Source: Methanobacteriota archaeon (GTDB lineage: Archaea > Halobacteriota > Bog-38 > Methanoflorentales > Methanoflorentaceae). Taken from it: 64,000 nucleotides of DNA. Shown here piece after piece: positions 1 to 64,000 of this stretch. The notes beneath the pieces are model-generated. The model did no database searches. It was given only the letters and a program-made list of their open reading frames with translations, and was not told the origin of the DNA. Position 1 is the first letter of the stretch; every line of letters starts with the position of its first letter. The DNA is taken from positions 1 to 64,000 of the forward strand of contig CAVRAO010000013.1 in NCBI GenBank assembly GCA_963719035.1, written 5' to 3'. The position numbers and the translations under genes are program-made.

Positions 1-37
1 GGATTATTCAACGCTGTGAATCTGTCATTTCAAAGAG

Positions 38-1231
38 GTGCTCGCGATCAAAACTCAGCTCAGGTTTGTACATCTCAGCGACAGTCACTTAGGCTATCGA
101 CAATATGGATTAAAACGACGTCTGACAGACTGGAGCCGTGCAACTGAAGAGATTGTCAACTACGTCATTAAGAACAAGGTTGATTTTGTTCTGCATAGCG
201 GCGACCTCTTTAACTCAAATTTAGTTGATCACACAACCCTCATTCACGCCATCAAAATACTGAGTCCACTAAAACAAGCCCAAATTCCCTTTTTCGTGAT
301 TGATGGCAATCACGATAGGAGAAAGGGGTCTCAGAGTGACACAGCTAATAACGTGCTCCAATACTTGGAGATCGTCGACTATCTTGGCCCAGAAGAGGAC
401 AATCTCGAAAACGCGATCAGGCAAGTCGGCGACACAAATATCATAGGGCTTGGGTATCACGGCATCTATCTGCGGTCAAAAATTGAGAATTTTTTCAATC
501 AAATGCCGGATGCCCCCAATATTATCTTGTTACACGCCGCAGTTGAGCATCACGTTGCCGAAGGCCCTCCTGATATTTCATTGTCAGAGCTTGAAATACT
601 CAGACCAAAAGCTGCGTATTTGGCGCTCGGACACGCTCATAACAAGTTTCAGATAAATGACTGGATTTTTAACCCAGGGAGCCCAGAATACTACAGATTC
701 ACTGATCAGGAGTATAACAGGGTCTTTTATGACGTGGTGTTGGAAGACGGGGTAGCCGAGGTTTCAGAAGTCGAAGTTCGCAGCGCTCGCCACATGGTTA
801 GTCTCAACGTCGAGCTAGCTAGTAGCGATCAAGCAACTGAAAAGACCCTTGAATTGTTGGACAGAGAGAATAGCGACAATCAACTTGCCGACTCGCTTGT
901 TAGGGTGGTGTTCGGTGGTCAAGCCCCTCCGAATCTAAGCTTGGCCGAGTCAAAAGCAGCAATTGAGGTCCGCTACTCGCCGCTTTACTGTTTGATAATA
1001 GACAATACAGCAAATGACGAAGGCGCGTTTTCTGAAGTCGAGACGTCGATGGATGAACTTGAACTCAAGATGTTTCAACACACTTTTTCCAGCTACGCTC
1101 TGCAAGCACCAGACGTAGCTGAATTTGCGAGAGGTCTCATGAAAGAGATACTCGATACGGGCCCTGCGAGTGCCGAAGACGCCGAAATGATAGCGCAGCA
1201 CGTCTCCAGTTTTCGAAGAGAAACCCTATGA
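38..1231 (+). CDS. mre11: Mre11/SbcD DNA repair exonuclease
   Basis: Metallophosphoesterase motifs DSHLG, GDLF, GNHD, LHAA, LGHAH, NPGSPE; ATGA overlap with rad50. Confidence 0.93.
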   Translation: MLAIKTQLRFVHLSDSHLGYRQYGLKRRLTDWSRATEEIVNYVIKNKVDFVLHSGDLFNSNLVDHTTLIHAIKILSPLKQAQIPFFVIDGNHDRRKGSQSDTANNVLQYLEIVDYLGPEEDNLENAIRQVGDTNIIGLGYHGIYLRSKIENFFNQMPDAPNIILLHAAVEHHVAEGPPDISLSELEILRPKAAYLALGHAHNKFQINDWIFNPGSPEYYRFTDQEYNRVFYDVVLEDGVAEVSEVEVRSARHMVSLNVELASSDQATEKTLELLDRENSDNQLADSLVRVVFGGQAPPNLSLAESKAAIEVRYSPLYCLIIDNTANDEGAFSEVETSMDELELKMFQHTFSSYALQAPDVAEFARGLMKEILDTGPASAEDAEMIAQHVSSFRRETL

Positions 1232-3969
1232 AGATCGATAGCATTCGCCTCAGGAATATTAGGACATTCGTTGATTCGGGCGAAATCCTGTTTGGTGACG
1301 GTACGATTTCCATTTATGGGGAGAACGGCGCAGGAAAGAGTACCATTGTCGATTGTATAGGGCGGGCAATTTTCGGCTTCGACCCGCAGGGCATCAAGTC
1401 AGCGGTAATTGACCATAGAGGGACGAAACACAAGCAAGGCGTGGTAGAATATCTTCTTAGGAAAGGCGCAACTGACGGCGTAATTGAAGTCAAATTCTCC
1501 AGCAATGGAAAGGTGTTCCGCGTTGTAAACAGACTCTCTCGTGCGGCGCCGCAAACGTGGGAGCTGTATATCGACGAAAGGAATTCCAAACTGTTCGGAA
1601 AGGAGGAAATCCACCAGCGAATCATAGATGAGCTTGGCATTTCGACCGTCTACAATGATTCAGCCAGCAGTTTGTTTTCAAATGTCGTTTGTGTGCAACA
1701 AGGCAAGATCATCGATGAGTTCGAGTACAGCGCTCAAGCTCGGAAAGACCATTTTGACAGGGTGCTAGGGTTATACCGTTACAGGCAAGCCTTTGAAGAT
1801 TCGAAGCACGTCAAGAACAACTTCAAAGAACAGGCAATTAAGCAGGATGGCGACGTTCGCGTAATCAAGTCAAGCGTTGAACACCTGGAGAAACAAATCG
1901 AGAGCTTGAAGGAACACGAAGACCAATCGATTATCTTAGAAAACGAGCTCAGAGACATCGAAAAAGAAATAACTTCACTAGAGGCTCGTAAAAAAGTTTT
2001 AGACGAGTTCAGTGAAACAATCATCAACCTCGAACGCGAGCTTCGTGATGCTGAGACTCAAATAGATGCTCTGAAAAGCAATCAGAGCAATGTCGAGAGA
2101 GAACTGGCAGAGAGTCGCCACGCAAAGGAGATAGTTGAAGCCAATCATCAAAATTTTCTAGGATATAACAAAATCTCAGCTGAGCTTCAAACGGTGCGAG
2201 AGCATCTTCGACAAATTGCGAAACTTCAGGAAGACCATTTCGTCAAAAAAGGGGAATATGATCGTCTTGACAATAAAAGGCAGAACAAAATAGCAGACTT
2301 AGATACTTATCGAAACTTCAAAAAAAGAGCAGAAGAGCTCAAAAAACACTCTGACGATTATAACAAGCTTCAGGCTGAATTAGAGACGTTACAAAGTAAC
2401 CAACGGAAATATGAAACCCTCCTGGACAAACTAGACGAAAAGCAGAAAACACTCAACGAATACGATGCTAAAATCAACGCACTTGAGCTAGAACTGCGAA
2501 GTTATGACGCTCTAAAAACAGAAGCTGATCTGTTGGAGGGCTTAAACAAGGAGTATAATGACATAATCGCGCTACTGGGTGAACGAAATGGCCTAAAGCG
2601 GCAATTTGAGAAGGAATTGACAGATCTGTTGGAAGGGGTCTGCCCTTATACCCACGAAACTTGTGAGTCAATCTTGGAGCTCGGGCAAAGGCAGCAGCAA
2701 AAGCTGGAACAGATTCAACAAGATCTGGTCAAACTAGAGTCACAAAAGAAAGAAAAATCGGCAGCAATTGAGCAAGCCGCTGAAGCTGAAAAGCAACTTA
2801 GGATACTCGAAAAGAAGAAATACGAGCTAAATCTTCTAAAGGAGCAAGTTGACAGCGTCAACACCGAAATAAAACGCTTGGTCGCCGAGACTGACGTCAT
2901 AAGAGATTCTTCTGAAACAATCAAAAACACAAAAGCGCTTCTTGATGAGTTGAAACCACTCGCTGACGAGTTCAACTCGATATGGTTTAATCTTCAAAGA
3001 TTTGATGAACTTGTAATTCGGAAAGAGATTTCTGACTTCGAGGAAACGCAATCTCGACTGGTCCAAGCTCTCAAAACAATTGACGAAGAAACGGCGAAGC
3101 TTTCTGAAGCAGGTGGGAACGAAGAAAACGAAACGAGGCTTAGTCAGGAACTGCAAGAAGTGAAACCAGCTTATTATCTTTATTTAGCATCTAAAAGTAG
3201 CGCCGAGAAACTAGAAAACTTAGAGACCAGTTACGATCAACTACGCAGCAGACTTCAGAATTTGGAAGCCCAACGAGCTGAATTGGATAGCAAAGTCCTC
3301 GAAACTAAAGCGGTCTACGATAAACAGGAACACCAGCGGATCATTGAAGAGCTAGATAGGAAACAACGAGTTTTCAACGAAAAAAAAGGTATCCTGACGC
3401 AATTACTCAAACAGATTGATCAAGAAAAGTTAATCGAAAGCGACGTTAAAGAGAAAAAAGAAGATCTAATGGTCGCTGAAGTCGAACTTACTGAAATTGA
3501 ATCCGACGCTACATTTTTTGACGAGGTTCGCGCTAGTTTTAAGAAATTGAGTTCATTACGTCCCGTCTATACGAGAGAGATAAGCAAGCACGCAGAGCGG
3601 TACTGGTCAAGTCTCGTCGGCGCAGGGTCTCAACTGTTTTGGCAGGAAGATTACCTAATCTTCAAAACAATAAATGCTAACGTAATTTCGCTGTACGAAA
3701 TGAGTGGTGGCGAGAAAATATCGGCGTGTCTCAGCGTTCGCCTGGCGCTTCAGGAAGTTATCGGCGGACTCGGCCTTTTCATTCTTGACGAACCTACAGT
3801 ACATCTTGATGAGGAACGCCGTAACAACTTGGCTAGCCAAATAGGTGCAATTAAAGGACTGAGCCAAGTCATCGTCATAAGCCACGACGATGCTTTCCAT
3901 TCGCATACTAGGCAGCAAATCACAATTCAAAGAGGATCTGAAGGTAGTGGCAGCTCTGTTGAATGGTGA
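1228..3969 (+). CDS. rad50: Rad50/SbcC SMC-family ATPase
   Basis: Walker A GENGAGKS, Q-loop VQQG, long coiled coil with central CPYTHETC, signature MSGGE, Walker B ILDEPT, H-loop ISHD. Confidence 0.93.
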   Translation: MKIDSIRLRNIRTFVDSGEILFGDGTISIYGENGAGKSTIVDCIGRAIFGFDPQGIKSAVIDHRGTKHKQGVVEYLLRKGATDGVIEVKFSSNGKVFRVVNRLSRAAPQTWELYIDERNSKLFGKEEIHQRIIDELGISTVYNDSASSLFSNVVCVQQGKIIDEFEYSAQARKDHFDRVLGLYRYRQAFEDSKHVKNNFKEQAIKQDGDVRVIKSSVEHLEKQIESLKEHEDQSIILENELRDIEKEITSLEARKKVLDEFSETIINLERELRDAETQIDALKSNQSNVERELAESRHAKEIVEANHQNFLGYNKISAELQTVREHLRQIAKLQEDHFVKKGEYDRLDNKRQNKIADLDTYRNFKKRAEELKKHSDDYNKLQAELETLQSNQRKYETLLDKLDEKQKTLNEYDAKINALELELRSYDALKTEADLLEGLNKEYNDIIALLGERNGLKRQFEKELTDLLEGVCPYTHETCESILELGQRQQQKLEQIQQDLVKLESQKKEKSAAIEQAAEAEKQLRILEKKKYELNLLKEQVDSVNTEIKRLVAETDVIRDSSETIKNTKALLDELKPLADEFNSIWFNLQRFDELVIRKEISDFEETQSRLVQALKTIDEETAKLSEAGGNEENETRLSQELQEVKPAYYLYLASKSSAEKLENLETSYDQLRSRLQNLEAQRAELDSKVLETKAVYDKQEHQRIIEELDRKQRVFNEKKGILTQLLKQIDQEKLIESDVKEKKEDLMVAEVELTEIESDATFFDEVRASFKKLSSLRPVYTREISKHAERYWSSLVGAGSQLFWQEDYLIFKTINANVISLYEMSGGEKISACLSVRLALQEVIGGLGLFILDEPTVHLDEERRNNLASQIGAIKGLSQVIVISHDDAFHSHTRQQITIQRGSEGSGSSVEW

Positions 3970-4205
3970 GATTGGACCGCCGCTTGAAAAGCTAAACTGC
4001 TTGAGAATTACGCCTTTCGCATATACGTAACAACAAAACGCCATAAGAAAGGGATCTGAGCAGTCACGCTAAAGTGGTCGACCTTTAGACAATTTTAGGG
4101 ATAACAAGCCTTTTTATAGGTCTTAGTGTCACGTAAATGTCGCGTCAAAGTTGGCCTGCGAGGCTCTCATGTTTGTGAGACTATTTGCAGGTGGTATTTT
4201 CGCAG

Positions 4206-4246
4206 AAAAAAAGAAGAGCGTTTAGACTGAGCCCGTCTAACGCTCT
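4206..4246 (-). terminator. Hairpin + U-tract terminator downstream of sod
   Basis: AGAGCGTTTAGAC/GTCTAACGCTCT imperfect stem, followed on the - strand by a T7 run, ~20 nt after the sod stop. Confidence 0.6.
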
Positions 4247-4264
4247 CGTTGTGGTAAATCAGGT

Positions 4265-4909
4265 CTAGAGGACCGCGAACTTACTATCTAAAGCTTCTTC
4301 AAACCGCTTATTAATCCTCTCCCAATTGACGATATTCCAGAACGCTTCGACAAATTTCGGTCGTTCATTCTTGTAATCAAGATAGTAGGCGTGCTCCCAA
4401 ACGTCCAGCACCATTACGATATAAAAGCCGGTATACACATTGACGTTGTGCTTTTCGATCTGCATTATGGCGAGCTGTTTAGTCTGCACATCGATCGCAA
4501 GTGCTGCCCATCCAGAACCCTCAGTGGTTGCTGCTGCTTTGCTGAACTCCGCCTTGAACTGGGCAAAGCTGCCAAATTCCTTGTTTATGGCATCTGCGAG
4601 TTTACCTGTAGGCTCCCCACCGCCACCTCTTCCAGCAGGCGCTAGTGTAGGCCAAAAGATCGAGTGTAGTTGATGGCCGCCAATGTTGAAAGACAACTCT
4701 TTTAGCATAGCCTTAATGTCAATCTCTGCTTTGCTCTTTCGTGCTTCGTCAAGCTTTTTAAAAGCAGCGTTTGCCCCGTTTACGTACGCGAGATGGTGTT
4801 TGTCGTGATGAATCGTAAGTTGTTGTTCAGAGATATATGGCTCTAAACCGTTGTAGTCGTAGGGCAATTTTGGCAAAACATAGGCATTGTCTGTTTCCAT
4901 AGGTTTCAT
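4265..4909 (-). CDS. sod: Fe/Mn superoxide dismutase
   Basis: [30 protein letters not shown] motifs. Confidence 0.97.
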
Positions 4910-5185
4910 CTCCTTTTGTTGTTGTAACTTTAGACCCTATGTGGTAAGATAGTTACGCTTGATTATCGCGGGCTAAGGCTTTGCCACAAAGCTAACCTTC
5001 GAACTAACAATTTTTTTGCCGATTCAGCACAAGCGCTTATACACTTAGCAGGTCGCCGATCGCAGAAAATATTTGCTGCTACAAAGGGATGAGGATATAA
5101 ATAAGAAAAGCTGATTTGTAGGTGCATTTGAGCGTTCTCCATTAGGAGGGCTTATACGGAAGATTAGCTGGTTAGAGGGAGCAGA

Positions 5186-5707
5186 ATGAACACGAGAGAC
5201 GATTGGATTCAGGATGTTATTGCTAATATAGGGCGCGTGGTCGATGCCGCGCTTGCGACAGCGGAAGATCTTTACCAAAGATACGTTCCTGAGCAACAAC
5301 GCTCACAGGCTGAGAATTTATACAAAACGTACGTCCCCGAGATAATGCCAAGGCAGTGGAGCCCAACTAGGACGCCTGATATAGATGTCATCGACCTCGG
5401 CATAGAAATTCATCTCGTGGCGGATCTGCCAGGGGTCAAGAAAGAGGATATTAACATCGAACTTACGCCCGACACTGTGGACATTGCCGCTGAACCACAA
5501 GCTGAGATGGAACCTGAACAGCAGCCGTATACTTGTCGAGAGCGGGGTTGCGCGTATAAACGAAAGATATACCTGCCTGCCTCCGTGATTCCGGAAAAAG
5601 CGAAAGCACGATTCAATAACGGGGTATTAGAAATCACTATGCCCAGAAAAGAGCCTGCCGAAAAGGTGAAAGCCGTAAAAGTCAATATTAAAGATACAGG
5701 TGGATAG
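5186..5707 (+). CDS. Hsp20/alpha-crystallin small heat-shock protein
   Basis: DLPGVKKEDI ... AKARFNNGVLEITMPR alpha-crystallin core. Confidence 0.93.
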   Translation: MNTRDDWIQDVIANIGRVVDAALATAEDLYQRYVPEQQRSQAENLYKTYVPEIMPRQWSPTRTPDIDVIDLGIEIHLVADLPGVKKEDINIELTPDTVDIAAEPQAEMEPEQQPYTCRERGCAYKRKIYLPASVIPEKAKARFNNGVLEITMPRKEPAEKVKAVKVNIKDTGG

Positions 5708-6074
5708 ACGTAAGGGTTGCATAACTAACATCTCTGGGTTCCTAAGAACGAGTTATTATACGTGTGTGCAATAGCATAACACACTAGTATCTTTTTTAGG
5801 CTATGTCGGCTCACGTTACTAGGTCATCTAGCATGCAGCTTTGAGGCGTCACTCTCCGACAAGTTGTAAACGCTATGATTTCGAGCATAACGTTCGTAAA
5901 AATCTGATGAACCTTATCGTGCAAACAAGGCTTCATCATCATTATATTCTCTAAGACGAATATATGTGCTACAGCATAGCGCCGCTAAACAGAGCGTCGC
6001 TCAGATTCTGCTCACTTTAGACAGGGAAATTTTCTCTAACGTGAATAAATGAAACAGGAGCCTCGATAGCTAAA

Positions 6075-8588
6075 ATGGTGCGCTATCCGGCGTTTTCTGC
6101 GCCAACAGAAGAAGAAAAGGTTTTTCCAGAGCTGCTGATACGGATAAGTCTCGAAGGCCGACACGTGGAGTTTCACTCCAGTGAAAACTACGTAGCAGGT
6201 GCACCATCGCGGTTTCAGGCACAGTGCAGACAGGCGATCGATCAGTTTCAACGGGATTTCGCCACGTGGGTCTCAATGAGCCGATCGCCCCGAGGGCCGC
6301 CGTTAAACGTGACCCTAACGGCTAATGCTCGTGCTCTCATGGATGAAACGGATAACGTTGCGTTGGCGAGTGTTGACAACGACGTTGCTTTTGTAAGCTA
6401 CGCATTATTGCGCGACGCGGTACCTGTCGGGTTCCGACTCGGCGTGTTTGAGAGCTTGTTCGGTTTTTTGGCCCGAGAAGACAAAAACGGCGAGAAACTT
6501 CTTCAGGGACTCTCGTTGCCTCTTCTTGTCGAACAGGTTAACGTGTTACGAACGCCGGAGCGTTATGGCATTTTTGCAGATAGAGACTGGTTGAACCTCT
6601 TACAGGCGCATTTGATTAAAGAAAATCCACGGCTGGGCGCGCAAGCGGGGCTGCACGCTGCATCAGCGCCCACTTCTTCCAGCAATCTGATATCACCGTC
6701 ACAAGCGGGAGGAGTGGAGCTTTCAGAGACACAAAAAAGACAAATAGCAGAATTAGCCGCGAGAAACAAGATGGACAAGACGCTTCTCATTCAGAAGATG
6801 CACACCTTGCTCACAATCATCTCGACGGGATTGGGAGAAGATGTTGATATTAAAATCGTTCCTGGTGAATGGTGGGCCTACGACTATGAAACCAACACAA
6901 TAACGTTCCCCCTTCTCGACCTCATCACTGCACCACCGGACAAAATCATAGGCTCACTGTTGCATGAAATCGGCCATTATCAGATAACGCGCGTGGACAA
7001 AAAAAATCCGACCTTCAGACGACTTCTTTCGACGGAATCGTTGCGATTGCTCCTCAACGCGTTTGAAGATCCGCGAGCAAGCAACTGGATGAAAGCCACG
7101 TTCGCTGGAACCACGCGTTATCTTGAACTAATTTACGACGATCTCCTCTCTGAAGACCTAACGTCGACTTCTTACAGTTATAAACTGCAAAAGGAGATCC
7201 AAAAAAGCTCCAATTCAACGATTCAGGCTTATCAGGAGCTCCCCCATCTTGAGTATCTATTATCTGTCCTCTACTTTTGGCGGTTTGGCAGACCCCCTTT
7301 ATACTTTATTAACCCAGAGGTGAGGGCGACTTTCGAGACCACCGCTCCGTTCTTTGAATCTATCTTCACTCATTACCCTCGTGGCCGCGCGTCAGAGCAA
7401 GAAAAGCGTCGTTATGCACGGGAAGCAGCTGAAAACGTGCAGAAGCATATTTTGGAGCCTTACGAAAAGTTGCTCATAAAGAGTGCTGAAAACCTCACTC
7501 TTGGGATTGAGCGTGGGCAGCAACCGCTCGGCGACGGTGAGAACCCCTCTGAGATCAATTTTCAGCAACTGGAGCAAGAGGGGCAAGAGATTCTAGAAAA
7601 AACATCAAAAGAACTTGCTGATCGGCTTTCCGCGAAGCGCGCTGTGCCTGCTTCACTTGAAGCTAATTCCATTGAGAAAAGAATTGGGCAAAACAGAGAC
7701 AGCAGTGAACACGTGCGAATTTCCCCAGAAAAGCCGCACTCTGAGTTCACCCGCCGAGATCTTGTCGCTCAGCGTCGACGCCTCCAATTCGAACGCAGCA
7801 CAGAGACGAACGAATACAACAAGGCGTTTGCTGCGGTATCAGGATTGCTGCAGATACTCGTTGGTACACTGGAGAATGTGCTTACGAAAAACCGCAAGCC
7901 AAATTACGAAGGCTACTACCCTTCCGGCCAAAAACCAGATTTGCGCCGAGTGATGGATGTTACGCGAAAAATACAACAGGGGTTACCAACGACTAAGAAA
8001 GATTTCGACGTGTTTTTAAAGCGCCGGCGGCCAACTCACTTAGATCACCGAATTATGTTGCTCTTAGACGAATCAGGTTCAATGCAGGAGCCAAAACGAA
8101 CTGCTGCGTTACAAGGGGTCTTGCTCTTTATGGAAGCGTTCGATTATCTTGGGATTGACTACGCGATCATCGGCTTTGCGGACGCGCCCATCGTCCATAA
8201 GCCGTTTGGCGACAATTTCACCCAGCGTGAACGCGAGCACTTATTTGAGGACGTATCTCAGTTCATTCCTTTTGGGGCGACGGCAGATGCTGACGCCCTA
8301 GCCCTGGGTATTGAGCTTTTCGAACGAGAACCTGAAGATGTTTATCGTCTCATAATCGTCGTCTCAGACGGTGAGGGAAACGTCAATAGTACTGGTCTTA
8401 CCTTTAAGGAACTGCAAGACGTTGCTGAAACGAAATCTATTCAGGTGGTTGGGATCGGTATAGGAGAACATGTCAAATCAATACATACACGTTATGACCG
8501 TCCGATACAAGTCGCGACAGTTGACGAATTGCCTAGGACACTGGGCAGTGTGCTTGAGCAAGAGGTGATCGCAGATTCGTTACACTGA
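6075..8588 (+). CDS. HExxH-containing VWA/MIDAS domain protein (CobT/midasin C-terminus-like)
   Basis: LLHEIGH...NAFEDPR in the middle; C-terminal VWA with DESGSM (DxSxS), conserved T (GATAD) and D (VSDGEG). Confidence 0.85.
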   Translation: MVRYPAFSAPTEEEKVFPELLIRISLEGRHVEFHSSENYVAGAPSRFQAQCRQAIDQFQRDFATWVSMSRSPRGPPLNVTLTANARALMDETDNVALASVDNDVAFVSYALLRDAVPVGFRLGVFESLFGFLAREDKNGEKLLQGLSLPLLVEQVNVLRTPERYGIFADRDWLNLLQAHLIKENPRLGAQAGLHAASAPTSSSNLISPSQAGGVELSETQKRQIAELAARNKMDKTLLIQKMHTLLTIISTGLGEDVDIKIVPGEWWAYDYETNTITFPLLDLITAPPDKIIGSLLHEIGHYQITRVDKKNPTFRRLLSTESLRLLLNAFEDPRASNWMKATFAGTTRYLELIYDDLLSEDLTSTSYSYKLQKEIQKSSNSTIQAYQELPHLEYLLSVLYFWRFGRPPLYFINPEVRATFETTAPFFESIFTHYPRGRASEQEKRRYAREAAENVQKHILEPYEKLLIKSAENLTLGIERGQQPLGDGENPSEINFQQLEQEGQEILEKTSKELADRLSAKRAVPASLEANSIEKRIGQNRDSSEHVRISPEKPHSEFTRRDLVAQRRRLQFERSTETNEYNKAFAAVSGLLQILVGTLENVLTKNRKPNYEGYYPSGQKPDLRRVMDVTRKIQQGLPTTKKDFDVFLKRRRPTHLDHRIMLLLDESGSMQEPKRTAALQGVLLFMEAFDYLGIDYAIIGFADAPIVHKPFGDNFTQREREHLFEDVSQFIPFGATADADALALGIELFEREPEDVYRLIIVVSDGEGNVNSTGLTFKELQDVAETKSIQVVGIGIGEHVKSIHTRYDRPIQVATVDELPRTLGSVLEQEVIADSLH

Positions 8589-8592
8589 CTCG

Positions 8593-11500
8593 ATGAAAAA
8601 CAGCGCTATAAGCGACGCTCAACGGCATTCTCAAACAACCGAAGATCGATTTAGCGACGAACTTGGCGCGTTAATCGCCCGTGTGTACCTTAAGCTCAAG
8701 CAAGACTTTCCCGAACTGTTCACAATTAGAGACCTAAAACGGGCGACTGAGGCACTGACGTTATTTTTGGAATCCGGCTTATCAGAAAAAAATGCTTTTG
8801 TTGACGTATGTCAATATGCTTTTACGCAGATACAACCAGAGAGTGAGGAGATAGTACGATCGATAATAGAACAAGATAAAAACATTAAAGCGGTGTTGCC
8901 GGATTTTGAACCTCGAGATCTGACGTCGCTAACTCCTAGCCTTCCTGCACTCGCCACGTCTATTTCTGCAGGTCTTAACTCTTTTTTGCAGATTCTTGTA
9001 ACCTATAGCGAGAGCCCTACTGCCAAAGCGTTGCTTACCATGCTTAACAACTTGGTGAATGCAACGGATAAACAAACCCGGATCACTGCACGGAAAATCG
9101 CCTACGACTTGCTTTTTGATGATTCTTTGCGCGATATAATCTTAGAAGAATTAGAAGAGAACTTGACTGATGCGGCTTGGACCGCACGCCAAGCGGCCGT
9201 CGTCGTTCTTGCCTCGTTGTTTTGCGACCGGATTAGGAACGGAAAACAAATCGACTTGTATCTCTTTGAAACGTTGCTTCATGATAATGCATGGGCAGTG
9301 CGTCAAGCTACTATCGAAGCGCTGAGCAATATCTATCCGACCCTTATTCAAAAAGACATAGATGTCGATCTCAAAGGGCTTGAAGCCGCCCTTCAAGATC
9401 GGTCGTGGGTGGTACGCAAAGCAACTATGAGCGCGCTGAGCCGCGTCTACGCAGCACGCATTGAACGCGGAATCAAGACAGACGTTGCCCCACTAGAGCG
9501 CCTGCTCACCGATCACGACACGGAGGTCCGTCAAGCTGCTTTAGGGGCGTTGGGTGACGTATACGCACTGCTCATCAAGCGTGGCGAGGACGTTGATATC
9601 GCTGCCCTCGAGGCAGAGGTAGCACACCGTGACGAAAAAGTTCAGATGGCGCTCATAACTGCCCTTGGCAATATTTATGTCGCGCTACTCGATCGCGAGG
9701 TCGTAAGCTCCCTGTCAAAAGTTGAGCGCGGCATTAGCAGCGAGTTTCTGGGAGTGCGTAAGACAGCAGCTGCAGTTTTAAGTGTGGCGTATCCCGCGTT
9801 TATCAGACGCGGAGAAGCGATTAACTTAGAACAGATTGAAATGGGGTTGGATGGGCTTATTGATTACATCCGGCAAGCAACAATCGAGGCGCTGGGCATT
9901 ATCTACCCAGCGCTGGTCGAGGTTGGCGTCCAGGTAGACCTGCCCCGCTTGGAAACCGGGCTTCACGATGAATACTGGGCAGTGCGTCAAGCTACTATCG
10001 AAGCGCTGAGCAATATCTATCCGACCCTTATTCAAAAAGACATAGATGTCGATCTCAAAGGGCTTGAAGCCGCCCTTCAAGATCGGTCGTGGGTGGTACG
10101 CAAAGCAACTATGAGCGCGCTGAGCCGCGTCTACGCAGCACGCATTGAGCGCGGGATCCCGACAGACATCTCGTTGCTCCAGCACGTTCTTTCAGAACCA
10201 AACGATGAGCTTCGTCGGATTTCAGTAGAGGCGCTGAGCCGCGTCTACGCAGCACGCATTGAACGCGGAATCAAGACAGACGTTGCCCCACTAGAGCGCC
10301 TGCTCACCGATCACGACACGGAGGTCCGTCAAGCCACCATCGAAGCATTTGGCTTGATCTATCCCGTAATTCTTCGAACCACGACGTCCTTTATAAGGGT
10401 CAAAAAACTAGAGAGATCCACGCATGACAAACAAACGAAAAATCGCATCACAGCGGCTAAAGCTCTTGGCGAAGTCTACGCGGCACTCATTGAGTGCGAG
10501 AAAGAGCCTGATATAGCACCACTGCAACAGCTCCTAACTGATAACGACTCAGACGTGCGTCAGGCGGCCGTCGAAGCGCTGGAGCGAGTATACCTGAGAT
10601 ACTTCGATAAGGGCAGGATCTTGAATTTACACTTGTTGGAACAAGTGTTAGATGACAACGCTGCTGAAGTTCGCCGTGAGGCCCAAAACCTTTTCAGAAG
10701 CGTCGCGCATGCGATGCTCCTTGGATCAGATAAGGGGGGGTTTGAAGCGACGATCCGCGAACTGGGTGAGGAACTTAGCACGTCTCTGTCTGCGCCGCTG
10801 TCTGGCACTTATTTGCCTTATATTCAGTTGAGGGGGGACTCCCTTCAAGTAGGTCCCCTGTCTATGCAAAAAAGGACGCTGCATACCAGTGCTCAGCAGT
10901 GCATTGTAACGAAGGCTGCGTATGAGATGCTTAATGCGATCGCTTCAGCGTTTCTTTTGAGACATCCGCTTTTGCTGATGGGTCCGACGTCTACTGGCAA
11001 AAGTTTCTTGATAAAATGGTTAGCCGAGACACTCGGTTATGAGCATATGTCTTACACGCTCAACCCGTACGTTTCTAAGTCAGAACTCATAGGTGGCATA
11101 AAACCGAACAACCAAGGTAAGTTCGTCTGGCAGGATGGAATCGTTTTAAAGGCAGCCAAGCGCGGCACTTGGCTTGTTCTTGAGGAGCTAAACCTTGCGA
11201 CCTCTGAAGTCCTCGAGATACTGAATGATTACTTGATTACTGGCAAATTTGTCTATTCAGAGAATGGCGATCAACGTCTTGTCGAGCCGTCGGGCGAATT
11301 CCGGCTGTTTGCCACAGCGAACCCGTCAAGTTACGCGCAGCGGGAGCGACTTTCACAGGTGTTTGTGTCGCGGTTCAAGGTCCAGTACCAAAGGGAGCTA
11401 AGTGAAGAGGACTTGATTGAAATTCTAAGCGGGTTGTTCGGCATCCCCGCTCATTTGGCCTACTCGATCGCGTTTTTTCACGTTACCTTGCAGGAACAAG

Positions 11501-12387
11501 CTGATTCGAAAGTCATTGGCAAGGAGGAAAAGGAACCATACATATTCAGTTTGCGAGATTTGATTCGGCTTGGAAGGCGATTGTCCCCCGCTATAAAAAC
11601 GAATGTGCCCGAACCTGTGTTTATGCGCCTCCTCGGTATAGAATTGGCTGATGTTTACGTAGCACGCGTGCGAAACCGCGACGAACGGGAAGGTTTGATA
11701 ACGCTCATTGACACCATCTTCGGCGTCAACGCAGAGGGCAGCAGCGGTGAAGACGCGCCCATCGTCCCCTCTGAACAGCTGGAGCAGCTACTCGCTGACT
11801 TGCCAGTAACAAGGGGTCGTCACTTCATTCCAGGCGACGAAGCTCGAATCGTGCCGACGGAAACGCAGAGACACACACTCGTAAGCGCGCTTAAAGCTCT
11901 CAAGTTCGATGAGCCGATCCTTCTAGTTGGTTATCCTGCTTCGGGAAAAACGACGTTAGTAAGGTACCTTGCGCGGGAGAAGAAGACTGATCTGTACTAT
12001 GTGAACCTTTCATCAGATTCCGGTCTTGAGGAGCTCTTGGGTGGCTTTACGCAAGACACTCGTGGCAAATGGCGCTACAAGCGGGGCCTCCTCTTTAAAG
12101 CCGTTAAAAGCGGTGCGTGGCTTTTAATCGACGAGGCGAACCTTAACCCTCTCTCTGAGTACCTCAACACTCTGCTAGACTTCGGTTACATCACAGACGA
12201 TGAGGGTACCATATTTGAACTACATCCTAATTTCAGATTGTTCTTTTCTATCAATCCGCCGAAAATCCACCCTTCGAGAAACGTGCTCTCCCCTGCGCTG
12301 CGCACCCGATTCAACGAGATCTGGATTCAGGAGATAACCGATGTTGCAGAACTATCTGAATTGGTCGGTAGGTGGAAGCGTGCTTGA
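8593..12387 (+). CDS. HEAT-repeat protein with two tandem MoxR/midasin-type (AAA_5) AAA+ modules
   Basis: ~14 HEAT repeats; AAA1 GPTSTGKS/LVLEE/FATANP/SRF; AAA2 GYPASGKT/LLIDE/FSINP/LSPALRTRF; starts 4 nt after the VWA gene stop. Confidence 0.88.
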   Translation: MKNSAISDAQRHSQTTEDRFSDELGALIARVYLKLKQDFPELFTIRDLKRATEALTLFLESGLSEKNAFVDVCQYAFTQIQPESEEIVRSIIEQDKNIKAVLPDFEPRDLTSLTPSLPALATSISAGLNSFLQILVTYSESPTAKALLTMLNNLVNATDKQTRITARKIAYDLLFDDSLRDIILEELEENLTDAAWTARQAAVVVLASLFCDRIRNGKQIDLYLFETLLHDNAWAVRQATIEALSNIYPTLIQKDIDVDLKGLEAALQDRSWVVRKATMSALSRVYAARIERGIKTDVAPLERLLTDHDTEVRQAALGALGDVYALLIKRGEDVDIAALEAEVAHRDEKVQMALITALGNIYVALLDREVVSSLSKVERGISSEFLGVRKTAAAVLSVAYPAFIRRGEAINLEQIEMGLDGLIDYIRQATIEALGIIYPALVEVGVQVDLPRLETGLHDEYWAVRQATIEALSNIYPTLIQKDIDVDLKGLEAALQDRSWVVRKATMSALSRVYAARIERGIPTDISLLQHVLSEPNDELRRISVEALSRVYAARIERGIKTDVAPLERLLTDHDTEVRQATIEAFGLIYPVILRTTTSFIRVKKLERSTHDKQTKNRITAAKALGEVYAALIECEKEPDIAPLQQLLTDNDSDVRQAAVEALERVYLRYFDKGRILNLHLLEQVLDDNAAEVRREAQNLFRSVAHAMLLGSDKGGFEATIRELGEELSTSLSAPLSGTYLPYIQLRGDSLQVGPLSMQKRTLHTSAQQCIVTKAAYEMLNAIASAFLLRHPLLLMGPTSTGKSFLIKWLAETLGYEHMSYTLNPYVSKSELIGGIKPNNQGKFVWQDGIVLKAAKRGTWLVLEELNLATSEVLEILNDYLITGKFVYSENGDQRLVEPSGEFRLFATANPSSYAQRERLSQVFVSRFKVQYQRELSEEDLIEILSGLFGIPAHLAYSIAFFHVTLQEQADSKVIGKEEKEPYIFSLRDLIRLGRRLSPAIKTNVPEPVFMRLLGIELADVYVARVRNRDEREGLITLIDTIFGVNAEGSSGEDAPIVPSEQLEQLLADLPVTRGRHFIPGDEARIVPTETQRHTLVSALKALKFDEPILLVGYPASGKTTLVRYLAREKKTDLYYVNLSSDSGLEELLGGFTQDTRGKWRYKRGLLFKAVKSGAWLLIDEANLNPLSEYLNTLLDFGYITDDEGTIFELHPNFRLFFSINPPKIHPSRNVLSPALRTRFNEIWIQEITDVAELSELVGRWKRA
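9163..10710 (+). repeat. Array of ~14 38-aa HEAT-like repeats containing exact DNA duplications
   Basis: LxDxxWxVRQAxIEALxxIY consensus every 114 nt; 9292-9464 equals 9976-10148 and 9433-9536 equals 10231-10334. Confidence 0.9.
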
Positions 12388-12503
12388 CCGTCTGATAAGA
12401 AATCGGCGCGATAGCATCATAAGGCCTTGCGAGTGTTAAGATGTGGAGATGCTCCTCACGACCTTTAACAATCCTTAAGTAGACGCTTAATCTCTTTTGA
12501 ACG

Positions 12504-13061
12504 ATGAGTGATATAGCGCTCATTTGGGATCGTCCGCTTCTTTTTGAGAAGTTGTTTGTTGAATATGGCATTGCATGTGAGCGTGTGTCGCCATTACAAA
12601 TTGGAACCGCATACTCTCCGAAATTTAAGGTGGCGATTCTGCCCGTTGGTTTTGGCAATCCGGCCTATAGCACGGTCGCGAAATCGGTGAGACGCTTAGG
12701 TACGCCCCTGCATCAGTTTTTGCAAAAAGGCGGTGTGTTACTAGTGTTCAGCCCGTACGTCGACAACTACGACTTTGCATGGCTTGGTTTGCCGTACAAG
12801 TTTAAGCATCTCGTCCGAGATACACTTTTGAAAATAACTGTCAGGAAACAGCATCCAGCCGCGGACATCATCGAAGTGTATGAGGCCCATACCGATGGCT
12901 ACTTGATAGGGGTAGAGGAGAACGACGTGATATTGCAGTCAGAAGACGGCCCCGTTTTAATGGTGAAAACTGTAGACGAAGGACGCGTTATCTTGACAAC
13001 CATTCACGAGTTTCCTGCGCGACGATTCATCTCGTGGGTTGTCGATGTAGCACGGCAATGA
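12504..13061 (+). CDS. Conserved archaeal hypothetical protein (possible class I glutamine amidotransferase-like fold)
   Basis: 185-aa ORF with ILPVGFGNP...FLQKGGVLLVF and TTIHEFP. Confidence 0.65.
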   Translation: MSDIALIWDRPLLFEKLFVEYGIACERVSPLQIGTAYSPKFKVAILPVGFGNPAYSTVAKSVRRLGTPLHQFLQKGGVLLVFSPYVDNYDFAWLGLPYKFKHLVRDTLLKITVRKQHPAADIIEVYEAHTDGYLIGVEENDVILQSEDGPVLMVKTVDEGRVILTTIHEFPARRFISWVVDVARQ

Positions 13062-13075
13062 TACTGACGCGTCAC

Positions 13076-14245
13076 TTAATTACGACGCCTTCGAGCGCGT
13101 GAGAGGCTGAGGCCTGCCACAACTGCGACAGCGACTGTGATTGGCACTGCGAGCCAAACTAAAAGCTCCTCGCTGTCAAACGCGTTCATATGGTCGTTAA
13201 GCGTCCCGCCGTGTGCCATCTCCTGTGAGAGGACTCGCAGGTTTGAGGCACTTGATGTGTGGATTACGCGTAAAGCTGAAGTATCGTGCAAAATGATTGC
13301 ATCGGAAGAGTCGTTGATAACCACGCGTCTATTATCACCGACGGCAGACGTATAAGTCAGTTTGTTTGGAATATCAGCCGAGTCTCTACCTACGGCCTCG
13401 CGCACGTGATGATCGTCAACAAAGCCTAGCGTTTTTTGCGGTTCATACGGTACCCACCCTATGTCGGGGTAGAATACCTCTATCCAAGAATGCGGCCCAG
13501 ACTCCCATTGATACCCGTAAGTTGTTGCATATCCATCTACGTTGATCTCGCCATCGACTAGATAGCCACTTACGTAGCGAGCTGGAATTCCGACACTCCT
13601 TAGCAGCGCCAACGAGAGGTGCGCATAATTCTCGCAGGTTCCCCGTTTGTTGTGATAAGTCCAAGATGCATCGTGTTTTGTCACGTTGCTGTCGTATTTG
13701 AGGTTGTCACTGACCCAGAGCATCAGAGATGTCACCGCTGCGCTCTCATAGCGCGTATTATTGACGATTGCTTTCGCTGTGTTTGCAATATCACGGTCTT
13801 CGGACTGAACAGAGGTCGATGGCGACAGATACTTGGTAGCGCCCTCCTCGCTACTGGGGAGCTTGATCGGCAGCTGTGATTCCGAATTCAATCCATTGAC
13901 GTTTACATCAATCGTGAAATTGGTGTTCGTTGTATAGCTCAGCTTTGAGGGCGGGTTAGTCCACGTAGCACTAATCCCTCCACTAGTCACCGTGACGGCA
14001 TCGGGTTTCTTGCTGTATGAAATATTCGCGGATTCTATTTTTAGCGAGTATGCGAAGACCGTGGCATTCGATGCGCTAGTGAGCTGCACTACTAAATTCT
14101 GAGTTCCGTCGGGAACCGTGAGTTCTCGCGTTTTCACATAATGCACCGAACTCATCAGGTTGCCTTGACAAACCAACGCGTCTCCCGATCCTTGGAGCGG
14201 TATCAAAAAAGCAATCACGATTAGCGCACAAGCAACAAGCTTCAT
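13076..14245 (-). CDS. Secreted, membrane-anchored transglutaminase-like protein
   Basis: Signal peptide from ATG 14245; GTCENYA, GIPARYVSGY, HSWIEVF (triad C-H, with E in place of the usual D in PYEP); C-terminal TM helix + RRRR. Confidence 0.85.
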   Translation of the reverse strand: MKLVACALIVIAFLIPLQGSGDALVCQGNLMSSVHYVKTRELTVPDGTQNLVVQLTSASNATVFAYSLKIESANISYSKKPDAVTVTSGGISATWTNPPSKLSYTTNTNFTIDVNVNGLNSESQLPIKLPSSEEGATKYLSPSTSVQSEDRDIANTAKAIVNNTRYESAAVTSLMLWVSDNLKYDSNVTKHDASWTYHNKRGTCENYAHLSLALLRSVGIPARYVSGYLVDGEINVDGYATTYGYQWESGPHSWIEVFYPDIGWVPYEPQKTLGFVDDHHVREAVGRDSADIPNKLTYTSAVGDNRRVVINDSSDAIILHDTSALRVIHTSSASNLRVLSQEMAHGGTLNDHMNAFDSEELLVWLAVPITVAVAVVAGLSLSRARRRRN

Positions 14246-14367
14246 TTGGAGGCGTAAGTACAATAACGGGACAGTGCACATAAATTTTTTTTGCACGCAC
14301 ATAAAGGTTGTGGCTGTGGCTCGTCTGTTGATGCCACTTTGCGCGTTAGGTTTTTGAGCCTTGAAGG

Positions 14368-14505
14368 CTCGGCTAGATAGGGGACACGAGGGCCGTGAAG
14401 CCACTTATCGAAGCCTTGATGAGCGGAACAGGCGCAACTCCACGCCAGGCCGTCGAGGGAGCTCTGCAAAAGCTGGCCGGTGCAAAGGACGCCGAACTAA
14501 TGTAA
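14368..14505 (+). pseudogene. Remnant of a PBS-lyase HEAT-repeat gene
   Basis: Frame reads LG*IGDTRAVKPLIEALMSG...VEGALQKL with an in-frame TAG and no start codon. Confidence 0.5.
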
Positions 14506-14760
14506 CATCAAAAAGGAGAGCCAGAATGGACGGCCGCCCGATCTTAGCACGAAGCGCGACCGCAATGGCGGGACGCCAGCGTTTGACGTTAAACACGAAC
14601 GCTGTGCATCCGAACCGGGCGCACCTGTTCACTGTATGACGTTCTGTTTTTTGAGATCGTCGCCGACTTACGTCCGATGAATCGAAACGATTATAAGCAT
14701 TGCTTTAGCCAATTAGGTACGTCGTTTTACCCTACTTCTGACATATGTGGAGGCAGACAA

Positions 14761-16123
14761 GTGTTTAAGCGAATCTTTCTTCTGATTACAGTTGCGCTGT
14801 TGTTGGTCGCATTTGCAGTCGCTCCTGCAATCGCCTTGCTACCTAACGGGCAGCAAGCTCCGAACTTTCAGTTGGCAGATCTTTCCGGCACGATGCACTC
14901 GCTGACCGACTATCGCGGCAAGGTCGTGGTCATTGACTTCTTCAGCGTTAGCTGCAGTGCCTGCAAAAGCAGTGCCACGAACGATCTAGTCCCCCTATAC
15001 AACAGTTACTACCGCGATGACGCGCGAGTTCAGTTCCTGGGCATCGAGGTAAGCGGCGCCTCTGCAGCGGAGACAAGTTCTCAGTTTGTAAAACCTACCG
15101 GCATCACTTGGCCCGTCTTGGTCGGGGGAACATCAAATCTTCTTAACTCGTACGGTTCTACCAGTGTCCCGACGGTCTATGTCCTTGATTCTGCTGGAAA
15201 AGTCGCCCTTGCGACAACGTCAATCGACAGCAGTACTTTGAAATCTACGATCGACAAGCTTACAGGCTCAGGTTCAGGCACAGGCACCGGCCCTGCCGTT
15301 TGTTCACAGGATGCAAACAGCCTCGATGTCTTTGTGCAGGGCACCGACCACGCGCTCTGGTATAAACACCTGGATGGCGCGAGCTGGGGATCGTGGAAGT
15401 CCCTCGGAGGCGTCCTGACGTCAGACCCCGCTGCCGTCTCCCGAGGTGTAGGCAAGATCGACGTCTTTAGCCGCGGCACCGACGGCGCCCTCTGGTCGAG
15501 GTATACCACGGACGGAGGCGCCACCTGGTCCATCTGGTACAAGATCGGTGGGCAGCTCCTCGCTGGCACCGGCCCGGCCGCATACGAATGGGGGGATGCA
15601 CGAATCGGCGTAGTAGTCACCGGCACTAACCGCGCCCTCTATCACATATGGAGACGCAAGCGGCCCATGGTCCGGCTGGCAAAACCCCGGCGGGTACCTC
15701 ACCTCGTCACCCGCCGCGACGTCACTGGCTAGCGGCGTGATTGACGTCTCTGTCCGTGGCGGCGACGGTGCCCTCTACAAGATGCATTACTCGGGAGGCG
15801 TCTGGGGCTCGTGGTCCAAGATCGGCGGGCAGCTCCTCGCAGGCACTGGTCCTACCGTGTACAACTGGGGATCAACCCGGACGGGCTGGTTCGTCACCGG
15901 CACGAACAACGCTCTCTATCACACGTGGAACGACGGCACGGCGCACGGTTGGGAAAACCTTGGCGGGTACCTTACCTCCTCACCGGGAGCCATATCGAAG
16001 TCGGCGGGTACGATCGACGTCTTTGTCCGTGGCGGCGACGGTGCCCTCTGGGGGAAGTCCTACGCTTCTAGCTCTGCCAACGGGTGGGGAGCTTGGTCTG
16101 AGATTGGAGGCCAACTCGCTTAA
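14761..16123 (+). CDS. Secreted TlpA/redoxin domain fused to Trp-rich lectin-type beta-propeller repeats (frameshift at ~15652)
   Basis: GTG start after GGAGG; signal peptide; APNFQL...FFSVSCSAC; repeats DVFVRGxDGALW...WxxLGGxLTSxP continue across the frameshift (DASGPWSGWQNPGGYLTSSP). Confidence 0.8.
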
Positions 16124-16562
16124 GGCACCGGGCCTGCTTTACAACGGTCAGATCACCCCCAACCAGAGCTTAGCTCCGTCTGCCAACGCCCGTTCTACGC
16201 CACCTTCGGCGGCGACAGCTCATATGTTAAATCAACGAGCAGCGTCGTTAACGATAAACGTAGGTTCGTTCTCGCACGTATGTCGTTTACAAATTTAAAA
16301 GCGCTATCGCTGCACAGCTTCTTACAATGATCTTTCCGCAGCCAATGTCAACTTTGGGGGGCGGGACTTCTGTGTGATAGCTCTCTGCTATTTTCACGTT
16401 TTATGCGCTCTTTTCGACCTGGCCCCTCAGGATTAATGAATTGCGTTCCTTTGACTATCTATGATAGATATTTAGGCTGACTTATTAGACTATTAGGTCG
16501 ATCAAAAAAACCAGCCATTACCTGCTTTATCTGATCAAAAATAGCAAGTCAGATCATCGGGT

Positions 16563-16833
16563 TCAAGCAATGCCGAGCACGACTAGCAGTATTACGAGCA
16601 AAGCTCCAGGAATTCCAGCCAATGCACATACAAGAATGGTGACGAGGTCCAATGGGCACCGTAAGCCCAAAGTTAGCCAAAATAATGTTAGCTATAGTTA
16701 GGACGATGATGCCTAGTATCGAATTGATTGCTAAATATTTTCCAAATCTGACCCCGAGTTTTACTAGAACGTAAAGCACAATTAAAACTAGAATCGCCAC
16801 AACAAGCAATCCTATCGCAGACGTGACGTCCAT
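16563..16833 (-). CDS. BofA-family small membrane protein (frameshift at ~16650)
   Basis: KYLAINSILGIIVL...VPI, then shifted frame DLVTILVCALAGIPGALLVILL. Confidence 0.75.
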
Positions 16834-17058
16834 CTGGCAAGCTTGAGCAGTCAGCGTGAAATAGTTTTCGATTCCTTATTTGATATTTGAAATGAGCTCT
16901 TGTTATGTCGGAAGAGTGTTAGCCAGCTAGCCCGACAAACTCGAAGCCGTGCGCTGCAAAGCTGCATTTGACCCAAAGTAGCTTATAACGCTCCTAGTCG
17001 TTCACGTGACCGTCATAGTTAAATTGGTTTCCGTTTGTAGACCTTCTCCGAGGAGCAC

Positions 17059-17700
17059 TTAAATAGTCGCAAAGCCGCTGTAAACGAAAACTAACCCAAG
17101 TACGGATAAAAAAACTCCACAGCCTATCAGAACGAATCGATAGGCTTTGTCCCCCGCAACGGCTGCACCTCTGTCTGTACAGAAAGAAACGAACCCGTAC
17201 CAGGAGAAATCTGACGCCCAATGGCCAATGAGAAATGTTGCTAACCCCACTAAACCGGCAAGTCTCAGACCTTCGAACACAAACGTTGCCCCGACCGTAA
17301 ACCACCACATGAAGAAATACGGGTTAGACACGCTTGTTATTATCCCCCGTAGATGGGGCCGTGTACGGACTTTGGCTCTTCTTCGGCAATCTCGATGGAG
17401 GCACTTCCTTTGGCCGCTTTTTATCAAATTGACGCCCATAAAGACAAGAACTGCCCCCCCAACAATGCATATGATGATAAAAGGCGTTTTTAGTCCTATG
17501 ATCTGACTAAGCCCGAGAGCGAGCAGCACGATCATGCTAGTCTCGACTATTACGTGACCGAAAACGACGCTCGTACCGGCCCGGTAACCATTTTTGACTG
17601 CCTCAGTCATTGAGGCTGTAAGCATTGGGCCTGGCACGATGGCACCAGAGAAGCCCACTAAGAAAGCTGTGAAGCCAAAAGCGAGGAGTTCAATTACCGT
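17059..17700 (-). CDS. LysE-family translocator
   Basis: GFSGAIVPGPM, GHVIVE, SNPYFFMWW motifs; frame extends to an ACG codon at 17700 behind a GGTGA RBS; a compensating indel pair lies at ~17345-17425. Confidence 0.85.
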   Translation of the reverse strand, partial: TVIELLAFGFTAFLVGFSGAIVPGPMLTASMTEAVKNGYRAGTSVVFGHVIVETSMIVLLALGLSQIIGLKTPFIIICIVGGAVLVFMGVNLIKSGQRKCLHRDCRRRAKVRTRPHLRGIITSVSNPYFFMWWFTVGATFVFEGLRLAGLVGLATFLIGHWASDFSWYGFVSFCTDRGAAVAGDKAYRFVLIGCGVFLSVLGLVFVYSGFATI

Positions 17701-18038
17701 CTAGCTCACCTATTAGTCTTTTATCCGCTCTTAAGCCTTGAAAAAGCTTTTTCAACGATTGGAAGTTCAAAATGCTGGCTCTTGACTTTTAGCAGTTCTT
17801 ATTTTTCTGAGCAATAAGTTCTCTGTATAGACATTGCAGCGCGAATTCGTCGCGGTTGTGGGAACACTCCCCCTAATGCAGTTCTGTGGGTGAAGCTTAA
17901 ACGTCTTAAGCGACACAAGACGTTGGTTATATAAAACGTTACAGAAGATAGTCATTGGGCCTGTGCAATGAATGTAAGGGGCCTAAGACGCTCAAAAACT
18001 CAGCGATTATCGGTAGGACTCATTCTTGGAACATTAGC

Positions 18039-18767
18039 ATGACCTATGATGTTTGCATTCGCGACCTCGAAAAGGACTTTGGTGGGTTCAAAGCCATAAA
18101 CAAGTTGTCGCTTCGCGTAAAGCGCGGTGAAATCTATGGACTGTTAGGTCCAAACGGAGCCGGGAAGACGACGGTTATCAAGATACTCTGCGGGGTATTG
18201 CGCCCGTCGTCGGGAGAAGCATATGTGCTTGACCTGAAGGTTCCAGACCCGAGCGTTTCATCACGCGTTGGTTATATGCCACAGGAGCTGGCGCTTTATC
18301 GGGGATTGACCGTGCACGAAAACTTGGCGTTTTATGGCGACGTGTTTGGACTCAGCAAAGCGCAAATTGACGTGCGCGAACGGACCCTCCTCAAGCTCAT
18401 CGATCTTGAGGACTCTAGAAACAGGCTTATAGATCAATTGAGCGGCGGAATGCAGCACCGTATCTCACTCGCTTGTGCGTTGCTACACGAACCACAGCTC
18501 CTTTTTCTTGATGAGCCGACGGTTGGCGTAGATCCCGATCTTAGATCTTCATTCTGGCGCTATTTTGAGGGACTGCGCGATAGTGGGATCACTATGCTGG
18601 TCACTACCCACTATATGGACGAGGCGCGTCATTGCGACCGCATTGGCTTCATGCGCGAAGGGCGTCTCATTGCCGAAGGTTCTCCGCAGGAGCTCCTCGA
18701 GTTGACGCATACTGATTCGCTCGAGGACGCATTTTTGGCGTACTCACAAACAGGGGGGCCACAATGA
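18039..18767 (+). CDS. ABC-2 type exporter ATP-binding subunit
   Basis: GPNGAGKT, LSGGM, LDEPTVGVD, TTHYMDEA. Confidence 0.93.
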   Translation: MTYDVCIRDLEKDFGGFKAINKLSLRVKRGEIYGLLGPNGAGKTTVIKILCGVLRPSSGEAYVLDLKVPDPSVSSRVGYMPQELALYRGLTVHENLAFYGDVFGLSKAQIDVRERTLLKLIDLEDSRNRLIDQLSGGMQHRISLACALLHEPQLLFLDEPTVGVDPDLRSSFWRYFEGLRDSGITMLVTTHYMDEARHCDRIGFMREGRLIAEGSPQELLELTHTDSLEDAFLAYSQTGGPQ

Positions 18768-19894
18768 AGGCGTCACGCGCATTTGCGGTAACGAAGCGCG
18801 TCTTACGAGACCTCAAGAACGATCGGCGGCAGCTCGTGCTCATTTTTATTGCTCCCCTGCTTGTTATAAGCATCTTTGGCGTTGCATTTACCGGCGACGT
18901 AAAGGATGTCCGCGTAGTTGTGGTTAACGGTGACGTGGCGGTGGGAAACAGTTTGCTATCAGACAAGATCATTTCTAATTTTGATATGCGCGTGCTCAAC
19001 GTCGCTTATTCAAATAGCGAGAGCGATGCAATCTCTCAGGTGCAAAACGGGACTGCATCTGCCGCGATAATCTTCCCCGCATACTTCACCCAATCGGTAG
19101 CGGCACGAGCCGCAGGTCAAACGTCTGTCGCACAGGAAAATGTCACCATTAAGCTTCTTGCGGACAAGAGCAACCCTAACGTCTCAAACCCCATCATTGC
19201 AGCAGTCAACACAGCAGTCGCAGAAACGATCAAGGGTCTCGGTCGGCAGGCCCCCATCTCCGTAGACTCAAGCAACGCCATTTACGGCGCTAATGCACAG
19301 TTTATCGACTTCTTTGCGCCGGGCATCATTTCGATTGCTGTTTGGCAGCTTACAACGCTACTTACGCTCATTTCGTTTGTAGGTGAACGAACGTCTGGAA
19401 CGCTCTATCGACTGCTTGCATCTCCACTGAAGGAGAGCGAGTTGGTCGCAGGGTACGCTATCGCGTTCGGCGTCATCGGAACCACGCAGTCAGCTGTGTT
19501 ACTAACGGCCGCCGTAATTCTATTTAACGTTACAATTGTTGGCGACGTACTGCTCGCGTTCGGCGTTATCGCCCTGCTTGCTGTCGTTTCAGAAGGGCTC
19601 GGCATACTACTCTCAAGCCTTGCCCGTCGAGAGGTGCAGGCTATTCAGTTTTTGCCGATTGTCGTATTGCCCGCATTTCTCCTTTCTGGCGTTTTTTGGC
19701 CAATACAAGCAATTCCAGCGTGGTTGCGACCCGTGTCGTACATCCTTCCGACAACATACGCTGTAGATGCAGTGCGTTCTGTGATTATGCGTGGGTGGGG
19801 TCTCGACAAGATCTATCCCGACGTTGTTGCGCTCCTCATCTTTGCCTCTGTCTTTCTCGCGTTGGCGACGCTATTGTTAAGAAGGAGAGAGTGA
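18764..19894 (+). CDS. ABC-2 type exporter permease
   Basis: ERTSGTLYRLLASP, LSGVFWPI, six TM helices; ATGA overlap with the ATPase. Confidence 0.92.
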   Translation: MKASRAFAVTKRVLRDLKNDRRQLVLIFIAPLLVISIFGVAFTGDVKDVRVVVVNGDVAVGNSLLSDKIISNFDMRVLNVAYSNSESDAISQVQNGTASAAIIFPAYFTQSVAARAAGQTSVAQENVTIKLLADKSNPNVSNPIIAAVNTAVAETIKGLGRQAPISVDSSNAIYGANAQFIDFFAPGIISIAVWQLTTLLTLISFVGERTSGTLYRLLASPLKESELVAGYAIAFGVIGTTQSAVLLTAAVILFNVTIVGDVLLAFGVIALLAVVSEGLGILLSSLARREVQAIQFLPIVVLPAFLLSGVFWPIQAIPAWLRPVSYILPTTYAVDAVRSVIMRGWGLDKIYPDVVALLIFASVFLALATLLLRRRE

Positions 19895-19899
19895 CAGTC

Positions 19900-20705
19900 A
19901 ATTCTCCTCTTGAGCGAATTGCGTCGACTTCGAGCAAGCCCGCGCACGTGTATCCGTCCGCTTCGATCTGCGGGTGACAACTCGATGCAGCGCTGTACGA
20001 CCCCGTTAAGCAGGGCGTCGCGCTTCTGAACAGGAATCCGGCCGGTGTATCGATGCCACGTCGATCGTGCGTATCCCTTGAGCGCATCGGCATTCTGATG
20101 CGTCACCTCTTCGGTGACGAACTCGCAGCGCCGCAGCAAAAGCGGCGTCTCTGAGGAGCTGTTTGCACTCGTCGGCACTGTAAGCCCTGCGCTGCTCGAA
20201 TCCCTCAAAATACGTTCTCCACGCCGGGCGGTCCATGACCTCTTTTCGCGCTCGGTGCAGCGGCGACCTGATCTCTGCCGTGGCGTGTCGTTTTGCCACG
20301 AGCTGGGCAGCAAATCGGCCACAGGCGCGAGGCTTTGCTTGATGCCGCGCAGCGCAGTCGGCAGGTCTTTGACCCAGTGGAGAGACGCAAAGGCGACGAC
20401 GATGTCAAATTCATGGCGGAACGTGAGCTTCGCTGCGTCTCCATAACGAAATGACAGGTTCGGATGCGCCGACTCGGGGAACATCGTGCGCGCGAACGCG
20501 ATCATGTCGGGGGAGGCATCAATACCGAGCACAGAGCCGCGCGGCACGCGTGCCGCAAGCGCGGCTGTCACCTTCCCATCGCCACAGCCGACGTCCAAAA
20601 TGCGCTCGTCACCGTTGAGCCGAAGCCTTTCGAGTAGTCCCAGCGCGAACGCGTATTGCGGGTATGAGTGCTGTGATAATCGACTGGGTTCCATTTCTCC
20701 GTCAT
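19900..20705 (-). CDS. Class I SAM methyltransferase (trans-aconitate methyltransferase-like), several frameshifts; 3' end approximate
   Basis: MTEKWNPVDY (ATG 20705) shifting into QHSYPQ...ILDVGCGDG...GIDASPDMI...FASLHWV. Confidence 0.7.
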
Positions 20706-20956
20706 CTGATCCGCTCTTCATGCTCTCTATCTTCGATCTTCTTGCCTAGCGCTCTTTTACCTTCTTCCTTTGCTTTAATCTCTGTGCTTTGTTCGTCAGT
20801 GTCTTTATTGCGGTCTGCTATGTCCTTTTTAAGTACATACTCAGCAGCAACTTCGAACCACAAGTCTTTCGCGTCGGTGAAAACCTTCGGAATGTCTCCA
20901 GGCAAAGAAGAGGAATTATTTATAATAAGTAGGTCAAAAGTCGTTTGTGGGCCCAA
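20702..20956 (-). CDS. Hypothetical charged protein or gene remnant
   Basis: 84-aa ORF whose stop overlaps the methyltransferase ATG (ATGA); weak start. Confidence 0.3.
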   Translation of the reverse strand: MGPQTTFDLLIINNSSSLPGDIPKVFTDAKDLWFEVAAEYVLKKDIADRNKDTDEQSTEIKAKEEGKRALGKKIEDREHEERIR

Positions 20957-22368
20957 AACGCGCTGCTACAGCCGTAGTTTTAGTTTTAGTGCTCGTCGCT
21001 GTGAGCGCGAGCGCATGTTTAACCTCAACAAATAACTCGACAAGCTCAGGGGGCATCGTTCTAGCCGCAGAGCCAACCGGCGGAACCTGGAAGCCGTTCG
21101 TTTTGAATTCAAGCGATGCGATACGTTCAATTCCGCCACCATCTCAAGGCTCTGTACAATTCAACCAAGATGTTAATGAACTCAAGGCACTCCAGCTTAA
21201 CCGGACGGCTAAGGTCAACGAAAGCATTAACTACTGGAATAACGGCTCAGTCGTGCGATGGAACGAGATTGCACGCAGCCTCGTCGTCAAAAACAGCACA
21301 TCAGCACCCATGGCCTCGCGCGTTTATGCGCTGTTGAGCGTGGCGCAGTACGACGCGCTTGTCTTAGCGTGGAACAACAAGTATATGTACAACCGATCGA
21401 GCCCACACGACATTGATCCAAGCATACAGCCTGCCGTGCAGACAACCAGCGATCCTGCATACCCGTCTGATCACGCCGCTGTCGCGGGAGCATCCGCGGC
21501 AGTGCTCTCGTATCTCTATCCTAATGAAACCGCGTGGCTCGCCAAACAAGCAGCTGCAGACGAGGAGTCAAGGGTTCAAGCTGGGGTGAACTTCCGCAGC
21601 GATATTACCGCTGGGGATTTTCTAGGCCGCACTGTCGCGCAAGACGTCATCAATCGTGCTAAAAACGATGGCTCGAACGCCAAATGGAACGGCACTGTGC
21701 CGACAGGACCGGGCAAGTGGTTCAGTTCAGCATCGCCGCCGCAGCCCCCTCTCTTGCCAAATTGGGGTAACGTCACACCATGGCTGTTTAATTCGTCTAA
21801 CTTGACAATGCCGGCTTCGCCATCTGCGTTTGGCTCTGCACAATTCAATGCATCCCTGCAAGAAGTCAAGCAAATCGCAAATAATCGAACGGCGGAACAG
21901 CAACAGATTGCCCAGTATTGGAACAACGACCCACCAGGGCTTTGGAACCAGATTGCGTGCGATTTGATTCAAAGCTACCACCTCAACGAATTGCGTTCAG
22001 CTCGGGCGCTTGCACTTATGAACGCAGCGACGATGGACGCAGGAATCTGCTGCTGGAAAGCCAAATACGATTACTGGTATCTGCGGCCCTTTCAGGCTGA
22101 TCCGACAATCAAAACGGCGTTTCCAACTCCGAATTTCCCGTCTTACACCTCAGGCCACTCGGATTTCTCAGCTGCGGCGGGCGGGGTTTTGAGCTACATT
22201 TTCCCGAAGGAGAACAGCGAGTTACAGGCAAAGGTCCAGCAAGCATCTATGTCCAGACTTTACGCAGGAATCCATTACCGGTTTGATTGCGATCAAGGAG
22301 TAAAAGTCGGTAGCGCGGTAGCTCAGCACGCGATTCAACGCGGCGAACAGGATGGTTCACCGCAATAA
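20947..22368 (+). CDS. Vanadium haloperoxidase/PAP2-family lipoprotein with two PAP2-like halves
   Basis: Lipobox-like SASAC; C-terminal half KYDYWYLRP, PSYTSGH, SRLYAGIHYRFD; degenerate copy of these motifs in the N-terminal half. Confidence 0.85.
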   Translation: MGPKRAATAVVLVLVLVAVSASACLTSTNNSTSSGGIVLAAEPTGGTWKPFVLNSSDAIRSIPPPSQGSVQFNQDVNELKALQLNRTAKVNESINYWNNGSVVRWNEIARSLVVKNSTSAPMASRVYALLSVAQYDALVLAWNNKYMYNRSSPHDIDPSIQPAVQTTSDPAYPSDHAAVAGASAAVLSYLYPNETAWLAKQAAADEESRVQAGVNFRSDITAGDFLGRTVAQDVINRAKNDGSNAKWNGTVPTGPGKWFSSASPPQPPLLPNWGNVTPWLFNSSNLTMPASPSAFGSAQFNASLQEVKQIANNRTAEQQQIAQYWNNDPPGLWNQIACDLIQSYHLNELRSARALALMNAATMDAGICCWKAKYDYWYLRPFQADPTIKTAFPTPNFPSYTSGHSDFSAAAGGVLSYIFPKENSELQAKVQQASMSRLYAGIHYRFDCDQGVKVGSAVAQHAIQRGEQDGSPQ

Positions 22369-22482
22369 GGTTATAAAAGCATTCCCAGTGGTAACTGACC
22401 GGCACGCTTGCTCGGTGCTGAGAGAGTTGGCAAGCGTGCGCTTGAAGTACATTTAACATGTTCTATAGCGTCCTGTGGCCCC

Positions 22483-22827
22483 TCACACAGAACGGCTTTT
22501 GCCACGCCTCTTTGCCAAGCTTTCAAAGTAATCCTCAAGATAAAACGCGCGCAGATAGTCTGGTAATGAATTCACTTGTGCATTCATTTGCACGATTTGT
22601 AGTGTCGTCAGCGGCTTTACGATCTTCGAAAGTTCGGCACGAATTGCATCACGTGTTTCTTTGTTCAAATCGGAACGCTCGATATTCAAGTCTGCAGTAA
22701 GCCAAAAAACAAAACGGCTGAGCGTATCTTCAACGTATTCAGCGAACACTTTGCTCAGCACACGTACGGGATGGTGCGTGAGTTCATTTGCGTCATCGAG
22801 AGGGTATACAAGAGTTGCCACAAGCAA
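22483..22827 (-). CDS. Hypothetical protein or fragment
   Basis: 114-aa ORF with protein-like composition and no convincing start. Confidence 0.35.
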   Translation of the reverse strand: MLVATLVYPLDDANELTHHPVRVLSKVFAEYVEDTLSRFVFWLTADLNIERSDLNKETRDAIRAELSKIVKPLTTLQIVQMNAQVNSLPDYLRAFYLEDYFESLAKRRGKSRSV

Positions 22828-22925
22828 ACTGTGGCCGAAAACTGTGGGAATTCTGGTCCATTTGATAGAGTAGTTAGGTCGAATTCGCGCTTCAGGCTCG
22901 TTTTCAGTACAGTTCGTTCAATTCA

Positions 22926-23199
22926 TCAGCGGTCATATTTCTTTCTCAGCTGTCTGGCAAATTCAATTCCCTCCGCAGTGAGCATCACAGAAAATATTTT
23001 ACCACCAAGAATGGGCTCCGCTTTCACATACCCGTGCAAGTCGAAATCCATGGCATATTTATATACTTCTCGTTCGCTAAAACCCACCCTCTTTGCAAGT
23101 GCGTAAAGCTCTCCACGTTTAACAAGTTTATTAGGCTCTTCTTTAATCTCATTTAAAAGTGCGAGGATGAATTTATTCTCTCGTTCCGAAACGTCCATG
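22926..23199 (-). CDS. Small winged-helix-like protein
   Basis: ELYALAKRVGFSEREVYKY...GYVK...VMLTAEGIEF wHTH pattern; start probably MDVSER; coordinates approximate. Confidence 0.55.
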
Positions 23200-23396
23200 A
23201 TGTAACACCCAATCAAAGTGTTTCTGAGATAAGATCTTAGTTTCGTTTCTATTGGTTTCGCTTTTTTAGATTGCATTTGCAATGACAGTCGAGCCTCGTT
23301 TGGTCTAATACAGGTGCCAAACTTCTGCTACGATCGCCACGAGTCCGGTTTTCGGAGAACAAGTGTTATTATGCTGTAATCTCAGAATGGTCAACT

Positions 23397-24917
23397 ATGT
23401 CTATGGCGAACAGCGCAAGATTCTTAGCGAGCAGACGACCCACGTCGCTAGAATCAGAACCGCTGTATTCTGCCCTTAATACAGTCAACGTCTTTTTGGG
23501 CAACGCCTTAATTCGGAAGGTTATCCGCAGTCTGTGCGTCGGTGACAAGCAGGCAGTCTATGAAGCCCTAAGCTTTTATAGCGGCCAGAACGACCTAAAT
23601 CCTTTGCAAAAGATCAAGCTGCTGCCTATCTGTGCGTTCGTTGAGCTGGGAAGAATTTCATTTCATGTCGACAAGTCTAAGATGCAAGATTTCTTCAGTC
23701 AGCAAGTAACGCGACGAGGCCTGTCGAATATTGTTAAGAGCGTAGCAGATTACGGCATAAGCAAGCCGCTCAAACTGCAGGCGCCTTTTTTAGTCGTTTG
23801 GAACTATACGAATGCGTGTAATCTGCGCTGTAAGCACTGTTACCAACGCGCGGGTAAGATGTCAAGTGATGAGCTCGGCCTCGAAGAACGCCTCAATATC
23901 GTTGATCAGCTTGTTGATAATGACGTAGTATCTATTGCGTTCTCTGGGGGAGAGGCACTACTGCGGGACGACTTCTGGGAAGTCGCTCGTCACGCTGCGC
24001 GCGAAGGGTTGTATCTTTCGCTAGCAACCAACGGCACGCTACTTACCAAAGACGTAGTTCGACGACTTATGGACGTTGGAATTCAGTACTTTGAGATAAG
24101 TCTTGACTCAGTCGACCTGTTAAAACACGATGCATTTCGTGGCGTCAGCGGGGCGTGGGAACGCACCGTATCAGGAATCCAAAATGTCGTTGCACAAGAG
24201 GGCGCATATTCGTGCATCGCTAACACGATTACAAGTGAGAACTATCACGAACTGGACGATCTCGTGGCATTAAGCAAGAAGTTGGGTGTCGATAGGACTA
24301 TAATCTTCAATTTTATTCCTGTTGGGAGGGGCGCAGACATAATTGATATCGACTTACCCCCCGATGTGCGGGAGGACGTTTTGCAGCAGATGTACAAGCA
24401 CTTGAGCGGTCAAGATGAGAAGTATGAGATTTTTACAACGGCCCCCCAATTCTCACGCGTCTGTATGATGAACTCACAAACGGGGGTGATATCACTCGCA
24501 CACGTTGGCGCCGCCGAGTTCAGCGACAAAGTGGGCTTGTTGGCTGAGTATATCGGTGGATGTGGTGCCGGTAGAATGTATAGCGCCATTCAACCCAACG
24601 GAATAGTTACGCCGTGCGTCTTTCTGCCGATACCAGTTGGCGATTTGCGGTCGGAGTCATTCATCGACATATGGAAGAATGCAGAAGTGATGCAGTCGCT
24701 CAGGGAACGTCACGATCTCAAGGGGCATTGCGGCTCGTGCGATTATAAGACAGTTTGTGGTGGCTGTCGTGCCCGCGCATATGCGTATTTTAACGACATC
24801 AAAGCTCCCGACATTGGTTGCATAAATAACCTGCAAGCGTACAATGAGCTTAAGAACAAATTGGGCGCGCATAGCGCCGGTGTCGAGGCAGCGAAGTCCT
24901 TTGAAGCTGTCTTATGA
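23397..24917 (+). CDS. Radical SAM/SPASM domain protein
   Basis: CNLRCKHC, FSGGEALL, SPASM CGAGR...PC...CGSC...CGGCRARA...C. Confidence 0.92.
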   Translation: MSMANSARFLASRRPTSLESEPLYSALNTVNVFLGNALIRKVIRSLCVGDKQAVYEALSFYSGQNDLNPLQKIKLLPICAFVELGRISFHVDKSKMQDFFSQQVTRRGLSNIVKSVADYGISKPLKLQAPFLVVWNYTNACNLRCKHCYQRAGKMSSDELGLEERLNIVDQLVDNDVVSIAFSGGEALLRDDFWEVARHAAREGLYLSLATNGTLLTKDVVRRLMDVGIQYFEISLDSVDLLKHDAFRGVSGAWERTVSGIQNVVAQEGAYSCIANTITSENYHELDDLVALSKKLGVDRTIIFNFIPVGRGADIIDIDLPPDVREDVLQQMYKHLSGQDEKYEIFTTAPQFSRVCMMNSQTGVISLAHVGAAEFSDKVGLLAEYIGGCGAGRMYSAIQPNGIVTPCVFLPIPVGDLRSESFIDIWKNAEVMQSLRERHDLKGHCGSCDYKTVCGGCRARAYAYFNDIKAPDIGCINNLQAYNELKNKLGAHSAGVEAAKSFEAVL

Positions 24918-24942
24918 ACCGGTATTCAGAACGCGCGCGACG

Positions 24943-26373
24943 CTACTGTTCTTCCGCATGTGGATCAACCGACGTGCCCAGAATGGGCGTTGATTTCATC
25001 TTGAACGCCCCTTTAAACACTTTATACATAACCAAAGCGAAAAGTAACTTGTCCCTGCCAAGTTGTTTTAAGAAGTAATTGGGTCTTAAGTAGAACTCTT
25101 TGAATGCCTCTCTTTGGGTGTCTTGTAGTTCTTTTAGCGTGAGTTCAACGGTTTCTAGCACTGGCATGAGGAGTGTGAAGTGCGTCCAATCCTTGACTCT
25201 AACAAGACCCATCTTGTTCGCTAGCTCGTAGAACTTGGTGCCAGGGTAAGGGGTGGCTAATGAGAATAGCGCATAGTCTGGATTTACTCGCTTTGCAAAG
25301 CCGATTGTCTCATCGATAGTAGTTTTGTTCTCGCCTGGCATTCCAATGGTCATTGAAGCGATCGTGTGCATACCGATGTCTTTTGCAGTTTTAAAGGCGC
25401 GCTTTGCTTGTCCAAGTTTCGTTCCCTTCTGCACGTTATCCAATATCCCTTGATTTCCACTCTCTACACCAAAAAGAAGCGTACGGCAGCCTGCCTTCCA
25501 CATGTGGGAAAGTAGCTCTTTGCTGAAGCGATCAACTCTTGCCGTACATCCCCATCGGACATCAATGCCGCGACTGATTATTCCCTTGCAGAAGCTATAC
25601 ACCCACTTTGGGAAGAGCGTAAAGGTATCATCCATAAAGCCGACCATTTTTACTTTATACTTATCGACAACTTGTTCCATCTCATCAGCGGCGTTCTCGG
25701 GAGATCGGAATCGGACTTTTCGGCCATTCATTGCGCTTGAGGCACAGAACGAACAGCCCATAGGGCATCCTCTGCTGCAGATCATGGTTGCAAGTGCCTG
25801 TTTGCGCCCAAAGAGCATGTACTCGTTCATTGGGAGCAGATGTCGCGCTGGGAAAGGAAGCGCATCGAGATCTTCAATAGGTCGGCGTTTAGGAGTTTCT
25901 ATTAAGCGGCTCCCCTCACGGTAGTTGATCCCATCAATGTTGCGAAGGGGTTTGTCATTCTCGAGCGCGTCAGTAAGTTCAAGGTTGGCATACTCCCCTT
26001 CGTTCCTGACAATAACATCAATAAAGTCGTTTTCTCGCAGCAGTTGCTCTGCCATAAAAGTTGCGTGATACCCCCCCATCGACACACAGCACTCAGGCTT
26101 TAGTTCTTTTGTTATTCTGCCTACTGCGAGGGCTTGCTTAATCGTCGGTGTTGTTGTCTGCACTCCTAGCAGATCCACGTTCATTTTATCAAGCTTACGC
26201 TGATATTCTTGTAAATCCATATCGAGGGCGGGGGCATCTAAAATGGTGACATTGACGTCGTTTTGCTCCAAGACTGCGCCTATATACGCGAGGCCAAGCG
26301 GCGGTGCAGTGAGACCTAGCACATCCTTATATTTGGATGTGATGTCCGGTGGATTAACAAGTAGGACGTCCAT
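24943..26373 (-). CDS. Cobalamin-binding radical SAM protein
   Basis: PPLGLAYIG, GGYHAT, SRGCPMGCSFC, GVESGN, TPYPGT. Confidence 0.92.
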   Translation of the reverse strand: MDVLLVNPPDITSKYKDVLGLTAPPLGLAYIGAVLEQNDVNVTILDAPALDMDLQEYQRKLDKMNVDLLGVQTTTPTIKQALAVGRITKELKPECCVSMGGYHATFMAEQLLRENDFIDVIVRNEGEYANLELTDALENDKPLRNIDGINYREGSRLIETPKRRPIEDLDALPFPARHLLPMNEYMLFGRKQALATMICSRGCPMGCSFCASSAMNGRKVRFRSPENAADEMEQVVDKYKVKMVGFMDDTFTLFPKWVYSFCKGIISRGIDVRWGCTARVDRFSKELLSHMWKAGCRTLLFGVESGNQGILDNVQKGTKLGQAKRAFKTAKDIGMHTIASMTIGMPGENKTTIDETIGFAKRVNPDYALFSLATPYPGTKFYELANKMGLVRVKDWTHFTLLMPVLETVELTLKELQDTQREAFKEFYLRPNYFLKQLGRDKLLFALVMYKVFKGAFKMKSTPILGTSVDPHAEEQ

Positions 26374-26474
26374 TGTAGCCTCTCAGTAGGTAAGTGTGTG
26401 CAAGATATAAGGTTAACCGCGAAAAGAAGTGGGACCAGTCCCCGCTTCGTGTGGCGGGGCTGCAAATGTTACAA

Positions 26475-27077
26475 TCAAACCTCACTAGAAGCTTCTTTTT
26501 TGATCAGCTGTTGCTCTAGTAACCTAGCGTGCTCGGGTTTTCCGCTGTCCGTGAGGGTGCTTAACTCTCGCAAGGAGAGCGCTTTGAAATAGCAGGCGTC
26601 AATGCAGGCCATATTTTGATAACCTTTGCACCTGTCGCACTTAAGAGCCCTTTTTGTCATTTTGGGCTTTCGCTTGCGTCCTCTCTTGGCGGTCTTCGCT
26701 CTTTTGCCAAACAGCATAAATAGCACGCCAGGCTCGTGCGGTTCGGGCGTTGGCGTTTCCCGTGTTTCATCGATGAAGATTGCATTGAACGGGCAGCTCT
26801 TAGCGCATTTTCCACAGCCGATACATTTTTCTTCGTCGACGTATATGACACCATTTTGCTGGACGAGCGCATTCGGCTTGCACACTTCAATACACGTCGG
26901 GTTCTCACACTGCTTACACACGATAGGGAGCGCTTCGTCGTCAAATATGAGCCCCCGTGACTGTAACACGTCCTTGACTTTCAAGCGCGCTTTTCCGCCG
27001 TGTCGTTCGGCGCACGCCATTTCGCAGACGCCACAATTTACACATCTATTTAGATTGACGGTCATTACCACAGCCAT
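26475..27077 (-). CDS. 4x[4Fe-4S] ferredoxin-like electron-transfer subunit (HycB/CooF/DmsB-like)
   Basis: CVNCGVCEMAC, CKQCENPTCIEVC, CIGCGKCAKSCP, KCDRC...CIDAC. Confidence 0.88.
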   Translation of the reverse strand: MAVVMTVNLNRCVNCGVCEMACAERHGGKARLKVKDVLQSRGLIFDDEALPIVCKQCENPTCIEVCKPNALVQQNGVIYVDEEKCIGCGKCAKSCPFNAIFIDETRETPTPEPHEPGVLFMLFGKRAKTAKRGRKRKPKMTKRALKCDRCKGYQNMACIDACYFKALSLRELSTLTDSGKPEHARLLEQQLIKKEASSEV

Positions 27078-27100
27078 AGGGTCTCCCAAAAACTCCGTTT

Positions 27101-28048
27101 TTAATAGCCGATTACAGCATATTCTCCTTCTTTTAATAAGTATTTGTAAGCGCTTATTGCAGCCTTGGCGCCCTCACCTGCCGCGACGATGATTTGTTTT
27201 TCAGGAACGATGGTAACGTCACCTGCTGCAAAAACACCGGGGAGGCTTGTCGAGCAATCGCAACTGACGATAATTTCGTCATTTTTGTTAAGCGAGACTA
27301 AGTCCTTCACAACGGCCGAATTCGGAATAAGGCCGATTTCGATGAAAATTCCCGCTACCGGAAGCGTGACTGATGAGCCGTCAGAAAGGTTCCGGAGCGT
27401 TGCTGAGTTCAGCGCGTCGTCTCCGGTCACTTCAACGAGTTCGTAACCGACAAGACGTTCGATATTTGGGGCATCGCGAATTTTCTTCAAATATATTTCG
27501 TCTGCCTTCAACGGGCTCCTATTGACGAGATAGACCTTACGTGCAATGTTCATTAACTCATATGTGGCGGTAATCGCCGAATTTCCGCCGCCTACAACCG
27601 CGACGTCCATGTCCATAAAGAGCGGAGCGTCGCACGTTGCACAATAGCTGACCCCGCGTCCGATCAACCTGTCAAGGCCCTTGGCATTAAGCGTTCTCGA
27701 TTTTTTTCCTGTTGCAATAATAACGGTCTTTCCGCGATACTCGTCGCCCTTTTCCGAGCGCGTTATGAACGCATCATTTATTTTTTCTACGCTTTTTACA
27801 TCTGAAAAGACTTTTTTAACGTTGTACTTTTCGACTTGTTTTTCAAAGCGATCCATTAGGTCTTGTCCTGAAATGAATTGATACCCCATGTAGTTCTCAA
27901 CGTCGAGGCTGTAGAGTGCTTGACCGCCGATATTCTGTGTAACAAGTAGCACATCTAACATCTTTCTAGCTGCGTAGACGGCCGCTGTCAGTCCTGCCGG
28001 CCCGCCACCAACGATGATAATATCGTGTAATGTAGGATCTGCGTCCAT
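27101..28048 (-). CDS. trxB: Thioredoxin reductase (TrxB/AhpF C-terminal-like)
   Basis: GGGPAG, GVSYCATCD, GGGNSA, GVFAAGD, QIIVAAGEGAKAA. Confidence 0.9.
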   Translation of the reverse strand: MDADPTLHDIIIVGGGPAGLTAAVYAARKMLDVLLVTQNIGGQALYSLDVENYMGYQFISGQDLMDRFEKQVEKYNVKKVFSDVKSVEKINDAFITRSEKGDEYRGKTVIIATGKKSRTLNAKGLDRLIGRGVSYCATCDAPLFMDMDVAVVGGGNSAITATYELMNIARKVYLVNRSPLKADEIYLKKIRDAPNIERLVGYELVEVTGDDALNSATLRNLSDGSSVTLPVAGIFIEIGLIPNSAVVKDLVSLNKNDEIIVSCDCSTSLPGVFAAGDVTIVPEKQIIVAAGEGAKAAISAYKYLLKEGEYAVIGY

Positions 28049-28164
28049 ATTATGTTCAGCACAATTAATTCACAAAGAAATTTTTTAAAACGTTGCTTAA
28101 TTTGGTTCTTGAGGAAAATAACAGCGATGATAGTGAAAAGCCATGCGTGTTTTTAACGTCCTTT

Positions 28165-28656
28165 TTACTCGTTTGTTGGTCTAATTTCATCAGCTGCGGG
28201 GGGCGTTGTTGTGGCGTCGTTAGAGGCAAGTGATGGTTCTTGACTCTCTGTAGCCACGCTGTTGAGCTCTTGAGTCTCTTTCTTTTTCGGCCGACGCTTA
28301 ATCTCGCGTGCGCTCATTGTATCGCGAGACAGTCTGTCTGTCACGGCCGTATCCCAAACGTTGCTCATAGTGATGGCGGAAACCGGACATATCATGGCGC
28401 ACTCACTGCAAAATACGCAATGTCCCACAAATATTCTTACAGTTTTCTCAGAAGCGCTCGTTCGAAGTGCAATAGCCCCGGCTGGGCAGACTTTTCCGCA
28501 GCGGCCGCACAAAATACATTTTTCCGGGTCAATAATAGGCACGCCACGATAGGATGCAGGTACCTCAACGTCAGCGGAGCTCTTGACAGTTGACGTTTTT
28601 CCCATTAACCCGACCAGGAACGATCGAACTAGGTCGCTAAGAAATCCTGACGGCAT
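28165..28656 (-). CDS. Group-4 hydrogenase 2x[4Fe-4S] subunit (NuoI/HycF/EchF-like)
   Basis: YRGVP, CILCGRCGKVCP, CVFCSECAMICP. Confidence 0.88.
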   Translation of the reverse strand: MPSGFLSDLVRSFLVGLMGKTSTVKSSADVEVPASYRGVPIIDPEKCILCGRCGKVCPAGAIALRTSASEKTVRIFVGHCVFCSECAMICPVSAITMSNVWDTAVTDRLSRDTMSAREIKRRPKKKETQELNSVATESQEPSLASNDATTTPPAADEIRPTNE

Positions 28657-28657
28657 C

Positions 28658-29593
28658 TTACACACCCGCCCATCCAAACAGGAAGTGCATGTACCGTACG
28701 CCTGCCACATAAAGGACAAGGTCGACAATCGCTAGCATTGTGGGAACGGCCCAGTAATACCTGAGCACCCGGGTGACCCGTGTCCTTCCGGTCGTCGCTT
28801 GCCAAAACGCAATGAACACACTCACAAGCAAAACGATAATCACGAACTGGATGACAAAATTGACTGCTGGCTGGAAGTGGAATATCGCCGTTCCAAAAAA
28901 CACCGCAGCTATGAGTGATGTATAGAGAAAAATCTTAAGCCACTGCCCAAGCTGTAAAAAGGCGAGATTTGGTCCTGAGTATTCGACATAGGGACCAGAA
29001 ACGATTTCAGTCTCAGCTTCAGCAATGTCAAACGGCTGAACCGCAGCCGCGGCAGGCAGCGTCCAGATCGCAGCAATTGTCGCCAACGGCAGGACGGTTA
29101 TCCACGCTGTTGCCGAAATAGTATCCAGCTGGAACGAGCCTGCTGCTATCGCTACAGCTGCCATGGCGACGATGAACGGAGTCTCATAGGCAATAAGGAG
29201 CGCAACCTCGCGCGCAGCGCCGATGGCTCCATACGGGCTTCCGCTTGCTGAACCGCCGAGGATCAGTGCAATCGGTGGTATCGCAAGGAGGTATATAACC
29301 ACGATAAGATCGCCTGCGCCGACAGCCGATGTAGTGGCAGCCAAAGGTATGATTAACGCCGCAATGAGCATTGAAGCGACGCTAAGGATCGGTGCGAGGT
29401 TGAACAGCAGCGGACTTGTCACGTTCGGCGTCAAACTCTCTTTACTCATCAGTTTGAAGAAGTCATAAAATGCTTGAAAGATGCTGGGGCCCCTCCGAAA
29501 CTGGCTATGCGCCACGATAATACGGCGAATCCCTTGCAGCAACAGCGCGGCAACAAAGGCATAGACGAGCGCGCCCACTATGGGGACAATCAT
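28658..29593 (-). CDS. Group-4 hydrogenase membrane subunit (NuoH/HycD/EchB-like)
   Basis: RRGP...YDFFKLMSKE, SPYGAIGAARE, PFDIAEAETEIVSGPYVEYSG. Confidence 0.92.
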   Translation of the reverse strand: MIVPIVGALVYAFVAALLLQGIRRIIVAHSQFRRGPSIFQAFYDFFKLMSKESLTPNVTSPLLFNLAPILSVASMLIAALIIPLAATTSAVGAGDLIVVIYLLAIPPIALILGGSASGSPYGAIGAAREVALLIAYETPFIVAMAAVAIAAGSFQLDTISATAWITVLPLATIAAIWTLPAAAAVQPFDIAEAETEIVSGPYVEYSGPNLAFLQLGQWLKIFLYTSLIAAVFFGTAIFHFQPAVNFVIQFVIIVLLVSVFIAFWQATTGRTRVTRVLRYYWAVPTMLAIVDLVLYVAGVRYMHFLFGWAGV

Positions 29594-30768
29594 TAAATCC
29601 TCCCTGCTTTCAAGTCCCGTCCGCTTACAACTTTTCGCTTTCCATCTTTTATCACGGTCATTCGATCGGTACAGCTGAAACAAGGATCGATTGAAGCAAC
29701 TATGATGGGGATGTCGGCTACTTGACAGCCGATTAACTTCGGAACATAGGAAGGGATATTTGCGAGCGTCGGGGACCTAATCTTTATTCGCTCAAAAAAA
29801 TTCGTACCGTTTGTCTCAACATAATGGATAAGCTCACCGCGTGGAGCCTCAACTCGGCCTACGCTCCTTCCTGGCGGAATCACGTCGTCGTCGTATTCGG
29901 CTTGGATTGGTCCATCCGGTAAATTAGCGAAAAGCTCCTTGGTAAGCCAAATAGATTGTTTAAGCTCTGCTAGGCGCACGAGAACCTGGGCAACGACGTC
30001 TCCGTCTTTTGCTGTCTGCGGCTCGAGATCGAAATCGCCGTATGCTGCGTACTTGCACATCACACGTGTATCCTCAGGCACGCCACTCGCGCGTGCGTTG
30101 GGCCCGACCGCCCCAAGTCGGATCGCATCCTCTTTGCTGAGGCTACCAACGCCCTTGCATCGTTCTGCGATGTTGCCGTCCTTTAGAATTGCCTTAGCGA
30201 TCTTATCGGCAGCAGTGTCGAGATAAGTGAGAGCACCCAAGGCGGATCTCGCTTGCTCTTCGGAGATATTCCACTTGACGCCGCCGATTCTGTTACATCC
30301 GTGCATGACCCTATTGCCGCTCAACGCTTCGAAAAGGTCCATAACTTTCTCTCGTTCGCGCCAGGTGTACATAAAGAGAGTGTGATACCCGATCTCTTCA
30401 CCGGCAATTCCCGCCCATAGCATGTGCGAGTGAATTCGTTCGAGCTCTGCATAAATTGTCCGGATGTACTTAGCTCGCTCGGGTACCTCGATGTTCGCTA
30501 TGTCCTCAACTCGTTCAACGTGGTTTAGCGGGTGCGCGTGTGAACAGATGCCGCAGATGCGCTCAACAAGATAGACGATCTTGGAAAAAGGCCTTTCTTG
30601 GCAGAGCCGTTCGATGCTTCGGTGGTTGAATCCGATTTCGTAGTCAACGTCGACGACCTTCTCGCCCTCGACTTCACACAGAAACCTCGCAGGCTCCTCC
30701 AAAGCGATATGACTTGGCCCGATTGGAACCTTTAAGTGTGCAAAGCGGCGTTCATTGACGTCTGCCAT
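29593..30768 (-). CDS. Group-4 [NiFe]-hydrogenase large subunit (HycE/EchE/MbhL-like)
   Basis: L1 RICGICS and L2 DPCFSCTDR with all four Ni-binding Cys; EAPRGE; C-terminal extension after R. Confidence 0.95.
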   Translation of the reverse strand: MADVNERRFAHLKVPIGPSHIALEEPARFLCEVEGEKVVDVDYEIGFNHRSIERLCQERPFSKIVYLVERICGICSHAHPLNHVERVEDIANIEVPERAKYIRTIYAELERIHSHMLWAGIAGEEIGYHTLFMYTWREREKVMDLFEALSGNRVMHGCNRIGGVKWNISEEQARSALGALTYLDTAADKIAKAILKDGNIAERCKGVGSLSKEDAIRLGAVGPNARASGVPEDTRVMCKYAAYGDFDLEPQTAKDGDVVAQVLVRLAELKQSIWLTKELFANLPDGPIQAEYDDDVIPPGRSVGRVEAPRGELIHYVETNGTNFFERIKIRSPTLANIPSYVPKLIGCQVADIPIIVASIDPCFSCTDRMTVIKDGKRKVVSGRDLKAGRI

Positions 30769-30770
30769 TG

Positions 30771-31169
30771 TTACACTCTCCTCAGCGGGGGGGTTGGATC
30801 AGTATATTTCGGAGGAAGCTCGAGCGGCCTTGGATCTGGAATCCCAAGCACGTTGATGCCAAGCAAACCGATGAGCTCTCGTTCGTAAAGCAACGCGGCG
30901 ATAAAGTGGTCGGTTATCGTCGGAACATCCGGCTTTTCATAGGGGAGCTCTACAATAACGGTATGCAGCTCACCCCAAATCGCAAAGTGGTATAGCACTT
31001 CGAGGTGATCCCGGGCATCCTTGCCTGTAATAGTGCTAAGCCGCGCCCCTTCCTCCGTAAGAAATGAGAGTGCGGCATCGAGATTATCGAGTGTGATGCG
31101 GTAGTACGAGTTCAAACCCTTATGATTTGCTTGAATTGTCGGCACAGAGTCTTCAAACGATCGCTTCAT
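30771..31169 (-). CDS. Group-4 hydrogenase NuoC-like subunit (EchD/MbhK-like)
   Basis: RLSTITG.D, EVLYHF, AALLYERE...LLGI. Confidence 0.88.
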   Translation of the reverse strand: MKRSFEDSVPTIQANHKGLNSYYRITLDNLDAALSFLTEEGARLSTITGKDARDHLEVLYHFAIWGELHTVIVELPYEKPDVPTITDHFIAALLYERELIGLLGINVLGIPDPRPLELPPKYTDPTPPLRRV

Positions 31170-31684
31170 TTTTCCGCCTCGGTTACGTTGTCCGACGACT
31201 GAAACTTCAGCTCCATATCCGTCTCCTTTGCCATCGCTTCGTCAAATCGCTCCGTTGATCGACCTCCCGCACCTTTTCGCTTAGAATCGAGCATTTTTGC
31301 AGCTTTGAGAATGCCTGACACGATGTTGAGCGGTCTCGGAGGGCATCCCATAACGTAGACGTCGACAGGGAGGACCGTGTCTAACGGCCCGGTCAACGAA
31401 TATCCGCCGTCAAAAATGCCATTTGACGTAGGGCAACTGCCCACTGCAACGACGGCTTTTGGATGGGGAATCTGGTCATAGATCATCGTTAATCGATCAG
31501 TCATGCGCTTGGTGATTGGGCCTGTTACCACTAGTACGTCTGCGTGCCGTGGAGACCCTACGCGAAGAACGCCAAAGCGTTCCGCGCTATAACGCGGACT
31601 TTGAATCGCAAGCACCTCGATATCGCATCCGTTGCACGACCCTGTGTTTATGAAGTAGACCCACGGTGATCTTGCTCGAAACAT
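31166..31684 (-). CDS. Group-4 hydrogenase small subunit (NuoB/HycG/EchC-like)
   Basis: GSCNGCDIE, SPRHAD, GSCP, GCPPRP. Confidence 0.94.
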   Translation of the reverse strand: MFRARSPWVYFINTGSCNGCDIEVLAIQSPRYSAERFGVLRVGSPRHADVLVVTGPITKRMTDRLTMIYDQIPHPKAVVAVGSCPTSNGIFDGGYSLTGPLDTVLPVDVYVMGCPPRPLNIVSGILKAAKMLDSKRKGAGGRSTERFDEAMAKETDMELKFQSSDNVTEAEK

Positions 31685-31686
31685 GG

Positions 31687-33093
31687 TTATCCACCTAAAA
31701 TCGCGATTGATAGGTTGTTGACTTGTTCTATGATAGCTGTCGGAAATATGCCCATCAGCACGCAAAGGACGCTTAGAATTATTATAGGGATTATTATATA
31801 AATAGATAGAAAGGAAACTTCCGGCGCTTCTCTGCTTTCATCTCCCGCAAGGAACGTTCGCTGAAACACTTTGATGTAGGCAGCGAACATTGGCAACGTC
31901 AGCATGAGTAACAATACAGACAAGGCGGGATAATACCCCCCTTTCTGGAAGCCTGCTTGGAGAATCATGTATTCGCTGATAAAGCCATTGAGTGGGGGAA
32001 TCCCCGAAAGGGCCAACGCGCCTACTAGAAATCCCGCTGCCACGATGGGCATCTTAGTTGCTAAGCCGCCGAGACTTTCGATATCCCTCGTTTTAGTAGC
32101 AGCGATGATGGCACCCACACAGAGGAACAAGAGCGTTTTCATGACCATGTTGTTGACAATTTGAAAAATCCCCCCTGCCAGTGCCGCCGATGACCCTATG
32201 CCGATAGCAAACAGAATGATTCCAGCTTGTTCGATCGACGAATAGGCTAAGAAACGCTTCAAGTCCTTCTGTGTGTACGCCATTATGGCCCCGACGCCTA
32301 CAGTGAGCAAGGCAGTGACTGAGATGAACAAAAGCACGACGTCAAGGGCCGGATGCATCGCAAACAAGAGTCGAATGAGGATAAAAGCGCTGGCGCCTTT
32401 TACGGTGCCTGCCAAAAAAGCGCTCACAGGAATTGGGGCTTCACTGTAAGTGTCGGGAACCCACGAATGCATTGGAACGACGCCGATTTTCGTGCCCAAG
32501 CCTATCAGCAAAAAGAGGCTTATTAAAAGAATCGTATTGCTTGGGATGCTACCGAAGCTCGCGATGTCGCTCGTGCCGTAGCTGACGAACATGAGAATGA
32601 GCGCAATAAGCGTAAATGAGCTTCCAACACTGTTTAAAACAATAAACTTCGTTGCCGCCTCAAAGGCATGTCCCCTTCGATACGTCACAAGGATTGCGGT
32701 AGAGAGCGTGCTGATCTCAAGAAGAGCGTAGAGCGTTATAAGGTTCGTGCTAATGACAGCGGTGGCTGTCGTGCCAATGATGACTAATAGGAGAGGATAG
32801 TAGATACGCCCCGCGTTTTTGATGTAAGCGAGACTGAACCACGTGATGATCGTTCCGATGATGATCACGGGGTACGCAACGATGAGCCACAACGATGAGA
32901 GCCCGGCTGCGGCAGCTGCTGAGTCAAGGTACGTCGTCGTGCTCGTGTTGATGTACCAATCTGCCGTGAATAGAGCAGCGCTGATGGTCATCCCAGCGAC
33001 TGCGACGTAGGCGCATATCTTCGATTTCCGGCTTAAAAATGCGCATAAAACTGCAACGACCAGCGGAATGATCAGTGTGTATGTGATATACAT
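31687..33093 (-). CDS. Mrp-antiporter-like proton-translocating subunit (HyfF/NuoN-like)
   Basis: FEAATKF, KIGVVPMHSWVPD, KRFLAYSSIEQ, GIPPLNGFISE. Confidence 0.92.
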   Translation of the reverse strand: MYITYTLIIPLVVAVLCAFLSRKSKICAYVAVAGMTISAALFTADWYINTSTTTYLDSAAAAAGLSSLWLIVAYPVIIIGTIITWFSLAYIKNAGRIYYPLLLVIIGTTATAVISTNLITLYALLEISTLSTAILVTYRRGHAFEAATKFIVLNSVGSSFTLIALILMFVSYGTSDIASFGSIPSNTILLISLFLLIGLGTKIGVVPMHSWVPDTYSEAPIPVSAFLAGTVKGASAFILIRLLFAMHPALDVVLLFISVTALLTVGVGAIMAYTQKDLKRFLAYSSIEQAGIILFAIGIGSSAALAGGIFQIVNNMVMKTLLFLCVGAIIAATKTRDIESLGGLATKMPIVAAGFLVGALALSGIPPLNGFISEYMILQAGFQKGGYYPALSVLLLMLTLPMFAAYIKVFQRTFLAGDESREAPEVSFLSIYIIIPIIILSVLCVLMGIFPTAIIEQVNNLSIAILGG

Positions 33094-33105
33094 TATAATC
33101 CTTCA

Positions 33106-33705
33106 CTATCCACGCAGTTTTATCAGTTTGCTGCTGTCGATGGTGTCATATTCGGCAAAATCAATCACCGCTATTAAGGCTATGGTGAGCGTGATGAGCA
33201 CTGCGAATATCTCTGTGAATAAGGCAAACAGCGCAGTGCCCGCCCCCCAAGCCAGCAAGAGCGTACCGATGTTCTCAAGAATCAAAATTCCAAGCAAAAG
33301 CTTCAGAACACTTCTTTGACTACTAATAATTAAGAAAGCGACGCCAAACAGCACGAACAGTACATAAGTTTCAGCGGTTCGCTCAATGGGAAATTGAGAT
33401 TGCACCAGAAAAGCCGCTAGGCAAGAAAGCGCGATAGCCAGAAACGTTCCTACTGTTAGCGTAGGCACGCTAAATCGGGGTGTAGGCTCTCTTGTCCGAG
33501 CGGCGGCGAGCAGGATGATGAGAGGCGGTACGACGCCAAGCGCAGCTTTTAGGCCTGCCCCTACCAAATCGTTCTCAGTAAGCAAGAATGCGGCGATGGT
33601 GGCGTTTAAAGCAAGAAGTGCGAGCGCTGCCCATTTATCGCGCAAAAAAACGATTACACTGGCGAATATCACCCAAAAAATGCCAAACGCGAGGACTGTT
33701 TCCAT
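33106..33705 (-). CDS. HyfE-like membrane subunit
   Basis: Hydrophobic ORF with LLGILILENIG and C-terminal LIKLRG; operon position. Confidence 0.75.
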   Translation of the reverse strand: METVLAFGIFWVIFASVIVFLRDKWAALALLALNATIAAFLLTENDLVGAGLKAALGVVPPLIILLAAARTREPTPRFSVPTLTVGTFLAIALSCLAAFLVQSQFPIERTAETYVLFVLFGVAFLIISSQRSVLKLLLGILILENIGTLLLAWGAGTALFALFTEIFAVLITLTIALIAVIDFAEYDTIDSSKLIKLRG

Positions 33706-35586
33706 TACGGCCTCCCAAATATCAGAAAAACAGCTCCGGCGAGGATCAACCACATGAATATCCACGTGGCATAGCTGACTGCGCTTCCGTTCTGAATGTG
33801 GCGTAACCGTATCGATAGCGAATCCAACCCACGTCCAATTGCAGCGTAGACATAGTCTGGGTTAATCCATCGTAGTCGTTCGAACGGTTGTGTCACTTGA
33901 TATAGAAAATGCCGTCCTGAAGAATACACAAATCCTTCGGGCAGCTCGTACCCCGCGCCGAAAAGTTGTTTGGACGCAGGAACAACTTCACGCGGTCTTC
34001 GCGTTAGAAACTCGTTCAGAATCAGACCAGCAAGTATCGCAGTCAGAAGCAACACAGCTGCTAGGGTAGGTGCGAAACTCGACACGCCGGGTATTTCAAT
34101 ACTGGTAAGAATGAAGGTTGACTGAGTCGTAACGGTGCCGGCGTATGGGACGTCTGTGATGATCGCGAGAGGGTACTGTGCGAAAACTCCTAATGCGATA
34201 CATCCCACCGCGAGTATCGCTTGTGGCACCCACATAGTAGCTGGCGCTTCGTGCGCGCTGTTCAAGTCGGCGGGTAGTTGGCCGTAGAATACGCTATGAG
34301 TTGCGCGCAAGATATAGCCAGCGGAGAGCACGCTTCCTAGGAGCACGACTATCACAAATACTTGTAAACCAGTTGTCGTTGGCGCTATACTGCTTGAATA
34401 AATAAGCCATTTGCTCACAAAACCCACAGTAGGCGGCATACCCGCAAGCGTTACCGCGGCAACGGTGAACGAAGCAGCGGTGTAAGGCATTTTCCTCGAC
34501 AATCCACCAAGCTTGTTGAGGTCCATGGTATGCGCTGTGTGATCGACAGCCCCCGCGCCAAGAAACAGGCAAGCCTTAAAGAAGGCGTGCGCTAAGAAGT
34601 GCATCAGTCCCGCGACGAGTCCTATTGGTCCGAAGCTGAATGCAAGGAACATAAAACCGAGGTTCGAAATCGGTACTGTACGCGAGGACCTCTTTAAGAT
34701 CGTTAGCGCGAATGGCAAATGCAGAAGCTAAGACTAACGTGAATCCGCCGACAATTGCGAGCACCCACGGCCACACACCCGTAAACAAGGGGAAGAGCCG
34801 AGCAGCAAAGTATACGCCGGCAGGCACCATTGCTGCGCTATGCAGCAACGCAGAGACGGGTGCGGGTCCTTGCATTGCGCTGGGCAACCAAGAGAAGAAC
34901 GGCATTTGTGCAGATTTGGCGAAGATGCCTATAAAAGCAAGAATGAGCAAGGTATTCATCTGCCAGCTGGGCAGCGTTGATGTCAAAAACGTGTTAATAT
35001 CCACGCTGCCAGTCCACGCATAGGCACCAACGGCGAATAGTAACAGCGCCTCTCCAGGCATGTGTGTAAAGAAGAAGACTTTTTTTGCGGCTTGGGTCCT
35101 TACAGGATCGGCATACCAGAAACCGACCAACAGATATGAGCAAATGCCTACGATCTCCCAGCCGATGTAAAAAACGATAAAATTAGCGGCGTTGACGAGA
35201 ATCAGCATTCCTCCGATAAAAAAGAGCATCAGGAAATAGTACCGACCCCTTCCAGTCTCTCCCTCCATATAGCTGTTCGAATACCACACGATGACGCACC
35301 CTGTGAGTGTCACCACGAGTGAGAAAAGCAGACTAAGCGCGTCAAACCTAAATGAGAAGAGCTGTACGCCGCTAGTGAGCACGTTTGGCACGGATGCGGT
35401 AATGATTCCCGTATACGAAATGGCTAGGGCTGCGGCAAAAAAGAGGGTCGCAAGCGCAATTGTAGATGACACATAGTCTACTGCTTTTCCGCGTGTGAAG
35501 CTCCCGAGAATTAAGGGGATTAGTGAAAGCAGCGTCGGAGTAAATATCATGGCAAGCAGTAGGTAAGACGCGAAATTGCCATCCAT
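33705..35586 (-). CDS. NuoL/HyfB-like antiporter subunit (frameshift at ~34671)
   Basis: GWEIVGICSYLLVGFW, AKSAQMPF.SWLP.AM; AYST|ISNLG is joined by removing one base; HAFFKACLFL. Confidence 0.88.
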
Positions 35587-35724
35587 AATAAGACCCCGTT
35601 TGAGGTATAGAGGTGATAGTTGCTTATTAAATTGACGCTTTTGGCCAATTGATGTCAAATTGTTCTTAAAAACAGCTAAAATTTGATTACGGTCAATGCG
35701 TCCGTTAATGCACAAGGGGCCGGC

Positions 35725-35749
35725 TGTTACTATGTCGAAAATAGTAATA
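35725..35749. promoter_or_regulatory. Inverted repeat, putative operator upstream of the hydrogenase operon
   Basis: TTACTAT-N7-ATAGTAA perfect inverted repeat within TGTTA-N15-TAATA. Confidence 0.4.
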
Positions 35750-35888
35750 TCTATTTTTTGGGCTTTAAAATAAAATCGAAGCTATTTTTTTAATTATTTA
35801 ACATTAATATATAAATAATTGATGGAAACTTATAAGTAGCTGTTAGTTGTGGTATTTAGATACTGAACTACCAGACCGAGGTGTTTAG

Positions 35889-37313
35889 TTGAAACATGCA
35901 AAAAGATATGCCCTCAGAGCGCTTTTTTTATTGGCAGTGTCATCGGTTGTTGCAGCTTGGGTAATCGCACCTGCTGCGGCAGTATCATCTAGCTCTGGCG
36001 GCAGCAACGCGCAGCGTCTTAACGGCGCAAGCGCACCTCACACATATATTGATTTCAAGAGCAGCTGGGGAGCTGATACAGCTGCAAACCTCGCTAAGTA
36101 CGACGTCGTTGCCTTGCACTACACTGAGACAGCGCAGCACGTTCAGGCGATCAAAGCTATAAATCCTAACACAGTTGTTTTCGCGTACTTTAATCCACTC
36201 TTCGGCGGGTCGGAGGGAAAGCCACACCCTGAATGGTATCTAAGGGACGCGAAAGGCGTCACTCATTCAAGCGGTTATAATGAGCCTCTCATGGATTTGA
36301 CCAATGCAGGCTGGCGGGCTAAGTGTGTCGAGATCAGCCGGGGTGCCCTGCAAAAGGGCTTTGATGGCCTCGTCCTTGATAATGGCCTGATGTCCCCTAA
36401 CGTTGTCTGGCCAGGAAGCTGGTCTGGCTCAGACAGCCAGTGGCAGTCAAGCACGATCGCTCTTTACACAAGCATTAAACAGGCAGGTGGCAGCAAGACG
36501 GTAATCTACAACGGTGCCTACTTCATTCCTGGGTACGTCGACGCTCTCGACGGGTGGATGGATGAGGGGTTCCCGTTCTACAAAGGGTGGGATAACTCAA
36601 TCGGTTTTGCTCTCGATGCGTCCACCAAGGGAAAGTTGACGCTTTTTTATGCACAGGGCGGTGCATCTGACCGGTACTTCTGCTATTGTTCAGCCCTGCT
36701 TACTGACGGCTACTTCTTCTACGCTCCAACTGGTACGCAATGGTTCAACGATTATGGCATCCAGCTAGGAACAGCGTTGGGTAAAGCTGTGAAGAATGCA
36801 GATGGCACGTGGCAACGGGAATACCAATATGGGACCGTCGTTGTCAATCCTAGCTCTAAAACAGCCCGCATTGACATGCACTCCGGGCAAAACGTGAAGC
36901 CAATAGCAACGCCTACGGTGAAGCCAACAGCAACACCAACGGCGAAGGCGGCTGTAAAACCGATAGTCAAGGCAACCGCAACGCCAACGGCGAAGGCGGC
37001 TGTAACTCCGATAGTCAAGGCAACAGCACCACCGGCAGTAAAGGCAATAGCAGCCATAAAAGCAACACCCACAGTAAAGGCAACAGCAACGCCAAAGATA
37101 GTAAAGGCAGCTGCTACGTCAAGCGTTTCTAACTCGAACCCTAGCCTATCTGAAGCGCTAGCGGACGCCTCCGTGCCTGGAATTTCGGTTCCATCAGCCC
37201 AAACCAACGGCGTTGCGAGCTTACCCGCACAACCAGTTCTAGAGTTTTCGTTACTTGGGCTTGGAATACCGGCTCTGTTGGCTGGCGTGGTTTATCTGTT
37301 GATGAGGCGGTGA
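35889..37313 (+). CDS. Secreted putative glycoside hydrolase (TIM barrel, GH114/GHL15-like) with P/T/A/K linker and PEF-CTERM-like tail
   Basis: Signal peptide; HPEWYL, MDLTNAGWR, GFDGLVLDN, DGWMDE, WQREYQYGTVVVNP; tail PVLEF + TM + RR. Confidence 0.75.
   Translation: MKHAKRYALRALFLLAVSSVVAAWVIAPAAAVSSSSGGSNAQRLNGASAPHTYIDFKSSWGADTAANLAKYDVVALHYTETAQHVQAIKAINPNTVVFAYFNPLFGGSEGKPHPEWYLRDAKGVTHSSGYNEPLMDLTNAGWRAKCVEISRGALQKGFDGLVLDNGLMSPNVVWPGSWSGSDSQWQSSTIALYTSIKQAGGSKTVIYNGAYFIPGYVDALDGWMDEGFPFYKGWDNSIGFALDASTKGKLTLFYAQGGASDRYFCYCSALLTDGYFFYAPTGTQWFNDYGIQLGTALGKAVKNADGTWQREYQYGTVVVNPSSKTARIDMHSGQNVKPIATPTVKPTATPTAKAAVKPIVKATATPTAKAAVTPIVKATAPPAVKAIAAIKATPTVKATATPKIVKAAATSSVSNSNPSLSEALADASVPGISVPSAQTNGVASLPAQPVLEFSLLGLGIPALLAGVVYLLMRR
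36892..37110 (+). repeat. Low-complexity coding repeat (ATPTAKAAVKPIVK)
   Basis: Near-identical ~48-nt units CCAACGGCGAAGGCGGCTGTA...CCGATAGTCAAGGCAAC. Confidence 0.8.
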
Positions 37314-37350
37314 GAGATCTCCAGACAGATCTCCCTCTTTTCTTATTTTT
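37314..37350 (+). terminator. Hairpin + U-rich terminator
   Basis: GAGATCT-N6-AGATCTC immediately after the stop, followed by T-rich tracts. Confidence 0.55.
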
Positions 37351-37517
37351 CTCCAATAGACTAGTTGAACTCGTCGAATAACGACGTTAGATCTTTAAAG
37401 AAGCTTTACTGCGTATTTAGCAAAACGCAACGCTTGTGAGCGGCACAGCAAACCTGAGCGCAAACAAGGACAAAAGCTTATAGTGTTCTTTGCCAATCTG
37501 TAGAACTAGGTTTTCAA

Positions 37518-38186
37518 ATGCGCATCGCTTTGCTTGGTGGCACAGGAAACATAGGAGAAGGACTCGCGCTCCGTTGGGCCCCCAAACATGACGTTATGAT
37601 AGGGTCAAGAAGTGCCGAAAAGGCCGAGGAAGCGGCAGCGTTTTGTGAAGAGTTATTGCTAGAAGAGGGTACAACGTGCGAGTTGTCTGGTGAAGAAAAC
37701 GTCCGGGCGATAGCAGACTGCGAGGTGGTAGTGCTTGCGCTTCAGTACCAGTATGCGATGCCAACAGCAGTCGCCATTAAGGAAAAGCTCGACCCAAAAG
37801 CGATAGTAGTGTCGCCCGTCGTTCCTATGACTAAGGATGGTTTCTTGCGTTATGAGCCGTCCAAGACGTTTGGAAGCGCTGCAATGGAGATACAAAGCAC
37901 CCTGTCAGATAACGAGGTCGTTTCGGCGTTTCACACAACGCCTGCTGCGCGTTTGTTAGATCTCAAAGATAAGCTTGGTCTGGATGTCCTCGTTTGTGGC
38001 TCAGAAAAGCCGAAAAAAGTCGTTATGGAACTGATCAAGGATATAGCAGGGCTCACTCCTTTCGATGCCGGGCCGCTCGAGGCGTCGTACATGCTCGAGT
38101 CGATCACCCCTCTTCTGATAAACATATCGGCTCGAAATAGGATTAAGAACAGTTCAATTCGCATAATAGGGCAGCAAATCGATTGA
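37518..38186 (+). CDS. npdG: F420H2:NADP+ oxidoreductase
   Basis: GGTGNIGEGLALRW, IGSR...KA, SPVVP, SAFH, DAGPL...LESITPLLINI. Confidence 0.92.
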   Translation: MRIALLGGTGNIGEGLALRWAPKHDVMIGSRSAEKAEEAAAFCEELLLEEGTTCELSGEENVRAIADCEVVVLALQYQYAMPTAVAIKEKLDPKAIVVSPVVPMTKDGFLRYEPSKTFGSAAMEIQSTLSDNEVVSAFHTTPAARLLDLKDKLGLDVLVCGSEKPKKVVMELIKDIAGLTPFDAGPLEASYMLESITPLLINISARNRIKNSSIRIIGQQID

Positions 38187-38203
38187 TTCGACGTTAATGC
38201 GTT

Positions 38204-39781
38204 CTATTCGCTATGCAACAGCTTTCCTGTTAGTGCGTCTATTCTGACGCGTCTTTTTTTGCTGTCACGGGCATAGAGGACCTCAAGGACCGTCGAATAT
38301 ACGACATCTACACCAATAACTTCGCATCCTGGGTACAAACCTCTAATAAGTCCGTTCAGTTTTTGCTTTAAAATTCTCGGCTTAATCACGTGGTCAGCGC
38401 GACCATTACTAATCTTTAAAGCGTCGGCGTTCTGTGAATCGAGGGATTTTGGATAAGAGATATCAAGCAAGGGAAAATAAGTGTCGTTTTTTAAGCCTAT
38501 AAGGTGCATCTCTTCAAGCTTTTTTAAGCTTGGCTTGAAACGCTTCTCGGGCAGCGCTTCACGTAGCCTTGCATAGCTTGCGCCTTTGTTGGTGAGGATG
38601 AAGCCCATGACCTTCAGCTGAATAGGATTCAAGTCAGTGAGATAACGTAGATTCTCGGACCGTCGGTGCACACCGTTAGGGCTAAGTATCTCCCCTGTGA
38701 TGGCGTCGATCAAGACCCTGTAATCAACGAACTTTGTACCTATAAGTCTTTTTTTCAACTCTCTGACATTAACAGAAAAAATGGGCAGCATAAGGCGCTT
38801 GACGTCCATCACGCTCTCGCTCGTGCCTAAAATGAGGTGCTTGCGCTTGTTGCTATTTAAGGCATTGAGGACCTTGCTGTCGTCGTAGTGTATAAGAGCG
38901 ACCCTCTTATCTCCCCGCGTGGTGTCAAGGGCACGCTGAACCCGGGCGTGTTCGCTCTCATCGAGATCCTGCGATGTGCGAACTTCTGAGCGTGAGGTTT
39001 GATCTTGCGTGGGATCAGGACGACTTTTTATCGTAGGCGTCGCCCCCCCGTGTGGTGTTTTTCGCCGTCTCACTTTAATAAACGATGGATCAGAGATTGT
39101 TCCTTGGACGTAAAACTGCCCTGGTTTGAGTCCAGTAAGCTGACGCGCATAATCCATCGAGGAGAAGAATATCCGCACCGAATCGATATCGTTTTTAAGC
39201 GTTAGCTTTCCGATGAACACGTTGTTGCACTGGCTTAGCACGTTTTTGTTGACCAAAGCAGGTCGCTGGGTCGCAAAAAGGACTCCCAGTCCTCTTTTTC
39301 TGCCTCGTCTGCTGATAACCTGGAGGATCTCAAGTCCATCGCGCCCTTGCTGCGGAATGTAGATATCTGCCTCTTCAACGACTAGCAAAAAAGGATTCTG
39401 CTTGTGACGTCCTGCTCTAAACAGTTCGGTTGCGACCCGATAAGTGCTATCTAAGAAATCGTTTATGATTTTTTTATCCGTTTCGGAGACATCGAGAACG
39501 ATTTTTTGTGACTTTGTGATAAGTCGTTGAATGTGCTCTTCGTCCTTTGAAAGGCTCTCAATATCATCGATTGAATCGATATTAGGGCAGTGATCAGATA
39601 GCCCGGCGTATTCTCCTTCAGTATCAATTACTGCGAAACCGAGGTCATTTGCGGCAAGCTCCTCGCATATGACGCTCACGAGATAGCTTTTTCCACTTCC
39701 GCTCTGTCCTATGACGGCACTTCGTTCAGTGACGAGGTACCCTGGATCAATGCTGAACGCTTCTCCGATGTGGAGCTCCAT
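38204..39781 (-). CDS. HerA/FtsK-like (DUF87) ATPase with C-terminal extension
   Basis: GQSGSGKS, IDTEGEY, VEEAD, RGRKRG, ATQRPA, SQCN. Confidence 0.88.
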   Translation of the reverse strand: MELHIGEAFSIDPGYLVTERSAVIGQSGSGKSYLVSVICEELAANDLGFAVIDTEGEYAGLSDHCPNIDSIDDIESLSKDEEHIQRLITKSQKIVLDVSETDKKIINDFLDSTYRVATELFRAGRHKQNPFLLVVEEADIYIPQQGRDGLEILQVISRRGRKRGLGVLFATQRPALVNKNVLSQCNNVFIGKLTLKNDIDSVRIFFSSMDYARQLTGLKPGQFYVQGTISDPSFIKVRRRKTPHGGATPTIKSRPDPTQDQTSRSEVRTSQDLDESEHARVQRALDTTRGDKRVALIHYDDSKVLNALNSNKRKHLILGTSESVMDVKRLMLPIFSVNVRELKKRLIGTKFVDYRVLIDAITGEILSPNGVHRRSENLRYLTDLNPIQLKVMGFILTNKGASYARLREALPEKRFKPSLKKLEEMHLIGLKNDTYFPLLDISYPKSLDSQNADALKISNGRADHVIKPRILKQKLNGLIRGLYPGCEVIGVDVVYSTVLEVLYARDSKKRRVRIDALTGKLLHSE

Positions 39782-39908
39782 TGGTTCAATATGGCCTGTT
39801 GGTTCGATATAAGCTTACTGTTATGCGATAAATATCATCGCTGCGGTCTTTGAGACCTGACGCTGCTCAAAAAAGATATACCAAGCCTCAGTGCATAATT
39901 GATGCATT

Positions 39909-41309
39909 GTGAAGCTAAAATTCCTTGGCGCCGCCCGCGAAGTTACTGGGAGCAAACATCTAATCACTACTGAAAACGGAAAGAAAATACTGCTCGACTG
40001 TGGCATGTTCCAGGGCAAAGGGCTGGAAACCGATGGCATGAACCGCAATCTCGGTTTTGACCCTGCTGAAATCGACCATATCCTCCTGTCGCATGCACAT
40101 ATCGACCACTCGGGACTAATCCCCTACGTTTATAGACTCGGCTTCCGAGGATCGGTGGTTTGCACTAATGCCACCCGCGACCTGTGCGCTATCATGCTTG
40201 CCGACAGCGGGCACATACAGGAAAGTGACGTAGAACGGTTTAATAGACGCCGAGTTGCCAAAGGCTTGGCTCCTGTTAAACCGATTTATACCGAAAAAGA
40301 TGCCCGTGCCTGTATGCAGCTATTCATAGGCGTGGCATACAACAGGAGATTCCGGATTGATGACAATACCAACGTAAAGTTTACCAACACCGGACATATG
40401 CTCGGCAGCGGCGTAGTTTCGCTTGAAATTACCGAAAACGGGAACACAACAAAGCTCGCATATACGAGTGATATCGGCAGGCCGGCGAACCGCATACTGA
40501 AGCCGCCACAGCCTTTCCCGCAATGCGAGTACCTGATCACCGAATCGACCTATGGAAACCGCGTGCACCCGCAGATGCGGGATGCCGAGGCAGAACTGCT
40601 TCGGGTGATCCGCCAGACGTGCGTTGAAAAAGGCGGGAAGCTCATCATCCCTGCCTTTGCCATCGGCCGCACGCAGGAAGTGGTTTATGCGCTGAATAAC
40701 TTTTTTAACGAAGGGCTTTTACCAAAAATAAATATCTACGTTGATAGCCCGTTGGCAGTGAATGCCACCGACATCTTCCGGTTGCACCTCGATGACCTCA
40801 GCGATGATGTTCAAGAAGTAATGCAAAATGACTCAGATCCATTCGGATTTGGTACCCTTTTTTACGTAAAAAGCACAGAAGAATCGAAAAAGCTGAATTC
40901 AATTGATAAACCGTGCGTGATCATTTCTGCCTCTGGTATGATGGAAGCTGGACGGATAAAGCACCACTTGGCCAACAATATTGAAGACCCGAAAAACACA
41001 ATTCTTGTAGTTGGTTATTGCTCGCCCGCTACGTTGGGAGCTAGGATAGTAAGCGGTGAAAATCCTGTATCTATCTTCGGCGAAAAACACCCAGTGAGAG
41101 CAACGGTTGAACGGATTGAAGCATTTTCGGGCCACGGCGACTGCAATGAAATGAAGGATTACATCAGTTGCCAGGATAAAAGTCAGTTGAAAAAGGTATT
41201 CTTGGTGCATGGTGAGATTGAAGCGCAGCAATTTTACCGGGTTAAGCTTGAAGAGGCCGGATTCAGGAATATAAGCGTACCTGAGGCCGGCGCTGAAGTT
41301 CAACTTTAG
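39909..41309 (+). CDS. MBL-fold beta-CASP RNA-processing nuclease
   Basis: GAAREVTGS, DCGMFQG, HAHIDHSG, GHMLGS, ESTYGNR, FSGHGD, VHGE. Confidence 0.93.
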   Translation: MKLKFLGAAREVTGSKHLITTENGKKILLDCGMFQGKGLETDGMNRNLGFDPAEIDHILLSHAHIDHSGLIPYVYRLGFRGSVVCTNATRDLCAIMLADSGHIQESDVERFNRRRVAKGLAPVKPIYTEKDARACMQLFIGVAYNRRFRIDDNTNVKFTNTGHMLGSGVVSLEITENGNTTKLAYTSDIGRPANRILKPPQPFPQCEYLITESTYGNRVHPQMRDAEAELLRVIRQTCVEKGGKLIIPAFAIGRTQEVVYALNNFFNEGLLPKINIYVDSPLAVNATDIFRLHLDDLSDDVQEVMQNDSDPFGFGTLFYVKSTEESKKLNSIDKPCVIISASGMMEAGRIKHHLANNIEDPKNTILVVGYCSPATLGARIVSGENPVSIFGEKHPVRATVERIEAFSGHGDCNEMKDYISCQDKSQLKKVFLVHGEIEAQQFYRVKLEEAGFRNISVPEAGAEVQL

Positions 41310-41413
41310 ATGCCTGACCTGTCATGGGTTGCACTCACCGTTAGCTGAGCATTTCCGGTTACTGCGCTCGCGCTGTGCAAAATCACTGTGCAGAAACCTT
41401 GGCAAAGGAGTTA

Positions 41414-42511
41414 CTAGCGGGAAGCCACTAAAGTGACAATATCTTTATCAAGCAGCTTGTGGTCTAGTCCCACACGCTGACCAGAGTGTCTTGCACTTGG
41501 ACCCCACACGTGAGCGTACCTGAATTTCCGCGAGATTTGTTTATGCATAAGGTTGCAGACCTCTTCGACGGTCGAATTATGACGTAAAATCAACGGGTTT
41601 TCAGTATCTGCCGCTTTACCCTGAGGTTTTAAAAATACGCGAATAAACCCTAGCTTTTCAAAGATCAAATCTTTAAGATGATCGACGTTAATGTTGTGCT
41701 CGGCGGAAATATGAACGTCACCGAAACCCACTGGGCTAGGTAATTGGTCTATCTTGTTGACAACCGTTATTGCAGGGACGAACCGTCTGCCCGGGATCAA
41801 TGCGTCTACCAATCGATCGACGCTAACGTCTTCTTTAAGCAAAACGTCCGCGTTGTGAATCTTGAAGTCATGTAAAATCGCAACTATCGTGGCTTCATCG
41901 ATTTTAGTAGCATTTGGGGCCCTTTTAATTAAGACACCCCCACGGGCTTTCTTTTTTATCACTACGTTTGGGGGACTTTGGTTTAGTCTGATTCCAGCGT
42001 CGTTTAACTCTTTTTTGATTACGTCGACTTGCCATTCGCTAAAAACGTCGACCAAAATCAGGATGAGGTCTGCGCTTCTTACAACCGAAATAACCTCTCT
42101 GCCCCTTCCTTTGCCCGCTGTTGCGCCTCGGATCAATCCTGGGACGTCCAAGACTTGTATGCGTGCCCCTTTATGCACCATAGAGCCAGGTATGACATTA
42201 AGTGTAGTAAAATCATAAGCGCCGACTGGTGATTTTGCGTTTGTGAGCGCGTTCAGCAAGGTTGACTTTCCAACGGATGGGTATCCTACCAGCACACAAG
42301 TGGCATCACCGGACTTTTTTGGTGCATATCCGGTCCCTTTATGAGAGCCCTTCGTCTCCCTTTGCTCCTTTAGCCGCGCTAGTTTTGCTTTTAGACGACC
42401 GATGTGGAGTTGTGTGGCTTTGTTGTAAGGAGTGTCGCGTATCTCCGTCTCTACTTCGCAGATTTGCTCGTCTACGCCACTAAAATGGTCGCCCGATCGT
42501 CTCGCATTCAT
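41414..42511 (-). CDS. DRG/OBG-family GTPase with TGS domain
   Basis: TPYNKATQLHIGRLKAK, GYPSVGKS, YDFTTL, DVPG, NKID, GQRVGLDH.L.D.D. Confidence 0.95.
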   Translation of the reverse strand: MNARRSGDHFSGVDEQICEVETEIRDTPYNKATQLHIGRLKAKLARLKEQRETKGSHKGTGYAPKKSGDATCVLVGYPSVGKSTLLNALTNAKSPVGAYDFTTLNVIPGSMVHKGARIQVLDVPGLIRGATAGKGRGREVISVVRSADLILILVDVFSEWQVDVIKKELNDAGIRLNQSPPNVVIKKKARGGVLIKRAPNATKIDEATIVAILHDFKIHNADVLLKEDVSVDRLVDALIPGRRFVPAITVVNKIDQLPSPVGFGDVHISAEHNINVDHLKDLIFEKLGFIRVFLKPQGKAADTENPLILRHNSTVEEVCNLMHKQISRKFRYAHVWGPSARHSGQRVGLDHKLLDKDIVTLVASR

Positions 42512-42559
42512 ATGATGCCCTCGGCGGATGTAGAATGGGGCAGCATTTCTTCAAAAAAA

Positions 42560-42973
42560 TTAGGATCTGCTCTGAGTAGTGACCTTCGTATTTACTAAAA
42601 CGAGCTTCGTGCGCTCGCCTCGGATGGCTACGAGGTAAACATGTGGATCATTCGATGCCATACATTCCATCCATTTCTTGTGTAAGTTCCCATCTGAAGC
42701 GATTGGCGGTGATCCGTTTTTCGCACGGAGCTCATTAACGCAGTATATAAAATCTGACTCGGACAATCGAGCGACTTTAGACTTCATACCGATATTGCGT
42801 GGCCACACCGCCTTTAGCTCTTCCTTTATATCTTTTATGAAGCCGCCGGTGGGCATCTTGTTGTCAAAGTTCTCGATGACATCGATTTTTCCGTCTCCAT
42901 CATCTAAGCCGTAATAACATTTCACTGCGTGTCTGGCTAGCTTTAGGTCGCGTTTTCCCAAAATAAGTCCCAT
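42560..42973 (-). CDS. Hypothetical protein
   Basis: Open frame of ~137 aa from MGLILG; no recognisable motif. Confidence 0.5.
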   Translation of the reverse strand: MGLILGKRDLKLARHAVKCYYGLDDGDGKIDVIENFDNKMPTGGFIKDIKEELKAVWPRNIGMKSKVARLSESDFIYCVNELRAKNGSPPIASDGNLHKKWMECMASNDPHVYLVAIRGERTKLVLVNTKVTTQSRS

Positions 42974-43279
42974 ATTAACATTCGCGATCAAAGTATTTCA
43001 ATATTGTGTAATGATTGCCATTAGTGGGCGTTTTACGTGTTAAACAACGAAAAAAGGCCTTTAAAAGTTGTATCCTAAATTTACGACTATATCGTTTCAA
43101 TTATGATTTTTGAAGAAACAACGTGTTGCACTTTTACAAAGTCGTTGTAAACAAAGGATTTTTGCTCTTGAGTTAAGTAAAGATTTGGACTTAAAAGAAT
43201 ACAAAAGAATGCGCTGAAATTAAGCCGTAAGCCCCGAAGAGATGGGGTGGGTGTGCGCCTCGAAGTGAAACGCGAGAGT

Positions 43280-43420
43280 TTAGATGAGCAATTCCAGCCA
43301 CTCGTCGAGGAGCGAACAGTACTCTGGAGTACACACCTCGTGGCATCCGATACAAGGGGCGATCTTGCCTTGCGCTAGAAGCAGATCGTGCTTGTTTTTT
43401 TCGCCATCTTCGGCTTTCAC
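43280..43420 (-). CDS. Mini Cys4 protein resembling the Fe-S domain of TFE-beta/RPC34
   Basis: GGAGG RBS before GTG; APCIGCHEVCTPEYCSLLDEW; directly downstream of the Sm gene. Confidence 0.65.
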   Translation of the reverse strand: MKAEDGEKNKHDLLLAQGKIAPCIGCHEVCTPEYCSLLDEWLELLI

Positions 43421-43527
43421 TTTTCCTCCGCCTTTGTTGTTGACAAATGAACTGTGAGTATATTGTTGTTTTGAACTCCCCAAAGCAGCCTAGCGTGTTT
43501 TTTCACGCGTGCGCCTCAGTTCCGGGA

Positions 43528-43752
43528 TTAGTCGTTCACGGGGTTCAGAAGAATGATGTTGTTGCCACGGAGCACTACCGATCCGAGAACTCGCGACTTC
43601 TCCCCGTCAACAACTTCTGTTGTATTCGTAAGATGTAAGTTGAGATAGTCATCGGCACTCATTAAGAGGCCTTCGAGCACACATTTTTCGCCCTTCATCT
43701 CGACTTGAATTCTGGAACCAACCAGATTTTGAACCTTCTTCGATGGGAACAA
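43528..43752 (-). CDS. Sm/LSm RNA-binding protein
   Basis: VEMKG...LEG.L...DDYLNLHL...LGSVVLRGNNI. Confidence 0.93.
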   Translation of the reverse strand: MFPSKKVQNLVGSRIQVEMKGEKCVLEGLLMSADDYLNLHLTNTTEVVDGEKSRVLGSVVLRGNNIILLNPVND

Positions 43753-43906
43753 TTTAGATCCTCACACAAACTTGGTTTTTCGAATACTTTAATATTGTGT
43801 TCGTTTGTTCGCGAGACGATGTCTCCCGTTAGAAGATTCTTTCGCAAGTTGCGCGGCTAGCCTATACATCAAAGAAGCGATTAGCTGCAGTGGGACTCAA
43901 GTGGGG

Positions 43907-44368
43907 TCAACCACATAATATGAACGTGAGGATCGCGAGCGAAGAGAGCAAAACAATCAATGCGTTGGCTAACGGATTGTCATACTTACACAAGTGCGCC
44001 GAAAAACTATGACGGCTCAGAGGCCAGAGCAGCGGACAGCCTGATCTTGTTAGTGTATCGAGGAGGATATGGCTTGCGACGGCCGCTGTGAGTGCGGGTA
44101 CAACGAGTAGATCAAGGGGCGGGTATCGTGAGAGAAGGACATACGAAAAGCAGGCACACGCCACTATGGTGAAGATCGAGTGGGAGACTCCGCTTCTATG
44201 GTGAACAAGTCTTTTGGGCATACGTTCATCGATGTCAGGGATCGATGCCAGTGTGAGTGCAACAGTGCTAGAGAGCAGTACCACTACTTTGTTTGTTTCT
44301 GGTATAGCAAGCTCAAAAATGGCGATGCAGAAGATAAAAGCAAAAACTGAGTGTGCTAATGCCTTCAC
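43907..44368 (-). CDS. Metal-dependent hydrolase (YdjM/DUF457) membrane protein
   Basis: AH, IPDID, HHRSGVSHS, SHILLDTLT.SG.PLLWP; start moved to GTG 44368 to avoid the tRNA. Confidence 0.82.
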   Translation of the reverse strand: MKALAHSVFAFIFCIAIFELAIPETNKVVVLLSSTVALTLASIPDIDERMPKRLVHHRSGVSHSIFTIVACACFSYVLLSRYPPLDLLVVPALTAAVASHILLDTLTRSGCPLLWPLSRHSFSAHLCKYDNPLANALIVLLSSLAILTFILCG

Positions 44369-44474
44369 AACACGTGTGTTGGTTGCGCCTTCGTTAAGTA
44401 AATATATGGTCGGGGGGACATTAAAACAGAGCTCATCCTTCGGGTGAGCATCGTTCTTTAAGAAGAATTTGTTT

Positions 44475-44547
44475 AGCCCGGTAGTGTAGCGGTCAATCAT
44501 GTGAGACTCTGGATCTCACGACCACGGTTCGAATCCGTGCCGGGCTA
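44475..44547 (+). tRNA. tRNA-Gln(CTG)
   Basis: Acceptor stem AGCCCGG/CCGGGCT + A; anticodon arm TGAGA-CTCTGGA-TCTCA; T-loop GGTTCGAATCC; no encoded CCA. Confidence 0.95.
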
Positions 44548-44554
44548 TCTCCGC

Positions 44555-46093
44555 TTAGGGGAGCGCCTCATACTGAAGCTTCCCTTTCGTGCGCTCCCAC
44601 TCCTCGAGGGGGATGCTATACTTCTTTTCTATAGCGTCTCGGTAGTTTGGGCCGCTGTTATATGCGCAAAATGGGACAATCAACCCGCCTGGGACCGCGT
44701 AATGTATAGCGCAGCGCTTGACCCGTTCAACGTCATAGTTGTAAGCGTCCATGAAATGCATGCCACCGATGAACAGGGCTTTTTTATGAAAGTCACCGAG
44801 CGTTTTATATTCGTGAGTTAGTAAGACCGTCTTTATTATTTCCTTAAACTGAATCCCCTTAGGTTGCTTCTCCTCGTCGACGAGCGAATTCAGTGCGAGT
44901 AATCCTCGCATCAGCGCTGCCGGTTTCCGCAGCACACCACCGTTGTTCAGGTTGCCCGCGAGCTTCTGGGTCAGCTCAAAGAATCTGTCGACGTCCACGA
45001 ACCGGTTTATTGGAATCAGTTTCCCGTCTTCGACGAACAAGTAAGTAGCTATACCACAGTGCGGATGTGTACTGAACTCGATCTGCGGCGTTTGCGTATA
45101 AGCCTCAATGAGCTTTGAAATCGAAACGACGCACGGCACTGGATAAAAATCTTCAGTTTTGACTTGTCCATCCGTCTGTTGTTCTATGCTTAACGCAAGA
45201 TCGGGCAGGGTATATCTCTCAGCATTTCTGACTGCCGCGCTGAACTCGTTTGCGGCACCCGTGAATGCCATTGGCTGGAAGTTGACCCCTCTAACGACAT
45301 CCACGTTTTGAGCTGCAAAATAGATAATTTTCCCGACTTCATGGTCATTTAACCCTCGAGCGACTGTGGGAACTAACACAACGCCTTGGCCCGCATCTCT
45401 GCAGTTCTCGATGGCCTTCTTTTTCAGCTCAATCAGACCATCCGTCTCTTTAGAAACGCCATTAAATTGAAGATATACGGTATTTAGCCCAGCTTGTCTA
45501 AGCGTCCGTGCAAGCGTGTCATCTTTTCCGAGCCTAATACCATTTGTCGCAATTTGGGTTTGAATAAAGCCCATATCGACCGCCATTTTGATGATCTCAG
45601 GGAGATCGTCCCGTAACGTCGGCTCGCCTCCCGAAAACTGAACCGCAAGCGTTGGAATTGGTCGCTCTTGGCGTAGCGTGGAAAGCATATCTCTGAGCTG
45701 CTCGAATGACGGTTCGTATACATAACCCCGCGCATGTGCGTTAGCAAAACACCACTCACAGCGCAAGTTGCACCGATTAGTAACGTCGACATTTGCTAGG
45801 GACGTCGAAGTCAGATGGGCATCGCAGAGGCCACATTCAAGCGGGCACACTTTTTCAAGTGTCAGCTGAGGATTCTGCACTCCGTGTCCGTCATACGAAA
45901 ACCGCTCAGCCTTGTGATACATTTCTGCGCTTGACCAATACAACTCGTCGAACGCGCCATGCTCCGGACATTCCTTAACCATCCAAATCTGGCCGTTCTT
46001 TTCATAGATGGTAGCATCGACGGGTTTAAGGCATACGTGACATAACGAGGTCGTTCGCTTAGGTAGTGGCACTGGTGCGTCGTAAATCGGCAT
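44555..46093 (-). CDS. tes: Tetraether lipid synthase (GDGT-MAS, MJ0619 family radical SAM)
   Basis: N-terminal SLCHVC...KECPEHG, CPLECGLC..H, TNRCNLRCEWCFA, HPHCG, HFMDAYNYDVERVKRCAIHY, PFCAYN. Confidence 0.9.
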   Translation of the reverse strand: MPIYDAPVPLPKRTTSLCHVCLKPVDATIYEKNGQIWMVKECPEHGAFDELYWSSAEMYHKAERFSYDGHGVQNPQLTLEKVCPLECGLCDAHLTSTSLANVDVTNRCNLRCEWCFANAHARGYVYEPSFEQLRDMLSTLRQERPIPTLAVQFSGGEPTLRDDLPEIIKMAVDMGFIQTQIATNGIRLGKDDTLARTLRQAGLNTVYLQFNGVSKETDGLIELKKKAIENCRDAGQGVVLVPTVARGLNDHEVGKIIYFAAQNVDVVRGVNFQPMAFTGAANEFSAAVRNAERYTLPDLALSIEQQTDGQVKTEDFYPVPCVVSISKLIEAYTQTPQIEFSTHPHCGIATYLFVEDGKLIPINRFVDVDRFFELTQKLAGNLNNGGVLRKPAALMRGLLALNSLVDEEKQPKGIQFKEIIKTVLLTHEYKTLGDFHKKALFIGGMHFMDAYNYDVERVKRCAIHYAVPGGLIVPFCAYNSGPNYRDAIEKKYSIPLEEWERTKGKLQYEALP

Positions 46094-46264
46094 TTAGTTT
46101 CTCCAGCTTTTGCTAATAGCACATTTTATTCTGTTACTATTATTATTTTGTGTTCTAAAAACCGGGCTAGGACGCGAGCAGTCACGCACTGCGTTCGATT
46201 GCGATGAACGTTCCGGACAGACGAGAGACAGGTTTAATACGTATGGTGCGCCTTTCGCAATGCA

Positions 46265-46798
46265 ATGCTCTCGCTGATAATCGACGCCTTATGGCTGATG
46301 CTCCCTGCCTACGTGCCTAACTCGAGCGCGGTCCTCTTTTCGGGAAAAACCCCTGTCGATTTTGGGCGGAACTTTATCGATGGCAGAAGGATTTTTGGGC
46401 CGGGGAAAACGTTTAGGGGCTTAATCGGCGGGACGCTGTCGGGTATAGTAGTCGGTCTGCTTCTACAGCTTATCAACGAAAGCACACACATTAGCGTGCC
46501 CTCGTTTGAGCCGATTTCAGTCGTCGTCACCCTGTCGCTCGGCGCGATGCTCGGAGATCTTGCGATGAGCTTCGTTAAAAGGAGGCTAGGCCTTGATCGA
46601 GGCAGCCCATTACCCGTTGCTGATCAGCTTGACTTCGTCGTTGGTGCATGGGTTCTTACATACGTCTTTTTTAGCGAATGGTTCGTCCAAAACTTCACCC
46701 CTTCGATAATAGTGATCCTCCTTATTTTGAGTCCGTTGTTACATATCGTAGTAAACATCGTTGGGTACAAGCTTGGCAAAAAAAAGGAGCCGTGGTAA
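46265..46798 (+). CDS. carS: CDP-archaeol synthase
   Basis: LPAYVPN, PVDFGRNF.DGRRIFGPGKT.RG, GDL..SFVKRRLG, DQLDF, KKEPW. Confidence 0.93.
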   Translation: MLSLIIDALWLMLPAYVPNSSAVLFSGKTPVDFGRNFIDGRRIFGPGKTFRGLIGGTLSGIVVGLLLQLINESTHISVPSFEPISVVVTLSLGAMLGDLAMSFVKRRLGLDRGSPLPVADQLDFVVGAWVLTYVFFSEWFVQNFTPSIIVILLILSPLLHIVVNIVGYKLGKKKEPW

Positions 46799-47701
46799 TT
46801 ACAAGGGGAGCTTCATTAGCAAAGCTTTTTGGGCGTGGAGCCTGTTTTCAGCTTGCACGAAAACGACCGAGTGTGGCCCGTCCATCACTTCATCGGTGAT
46901 CTCCTGCCCCCGATGAGCAGGAAGACAATGGAGCACTATCACGTCGTCCTTCGCTCTGTCGAGCACTTTTTCGTCAATGCGGTACTTGGAGAACGCGAGC
47001 AGGCGCTCTGCAGAAGCAGCCTCGTTTCCCATGGAGATCCAGGTGTCCGTATATAAGATGTCTGCAGCGGACGCGGCTTCGAACGGATCGCGAATTACTC
47101 TCACTGCTGAGAGCGTTTGACCTCTCTCAATGATGGCAGCGTTCGGTTCATAGCCCGGCGGACATGCGACGTCGATGTGCATGCCCAAACAGGCGCAAGC
47201 GAGTATGGCCGAGTTGCACACGTTATTTCCGTCTCCAATCCAAGCAAGTTTCAAACCACTGAGGGTACCTTTCTTCTCGTAAATCGTCATCAGGTCAGCG
47301 AGCAACTGGCAGGGGTGCTCAAGATCAGAGAGGGCGTTAATAACTGGGATTGGGGCGTAGTGAGCCATTTCAACAATGGTTGAATGGTGGGTCGCCCGCA
47401 AAACAATCCCGCTTAGATACTTCGAGAGTACCCGCGCGGTATCTGCGATCGTCTCACCTCGCCCGAGCTGGAGATCATTCCAGTTCAAGTAGATTGGATA
47501 TCCTCCCAGCTCGACTATACCAACTTCAAACGCGGTTCGTGTTCGCGTCGACGGCTTCTCAAATATCATTCCCAGAGTTTTGTGCTGCAAAACTTTTGAG
47601 AACATCCCACGTGATCGTTCATCTTTGAGACGGAGCGCAAGCTGTAAAACGTCGAAGATTTCGTCTTTGGATAAATCACCGATAGAAATAAGATCTTTCA
47701 T
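46799..47701 (-). CDS. argF: Ornithine carbamoyltransferase
   Basis: FEKPSTRTR, HPCQ, WISMG, HCLPAHRG, QAENR. Confidence 0.96.
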   Translation of the reverse strand: MKDLISIGDLSKDEIFDVLQLALRLKDERSRGMFSKVLQHKTLGMIFEKPSTRTRTAFEVGIVELGGYPIYLNWNDLQLGRGETIADTARVLSKYLSGIVLRATHHSTIVEMAHYAPIPVINALSDLEHPCQLLADLMTIYEKKGTLSGLKLAWIGDGNNVCNSAILACACLGMHIDVACPPGYEPNAAIIERGQTLSAVRVIRDPFEAASAADILYTDTWISMGNEAASAERLLAFSKYRIDEKVLDRAKDDVIVLHCLPAHRGQEITDEVMDGPHSVVFVQAENRLHAQKALLMKLPL

Positions 47702-47724
47702 CTTGGGCCCTCTGGCGCGCGCTC

Positions 47725-49009
47725 TTAACTGCCCCCTCTAATGCGTTTCATGTGCTCAATGCGACGTTGCACGAGTTCGCTCTTACCGATATCGTGCCTT
47801 GCAAATACGTCACCCTTTATGAATTGTAGGGCCCGTTCTGCTTGTTGTTCGGCATTATCTATTGTCTCAGCCACACCGAGGACTGCCAACGCCCGGGAGG
47901 TAGTGGTGACTATCGCGCCATCGCGCTCGTCAACGCTCGCATAAAACAGCGTAGCATCGATCTTATCCTTGTCGATCGTGATCTCGGTCGGTTTGGGGTT
48001 TGCCGGGTAGCCAGCTGGAACCACATACTTGCAGACCGTCGCACTAAGTTCGTATTCAGTCGACTTCAACGTCCCATCAATGGCCGATTCTGCGAGCTCG
48101 ATGAAGTCAGATCTGAGGAGCGGAAGAACGTTCATCGCCTCGGGATCCCCGAATCGACAATTATATTCGACGACCATAAGTCCCGTTTTCGTCAACATAA
48201 ATTGTCCATAGAGGATACCTTTGTACGCCGCGCCGCTGCGTTTCAGCGCGTCAACCGTATCCTGCATAATGGAGACGGCAGCGCTATAGTCCTCCTCTTT
48301 CATAAAGGGTAGAACGTACAGACTTGTCTGTGTAAGAACCCATGCCGCCCGTGTTCGGTCCAAGATCCCCCTCAAAAGCGCGCTTATGATCTTGAACTGC
48401 CGGTGCGGGCGCAACTACGTTTCCATCGACAAATGCTTGCACGGTGAACTCTTCTCCAGAAAGACACTCTTCAATGACGACCGGCCCATTGAGCTTTTTA
48501 AGGTAATCTCTCCCCTCAGAATAGCTGCTGACAATCACGACACCCTTCCCGCCAGTTAAGCCAAAGGGTTTCACTACTAAGTTGCCGTCGTCGATATTCT
48601 CTTTAATGAAGCGATCGGCGTCACTCAAATCGTCGAATAGCGCGTATTTGGGGCATCCTTTGATACCTTGTTGGGACATGAAGGCACGCGTCCAGCCCTT
48701 GTTCGACTCTATCATAGCAGCCTGTTTTGTAGGTCCAAAAGCACGCACACCGTGATCGTTGAGCACGTCGACAATGCCCGCTGCGAGTGGCGCTTCTGGG
48801 CCGATCACTACCAAGTCAGCACTTCTGGCGTACTCTGCCACCTTCTCGACGTCTGTTTCGTTGATGAGGCGGTAGTCCTCGCATAATCGGGCGATTCCTG
48901 GGTTTTTGTATCTCATCGCCGCGTAGAGCGTTGGCTCTTCGGCACTCTGCGTTATTGACATTGCAATCGCGTGCTCACGACCACCAGAACCGACTAGCAA
49001 GACCTTCAT
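47725..49009 (-). CDS. purD: Phosphoribosylamine-glycine ligase (frameshift at ~48325)
   Basis: [35 protein letters not shown], then shifted frame LPFM...[10 protein letters not shown]...[10 protein letters not shown]. Confidence 0.92.
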
Positions 49010-49228
49010 GTTGTGGGGGGTAGGTCATTTTACGATAAAAAGCTATCCGGCACGAGAAGATTCAAAAAATGAGATAGGTGGTACTACTCAATAGTGTTTT
49101 TTTGATAACATCATCTGTGAGGGCAGCTAATTCAAAATAAACTAAGCAGGAGCAAAAATCGGAACTTTTATAGACCATCACGACTGCCTATGTTGTGGGC
49201 CTCATAGAAATAATCGTGAGACGGTTTA

Positions 49229-51055
49229 ATGTGCGGTATAGTTGGGTGTATCGGCAACAGACGAGTAACGCCTATTCTAGTCGAATCACTGAAACGGCTT
49301 GAGTATCGAGGCTATGACTCTGCAGGCATTGCCACGCTCAACGGCGCTGAAATTGACATTACGAAGACTGAAGGTAAGATCTCTGACCTTGAGACTATTT
49401 TGAGTTTGACCGACAATTCCTGTGTTGGAATCGGTCACACGCGGTGGGCTACCCACGGGATTCCCTCCTCGACTAACGCGCATCCTCACGTCGACTGTAG
49501 TGGCAGCATTGCCGTGGTTCATAACGGCATTATAGAGAACTTTCAAGCCCTGAAAGAGGAACTTACGGGCAAAGGCCATATTTTTAGCTCTGACACTGAT
49601 ACCGAAGTGCTGGCACACCTCTGTGAAGACTATTACAACGGTGATCTCGAGCAAGCTGTGCGCGAGGCGCTGCTTCGTGTCGAAGGCTCGTATGCCATCG
49701 CGGTCATATCGGACAATGAGCCAGACGTCATTATCGCCGCGAGAAAAGATAGCCCGTTAATCGTGGGATTGGGGGTCGGGGAGAACTTCCTTGCGAGTGA
49801 CATTCCCGCAATTAGGAAATATACAAACAAGGTCATTTACATCAACGACGAAGAGCTTGTCAGGATCACGAGGGACAGCGTTACCGTATCAACATTGCAG
49901 GGCATTAAAGTCGAGAAAACCGTAACAATCGCGGACGGCAGCATTAAAGATGCAGAGCGCGGTGGCTACGAGCACTTTATGCTTAAGGAGATCCACGAGC
50001 AACCTAAGGCACTCCGTGAGACCATGGAAGATCGTCTGTGCGAGCTCGAGGGTAGCATTGATTTTAAAGAGCTTCGGGCTCTCGAAAACGAGATCCAGGA
50101 GATTGAAAGCATAAGCATCATCGCCTGTGGGACTTCTTACCACGCTGGGCTCCTCGGCAAGTACATACTCGAGGATCTGCTGCGAATCCCGGTCCGTGTC
50201 GAGTACAGTTCTGAGTTTCGATATAACAACGTCCTTTCGGGCAAAAGATCTCTCGCAATCTGCATCAGTCAGTCAGGTGAGACCGCAGACACGCTGGCAG
50301 CGATGAACGAGGCCAAATCGCAAGGATACCTGACGCTTGCGATTACGAACGTGGTCGGTAGCACCATCACGCGAAAAGCCGACGATATTCTCTTCACAAA
50401 ATCAGGAACAGAAATAGGGGTCGCTGCCACAAAAACATTCACGGCTCAGATACTGGTACTGTACATGTTCGGCGTCTATGTCGCGCGATTGAAGAAGCTG
50501 ACAGACGTTGAGACGTCACGAAATATCATCACCTCAATGAAGTCGGTGCCGGGACTTATCGAATCACTGCTCGACAATATCATCACTATCGAGAAAACTG
50601 CTTCTCGAGTTTGCGAAACGGATTGCTGCTATTTCATCGGACGTGGGCTCAACTACCCTATCGCTCTCGAAGGCGCGCTGAAGATGAAAGAGATCTCGTA
50701 CATCAAAGCTGAGGGATTCCCAGCAGGAGAGCTAAAGCACGGCCCGCTCGCTCTTATCACCGCTGACACGCCGGTAATTGCGCTCGTACCGCAGGGTAAG
50801 ACGTATTACAAGACGCTCGGCAACATAAAAGAGGTAAAGGCGCGAAGCGCCTATGTAATTGCGATCGCAAACACCTCTGATGACGAGATCGTCAAATATG
50901 TCGACTCTGTAATCAGGATACCGGACGTTGATGAATTCTTTTCGCCGATGCTCGCTGCAGTAGCGCTTCAGCTGCTCGCGTACTATGCAGCTAAGTACAA
51001 AGGTGCTGCGATCGACCAACCGCGAAATCTCGCCAAGAGCGTTACGGTTGAATAG
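49229..51055 (+). CDS. glmS: Glutamine-fructose-6-phosphate aminotransferase
   Basis: MCGIVG, LEYRGYDS, HTRWATHG, SQSGETADT, PRNLAKSVTVE. Confidence 0.97.
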   Translation: MCGIVGCIGNRRVTPILVESLKRLEYRGYDSAGIATLNGAEIDITKTEGKISDLETILSLTDNSCVGIGHTRWATHGIPSSTNAHPHVDCSGSIAVVHNGIIENFQALKEELTGKGHIFSSDTDTEVLAHLCEDYYNGDLEQAVREALLRVEGSYAIAVISDNEPDVIIAARKDSPLIVGLGVGENFLASDIPAIRKYTNKVIYINDEELVRITRDSVTVSTLQGIKVEKTVTIADGSIKDAERGGYEHFMLKEIHEQPKALRETMEDRLCELEGSIDFKELRALENEIQEIESISIIACGTSYHAGLLGKYILEDLLRIPVRVEYSSEFRYNNVLSGKRSLAICISQSGETADTLAAMNEAKSQGYLTLAITNVVGSTITRKADDILFTKSGTEIGVAATKTFTAQILVLYMFGVYVARLKKLTDVETSRNIITSMKSVPGLIESLLDNIITIEKTASRVCETDCCYFIGRGLNYPIALEGALKMKEISYIKAEGFPAGELKHGPLALITADTPVIALVPQGKTYYKTLGNIKEVKARSAYVIAIANTSDDEIVKYVDSVIRIPDVDEFFSPMLAAVALQLLAYYAAKYKGAAIDQPRNLAKSVTVE

Positions 51056-51227
51056 TTAACAACGCGTCGCGTTCTGTTGCCCAAGTTTATTCCAACGGAG
51101 CCAAATGCCATATAGCTGGAACAATCTTTGAACTACGGGCATTACATGAAGAGTGGCAGTTTGAAATCCTTAGCGGTAGTGGGCATAGCCAGCGTTAATC
51201 CAATGGCTATGGAAGACGGGGTGCGAG

Positions 51228-51662
51228 ATGGCTTTGATAGATAATATCATGGGAATGGTCGCTTCGATAGGCGCTGAGCTCAAGGAGAAGGAGGGGGCTT
51301 ACACGCTTACGCTCGTGGTCGCGGAGCGCAAGGCATTCCTCACAAAGAAAAAGCTCGAGTACATCGCAAGATTCAGGGTTGACGATGCTGCTAAGGAGCT
51401 CAAGTTCACGGAGATGCTTAAAGAGACGGGCTCCGGGGTCTCTGGCGGTGGTGATGGTACCTCTCCGGGATTAGGGTTCAAGGCCGAGACGTACAAGACG
51501 CGAGCAGGCCCCCGGGAGGGCAGCATTACGGAGCAGTCTAACTATTTTGGCAAGCAATATTCTTACAGCTACGACTGGAGCGCGATAAGGACACATATGG
51601 AGCAGGCAGCCCAAGCCTCCGGCTACAGCTTCAGTTACTCCATCACCGGGTGGAAGATTTAG
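51228..51662 (+). CDS. Conserved hypothetical protein
   Basis: 144-aa ORF with GGGGTG RBS; VAERKAFLTKKKLEY...FTEMLKETGSG. Confidence 0.7.
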   Translation: MALIDNIMGMVASIGAELKEKEGAYTLTLVVAERKAFLTKKKLEYIARFRVDDAAKELKFTEMLKETGSGVSGGGDGTSPGLGFKAETYKTRAGPREGSITEQSNYFGKQYSYSYDWSAIRTHMEQAAQASGYSFSYSITGWKI

Positions 51663-51805
51663 CCGGCGAAGGCTCTATAACAAGGGCACTCCATATCCGC
51701 TCAACGTAAGCCCGTTACCTCTGATCATTCTACGCACATTATTGATCGGACAGGACGCTAAGGCAATTTCAAACGCAGAGCACAACCCTTTACAGTCATA
51801 CGATC

Positions 51806-52948
51806 ATGCCGCTAGAACGTACAATCGACATAGGACTTGTGATCCACGGTCCTGAACTCATAGATTCTGGAAAAATCACTGTTATCGTAGAAGCTTTGCG
51901 CTCACTTGGGCCAGTATCGGCGCTTGTTGGAGGTACAATGGCCCGCGTCGCTGCCTTAGATAAGCATCTGACGTTTATCGATACCTCTCAAAAAATACAT
52001 ACGAGCAATGCACTTGCTAAGGTCTCTGACAAAGAGGTTCTTGTTCTTGCTAATTGCGGCAAAACGTCCGAAACAGGAACTGTCTTCGGCCAGATCGTAT
52101 CGTCGCGCGTACAACGTTCTGTTATCCAAGTGGAACGACCGGGGTTGGTCAACGGCAGCGTCATCATTTGGCGGGGCGTGGATGGGGACAAGTCAAGCAA
52201 CGTTCAGCACGTTGCAAGGTACTTGTCACATCGCTTATCCCTTACTCTCATCGAAAAGCAAAAAAAAGGCTTGTCCGTCGAAGATGCTGGCGATATGGTC
52301 TTAAGACATGTCCATGGCGCCAAGCGAGGAGAGCCCGTTTTAGTTCAGGGAAAGGTCGTGGGGACCGTGGTGGGTGACGACGTTTCGATCATCGCACGGA
52401 GCGGTAGTATCGTTGAAATCACAGGGATTGCGACGAAAGCCCATGGAATTGAGAAGATTGGGAATATTGACTTGCGCACTGCTTATATCAAGACTGGCCA
52501 TCTCAGACCGAGCAATGATACTTTCGATCGCCCCTCTACGTTGCCCTCCCGGCCGTTGAAACGTGGCGCAGTTTCGTTTGTCAATCACTGTGCAGAAAGC
52601 ACGTTTGAATCTGTCAATGAAAAAACCATCTGTGTTATTACTGTCGGAGACGACACCACAGCAATATGTGGCGACATTTTATCCCGCGCCGGCATTCCGA
52701 TTATCGGGATCACTGACGGGGACGGCGACGAAATCTATACCGGCGTATGTAAGGCCGAAGGTTCGATCATCCTGCGTCTTAAAAACACAAGCGACGACGA
52801 TGTGGGCTTCTTGCTCGAAGGAAGCTCAGTGCTAGACCGGAATGACTTCACATTGGAGGACGTTGTTGACATCGTCAAAGACTTTTTGCGGCAATCTGGC
52901 GTTGATTTTGTCTTAACCAACAATTTAAAAGCAACCAGTGGCCCTTAG
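51806..52948 (+). CDS. DUF2117-family protein (methanogen-associated)
   Basis: IGLVIHGPELIDSG, GGTMARVA.LD, QVERP, TVGDDTT, GITDGDGD. Confidence 0.8.
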   Translation: MPLERTIDIGLVIHGPELIDSGKITVIVEALRSLGPVSALVGGTMARVAALDKHLTFIDTSQKIHTSNALAKVSDKEVLVLANCGKTSETGTVFGQIVSSRVQRSVIQVERPGLVNGSVIIWRGVDGDKSSNVQHVARYLSHRLSLTLIEKQKKGLSVEDAGDMVLRHVHGAKRGEPVLVQGKVVGTVVGDDVSIIARSGSIVEITGIATKAHGIEKIGNIDLRTAYIKTGHLRPSNDTFDRPSTLPSRPLKRGAVSFVNHCAESTFESVNEKTICVITVGDDTTAICGDILSRAGIPIIGITDGDGDEIYTGVCKAEGSIILRLKNTSDDDVGFLLEGSSVLDRNDFTLEDVVDIVKDFLRQSGVDFVLTNNLKATSGP

Positions 52949-53178
52949 GCGAAACACTGCGGAATAAGCTGGTTGATCATTAGCCGTGTGAACTTAGCGC
53001 TGCGTCTGATTGTACGTAAGGTTACGAATGAGCGTCGATCAACGTTCAATGTGATGAGTGGGCAAGCATCTCGTCGTAACCTGCTTCAGCAAGGCCACAC
53101 ATCCGGAACGAACCTGAGCAATCCTTTGCCGGAAGCGACAATTGGAAATAGAAGAGTGTATTTTTTTAATCTGTTTAG

Positions 53179-53739
53179 GTGAAAACAATGATCCAAAAAA
53201 ACCCTAAGACAAGTTGGATGGATTCAAAAACGCCGAAAATAGAGACCTCTGCGTACGTTCATCCATCAGCGGTTGTAATCGGTGACGTTGAAATCGGCGC
53301 AAACGTGTTCGTCGGACCACATGTGTCGATTCGTGGCGATGAAGGAGGGCCAATAGTAATTGGAAGTGGCTCCAACGTACAAGATCATGTCGTGATGCAC
53401 GCATTGAAGGGAGAAGCTATCACAATCGGCCAAGAAGTATGCGTTGCCCACGCGGCTGTCGTCCACGGGCCGTGCACGATTGGAGATAATAGCTTCATTG
53501 GATTCGGTGCGACTATTTTCAAGGCAAATATCGGCAATGAATGCTTCGTATCGACAAAAGCACTCGTAACGGGCGTTGATCTTCCAAAAGGTAAGTTCGT
53601 CTCAGACGCGCAAGTTGTTGATTCCCTTGCGAAGGTTGCTACGCTTGGTGATGTCCCCGAACCACAGCGCGAGCTCGCTGCTGAAGTGGTCGAAGTGAAT
53701 AAAGAGTTCGCTCAGGGCTACCAACTTCTCGAGCGCTGA
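53179..53739 (+). CDS. Gamma-class carbonic anhydrase
   Basis: Hexapeptide repeats; IRGDE, NVQDHVVMH, AHAAVVHGP, VNKEFAQGY. Confidence 0.9.
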   Translation: MKTMIQKNPKTSWMDSKTPKIETSAYVHPSAVVIGDVEIGANVFVGPHVSIRGDEGGPIVIGSGSNVQDHVVMHALKGEAITIGQEVCVAHAAVVHGPCTIGDNSFIGFGATIFKANIGNECFVSTKALVTGVDLPKGKFVSDAQVVDSLAKVATLGDVPEPQRELAAEVVEVNKEFAQGYQLLER

Positions 53740-53783
53740 GCGACAATTAGGTTAATCAGAGTAGATCGATGTAATATAAGCTC

Positions 53784-53948
53784 CTAGCCCATCTTCTCGA
53801 CGATCTTTTTCAAAAGTTCCTTGATCTCCATGACATCTTGGTAGAATTCAACTCTCATCTGGAATTCCGACTTGTCGTGAAAGTGCGGAGAATGCTCGCT
53901 ATTGTAGTCGTCAACGACCTCTTTGACCATTTCTTCTCGTGTAGGCAT
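53784..53948 (-). CDS. 54-aa small protein missing from the ORF track
   Basis: GGTGA RBS before ATG; MPTREEMVKEVVDDYNSEHSPHFHDKSEFQMRVEFYQDVMEIKELLKKIVEKMG. Confidence 0.6.
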   Translation of the reverse strand: MPTREEMVKEVVDDYNSEHSPHFHDKSEFQMRVEFYQDVMEIKELLKKIVEKMG

Positions 53949-54140
53949 ACAAATCACCAAGCTTAGTTTAACTCAAACCTCTTTAATCTTTCTAATTTGA
54001 ATCTAGGCAAGAGAGAGTGGATCTTCCTCGGAGCTCCGCCCATAGAGTGCGTTACTACTTGTGGTCACTTCTACAGCTATATTCAATATCCGTTCGTCGA
54101 GGCGATCTCGTAGCAAAGCACCTGCAGTTTCAACCTAGCT

Positions 54141-54737
54141 TTAATGTAAGAGGGCCTGATCAGTGATAATTCGATCCTCGTCTGACTGCGCTAGCTTTTT
54201 CCGGATTCGTGAAAGCAAACCCTCATCTCTTGCGACGCTGCTCAAATCGCAGCTAATACCTTTAGTAAGGAGTGCATTTCTATTTATGCTCTTTAGATGT
54301 TTGTCAAAGGAATCTTGAGCAGGCAGCTGCTTTAGTATCGCAAATTTGCTAAGTTGAGTAAGGTCAAGGTCGCGGTAACGGCCAAGTAAGGTATTACCTT
54401 CGGTACCTTCAATCACCACAAGTGCGCCTTCCGGACTTGCTGCAAAATTATCGATTACTCCAACGCGATGGTTAGTGGGGTCACGTACTTCCACCCCGTA
54501 AAGCGCGCACAAGAAATGTGATCGTTTGGCTATATCGTCAGCAAACCCTCTTACAGAACGTATCACTACTCTCTCATTGGACGTTAACACATCTTCTTGG
54601 GTGAAATAGTATCTTGTATTGGGGTCCTTACCTTTTTCGACAAGGTAATAGACCCCCCCTTGGTCTGATACGGCCACGTCGCTTACCTTGCCTAGCTCCG
54701 TGTTGTCTTCGGTCGTTGCGTCTTTTCCTAGATACAT
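54141..54737 (-). CDS. Tandem PRC-barrel protein
   Basis: YLGKDATTEDNTELGKVSDV and LYGVEVRDPTNHRVGVIDNF PRC-like starts. Confidence 0.6.
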   Translation of the reverse strand: MYLGKDATTEDNTELGKVSDVAVSDQGGVYYLVEKGKDPNTRYYFTQEDVLTSNERVVIRSVRGFADDIAKRSHFLCALYGVEVRDPTNHRVGVIDNFAASPEGALVVIEGTEGNTLLGRYRDLDLTQLSKFAILKQLPAQDSFDKHLKSINRNALLTKGISCDLSSVARDEGLLSRIRKKLAQSDEDRIITDQALLH

Positions 54738-55308
54738 AGGGCTCCCCTCAATTTTGCGTAAAAAGGGTACGTGTGTAGGCTTAAGTCATCTTCCCTTAAT
54801 ACAGGCGGCGTTAACAAAGAAAAGTATTTGAAATGGCGCCTTCTTGATTTAGAACCAGCTTTATGACAGGGCTTTTCCCAGCACGTCTTGTCTTTGAAAA
54901 TCAGTCTTGTTTTAGCTTCATTTTCTAGTTCTGGCTGGGCGCGAAAAGAAGCTGATGTGTGAAATCTTTATAATGACGACAACCGTTTGAATCTTTAAAA
55001 GCGCTACAGCAAATGCTGCAGAAATTTGAAAATGCAAATCACAAATTCGCAAAAGAGCTCATTTGTAGGCGAAAACAGCGATGACTATAAGCATACTCCA
55101 AATCGAAAATGGATAAACGGAGATGCTAAACAAACCCGCGTGCCGCCCACACCTGCTATTAGCGGCAAAGTTATGCAGACTTAATGCTTGTAGTCGCGCC
55201 GACTAAGTTACGACCTTCTTTGCTTAAAGCACTGTTACCTCGTTCTTATTAGGTTACAGAGACTGTCAGCGACGCAGTTCGTTTACGACTTGCTATCGGC
55301 TTTCCACC

Positions 55309-55464
55309 TCATTTGGTTCTTACGATACCATCGAAAGCGTTGGCTACGCATTTGGCACACAACTTGCTGTCCGGCCTTTCTAGTCCCAGCTCGCACTCCG
55401 TGTTCAGATCGAAGTGGCAGTAGGTGAAGGTCCTAGCCGTTGTGTCGAATGTCTTTGCTTCCAT
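55309..55464 (-). CDS. 51-aa Cys-rich small protein
   Basis: GGAGGTGA RBS; C-x6-C-x9-CxxC. Confidence 0.6.
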   Translation of the reverse strand: MEAKTFDTTARTFTYCHFDLNTECELGLERPDSKLCAKCVANAFDGIVRTK

Positions 55465-55876
55465 TGTTTGTTCACCTCCTTTGCTCTCTCGAATGCAGTA
55501 AGATCGCTTGCCAGCCCCGTTACGAAGAGGACAACGATGCATATTTTCGCATGTGGTGCTATTCGTGAGCTTAAAGGGGCAGGTAAGCTCCTCGCTCTCG
55601 ATAACGTCGATGATAAGTTGCTATGTAAGTCTGCGTGACACGAATGTCGTGTCACGTACTTGCTTCTTAAAAAAAGTCTACGGGCTGAACTTCTACTTCA
55701 TCGCTTTTACAGATCCACAGTCGAGCTTCGTATGCGAATAAAGAAATCGAAAAACGTTTTAATGAGTTGTTCTCTTATCTGTTTGGCAGATAGCTCTCCT
55801 TGGGTATATGGGGGGCCGTGTTATGTCTCTCTGCTAAGCCGTTATCTGTTGAATATATGGGAGATGGTCAATCAAA

Positions 55877-56179
55877 ATGAAGAGAGTAGTTATAAGCAGC
55901 GTTTTGGCACTTTTATTAATCCTCGTTTTTAGTCTGCCATCAATGGCGCAAGAAACTGCAAATGTTACAGTAACGAGCAACGCGACGACAACAGCGGCAG
56001 CAAATACAACAACAGCAGTAGCAACCACTACAAACGCGACGACCACAGCAGCCGGGGTAACAAGCTTCCTGCAAGCAGCTAATAACACTACAGCACCACC
56101 CGTTCCAGGGTTCGAAGCTATTTTCGCGGTTGCCGGGATTTTGTGTATAGCTCTGATACTTAAAAAGAAGATAGAGTAA
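55877..56179 (+). CDS. Small Thr/Ala-rich surface protein with PGF-CTERM sorting signal
   Basis: Signal peptide, T/A-rich body with NxT sequons, VPGFEA + TM + KKK. Confidence 0.85.
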   Translation: MKRVVISSVLALLLILVFSLPSMAQETANVTVTSNATTTAAANTTTAVATTTNATTTAAGVTSFLQAANNTTAPPVPGFEAIFAVAGILCIALILKKKIE

Positions 56180-56529
56180 TTAACGACTTAGCTTCTAGAG
56201 TTGTGCGGAGCGGGCCCTTAATTAGCCAAGGGCTCGCATTATTTATATTATCATTATTTGTCCTTTGATTCTCTTTAGCTGTACCTACTAGCAGAGCCCG
56301 TGGCCCTCACCGTAATATACGTAATCTCGGGTAGGGTGGTGGTATGTTTTTTCTTCGTTGTCGTTGCAATGCAAAAATTGCGCAGTGGCTCAGCAAAGCC
56401 TACTATCCGAAAGGAGAAACAGTTTACGTGACGCTCGATTTTTTGTCGCATCTGCGTTCGATCGACTACCACACCTTTGAACTGCAAGACGCTCAAAAAT
56501 ACTAATGGCGTGTCGCTAATTATGCTTGG

Positions 56530-56988
56530 GGCGCCTTTCTCTTTCGCTCGGATGACACTTCTACCGATGAGTGGGTGCTGCTCCATGGTGTTCGAACCGA
56601 TGATGAATATGCAGTTAGCTTCTGCAATGTCGGCAATAGAGTTAGTCATCGCACCAGAGCCGAACGAGCGTGCGAGTCCAGATACCGTGGGACCGTGGCA
56701 CAGCCGCGCACAGTGATCAAGGTAGTTGGTGTGGAAGCCCGTTCTTGCCAGCTTGTTCATCAAGTAGTTCTCTTCATTTGTTGTCCTTGCAGAAGCCAGG
56801 AACGCAACCGAATTGGGCCCATACGTGTCCTGCGTTGCCTTGAACGTCGAAGCAACTAAGGATAGGGCTTCGTCGCACGTAGACTCGACTAATGTGCCAT
56901 CTTTTTTGATCAGAGGTACGGTGAGTCGATCCTCTCTGTGAACGAATTCAGCACACGCGTGTCCTTTTGGACAGAGTTTGCCCTCGCT
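56530..56988 (-). pseudogene. fdhA: Internal fragment of formate dehydrogenase alpha subunit
   Basis: EGKLCPKG...DRLTVPLIK...ASARTTNEENY...DHCARLCHGPTV...GSGAMTN; no start, no N-terminal CxxC, similarity ends at KEKGA. Confidence 0.8.
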
Positions 56989-57004
56989 TAAAATCTTCGT
57001 TAGT

Positions 57005-57035
57005 AAAAAAAAGAGAGGACGGGCTTTTGCCCGTC
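57005..57035 (-). terminator. Intrinsic-type terminator after fdhC
   Basis: GACGGGC-AAAA-GCCCGTC perfect stem, then CTCTC and T8 on the - strand. Confidence 0.7.
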
Positions 57036-57074
57036 AAGGTAGCCAGATCTTAAAAAGCCAACTGGCTAGTTTGT

Positions 57075-57932
57075 TCAGTCGATTTCTGCTTGGTCAACGA
57101 TTGCTTTTTCTACTTTGTCGGTTCCACGAAGGAGGGTCCACCAGTAGATCATAGCTACGAACACTGCGCCGCCGATGATGTTACCGAGCGTCACGGGGAG
57201 CAGGTTGACATATAGGAATTCTCCCCATTTTGCCATGTCCCAGCCCCAGTTGTTGGCGAAGATGTAGGTCGGAATGAAGTACATGTTGGCCACGCTGTGC
57301 TCAAAGCCGATGGCGACGAATGCCATTATTGGGAACCAAATCCCAAAGATCTTGCCTATTGTATCGTCTGAGGCAACAGCAAGGTATACAGCAAGACATA
57401 CGAGCCAATTACAGCCTATGCCTCTGTAGAATGCATCCCAGAACGGTAAAGCCAGTTTCGCGTTATACACTGCCTGCGAATTTAAGAAATAGGCGCTAGG
57501 CAATGCACCTGTCTTTGGCGCAACGATGAGGCCTGTGAGAAATGTCAGGACTCCAGCGACGAACACCGCTCCGATGAAGTTGCCCACGTATGAGCCGAGC
57601 CAATTCTTCCCCAATCCCGAGAGTTTCGCTTTGCCGTGAATCACTGCTGCTACTGGGAACATACAGTTGCCCGTGAATAGTTCTGATCCTGCGATGACCA
57701 CTAACATTAAGCCGACGGGAAACACCGCGCCGAATGCGAATCGATATAATCCGATAGGATATCCCGCTCTAATCATGCCGCCAGTCACGATGAGCGCTAA
57801 CAAGCTCCCAAACGCGATATACGCGCCTGCGAGAAATCCCATGAGAAGGAGTTTATCCCACGGGAGTAGCGTTTTCGCTGTGCCAGTGACTTGCACGGCC
57901 TTGATTGTTTCTAAAGGACTTTTAAAAGCCAT
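57075..57932 (-). CDS. fdhC: Formate/nitrite transporter FdhC
   Basis: AGAYIAFG, FPVGL, ELFTGN, GNFIGA, GIGCNWLVC, GFEHSVANM, GNIIGG. Confidence 0.92.
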   Translation of the reverse strand: MAFKSPLETIKAVQVTGTAKTLLPWDKLLLMGFLAGAYIAFGSLLALIVTGGMIRAGYPIGLYRFAFGAVFPVGLMLVVIAGSELFTGNCMFPVAAVIHGKAKLSGLGKNWLGSYVGNFIGAVFVAGVLTFLTGLIVAPKTGALPSAYFLNSQAVYNAKLALPFWDAFYRGIGCNWLVCLAVYLAVASDDTIGKIFGIWFPIMAFVAIGFEHSVANMYFIPTYIFANNWGWDMAKWGEFLYVNLLPVTLGNIIGGAVFVAMIYWWTLLRGTDKVEKAIVDQAEID

Positions 57933-58225
57933 AATATCACCAAAAATTCATTAGAAGCGTTATCTACTATATATCTGTTCATACCTAATCTAAATAGAAG
58001 CTTTTATATAATAGATTAAGACGAGCTTGTTTGCGTTTATCGCTTTTGCTTTGTTGATAGCAAAAAAAAGATATTACGATCATTATTACTGATAATAAAT
58101 AACGTTTTTATACCACGTAGGCAAGAACTTGCGTGATTTCATTAAAATATTAATTATTTGGCTCATTAGAACGACGCTTAGTCTGAAAGCGCGTTAAAAT
58201 AGGGAAAGTCATTATTGGTACATTT

Positions 58226-58247
58226 GTTATTACTGGTTCATAATAAC
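58226..58247. promoter_or_regulatory. Inverted repeat in the fdhC/frhA divergent promoter region
   Basis: GTTATTA-N8-TAATAAC in a 600-bp AT-rich spacer. Confidence 0.35.
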
Positions 58248-58533
58248 GCTTATATTTTTTTAAGACATTTTTTTTCGATGAATTGGAAAAAGTTCATGTG
58301 CAATTTAAGAACTAGAGGGGCTAGAGCAGTAGCAATAGCTTTTTCCTCTATATTTCAGCGTTTGGTTAATCTTGACTTTGCAGAACACGCGAAAGGAGCG
58401 ATTTTCGCTTTTATACGCGCTTCCGAGCGGTTACTTTATATATAGGATATTCGGACTAGACATACCCACTCATTTTTATAACATTAGAGATATTAAAAAC
58501 GTCAATCTCTTAAGAACACCAAAAAAGGAGGTT

Positions 58534-59436
58534 ATGAGTTTGGCCAATATAGTTGAAATAGCGCCGTGTACTCGTGTCGAAGGGCACGCCAAGTTAGTTC
58601 TAGAGACAAACGACGACGGCATAGTGGAAAAAGGAAACTACTTCAGCATAACGCCTGTTAGGAATTTTGAAAAATTCCTTATCGGCAAGCCGATGGAGTT
58701 CGCCCCGATAGCAACGTCGCGGATATGTGGCATCTGCCCTATCTCTCATTCGTGCGCTTCGGTAGAGGCTGTGGAGGACTCAATCGGCGTTGAACCCCCA
58801 AAGGACGGCATGATATTACGAGAACTGGCTGCCATTGCTAACAAAATGCACAGCCATCCGCTTCATAACATTTTGATTTTCCCGGATTTCGGGTGCGGTG
58901 TCGGTTTTGACAAAAACGTCTACGCAGACGCCATGAAGCGCTGTCAGGGAATGAGAAAAGTCGCCCAGAACATCATTGATGTGGTCGGCGGAGAGGGCCT
59001 ACACGCGCCGGACATCGTCATAGGCGGCATGGAACATAACATCAGCGATCTCGCAAGAACGAAATTGCAGAGCAGTCTGCGGACCTACGAGGAGCTTTCA
59101 AACGAACAGACCGACTTCATGATGGGGCTAATCAAGGACTCTGACTATCCATCTGACATGGGGCTGCACGACTACGACGTGTTTGCTTCGGACTTGACTT
59201 ACGGCGATAGAACGGCCTTCCCGTGGGAAACGTTTAACGAAGAACAGCCGAACAACTGGTACAGCTCGCTTGAAGTCGGGCTAGAGGCAAACAACACGAT
59301 ATGCCTTGTTGGCGGCGAACCGGTTGAAGTCGGCCCTCGCGCACGTGCGGTTACGTTCAAGGGATTTAATGAGAGGGGTGCGCTGGCCATCCAAAAGGCA
59401 CGGCAGCGGGAACAAGGTACGCTTGTTCATCGAGCC
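58534..59436 (+). CDS. frhA: F420-reducing [NiFe]-hydrogenase alpha subunit, 3'-truncated by the junction
   Basis: EIAPCTRVEGHAK, ITPVRNFEK, RICGICPISH, GGEGLH.P.I.IGGM, VEVGPRAR; C-terminal L2 motif absent. Confidence 0.88.
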
Positions 59437-59438
59437 GA

Positions 59439-60381
59439 GACGTGTACGACAAGCCCCTGCTCTCAATCGCCCTGGCCCGCCGAATCGCCCCGGAAAAACT
59501 CATCAAGGAAACCGGGGCCGACGCCGCCCGTCGCCTGAACGCGCGCCTGCTGGCCCACACGCACGCCATCCGGATCTGCAAGGACACTCAGCAATTGCGC
59601 ACCACGCGCGGCACCCTACGCTACGACCAGCTGGTGCTGGCCCACGGCGCGCAGGCCGCGCTGCCCCCCGCCCTGCCGGCAGCGCTGTGCTGGCGCATCA
59701 ACCACCTGGGCGCCTACCTGCAACTGCGCGCCGTGCTCGGCGAGGCAGCAGTCACGGGGCCGAAAGACGTGCTGATCGTCGGCGCCGGCCTGATCGGCAG
59801 CGAACTCGCCAACGACCTGGCCCTGGGCGGGCACCGTGTCACCCTGCTCGACGTTCAAGGCAGCCGCTGGCGCGCTGGCGCGCGGACAAGGCCGGCGCAC
59901 AGGTGCTGCAGGCCTGGAAAGGCTGCCGATCCGTTTCGTGGGCGAGGTGAAGGTGGCCAGCGTCGAGCGCCTGGCGCTGGACGCCGAACGACTCTGGCAA
60001 CCCCTGCCCGCAGGCACCGCCTGCGCCGGGCAGACCACGCGGTTGCGGATCACCACCGAATGCGGCCAGCACTTCGCCGCCGACGAGGTGATCGTCGCCG
60101 CTGGCCTGCAGACCCCGAGCCGTCTGGCCCGAAGCGCCAATCTGGCCTGGGCCGACGGCATCGCAGTCGACCCCCACACCCTGCGGACCAGCGATGAAGG
60201 CATCCACGCGATGGGCGACTGCGTCACCCTCGACGGCCAGGCCAGCCGCTACATCGAGCCCATCGCGCGCCAGGCCAAAACCATTGCAGCGGCCCTCACC
60301 GGCTGCGAGCCCATTCCCTATGAGGCAAGGACCGCAGTGATTCGCGTCAAGACCACGTCGATGCCGCTGACGCTGCATTGA
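59439..60381 (+). CDS. FAD-dependent rubredoxin-NAD(+) reductase-like oxidoreductase (5'-truncated, frameshifted)
   Basis: YDKPLLS, YDQLVLAHGA, GAGLIGSELANDL, AMGDC, YIEPI, VKTTSMPL. Confidence 0.8.
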
Positions 60382-60572
60382 GCCGGGTTCCGGACAACGG
60401 CACGGCGGGTTTGGCGGCCACAACGCGGGGACGAACACCGCCAGATGGCGGGTGTGAAGAGGGCTCTCCCGACTCCAAGACTCACTATTGAGCCAAAAGA
60501 GCCCATACCGGCTGCCAAATAGTCACCATCTGCTATCATTACGTGAGCATCCTTGGGGCCGGCGTGCGGTGC

Positions 60573-61015
60573 TCAATATTCCTTGTACGGAAGGAACTTG
60601 CCCGACAGCACCACGTTCACCCGGTCGCCCTTCGGGTCGGGCTGGCGCACGATGTCCATGCTGAAGTCAATCGCGCTCATGATGCCGTCGCCGAACTCCT
60701 CGTGGATCAGTTCCTTGATCGTGGTGCCGTAGACGTTGACGATCTCGTACCAGCGGTAGATCAGCGGGTCGGTCGGCACGGACGTGGGCAGCGAGCCCTT
60801 GTAGGGCACGACCTGCAGCCATTCTGCTCCTCGGCGTTCAGGCCGAAGATCTTGCCGAGGATCTTGGCCTGCTCCGGGCTGGCGGTCATCTGGCCCAGGC
60901 ACAGCGCGGTGGTCCATTCCTTGGACTGTCCGACTTTCTTGGCGACGTCGGCCCACTGGATGCTCTTGGCAACCTTGGTGCTGATGATTTTTTCGGTGAC
61001 TTCCAGTCGGTTCAT
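60573..61015 (-). CDS. cynS: Cyanase (frameshift at ~60825)
   Basis: [10 protein letters not shown] ... [31 protein letters not shown]. Confidence 0.93.
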
Positions 61016-61064
61016 GGGGTGCTCCTGCTTTTCTTGAGGGTTGGGGTGATGGAGGGAAACGAGT

Positions 61065-61902
61065 TCAATGCGCAGTTGCGCGCGTCACGAGGAAGTCCAC
61101 GACGTGATTGCGGAAGTCGTAGTAACCGTCCAGGTGGTGCAGGCTGGCGCGGGTGCGCTGGCGGGGCAGCGGGTTGTTTACGACTTCCGCGATGCCACCA
61201 GGCACATAGCCGGTGCTGGTTTCACTGCCGTTGCTCATCAGCAGGATGCGGTCAGCCAGCAGGATGGCCTCGTCCACGTCGTGCGTGATCATGAAAACCG
61301 TCTGATGCGTCTCGCGCACGATGGCCATCAACTCGTCCTGAATGGTGCCGCGCGTGAGCGCGTCCAGCGCGCCGAAGGGCTCGTCGAGCAGCAGCATCTT
61401 CGGCTGGATGGCAAATGCCCGCGCGATGCCGACGCGCTGCTTCATGCCGCCGGAGAGTTGCGAGGGCTTCTTGTCGATGGCGGCGCTCAGGCCCACCATC
61501 GCGACGAACTTCTCCACATGCCCGTTGACCTTGGCCGCCGGCCACTCGGGCCAGCGCGACTTGACGGCAAACGCGATGTTTCTGCGCACCGTCAGCCAGG
61601 GCATCAGCGCATGACTCTGGAACACCACGCCGCGCTCCAGGCTGGGGCCGGAAACTTCACGGCCGTCCATGAAGACGTTGCCGGAAGTGGCCGTGTCCAG
61701 CCCCGCCAACACGTTCAGGATGGTGGTCTTGCCGCAGCCCGAATGGCCGATGATGCAGACGAACTCGCCGCGGTCCAGCGTGAACGACACATCGGCGAAC
61801 ACCGGCTTGGCGGCGATGTAGGCCTTGCTGAGTTTTCGATCTTGAGGAAGCCGTCCACGGTGGGGGTCTTCTTGGTGTTGCGCCGGAGGCGGAAAGTGCC
61901 AT
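61065..61902 (-). CDS. Cyanate/nitrate ABC transporter ATP-binding subunit (CynD/NrtD-like; 5' frameshifts)
   Basis: GHSGCGKT, LSGGMKQRV, LDEPFGALD, THDVDEA. Confidence 0.88.
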
Positions 61903-61933
61903 GGGCTCCGCGTGCGCGGCGCGCGAGGGGACA

Positions 61934-62797
61934 TCACTCCACATAGGTCACCGCCTTCTGCAACCGGCCAAAGGCCAGGTCCAGCAACATGCCGACCACG
62001 CCGATCACCAGGACGGCGAAGATCACGTTGGTCAGCGACAGGTTGTTCCATTCGTTCCAGACGAAGTAGCCGATGCCGGTGCCACCGACCAGCATCTCCG
62101 CGGCCACGATGACCAGCCAGGCGATGCCCATGCTGATGCGCATCCCGGTCAGGATGGTGGGTGCTGCCGCCGGCAGGATCACCTGGAAGGCCTTGCGCAG
62201 CGACGTGACCTCCAGCGTGCTGGCCACGTTGAGCCATTCGCGCTTGACCGAGGCCACGCCAAACGCGGTGTTGATCAGCATCGGCCAGACCGAGCAGATG
62301 AAGATCACGAAGATGCCGCTCACATCCGAGTCTTTCAACGTGTACAGCGCCAGTGGCATCCAGGCCAGCGGGCTGATCGGCTTGAGCACCTGGATGAAGG
62401 GGTCGAACGCGCGATGCAGCAGCGGCGACATGCCGATCACGAAGCCCAGCGGTATGGCCACCAGGCAGGCCAGCAGAAAACCCAGCCCGACGCGGCCCAG
62501 CGAGTGGGCGAGCTGGATGCCGATGCCCTTGTCGTTCGGCCCCTTGTCGTAGAACGGATTGGCCAGCTGCGCCCAGCTCGCTCGGGCGACCTCGATGGGC
62601 GGCGGGAAGCCGGTGCTCTTTTTGGCGCCGGGGTCCTTGCCCATCAGTTTGGCGTACTCGATCTGCTCAGCGGTCATGCCAGTCGAGGCGCCGCCGATGG
62701 ACGGCCCGCTGGTGGACAGTTGCCAGGCGCCCACAAACAGGCCGAAGATCAGCAGCGTCACCAGGGCGGCGCGCAGGTGAAGGCCGGCGGTTTTCAT
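61934..62797 (-). CDS. Cyanate/nitrate ABC transporter permease (CynB/NrtB-like)
   Basis: PFYDKGPNDKGIG, KPISPLAWMP, AWLVIVAAEML. Confidence 0.9.
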   Translation of the reverse strand: MKTAGLHLRAALVTLLIFGLFVGAWQLSTSGPSIGGASTGMTAEQIEYAKLMGKDPGAKKSTGFPPPIEVARASWAQLANPFYDKGPNDKGIGIQLAHSLGRVGLGFLLACLVAIPLGFVIGMSPLLHRAFDPFIQVLKPISPLAWMPLALYTLKDSDVSGIFVIFICSVWPMLINTAFGVASVKREWLNVASTLEVTSLRKAFQVILPAAAPTILTGMRISMGIAWLVIVAAEMLVGGTGIGYFVWNEWNNLSLTNVIFAVLVIGVVGMLLDLAFGRLQKAVTYVE

Positions 62798-62799
62798 GC

Positions 62800-64000
62800 T
62801 CAGGCCGCCTTGCTGATGGCAAAGCTCCTGACGTATTCGTCGGCCTTGGCCGCATCGAACTCCCGGCCCATGATCTTGTGCTTCACAAAGCCGGGGCCGG
62901 CCGCGAACGGCTGTCCCAGATCTTTCATGTGCTTGCGCGCATCGGTGATCAGGAACACCTTCTCGGCCACCTGCTTGTAGTTGACGTCGCCCTTGAGGTA
63001 GCCCCAGCGTTTCATCTGCGTCAGCATCCAGACCGCCATGCTCTGCCAGGGCATGGGGTCGAAGTCCACACGCTCGGGCACGTTCTGGATGTTGCCCAGC
63101 CCGTCGGCGAACTTGCCGGTGAGCACCTGGGTGAGCAGGGTTTCGGGCTGGTTCAGGTACTGCGCCGGCGCGATCACCTTGGCGATCAGCTCCCGGTTTT
63201 TCGGGTCGCGCGCCATGGCGGCCGAGGTCAGCACGGCACGGTACAACGCGGCGAAGGTGTTGGGGTTCTTCTGGATGAATTCGGTGCTGGTGCCGAAGCG
63301 CAGCAGGGGTGGCCGTTCCACAGGTCCCGGGTCAGGACGTGCAGGAAGCCGACCTCGTCGAACACCGCGCGCTGGTTGAACGGATCGGGGCCGAGGAAGC
63401 CGTCGATGTTGCCGGCGCGCAGGTTCGCGACCAACTCGGCCGGGGGAATCACGCGAAGTTGCACGTCGTTGTCGGGATTGATGCCGTTCTCGGCCAGGTA
63501 GTAGCGCAGCAGGAAATTGTGGATGGAATAGTCGAACGGAATGCCGAACTTGAAGCCCTTCCAGTTCTTCGGATCGCGGTTGTTCTTGTGCTTCAGGGCC
63601 AGGGTGATGGCCTGGCCATTGATGTTCTGGATGGTGGCCACGTTCATCGGCGTGGCGTTGCTGCCCAGCCCCAGGCTGATCGCCAGCGGCATCGGCGACA
63701 GGAAGTGCGAGGCGTCGTACTCCTTGTTGATCATCTTGTCGCGCACCAGGGCCCAACCGGCGGTCTTGGTCACCTCGACGTTCAGGCCCTGCTTGCTGTA
63801 GAAACCCAGCGGATGCGCCATGATCAGCGGCGTGGCGCAGGTGATGGGAATGAAGCCGATCTTCAGATTGGTCTTCTCCAGAGATCCTTTCTCCTGGGCC
63901 ATCGCCTGCAGGCTGGCCACGGGCAGCACGCTGGCGATCGCCGCCATGGCCGTGCCCTTGCCGACCGCCCGCAGGAATCGGCGGCGCTGTTCGTCCTGCG
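62800..64000 (-). CDS. CmpA/NrtA/CynA-family substrate-binding protein (frameshift at ~63300; runs off the window)
   Basis: Tat-like RRRFL, GFIPITCATP, PFDYSIHN, PDPFNQR, HPCC, DFDPMPWQS. Confidence 0.88.
   Translation of the reverse strand, partial: AGRTAPPIPAGGRQGHGHGGDRQRAARGQPAGDGPGERISGEDQSEDRLHSHHLRHAADHGASAGFLQQAGPERRGDQDRRLGPGARQDDQQGVRRLALPVADAAGDQPGAGQQRHADERGHHPEHQWPGHHPGPEAQEQPRSEELEGLQVRHSVRLFHPQFPAALLPGRERHQSRQRRATSRDSPGRVGREPARRQHRRLPRPRSVQPARGVRRGRLPARPDPGPVERPPLLRFGTSTEFIQKNPNTFAALYRAVLTSAAMARDPKNRELIAKVIAPAQYLNQPETLLTQVLTGKFADGLGNIQNVPERVDFDPMPWQSMAVWMLTQMKRWGYLKGDVNYKQVAEKVFLITDARKHMKDLGQPFAAGPGFVKHKIMGREFDAAKADEYVRSFAISKAA

Follow-up and report, generated by a model that had tools for sequence, protein, structure and literature searches.

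A prokaryotic HExxH-VWA and HEAT-AAA-AAA gene pair related to midasin and its possible assembly into a protein-remodelling machine

Two neighbouring genes, here called P0001 and P0002, encode respectively a protein that ends in a VWA domain and a protein that carries two AAA modules, and the question raised by this locus is whether the pair represents a small, divided counterpart of midasin. The genes lie within the window, the whole stretch of 64,000 nucleotides that was analysed, and their features are collected in Table 1. Both open reading frames are present on the same strand as the first-pass annotation had described, and the junction between them reads TGA-ctcg-ATG, a gap of 4 nt that places P0002 in a different frame. 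From N to C terminus, P0001 comprises an N-terminal extension, a HExxH domain, a helical linker and a MIDAS VWA domain, and P0002 comprises a lid fragment, 14 HEAT repeats, AAA1, a midasin-type lid, AAA2 and a C-terminal lid helix. The pair can be called archaeal, as had been supposed, because McrA is present in the window's genome, which belongs to a methane-cycling archaeon, and the source names of the homologues are Halobacteriota or Methanomicrobia archaea. The upstream Hsp20 gene is syntenic at five genus-g1 loci and absent from three g2 loci; this synteny is limited to the genus, and Hsp20 was therefore left out of the system. No cobalamin genes were found near P0001 and P0002.

Table 1. 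Features of the P0001/P0002 locus, with positions in the window
Feature	Residues	Position	Strand	Remarks and basis
Hsp20 gene		5186..5707	+	upstream of P0001; Pfam
P0001 gene	837 aa	6075..8588	+	ATG start; ORF, translation, Pfam, alignments A2 and A3
P0001 N-terminal extension	1-237	6075..6785	+	small alpha/beta part, then disordered Ser/Ala-rich stretch
Predicted zincin-like metallopeptidase domain, P0001	238-480	6786..7514	+	motifs and AF2
Conserved pre-VWA segment LENVL..YEGYYPSGQKPDLRRVM..VFLKRRRP, P0001	597-657	7863..8045	+	alignment
VWA domain with intact MIDAS, P0001	658-830	8046..8564	+	Pfam, alignment, Foldseek
P0002 gene	1264 aa	8593..12387	+	ATG start; ORF, translation, Pfam, AF2 of P0021
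N-terminal AAA-lid fragment (..LIARVYLKLKQDFPELFTIRDLKRA..), P0002	~20-95	8650..8877	+	proposed second part of the AAA2 lid
HEAT array, 14 x 38 residues, P0002	184-715	9142..10737	+	register and Pfam
AAA1 large domain, P0002	770-935	10900..11397	+	Pfam, invariant residues
AAA1 midasin-type lid, P0002	940-1045	11410..11727	+	SLRD motif (R988); Pfam
AAA2 large domain, P0002	1085-1247	11845..12333	+	Pfam, invariant residues
C-terminal helix, P0002	1248-1264	12334..12384	+	proposed first helix of the AAA2 lid; protein end

The VWA domain of P0001 is intact, as first claimed. Pfam matches VWA (3.6e-9) and VWA_2 (2.2e-9) over aa 660-801, the DESGS motif occupies aa 665-669 (window 8067-8081), and the MIDAS residues D665, S667, S669, T736 and D765 are invariant in all 17 aligned P0001 homologues. 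The pre-VWA segment also has many invariant residues, including G613, G618, Q619, P621, D622 and R650, and by analogy with NorQD and midasin (PMC13036017) it is a candidate for contact with the ring or its pore. The HExxH domain matched nothing in Pfam, PHROG or the PDB by sequence. It carries HEIGH at aa 297-301 (window 6963-6977) and an ED motif at aa 331-332, and the residues H297, E298, G300, H301, E331, D332, R334 and W338 do not vary among the 17 homologues aligned. AF2 gives a three-stranded sheet followed by a helix bearing HExxH (pLDDT 78-95), and among its neighbours in the ESM Atlas is a cluster with the automatic name M48 peptidase, to be taken only as a lead; from the motifs, the predicted topology and this language-model lead, the domain is predicted to be zincin-like. 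The N-terminal extension occurs only in the window's genus, tblastn matches being confined to loci of the genus-g1 type, and has an AF2 pLDDT of ~75 at aa 10-130 and <50 at aa 135-214. This g1-specific 237-aa extension, the HExGH domain and the split AAA2 lid discussed below had been overlooked in the first-pass annotation.

In P0002, the estimate of about 14 HEAT repeats proved accurate: a 38-residue register is exact across all 14, and Pfam matches HEAT at 1.4e-38 and HEAT_2 at 1.6e-31. The array has undergone recent internal duplication, visible as a 300-nt direct repeat (9253-9552 vs 9937-10236, 83%). The two tandem AAA modules are likewise real, with AAA_5 matched at 129 bits in two stretches (window 10966-11376 and 11914-12312). 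AAA1 contains the Walker A motif GPTSTGKS, the sensor-1 residue N910, and R927; its P-loop is intact, its Walker B carries an invariant E864-E865 in place of D-E, and the site may bind ATP without hydrolysis. AAA2 has GYPASGKT as its Walker A motif, a canonical Walker B (D1180-E1181), N1221 and R1237/R1239. The AAA1 lid matches AAA_lid_7, the 'Midasin AAA lid' (PF17867; E 1.3e-13, 51.6 bits, cut-off 22.7), and a genome scan placed it at coordinates identical to those of the Pfam run; this lid family is found once in the window's genome and in none of 14 control prokaryotes. The AF2 model of P0021, the orthologue of P0002 from the same genus, has a mean pLDDT of 79.9. All of the motifs first quoted (GPTSTGKS, WLVLEELNLA, FATANP and FSLRDL, together with LENVL...YEGYYPSGQKPDLRRVM...VFLKRRRP...IMLLLDESGSM) are found in the translations.

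Midasin is the nearest kin of the AAA modules and also of the VWA domain. When P0002 was compared with the PDB by phmmer, midasin (6or5_A) was the best match at E 8e-115 over seven stretches, with the likeness far weaker for CbbQ (3.6e-7), NorQ (1.4e-5), CobS (7e-5) and dynein (1e-4). The top stretch (95.6 bits) joins P0002 771-1151 to Mdn1 874-1231 and is collinear from the AAA module through the lid to the P-loop that follows. An HMM built from both window modules scored 75-122 bits against midasin AAA3, and no more than 46 bits against the top-scoring AAA_5 proteins from four other archaeal genomes. The midasin-like character of the AAA modules proposed at the outset is upheld. In a careful tree, whose outgroup contained no bona fide bacterial CobS, NorQ or RavA and not the genome's own MoxR, the window modules are not nested in ordinary AAA_5 proteins; they fall with midasin AAA2-6, apart from eight such archaeal proteins (96/93). 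The deep branching of the AAA modules in this tree is a polytomy (AU p 0.069), and a place between MoxR and Rea1, as first proposed, or in the ancestry of midasin is accordingly at most a candidate reading. For P0001, a profile of seven stand-alone homologues searched against the PDB found CobT (2.6e-6) and then the Rea1 MIDAS domain 6qt8 (3.3e-6) over 144 columns that include the pre-VWA segment; profile positions 562-705 align to residues 31-171 of 6qt8 at E 4.7e-6. Foldseek with the VWA domain placed MDN1-MIDAS 8ql1_A first (2.6e-8, TMt 0.71), followed by 6qt8 and then NorD (1.3e-7). The suspected resemblance of the pre-VWA segment to the flank of the MIDAS domain is upheld by alignment, and the best fold matches of the VWA domain are MDN1/Rea1 MIDAS.

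The two genes are also strictly associated. Upstream sequence is available for 33 of the 43 family loci, and each of these 33 has a HExxH-VWA region immediately upstream, as a separate gene in 12 and within the same ORF in 21. The fused form is a single protein of ~1800 aa with the order HExxH-VWA-HEAT-AAA-AAA; for example, P0038 (1874 aa) lacks the N-terminal extension of P0001 and aligns to P0001 238-836 (51% identity) followed by P0002 27-1264 (47%). The family is present, in synteny, in 19 of 23 genomes of one archaeal family, the four genomes without it being 59-67% complete, and is patchy across phyla. Proteostasis-type neighbours (Hsp20, SOD, peroxiredoxin) occur in the archaeal family, and conservation of flanking genes at the family loci does not extend across lineages, so that the neighbourhood offers no hint of a substrate. 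A full-text literature search found no description of a HExxH-VWA plus HEAT-AAA-AAA system. The first-pass annotation had named nesting of the modules in ordinary clades, a pair that is not co-conserved and an already characterised architecture as outcomes that would speak against its reading, and none of these was observed.

Further relatives are giant proteins in which the same modules are repeated. P0124 (4471 aa) contains three tandem A-B two-module units, and in the tree the A modules of P0124 and P0125 group with window AAA1 and their B modules with AAA2 (100/99 each). Its tail (3743-4368) aligns to P0001 243-833 with 30% identity at E 1e-72. P0128, whose source is named as a Thermoproteota archaeon, P0126, P0131 and P0266 likewise have six modules followed by HExxH-VWA, and no published description was found for any of these five giants. 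They share with P0001/P0002 the A and B module types, the midasin lid and a HExxH-linker-VWA module (26-32% identity over its C-terminal part). Unlike P0002, they have three units per chain and an unsplit, complete lid after the B modules; unlike the fused forms, they carry the VWA tail at the C terminus, and P0124 has TPR spacers where P0002 has HEAT repeats.

We propose that the AAA2 lid of P0002 is split between the two ends of the protein. Stand-alone P0002 homologues all start at the TIRDL-segment motif and all stop at the same helix, which in the AF2 model of P0021 lies at 1179-1189. The N terminus of P0002 resembles positions 46-99 of the 104-position midasin lid_5 family (PF17865) at E 0.097 and 13.4 bits, below the cut-off of 22.7, and hhalign places the fragment in register with lid1 (E 0.002, probability 14%). 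Y32, R46, L48, K49 and R50 are identical in all 29 sequences, and R46 is a candidate for the sensor-2 arginine of the AAA2 lid. In relatives with concatenated units the lid is continuous: of the nine junctions that follow B-type modules in P0124, P0125, P0119 and P0128, six show a match to the P0002 C terminus and then, within ~10-80 residues, one to the N-terminal TIRDL segment, which was not found at the other three. Complex prediction of aa 1-110 against aa 740-1264, with no interface given, scored 0.51 (best of three controls 0.00), with at least 75% of contacts agreeing between runs and a partner pLDDT of at least 76. In the benchmark, 58 of 80 solved complexes and two of 110 mismatched pairs attained this mark; at or below 0.60 it was attained by only 7 of the 80 solved complexes and by both of the passing mismatches, and these counts apply roughly to a prediction made with a custom alignment. 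This tentatively suggests that the N-terminal fragment may pair, in cis or in trans, with the AAA1-AAA2 part of P0002.

We class P0001/P0002 as a MoxR/midasin-type AAA-VWA variant and think it probable that the two proteins are halves of one ATP-driven remodelling machine of this class. The pair is read as a MIDAS-mediated, ATP-driven protein remodeller or processor, in which P0002 would be the motor with its two midasin-type AAA modules. The first helix of the split AAA2 lid would end P0002 and the other helices, with R46, would begin it, such that the C terminus of one protomer would pair with the N terminus of the next and complement the lid in trans. Closure of three such protomers would give a planar, midasin-like ring of six AAA modules, from which three HEAT arms of 14 repeats each would project; the substrate-selecting role first suggested for these arms is speculative. 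We favour this three-protomer ring, as inferred from sequence comparison, because of the split lid and the giants with three tandem two-module units. P0001 would act as the adaptor, holding the target protein through an acidic residue bound at the MIDAS site; the pre-VWA segment would, by analogy, engage the ring, and ATP hydrolysis would pull on the target, which the HExGH domain, if it is indeed an active peptidase, would cleave, or otherwise clamp, once pulled out.

The features of P0001 that recall CobT also suit a chaperone which, like CobS/CobT, NorQ/NorD or Mg-chelatase, inserts a metal or cofactor; the AAA ring and the VWA protein would open a target metalloenzyme for that insertion, with no proteolysis. 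CobT is the top PDB match of the P0001 profile, the CobT_C score of 21.1 bits just passes its cut-off of 21, the NorD VWA is the next fold match behind midasin, and BFVD fold matches to phage 'CobT-like' VWA proteins extend over 650-800 columns with E down to 1e-15. At 13 of 14 bacterial loci, moreover, the fused gene is followed on the same strand by a DUF4213/DUF364 'putative heavy-metal chelation' gene, as identified from a Pfam run on two genes, whose start overlaps the stop of the fused gene at several loci, including L073. However, these 13 loci belong to syntenic close relatives and are therefore not independent events, and DUF364 has no match in the window's genome (91% complete). The NCBIfam scores fall far under their cut-offs (CobS 26.5 vs 558, cobaltochelatase 21.5 vs 779), the AAA modules are much nearer to midasin than to CobS or NorQ, and we know of no counterpart of the invariant HExGH domain or the HEAT arm in chelatase systems. 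We regard this explanation as unlikely.

p97, ClpB, NSF and other type II unfoldases are characterised by two AAA modules in tandem in each chain, and P0002 might accordingly be thought to stack as six protomers in a substrate-threading double ring, a role that the Hsp20, SOD and peroxiredoxin neighbours in the archaeal family would suit. A planar ring of three protomers is better matched by the collinearity of AAA1-lid-AAA2 with the in-plane midasin neighbours AAA3-AAA4 and AAA5-AAA6, by relatives that join exactly three units (six modules) per chain, five having one VWA tail in the manner of midasin, and by a lid whose division across the termini fits head-to-tail ring closure. Known AAA+ proteins of the helix-2-insert clade form single rings, and stacking is in our view decidedly unlikely. 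A defence role, among those suggested in the first-pass annotation, finds no support, and an anti-phage or conflict system akin to MoxR-vWA (VMAP-like) systems, in which HEAT would be the sensor and HExxH the effector, appears highly improbable. The PF20030 bpMoxR score of 29.3 bits (cut-off 27) is far exceeded by that of AAA_5, and PADLOC gave nothing for P0001 and only weak generic HEAT/P-loop matches for P0002 (best 3.3e-8, 29 bits, 65 of 1972 positions). The variable number of HEAT repeats among homologues, with its recent duplication, and the patchy spread across phyla, which points to lateral transfer, would suit such a system, and vWA proteins with HEAT or TPR arrays are described for conflict systems by Kaur et al. 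2020 (PMC7159879). Yet the family is near-universal and syntenic in one archaeal family, whereas defence islands usually vary among close relatives, and no conserved third component, nuclease or other effector accompanies it.

As a probable divided machine of the MoxR/midasin class, P0001/P0002 resembles midasin in its AAA_5 modules, NLA-type Walker B context, midasin-type lids and two alternating module types, and its relatives reach six modules and one MIDAS tail per chain. It differs in having two modules per chain rather than six, a second module type without the helix-2 inserts of the even midasin modules, a proposed split of the AAA2 lid across the termini, a HExGH domain, a 14-repeat HEAT arm, and no detected linker or D/E-rich region. 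The upstream gene supplies the VWA domain as a protein of its own, and in the fused forms this domain lies N-terminal to the AAA modules, the reverse of midasin; P0001 has no match at E 1e-3 to a 4717-aa midasin. NorQ/NorD and CbbQ/CbbO, whose complexes have been solved, are also encoded by adjacent AAA+ and VWA/MIDAS genes, and the shared principle is probably contact between part of the VWA protein and the pore of the ring (PMC13036017). NorQ and CbbQ, unlike P0002, are single-module homohexamers of ~270 aa with weak sequence similarity (3.6e-7 to 1.4e-5), and these systems lack the HEAT array, HExxH domain and midasin-type lid. Phage CobT-like proteins share with P0001 the layout of N-domain, linker and VWA, and CobT itself the segment around VWA strand 1, whereas, compared with CobS/CobT, the P0002 motor has two midasin-type modules and a HEAT array. 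Being prokaryotic, the pair cannot have a role in nuclear ribosome export. P0001 and P0002 are the closest small prokaryotic look-alikes of midasin, and could help to show how its six-part ring originated.

The upstream gene of the pair encodes P0001, an adaptor that consists of an HExxH domain, a linker and a MIDAS VWA domain, and the downstream gene encodes P0002, a HEAT-AAA1-lid-AAA2 ATPase. The junction between them reads TGA-ctcg-ATG, a 4-nt gap across which the reading frame changes. The VWA domain occupies aa 660-801 of P0001 (Pfam). In P0002, Pfam finds HEAT repeats and two AAA_5 stretches (129 bits), and between these stretches sits PF17867, the 'Midasin AAA lid' (AAA_lid_7; E 1.3e-13, 51.6 bits against a cut-off of 22.7). 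No NCBIfam model reached its cut-off for either protein. The HEAT array (aa 184-715) comprises 14 repeats in perfect register at a 38-residue step. Within it, a direct repeat of 300 nt (window 9253-9552 against 9937-10236, 83% identity) marks a recent duplication, and the stretch HD..WAVRQATIEALSNIYPTLIQKDIDVDLKGLEAALQDRSWVVRKATMSALSRVYAARIERGI is present twice; since orthologue lengths range from 1137 to 1275 aa, the number of HEAT repeats is in flux. Every element described in the first-pass annotation, namely two adjacent genes, a MIDAS VWA domain, a HEAT array and two AAA modules, is borne out by the ORFs, Pfam and the repeat register.

Features of the gene pair and its neighbourhood in the window
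Feature	Position	Strand	Remark
Mre11-like phosphoesterase and Rad50/SMC-like ATPase pair	38-3969		
Fe/Mn superoxide dismutase	4265-4909	-	
Hsp20	5186-5707		
P0001 gene	6075-8588	+	ORF, 837 aa
P0002 gene	8593-12387	+	ORF, 1264 aa
Transglutaminase-like protein	13076-14404	-	
AhpC/TSA-like protein	14677-15732		

A gene for McrA is present in the window's genome, which is 2.19 Mb in 13 contigs and 91% complete, and the homologues are labelled by their sources as Halobacteriota, Methanomicrobia or Methanobacteriota archaea. The last part of the window, 60001-64000, has a G+C content of 0.64 against about 0.45-0.56 elsewhere in the window, and no rRNA or other Rfam family was found there. A scan for sigma-70 promoters and terminators returned fewer sites than in shuffled sequences, and such a scan is not meaningful for an archaeon.

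P0001 and P0002 are one system. P0038, a fused protein of 1874 aa from the sister genus, aligns to P0001 aa 238-836 (51%) and then to P0002 aa 27-1264 (47%). The ATPase is carried by 19 of the 23 genomes of the archaeal family, the four that lack it being 59-67% complete. The window's genus has the split form, with complete frames of ~1272 aa (14 of 17 genomes), and the other genus has the fused form, with complete frames of 1875-1884 aa (5 of 6). None of 57 genomes from 20 other families of the phylum holds the ATPase (E 1e-30). Of 301 genomes from across the phylum, 20 have the midasin lid, and every one of these is in the window's family; the lid turned up in none of 14 control prokaryotes. 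Scanning one genome per species gave 52 loci, and 43 of them are members of the protein family; judged by record titles, these 43 span archaea, Syntrophales/Syntrophaceae, Desulfofervidaceae, Omnitrophota, a Planctomycetia MAG and others. An HExxH-VWA protein is encoded directly upstream of the ATPase in 33 of the 33 loci with upstream sequence, the other 10 of the 43 being cut by contig ends. It forms a separate gene in 12 loci (the window's genus, Desulfofervidaceae and one fragmented locus) and lies in the same ORF as the ATPase in 21, so the same gene pair is indeed co-conserved in other genomes. The proteins of the two archaeal genera are 47% identical to each other, and each is 42-48% identical to the bacterial (Syntrophales) proteins.

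Several loci depart from this pattern in detail. In a same-genus MAG (L065:3545-5527, on G003:C94) the VWA gene is apparently interrupted: its ORF stops after 661 aa, short of the VWA domain, and tblastn matches the gene in two pieces, which points to a frameshift or pseudogene or else to an error of assembly. Archaeal-type copies also sit on contigs with the titles 'Candidatus Acidiferrales bacterium' (L087) and 'Candidatus Bathyarchaeia archaeon' (L089), that of L089 being 94% identical in its best segment to P0021, the same-genus orthologue of P0002, and the two titles are likely binning mislabels. The fused forms of Syntrophales (P0042, P0046, P0049 and others) are extended at the C-terminus by ~45 Lys-rich residues, with a conserved KR(F/Y)TH(Y/F)(S/T) motif at the very end; the archaeal proteins are without this tail.

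The likeness to midasin is real for both proteins. In the adaptor, the MIDAS residues D665, S667, S669, T736 and D765 are invariant in 17 of 17 aligned sequences. When P0001 alone was used as a single-sequence query against the PDB, no match was found at E 0.01. A profile of seven stand-alone P0001 homologues matches both CobT (2.6e-6) and the Rea1 MIDAS chain, 6qt8 (3.3e-6). The latter match covers 144 columns, aligned to residues 31-171 of 6qt8 (E 4.7e-6), and includes the segment preceding the VWA domain, which had earlier been called midasin-like. Midasin has an intact DxSxS...T...D MIDAS with a flanking segment, and P0001 shares both. AF2 models P0001 at a mean pLDDT of 66.7, rising to ~75-95 in the VWA and HExxH parts. 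The best PDB folds for this model by Foldseek are the MDN1-MIDAS structure 8ql1 (8ql1_A; 2.6e-8, TMt 0.71) and 6qt8, then the NorD VWA domain (1.3e-7) and integrin I domains; the VWA region thus ranks as midasin-like in fold too, with NorD close behind and the margin over it small.

The HExxH domain of the adaptor has eight residues invariant in 17 of 17 homologues: H297, E298, G300, H301, E331, D332, R334 and W338. Zincin metallopeptidases have an HExxH helix, a downstream third ligand and a preceding beta-sheet. In P0001, the HExGH motif and E331/D332 are invariant, and the AF2 model places the helix, with high confidence, after a three-stranded sheet, so the predicted topology fits and the domain layout is predicted to be zincin-like. 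The region has no match to a family in Pfam (E up to 10), PHROG or fold searches. Its neighbours in the ESM Atlas, at 0.96-0.97, are phage proteins of ~190-200 aa, and among the neighbour clusters one bears the automatic name M48 peptidase, while 15% of the members of another are CobT, which we treat as leads only. P0001 has a CobT-like layout, because its whole model aligns over 650-800 columns to phage 'CobT-like' VWA proteins in BFVD; the matches include proteins of haloarchaeal tailed viruses and ATV ORF892.

The ATPase resembles midasin in sequence. Among all PDB chains, the best phmmer match of P0002 is midasin, at 8e-115 over 7 stretches, whereas CbbQ, NorQ, CobS and dynein match more weakly (3.6e-7 to 1e-4); this ranking substantiates the earlier suggestion that the AAA modules are of midasin type. 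The top stretch (95.6 bits) aligns P0002 aa 771-1151 with Mdn1 874-1231 and runs collinearly through an AAA module, its lid and the next P-loop. With P0002 aa 740-1264 as the query, a HMMER search of 1.84 billion representatives gave 816 proteins with E of 1e-30 or lower. The protein's own family ranks first, followed by a few giants (3157-7557 aa, 34-40% identity) and then a third tier of ~2000-6000-aa proteins at 29-34% identity. In this tier, 3 of 3 proteins with names checked are eukaryotic, 2 of them called midasin, and the remainder are taken to be midasins too. The full-length ATPase model, which is multi-domain and superposes poorly as a whole, matches only dynein heavy chains in the PDB by Foldseek (TMq 0.17-0.21, rmsd 35-71 A), a result that carries no weight either way.

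There are also differences from midasin. Both have AAA_5 modules and midasin-type lids, but midasin carries six AAA modules in one chain whereas P0002 carries two, although six-module relatives exist elsewhere. The MIDAS domain of midasin is C-terminal in the same chain, behind a long linker and a D/E-rich region. Here it is encoded by a separate upstream gene, and is N-terminal in the fused P0038. The midasin linker had no match in P0001 or P0002 in the PDB sequence searches. In midasin the even modules (AAA2, AAA4 and AAA6) are split at HMM position ~70-75 by helix-2 inserts, whereas the modules of P0002, at 163-166 aa, align end to end without such large inserts.

A further peculiarity concerns the lid of AAA2. 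P0002 stops ~17 residues past the arginine-finger motif of AAA2, where the lid should begin, and its N-terminus (..LIARVYLKLKQDFPELFTIRDLKRA..) is similar to the distal part of the AAA1 lid (..EPYIFSLRDLIRL..). Residues 41-94 weakly match positions 46-99 of the 104 in the Pfam midasin lid_5 (E 0.097), and hhalign of the family alignments places the N-terminus in register with the AAA1 lid (E 0.002, probability only 14%). Stand-alone homologues all begin at the N-terminal motif and all end at the same helix, and Y32, R46, L48, K49 and R50 are invariant (29 of 29). At 6 of 9 junctions in multi-unit relatives, a match to the P0002 C-terminus is followed ~10-80 residues on by a match to its N-terminal segment; in P0125, for instance, residues 3932-3960 match the former and 3968-3995 the latter. 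From the lid matches, the invariant residues and these junctions, we conclude that the AAA2 lid is probably divided between the two ends of the P0002 chain. A complex prediction of aa 1-110 with aa 740-1264, which gave 0.51 against 0.00 for the best control, lends this weak support without a reported interface.

The multi-unit relatives also bear on how the modules are arranged. P0124, a giant of 4471 aa, combines six AAA_5 stretches with midasin lids and TPR spacers, and its VWA domain lies at the C-terminus. Its modules form three near-identical A-B pairs of the two alternating module types, with spacers of ~640-680 aa, and its tail is 30% identical to P0001 243-833 (E 1e-72). The layout of six modules with HExxH and VWA behind them recurs in P0128, named 'AAA family ATPase [Thermoproteota archaeon]', and in P0126, P0131 and P0266. 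For the AAA modules of P0002, a stacked type II arrangement is less likely, and a planar ring of three protomers, as first proposed, would be the most economical reading, because there are chains of exactly three units with one adaptor tail and the match to midasin is collinear with in-plane neighbours.

The giants P0124, P0125, P0126, P0128, P0129/P0266 and P0131 are 3157-7592 aa in length, are encoded on contigs of 20-512 kb and have four to six midasin-type modules; most carry the same HExxH-VWA tail, and they are nearer to the window's ATPase than eukaryotic midasins are. P0122, an archaeal protein of 3261 aa from another family of the phylum (L050:3778-13560, genome G024), has six AAA_5 modules of two alternating types, whose Walker B contexts are MoxR-like (DE(V)NRA/NKT). 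It also contains a WD-like insert and an HExxE-like region, and at its C-terminus a MIDAS VWA domain to which P0001 aligns at E 1e-10. P0122 resembles midasin far less (4e-26 in total) than P0002 does, and seems to be a separate case of concatenation whose VWA tail is related.

The modules were placed by phylogeny of the AAA large domains of five to eight family members, six giant or partial prokaryotic relatives, six midasins, P0122 and the best AAA_5 proteins of four other archaeal genomes. Among the midasins, P0132 and P0133 are so named by their sources, P0090, P0142 and P0166 were assigned from their six-module layout, and P0180 we take to be a midasin from its length, that of the S. pombe chain. 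The alignment excludes two partial modules, and the genome's MoxR is absent, having been missed by the module HMM at E 0.01. In the careful tree (74 of 99 rows, 175 columns, LG+C20+F+G4), the midasin-type modules and P0122 stand apart from eight ordinary AAA_5 proteins (96/93). This split supports kinship with midasin, and the modules of the window do not nest within ordinary AAA_5. AAA1 clusters with the first modules of P0124 and P0125 (100/99), and AAA2 with their second modules (100/99). Each midasin module forms its own eukaryotic clade (98-100 ultrafast bootstrap) with no prokaryotic module inside. The backbone joining prokaryotic A, prokaryotic B, midasin AAA3+5 and midasin AAA2+4+6 is a polytomy in the careful tree, and two quick trees conflict on it. 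When all A-type modules were joined to midasin AAA3/5 in a single clade, a group chosen post hoc from the trees, the AU test gave p 0.069. The homology claims made at the outset, for midasin-type AAA modules and MIDAS flank, hold on PDB sequence, profile, fold and tree evidence.

Known prokaryotic systems offer looser parallels. MoxR proper (AAA_3, RavA and similar) has a single AAA module of ~300 aa and forms a homohexamer, whereas P0002 has two modules in 1264 aa; in both cases a VWA partner is encoded alongside. AAA_3 is not among the best 25 of 41 Pfam families for the pair, bpMoxR lies just above its Pfam cut-off (29.3 against 27 bits), and the genome's own MoxR is a separate gene (G000:C2:751531-751920, 192 bits). 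MoxR-vWA ternary conflict systems (VMAP), as outlined by Kaur et al. (2020; PMC7159879), include a third component (beta-propeller, FtsH, iSTAND or similar) and effectors in a conserved neighbourhood, whereas the neighbours of the window's pair are not conserved across lineages. In the window's genus, Hsp20 lies upstream and a 185-aa ORF and the convergent transglutaminase-like gene lie downstream, a synteny confined to the genus. The sister genus has a peroxiredoxin gene downstream, Desulfofervidaceae loci have UvrC or ribonucleotide reductase neighbours, and no third gene was shared across these neighbourhoods and those of Syntrophales. The 185-aa ORF has no Pfam, PHROG or PADLOC match and is unrelated to the ORFs downstream of homologues.

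The pair's neighbourhood in the window is stress/repair flavoured. Within a single archaeal family the system is near-universal and syntenic, which favours a housekeeping or stress role over the defence machine that was among the roles first suggested; PADLOC returned nothing meaningful, with no family matching P0001 and no model matching the transglutaminase-like gene. Midasin, which is eukaryotic and nuclear, removes UBL-domain assembly factors from pre-60S particles. On balance, the system here would be an ATP-driven, MIDAS-mediated remodeller or processor of a protein target. We infer both the oligomer and this function, with comparative support. The main functional rival is cofactor insertion, which we regard as unlikely. 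Of the 14 fused bacterial loci examined, 13 have a DUF4213/DUF364 gene ('putative heavy-metal chelation') after the fused gene. These loci are close relatives, and in several of the Syntrophales-type ones, including L073:9429-10196, the start of the DUF4213/DUF364 gene overlaps the fused gene's stop; DUF364 was not found in the window's genome, and the pair stays far below the CobS/cobaltochelatase equivalog cut-offs (26.5 against 558.55 bits for TIGR01650, 21.5 against 779.45 for TIGR02442).

In full-text searches of the literature, neither prokaryotic midasin-type tandem AAA proteins nor this architecture turned up, which speaks against an already characterised system; earlier mentions may exist beyond the texts searched. 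New in this class are the invariant HExGH on a MIDAS adaptor, the perfectly periodic 14-repeat HEAT arm and the lid split between termini, which may act as an assembly clasp. Midasin and dynein are single chains with six different AAA modules, and the origin of such rings is unsettled. The system described here is small, soluble-looking and prokaryotic (837 + 1264 aa), it comes closest to midasin in each of its ATPase modules, its lid and its MIDAS domain, and its relatives hold one, two or three copies of the two-module unit per chain. Its size and this series of relatives open the steps from oligomer to concatenated ring to experiment, with proteins about a quarter the size of midasin and some carriers among thermophile-associated bacteria such as Desulfofervidaceae.

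A tentative proposal is that the two-module family and the six-module archaeal and bacterial giants represent the prokaryotic stock of the midasin ring. The ancestor would have been a trimer of A-B protomers, clasped head to tail by an inter-chain lid, and concatenation of three such units with a MIDAS tail would have given a single-chain ring already in prokaryotes. Zhang and Aravind (2012; PMC3495828) state that, among prokaryotic proteins, the single-module MoxR is the nearest homologue of the modules of dynein and midasin. If true, the proposal would overturn this published view, both in the standing of single-module MoxR as the closest prokaryotic relative and in its reading of six-fold concatenation as a eukaryotic invention.
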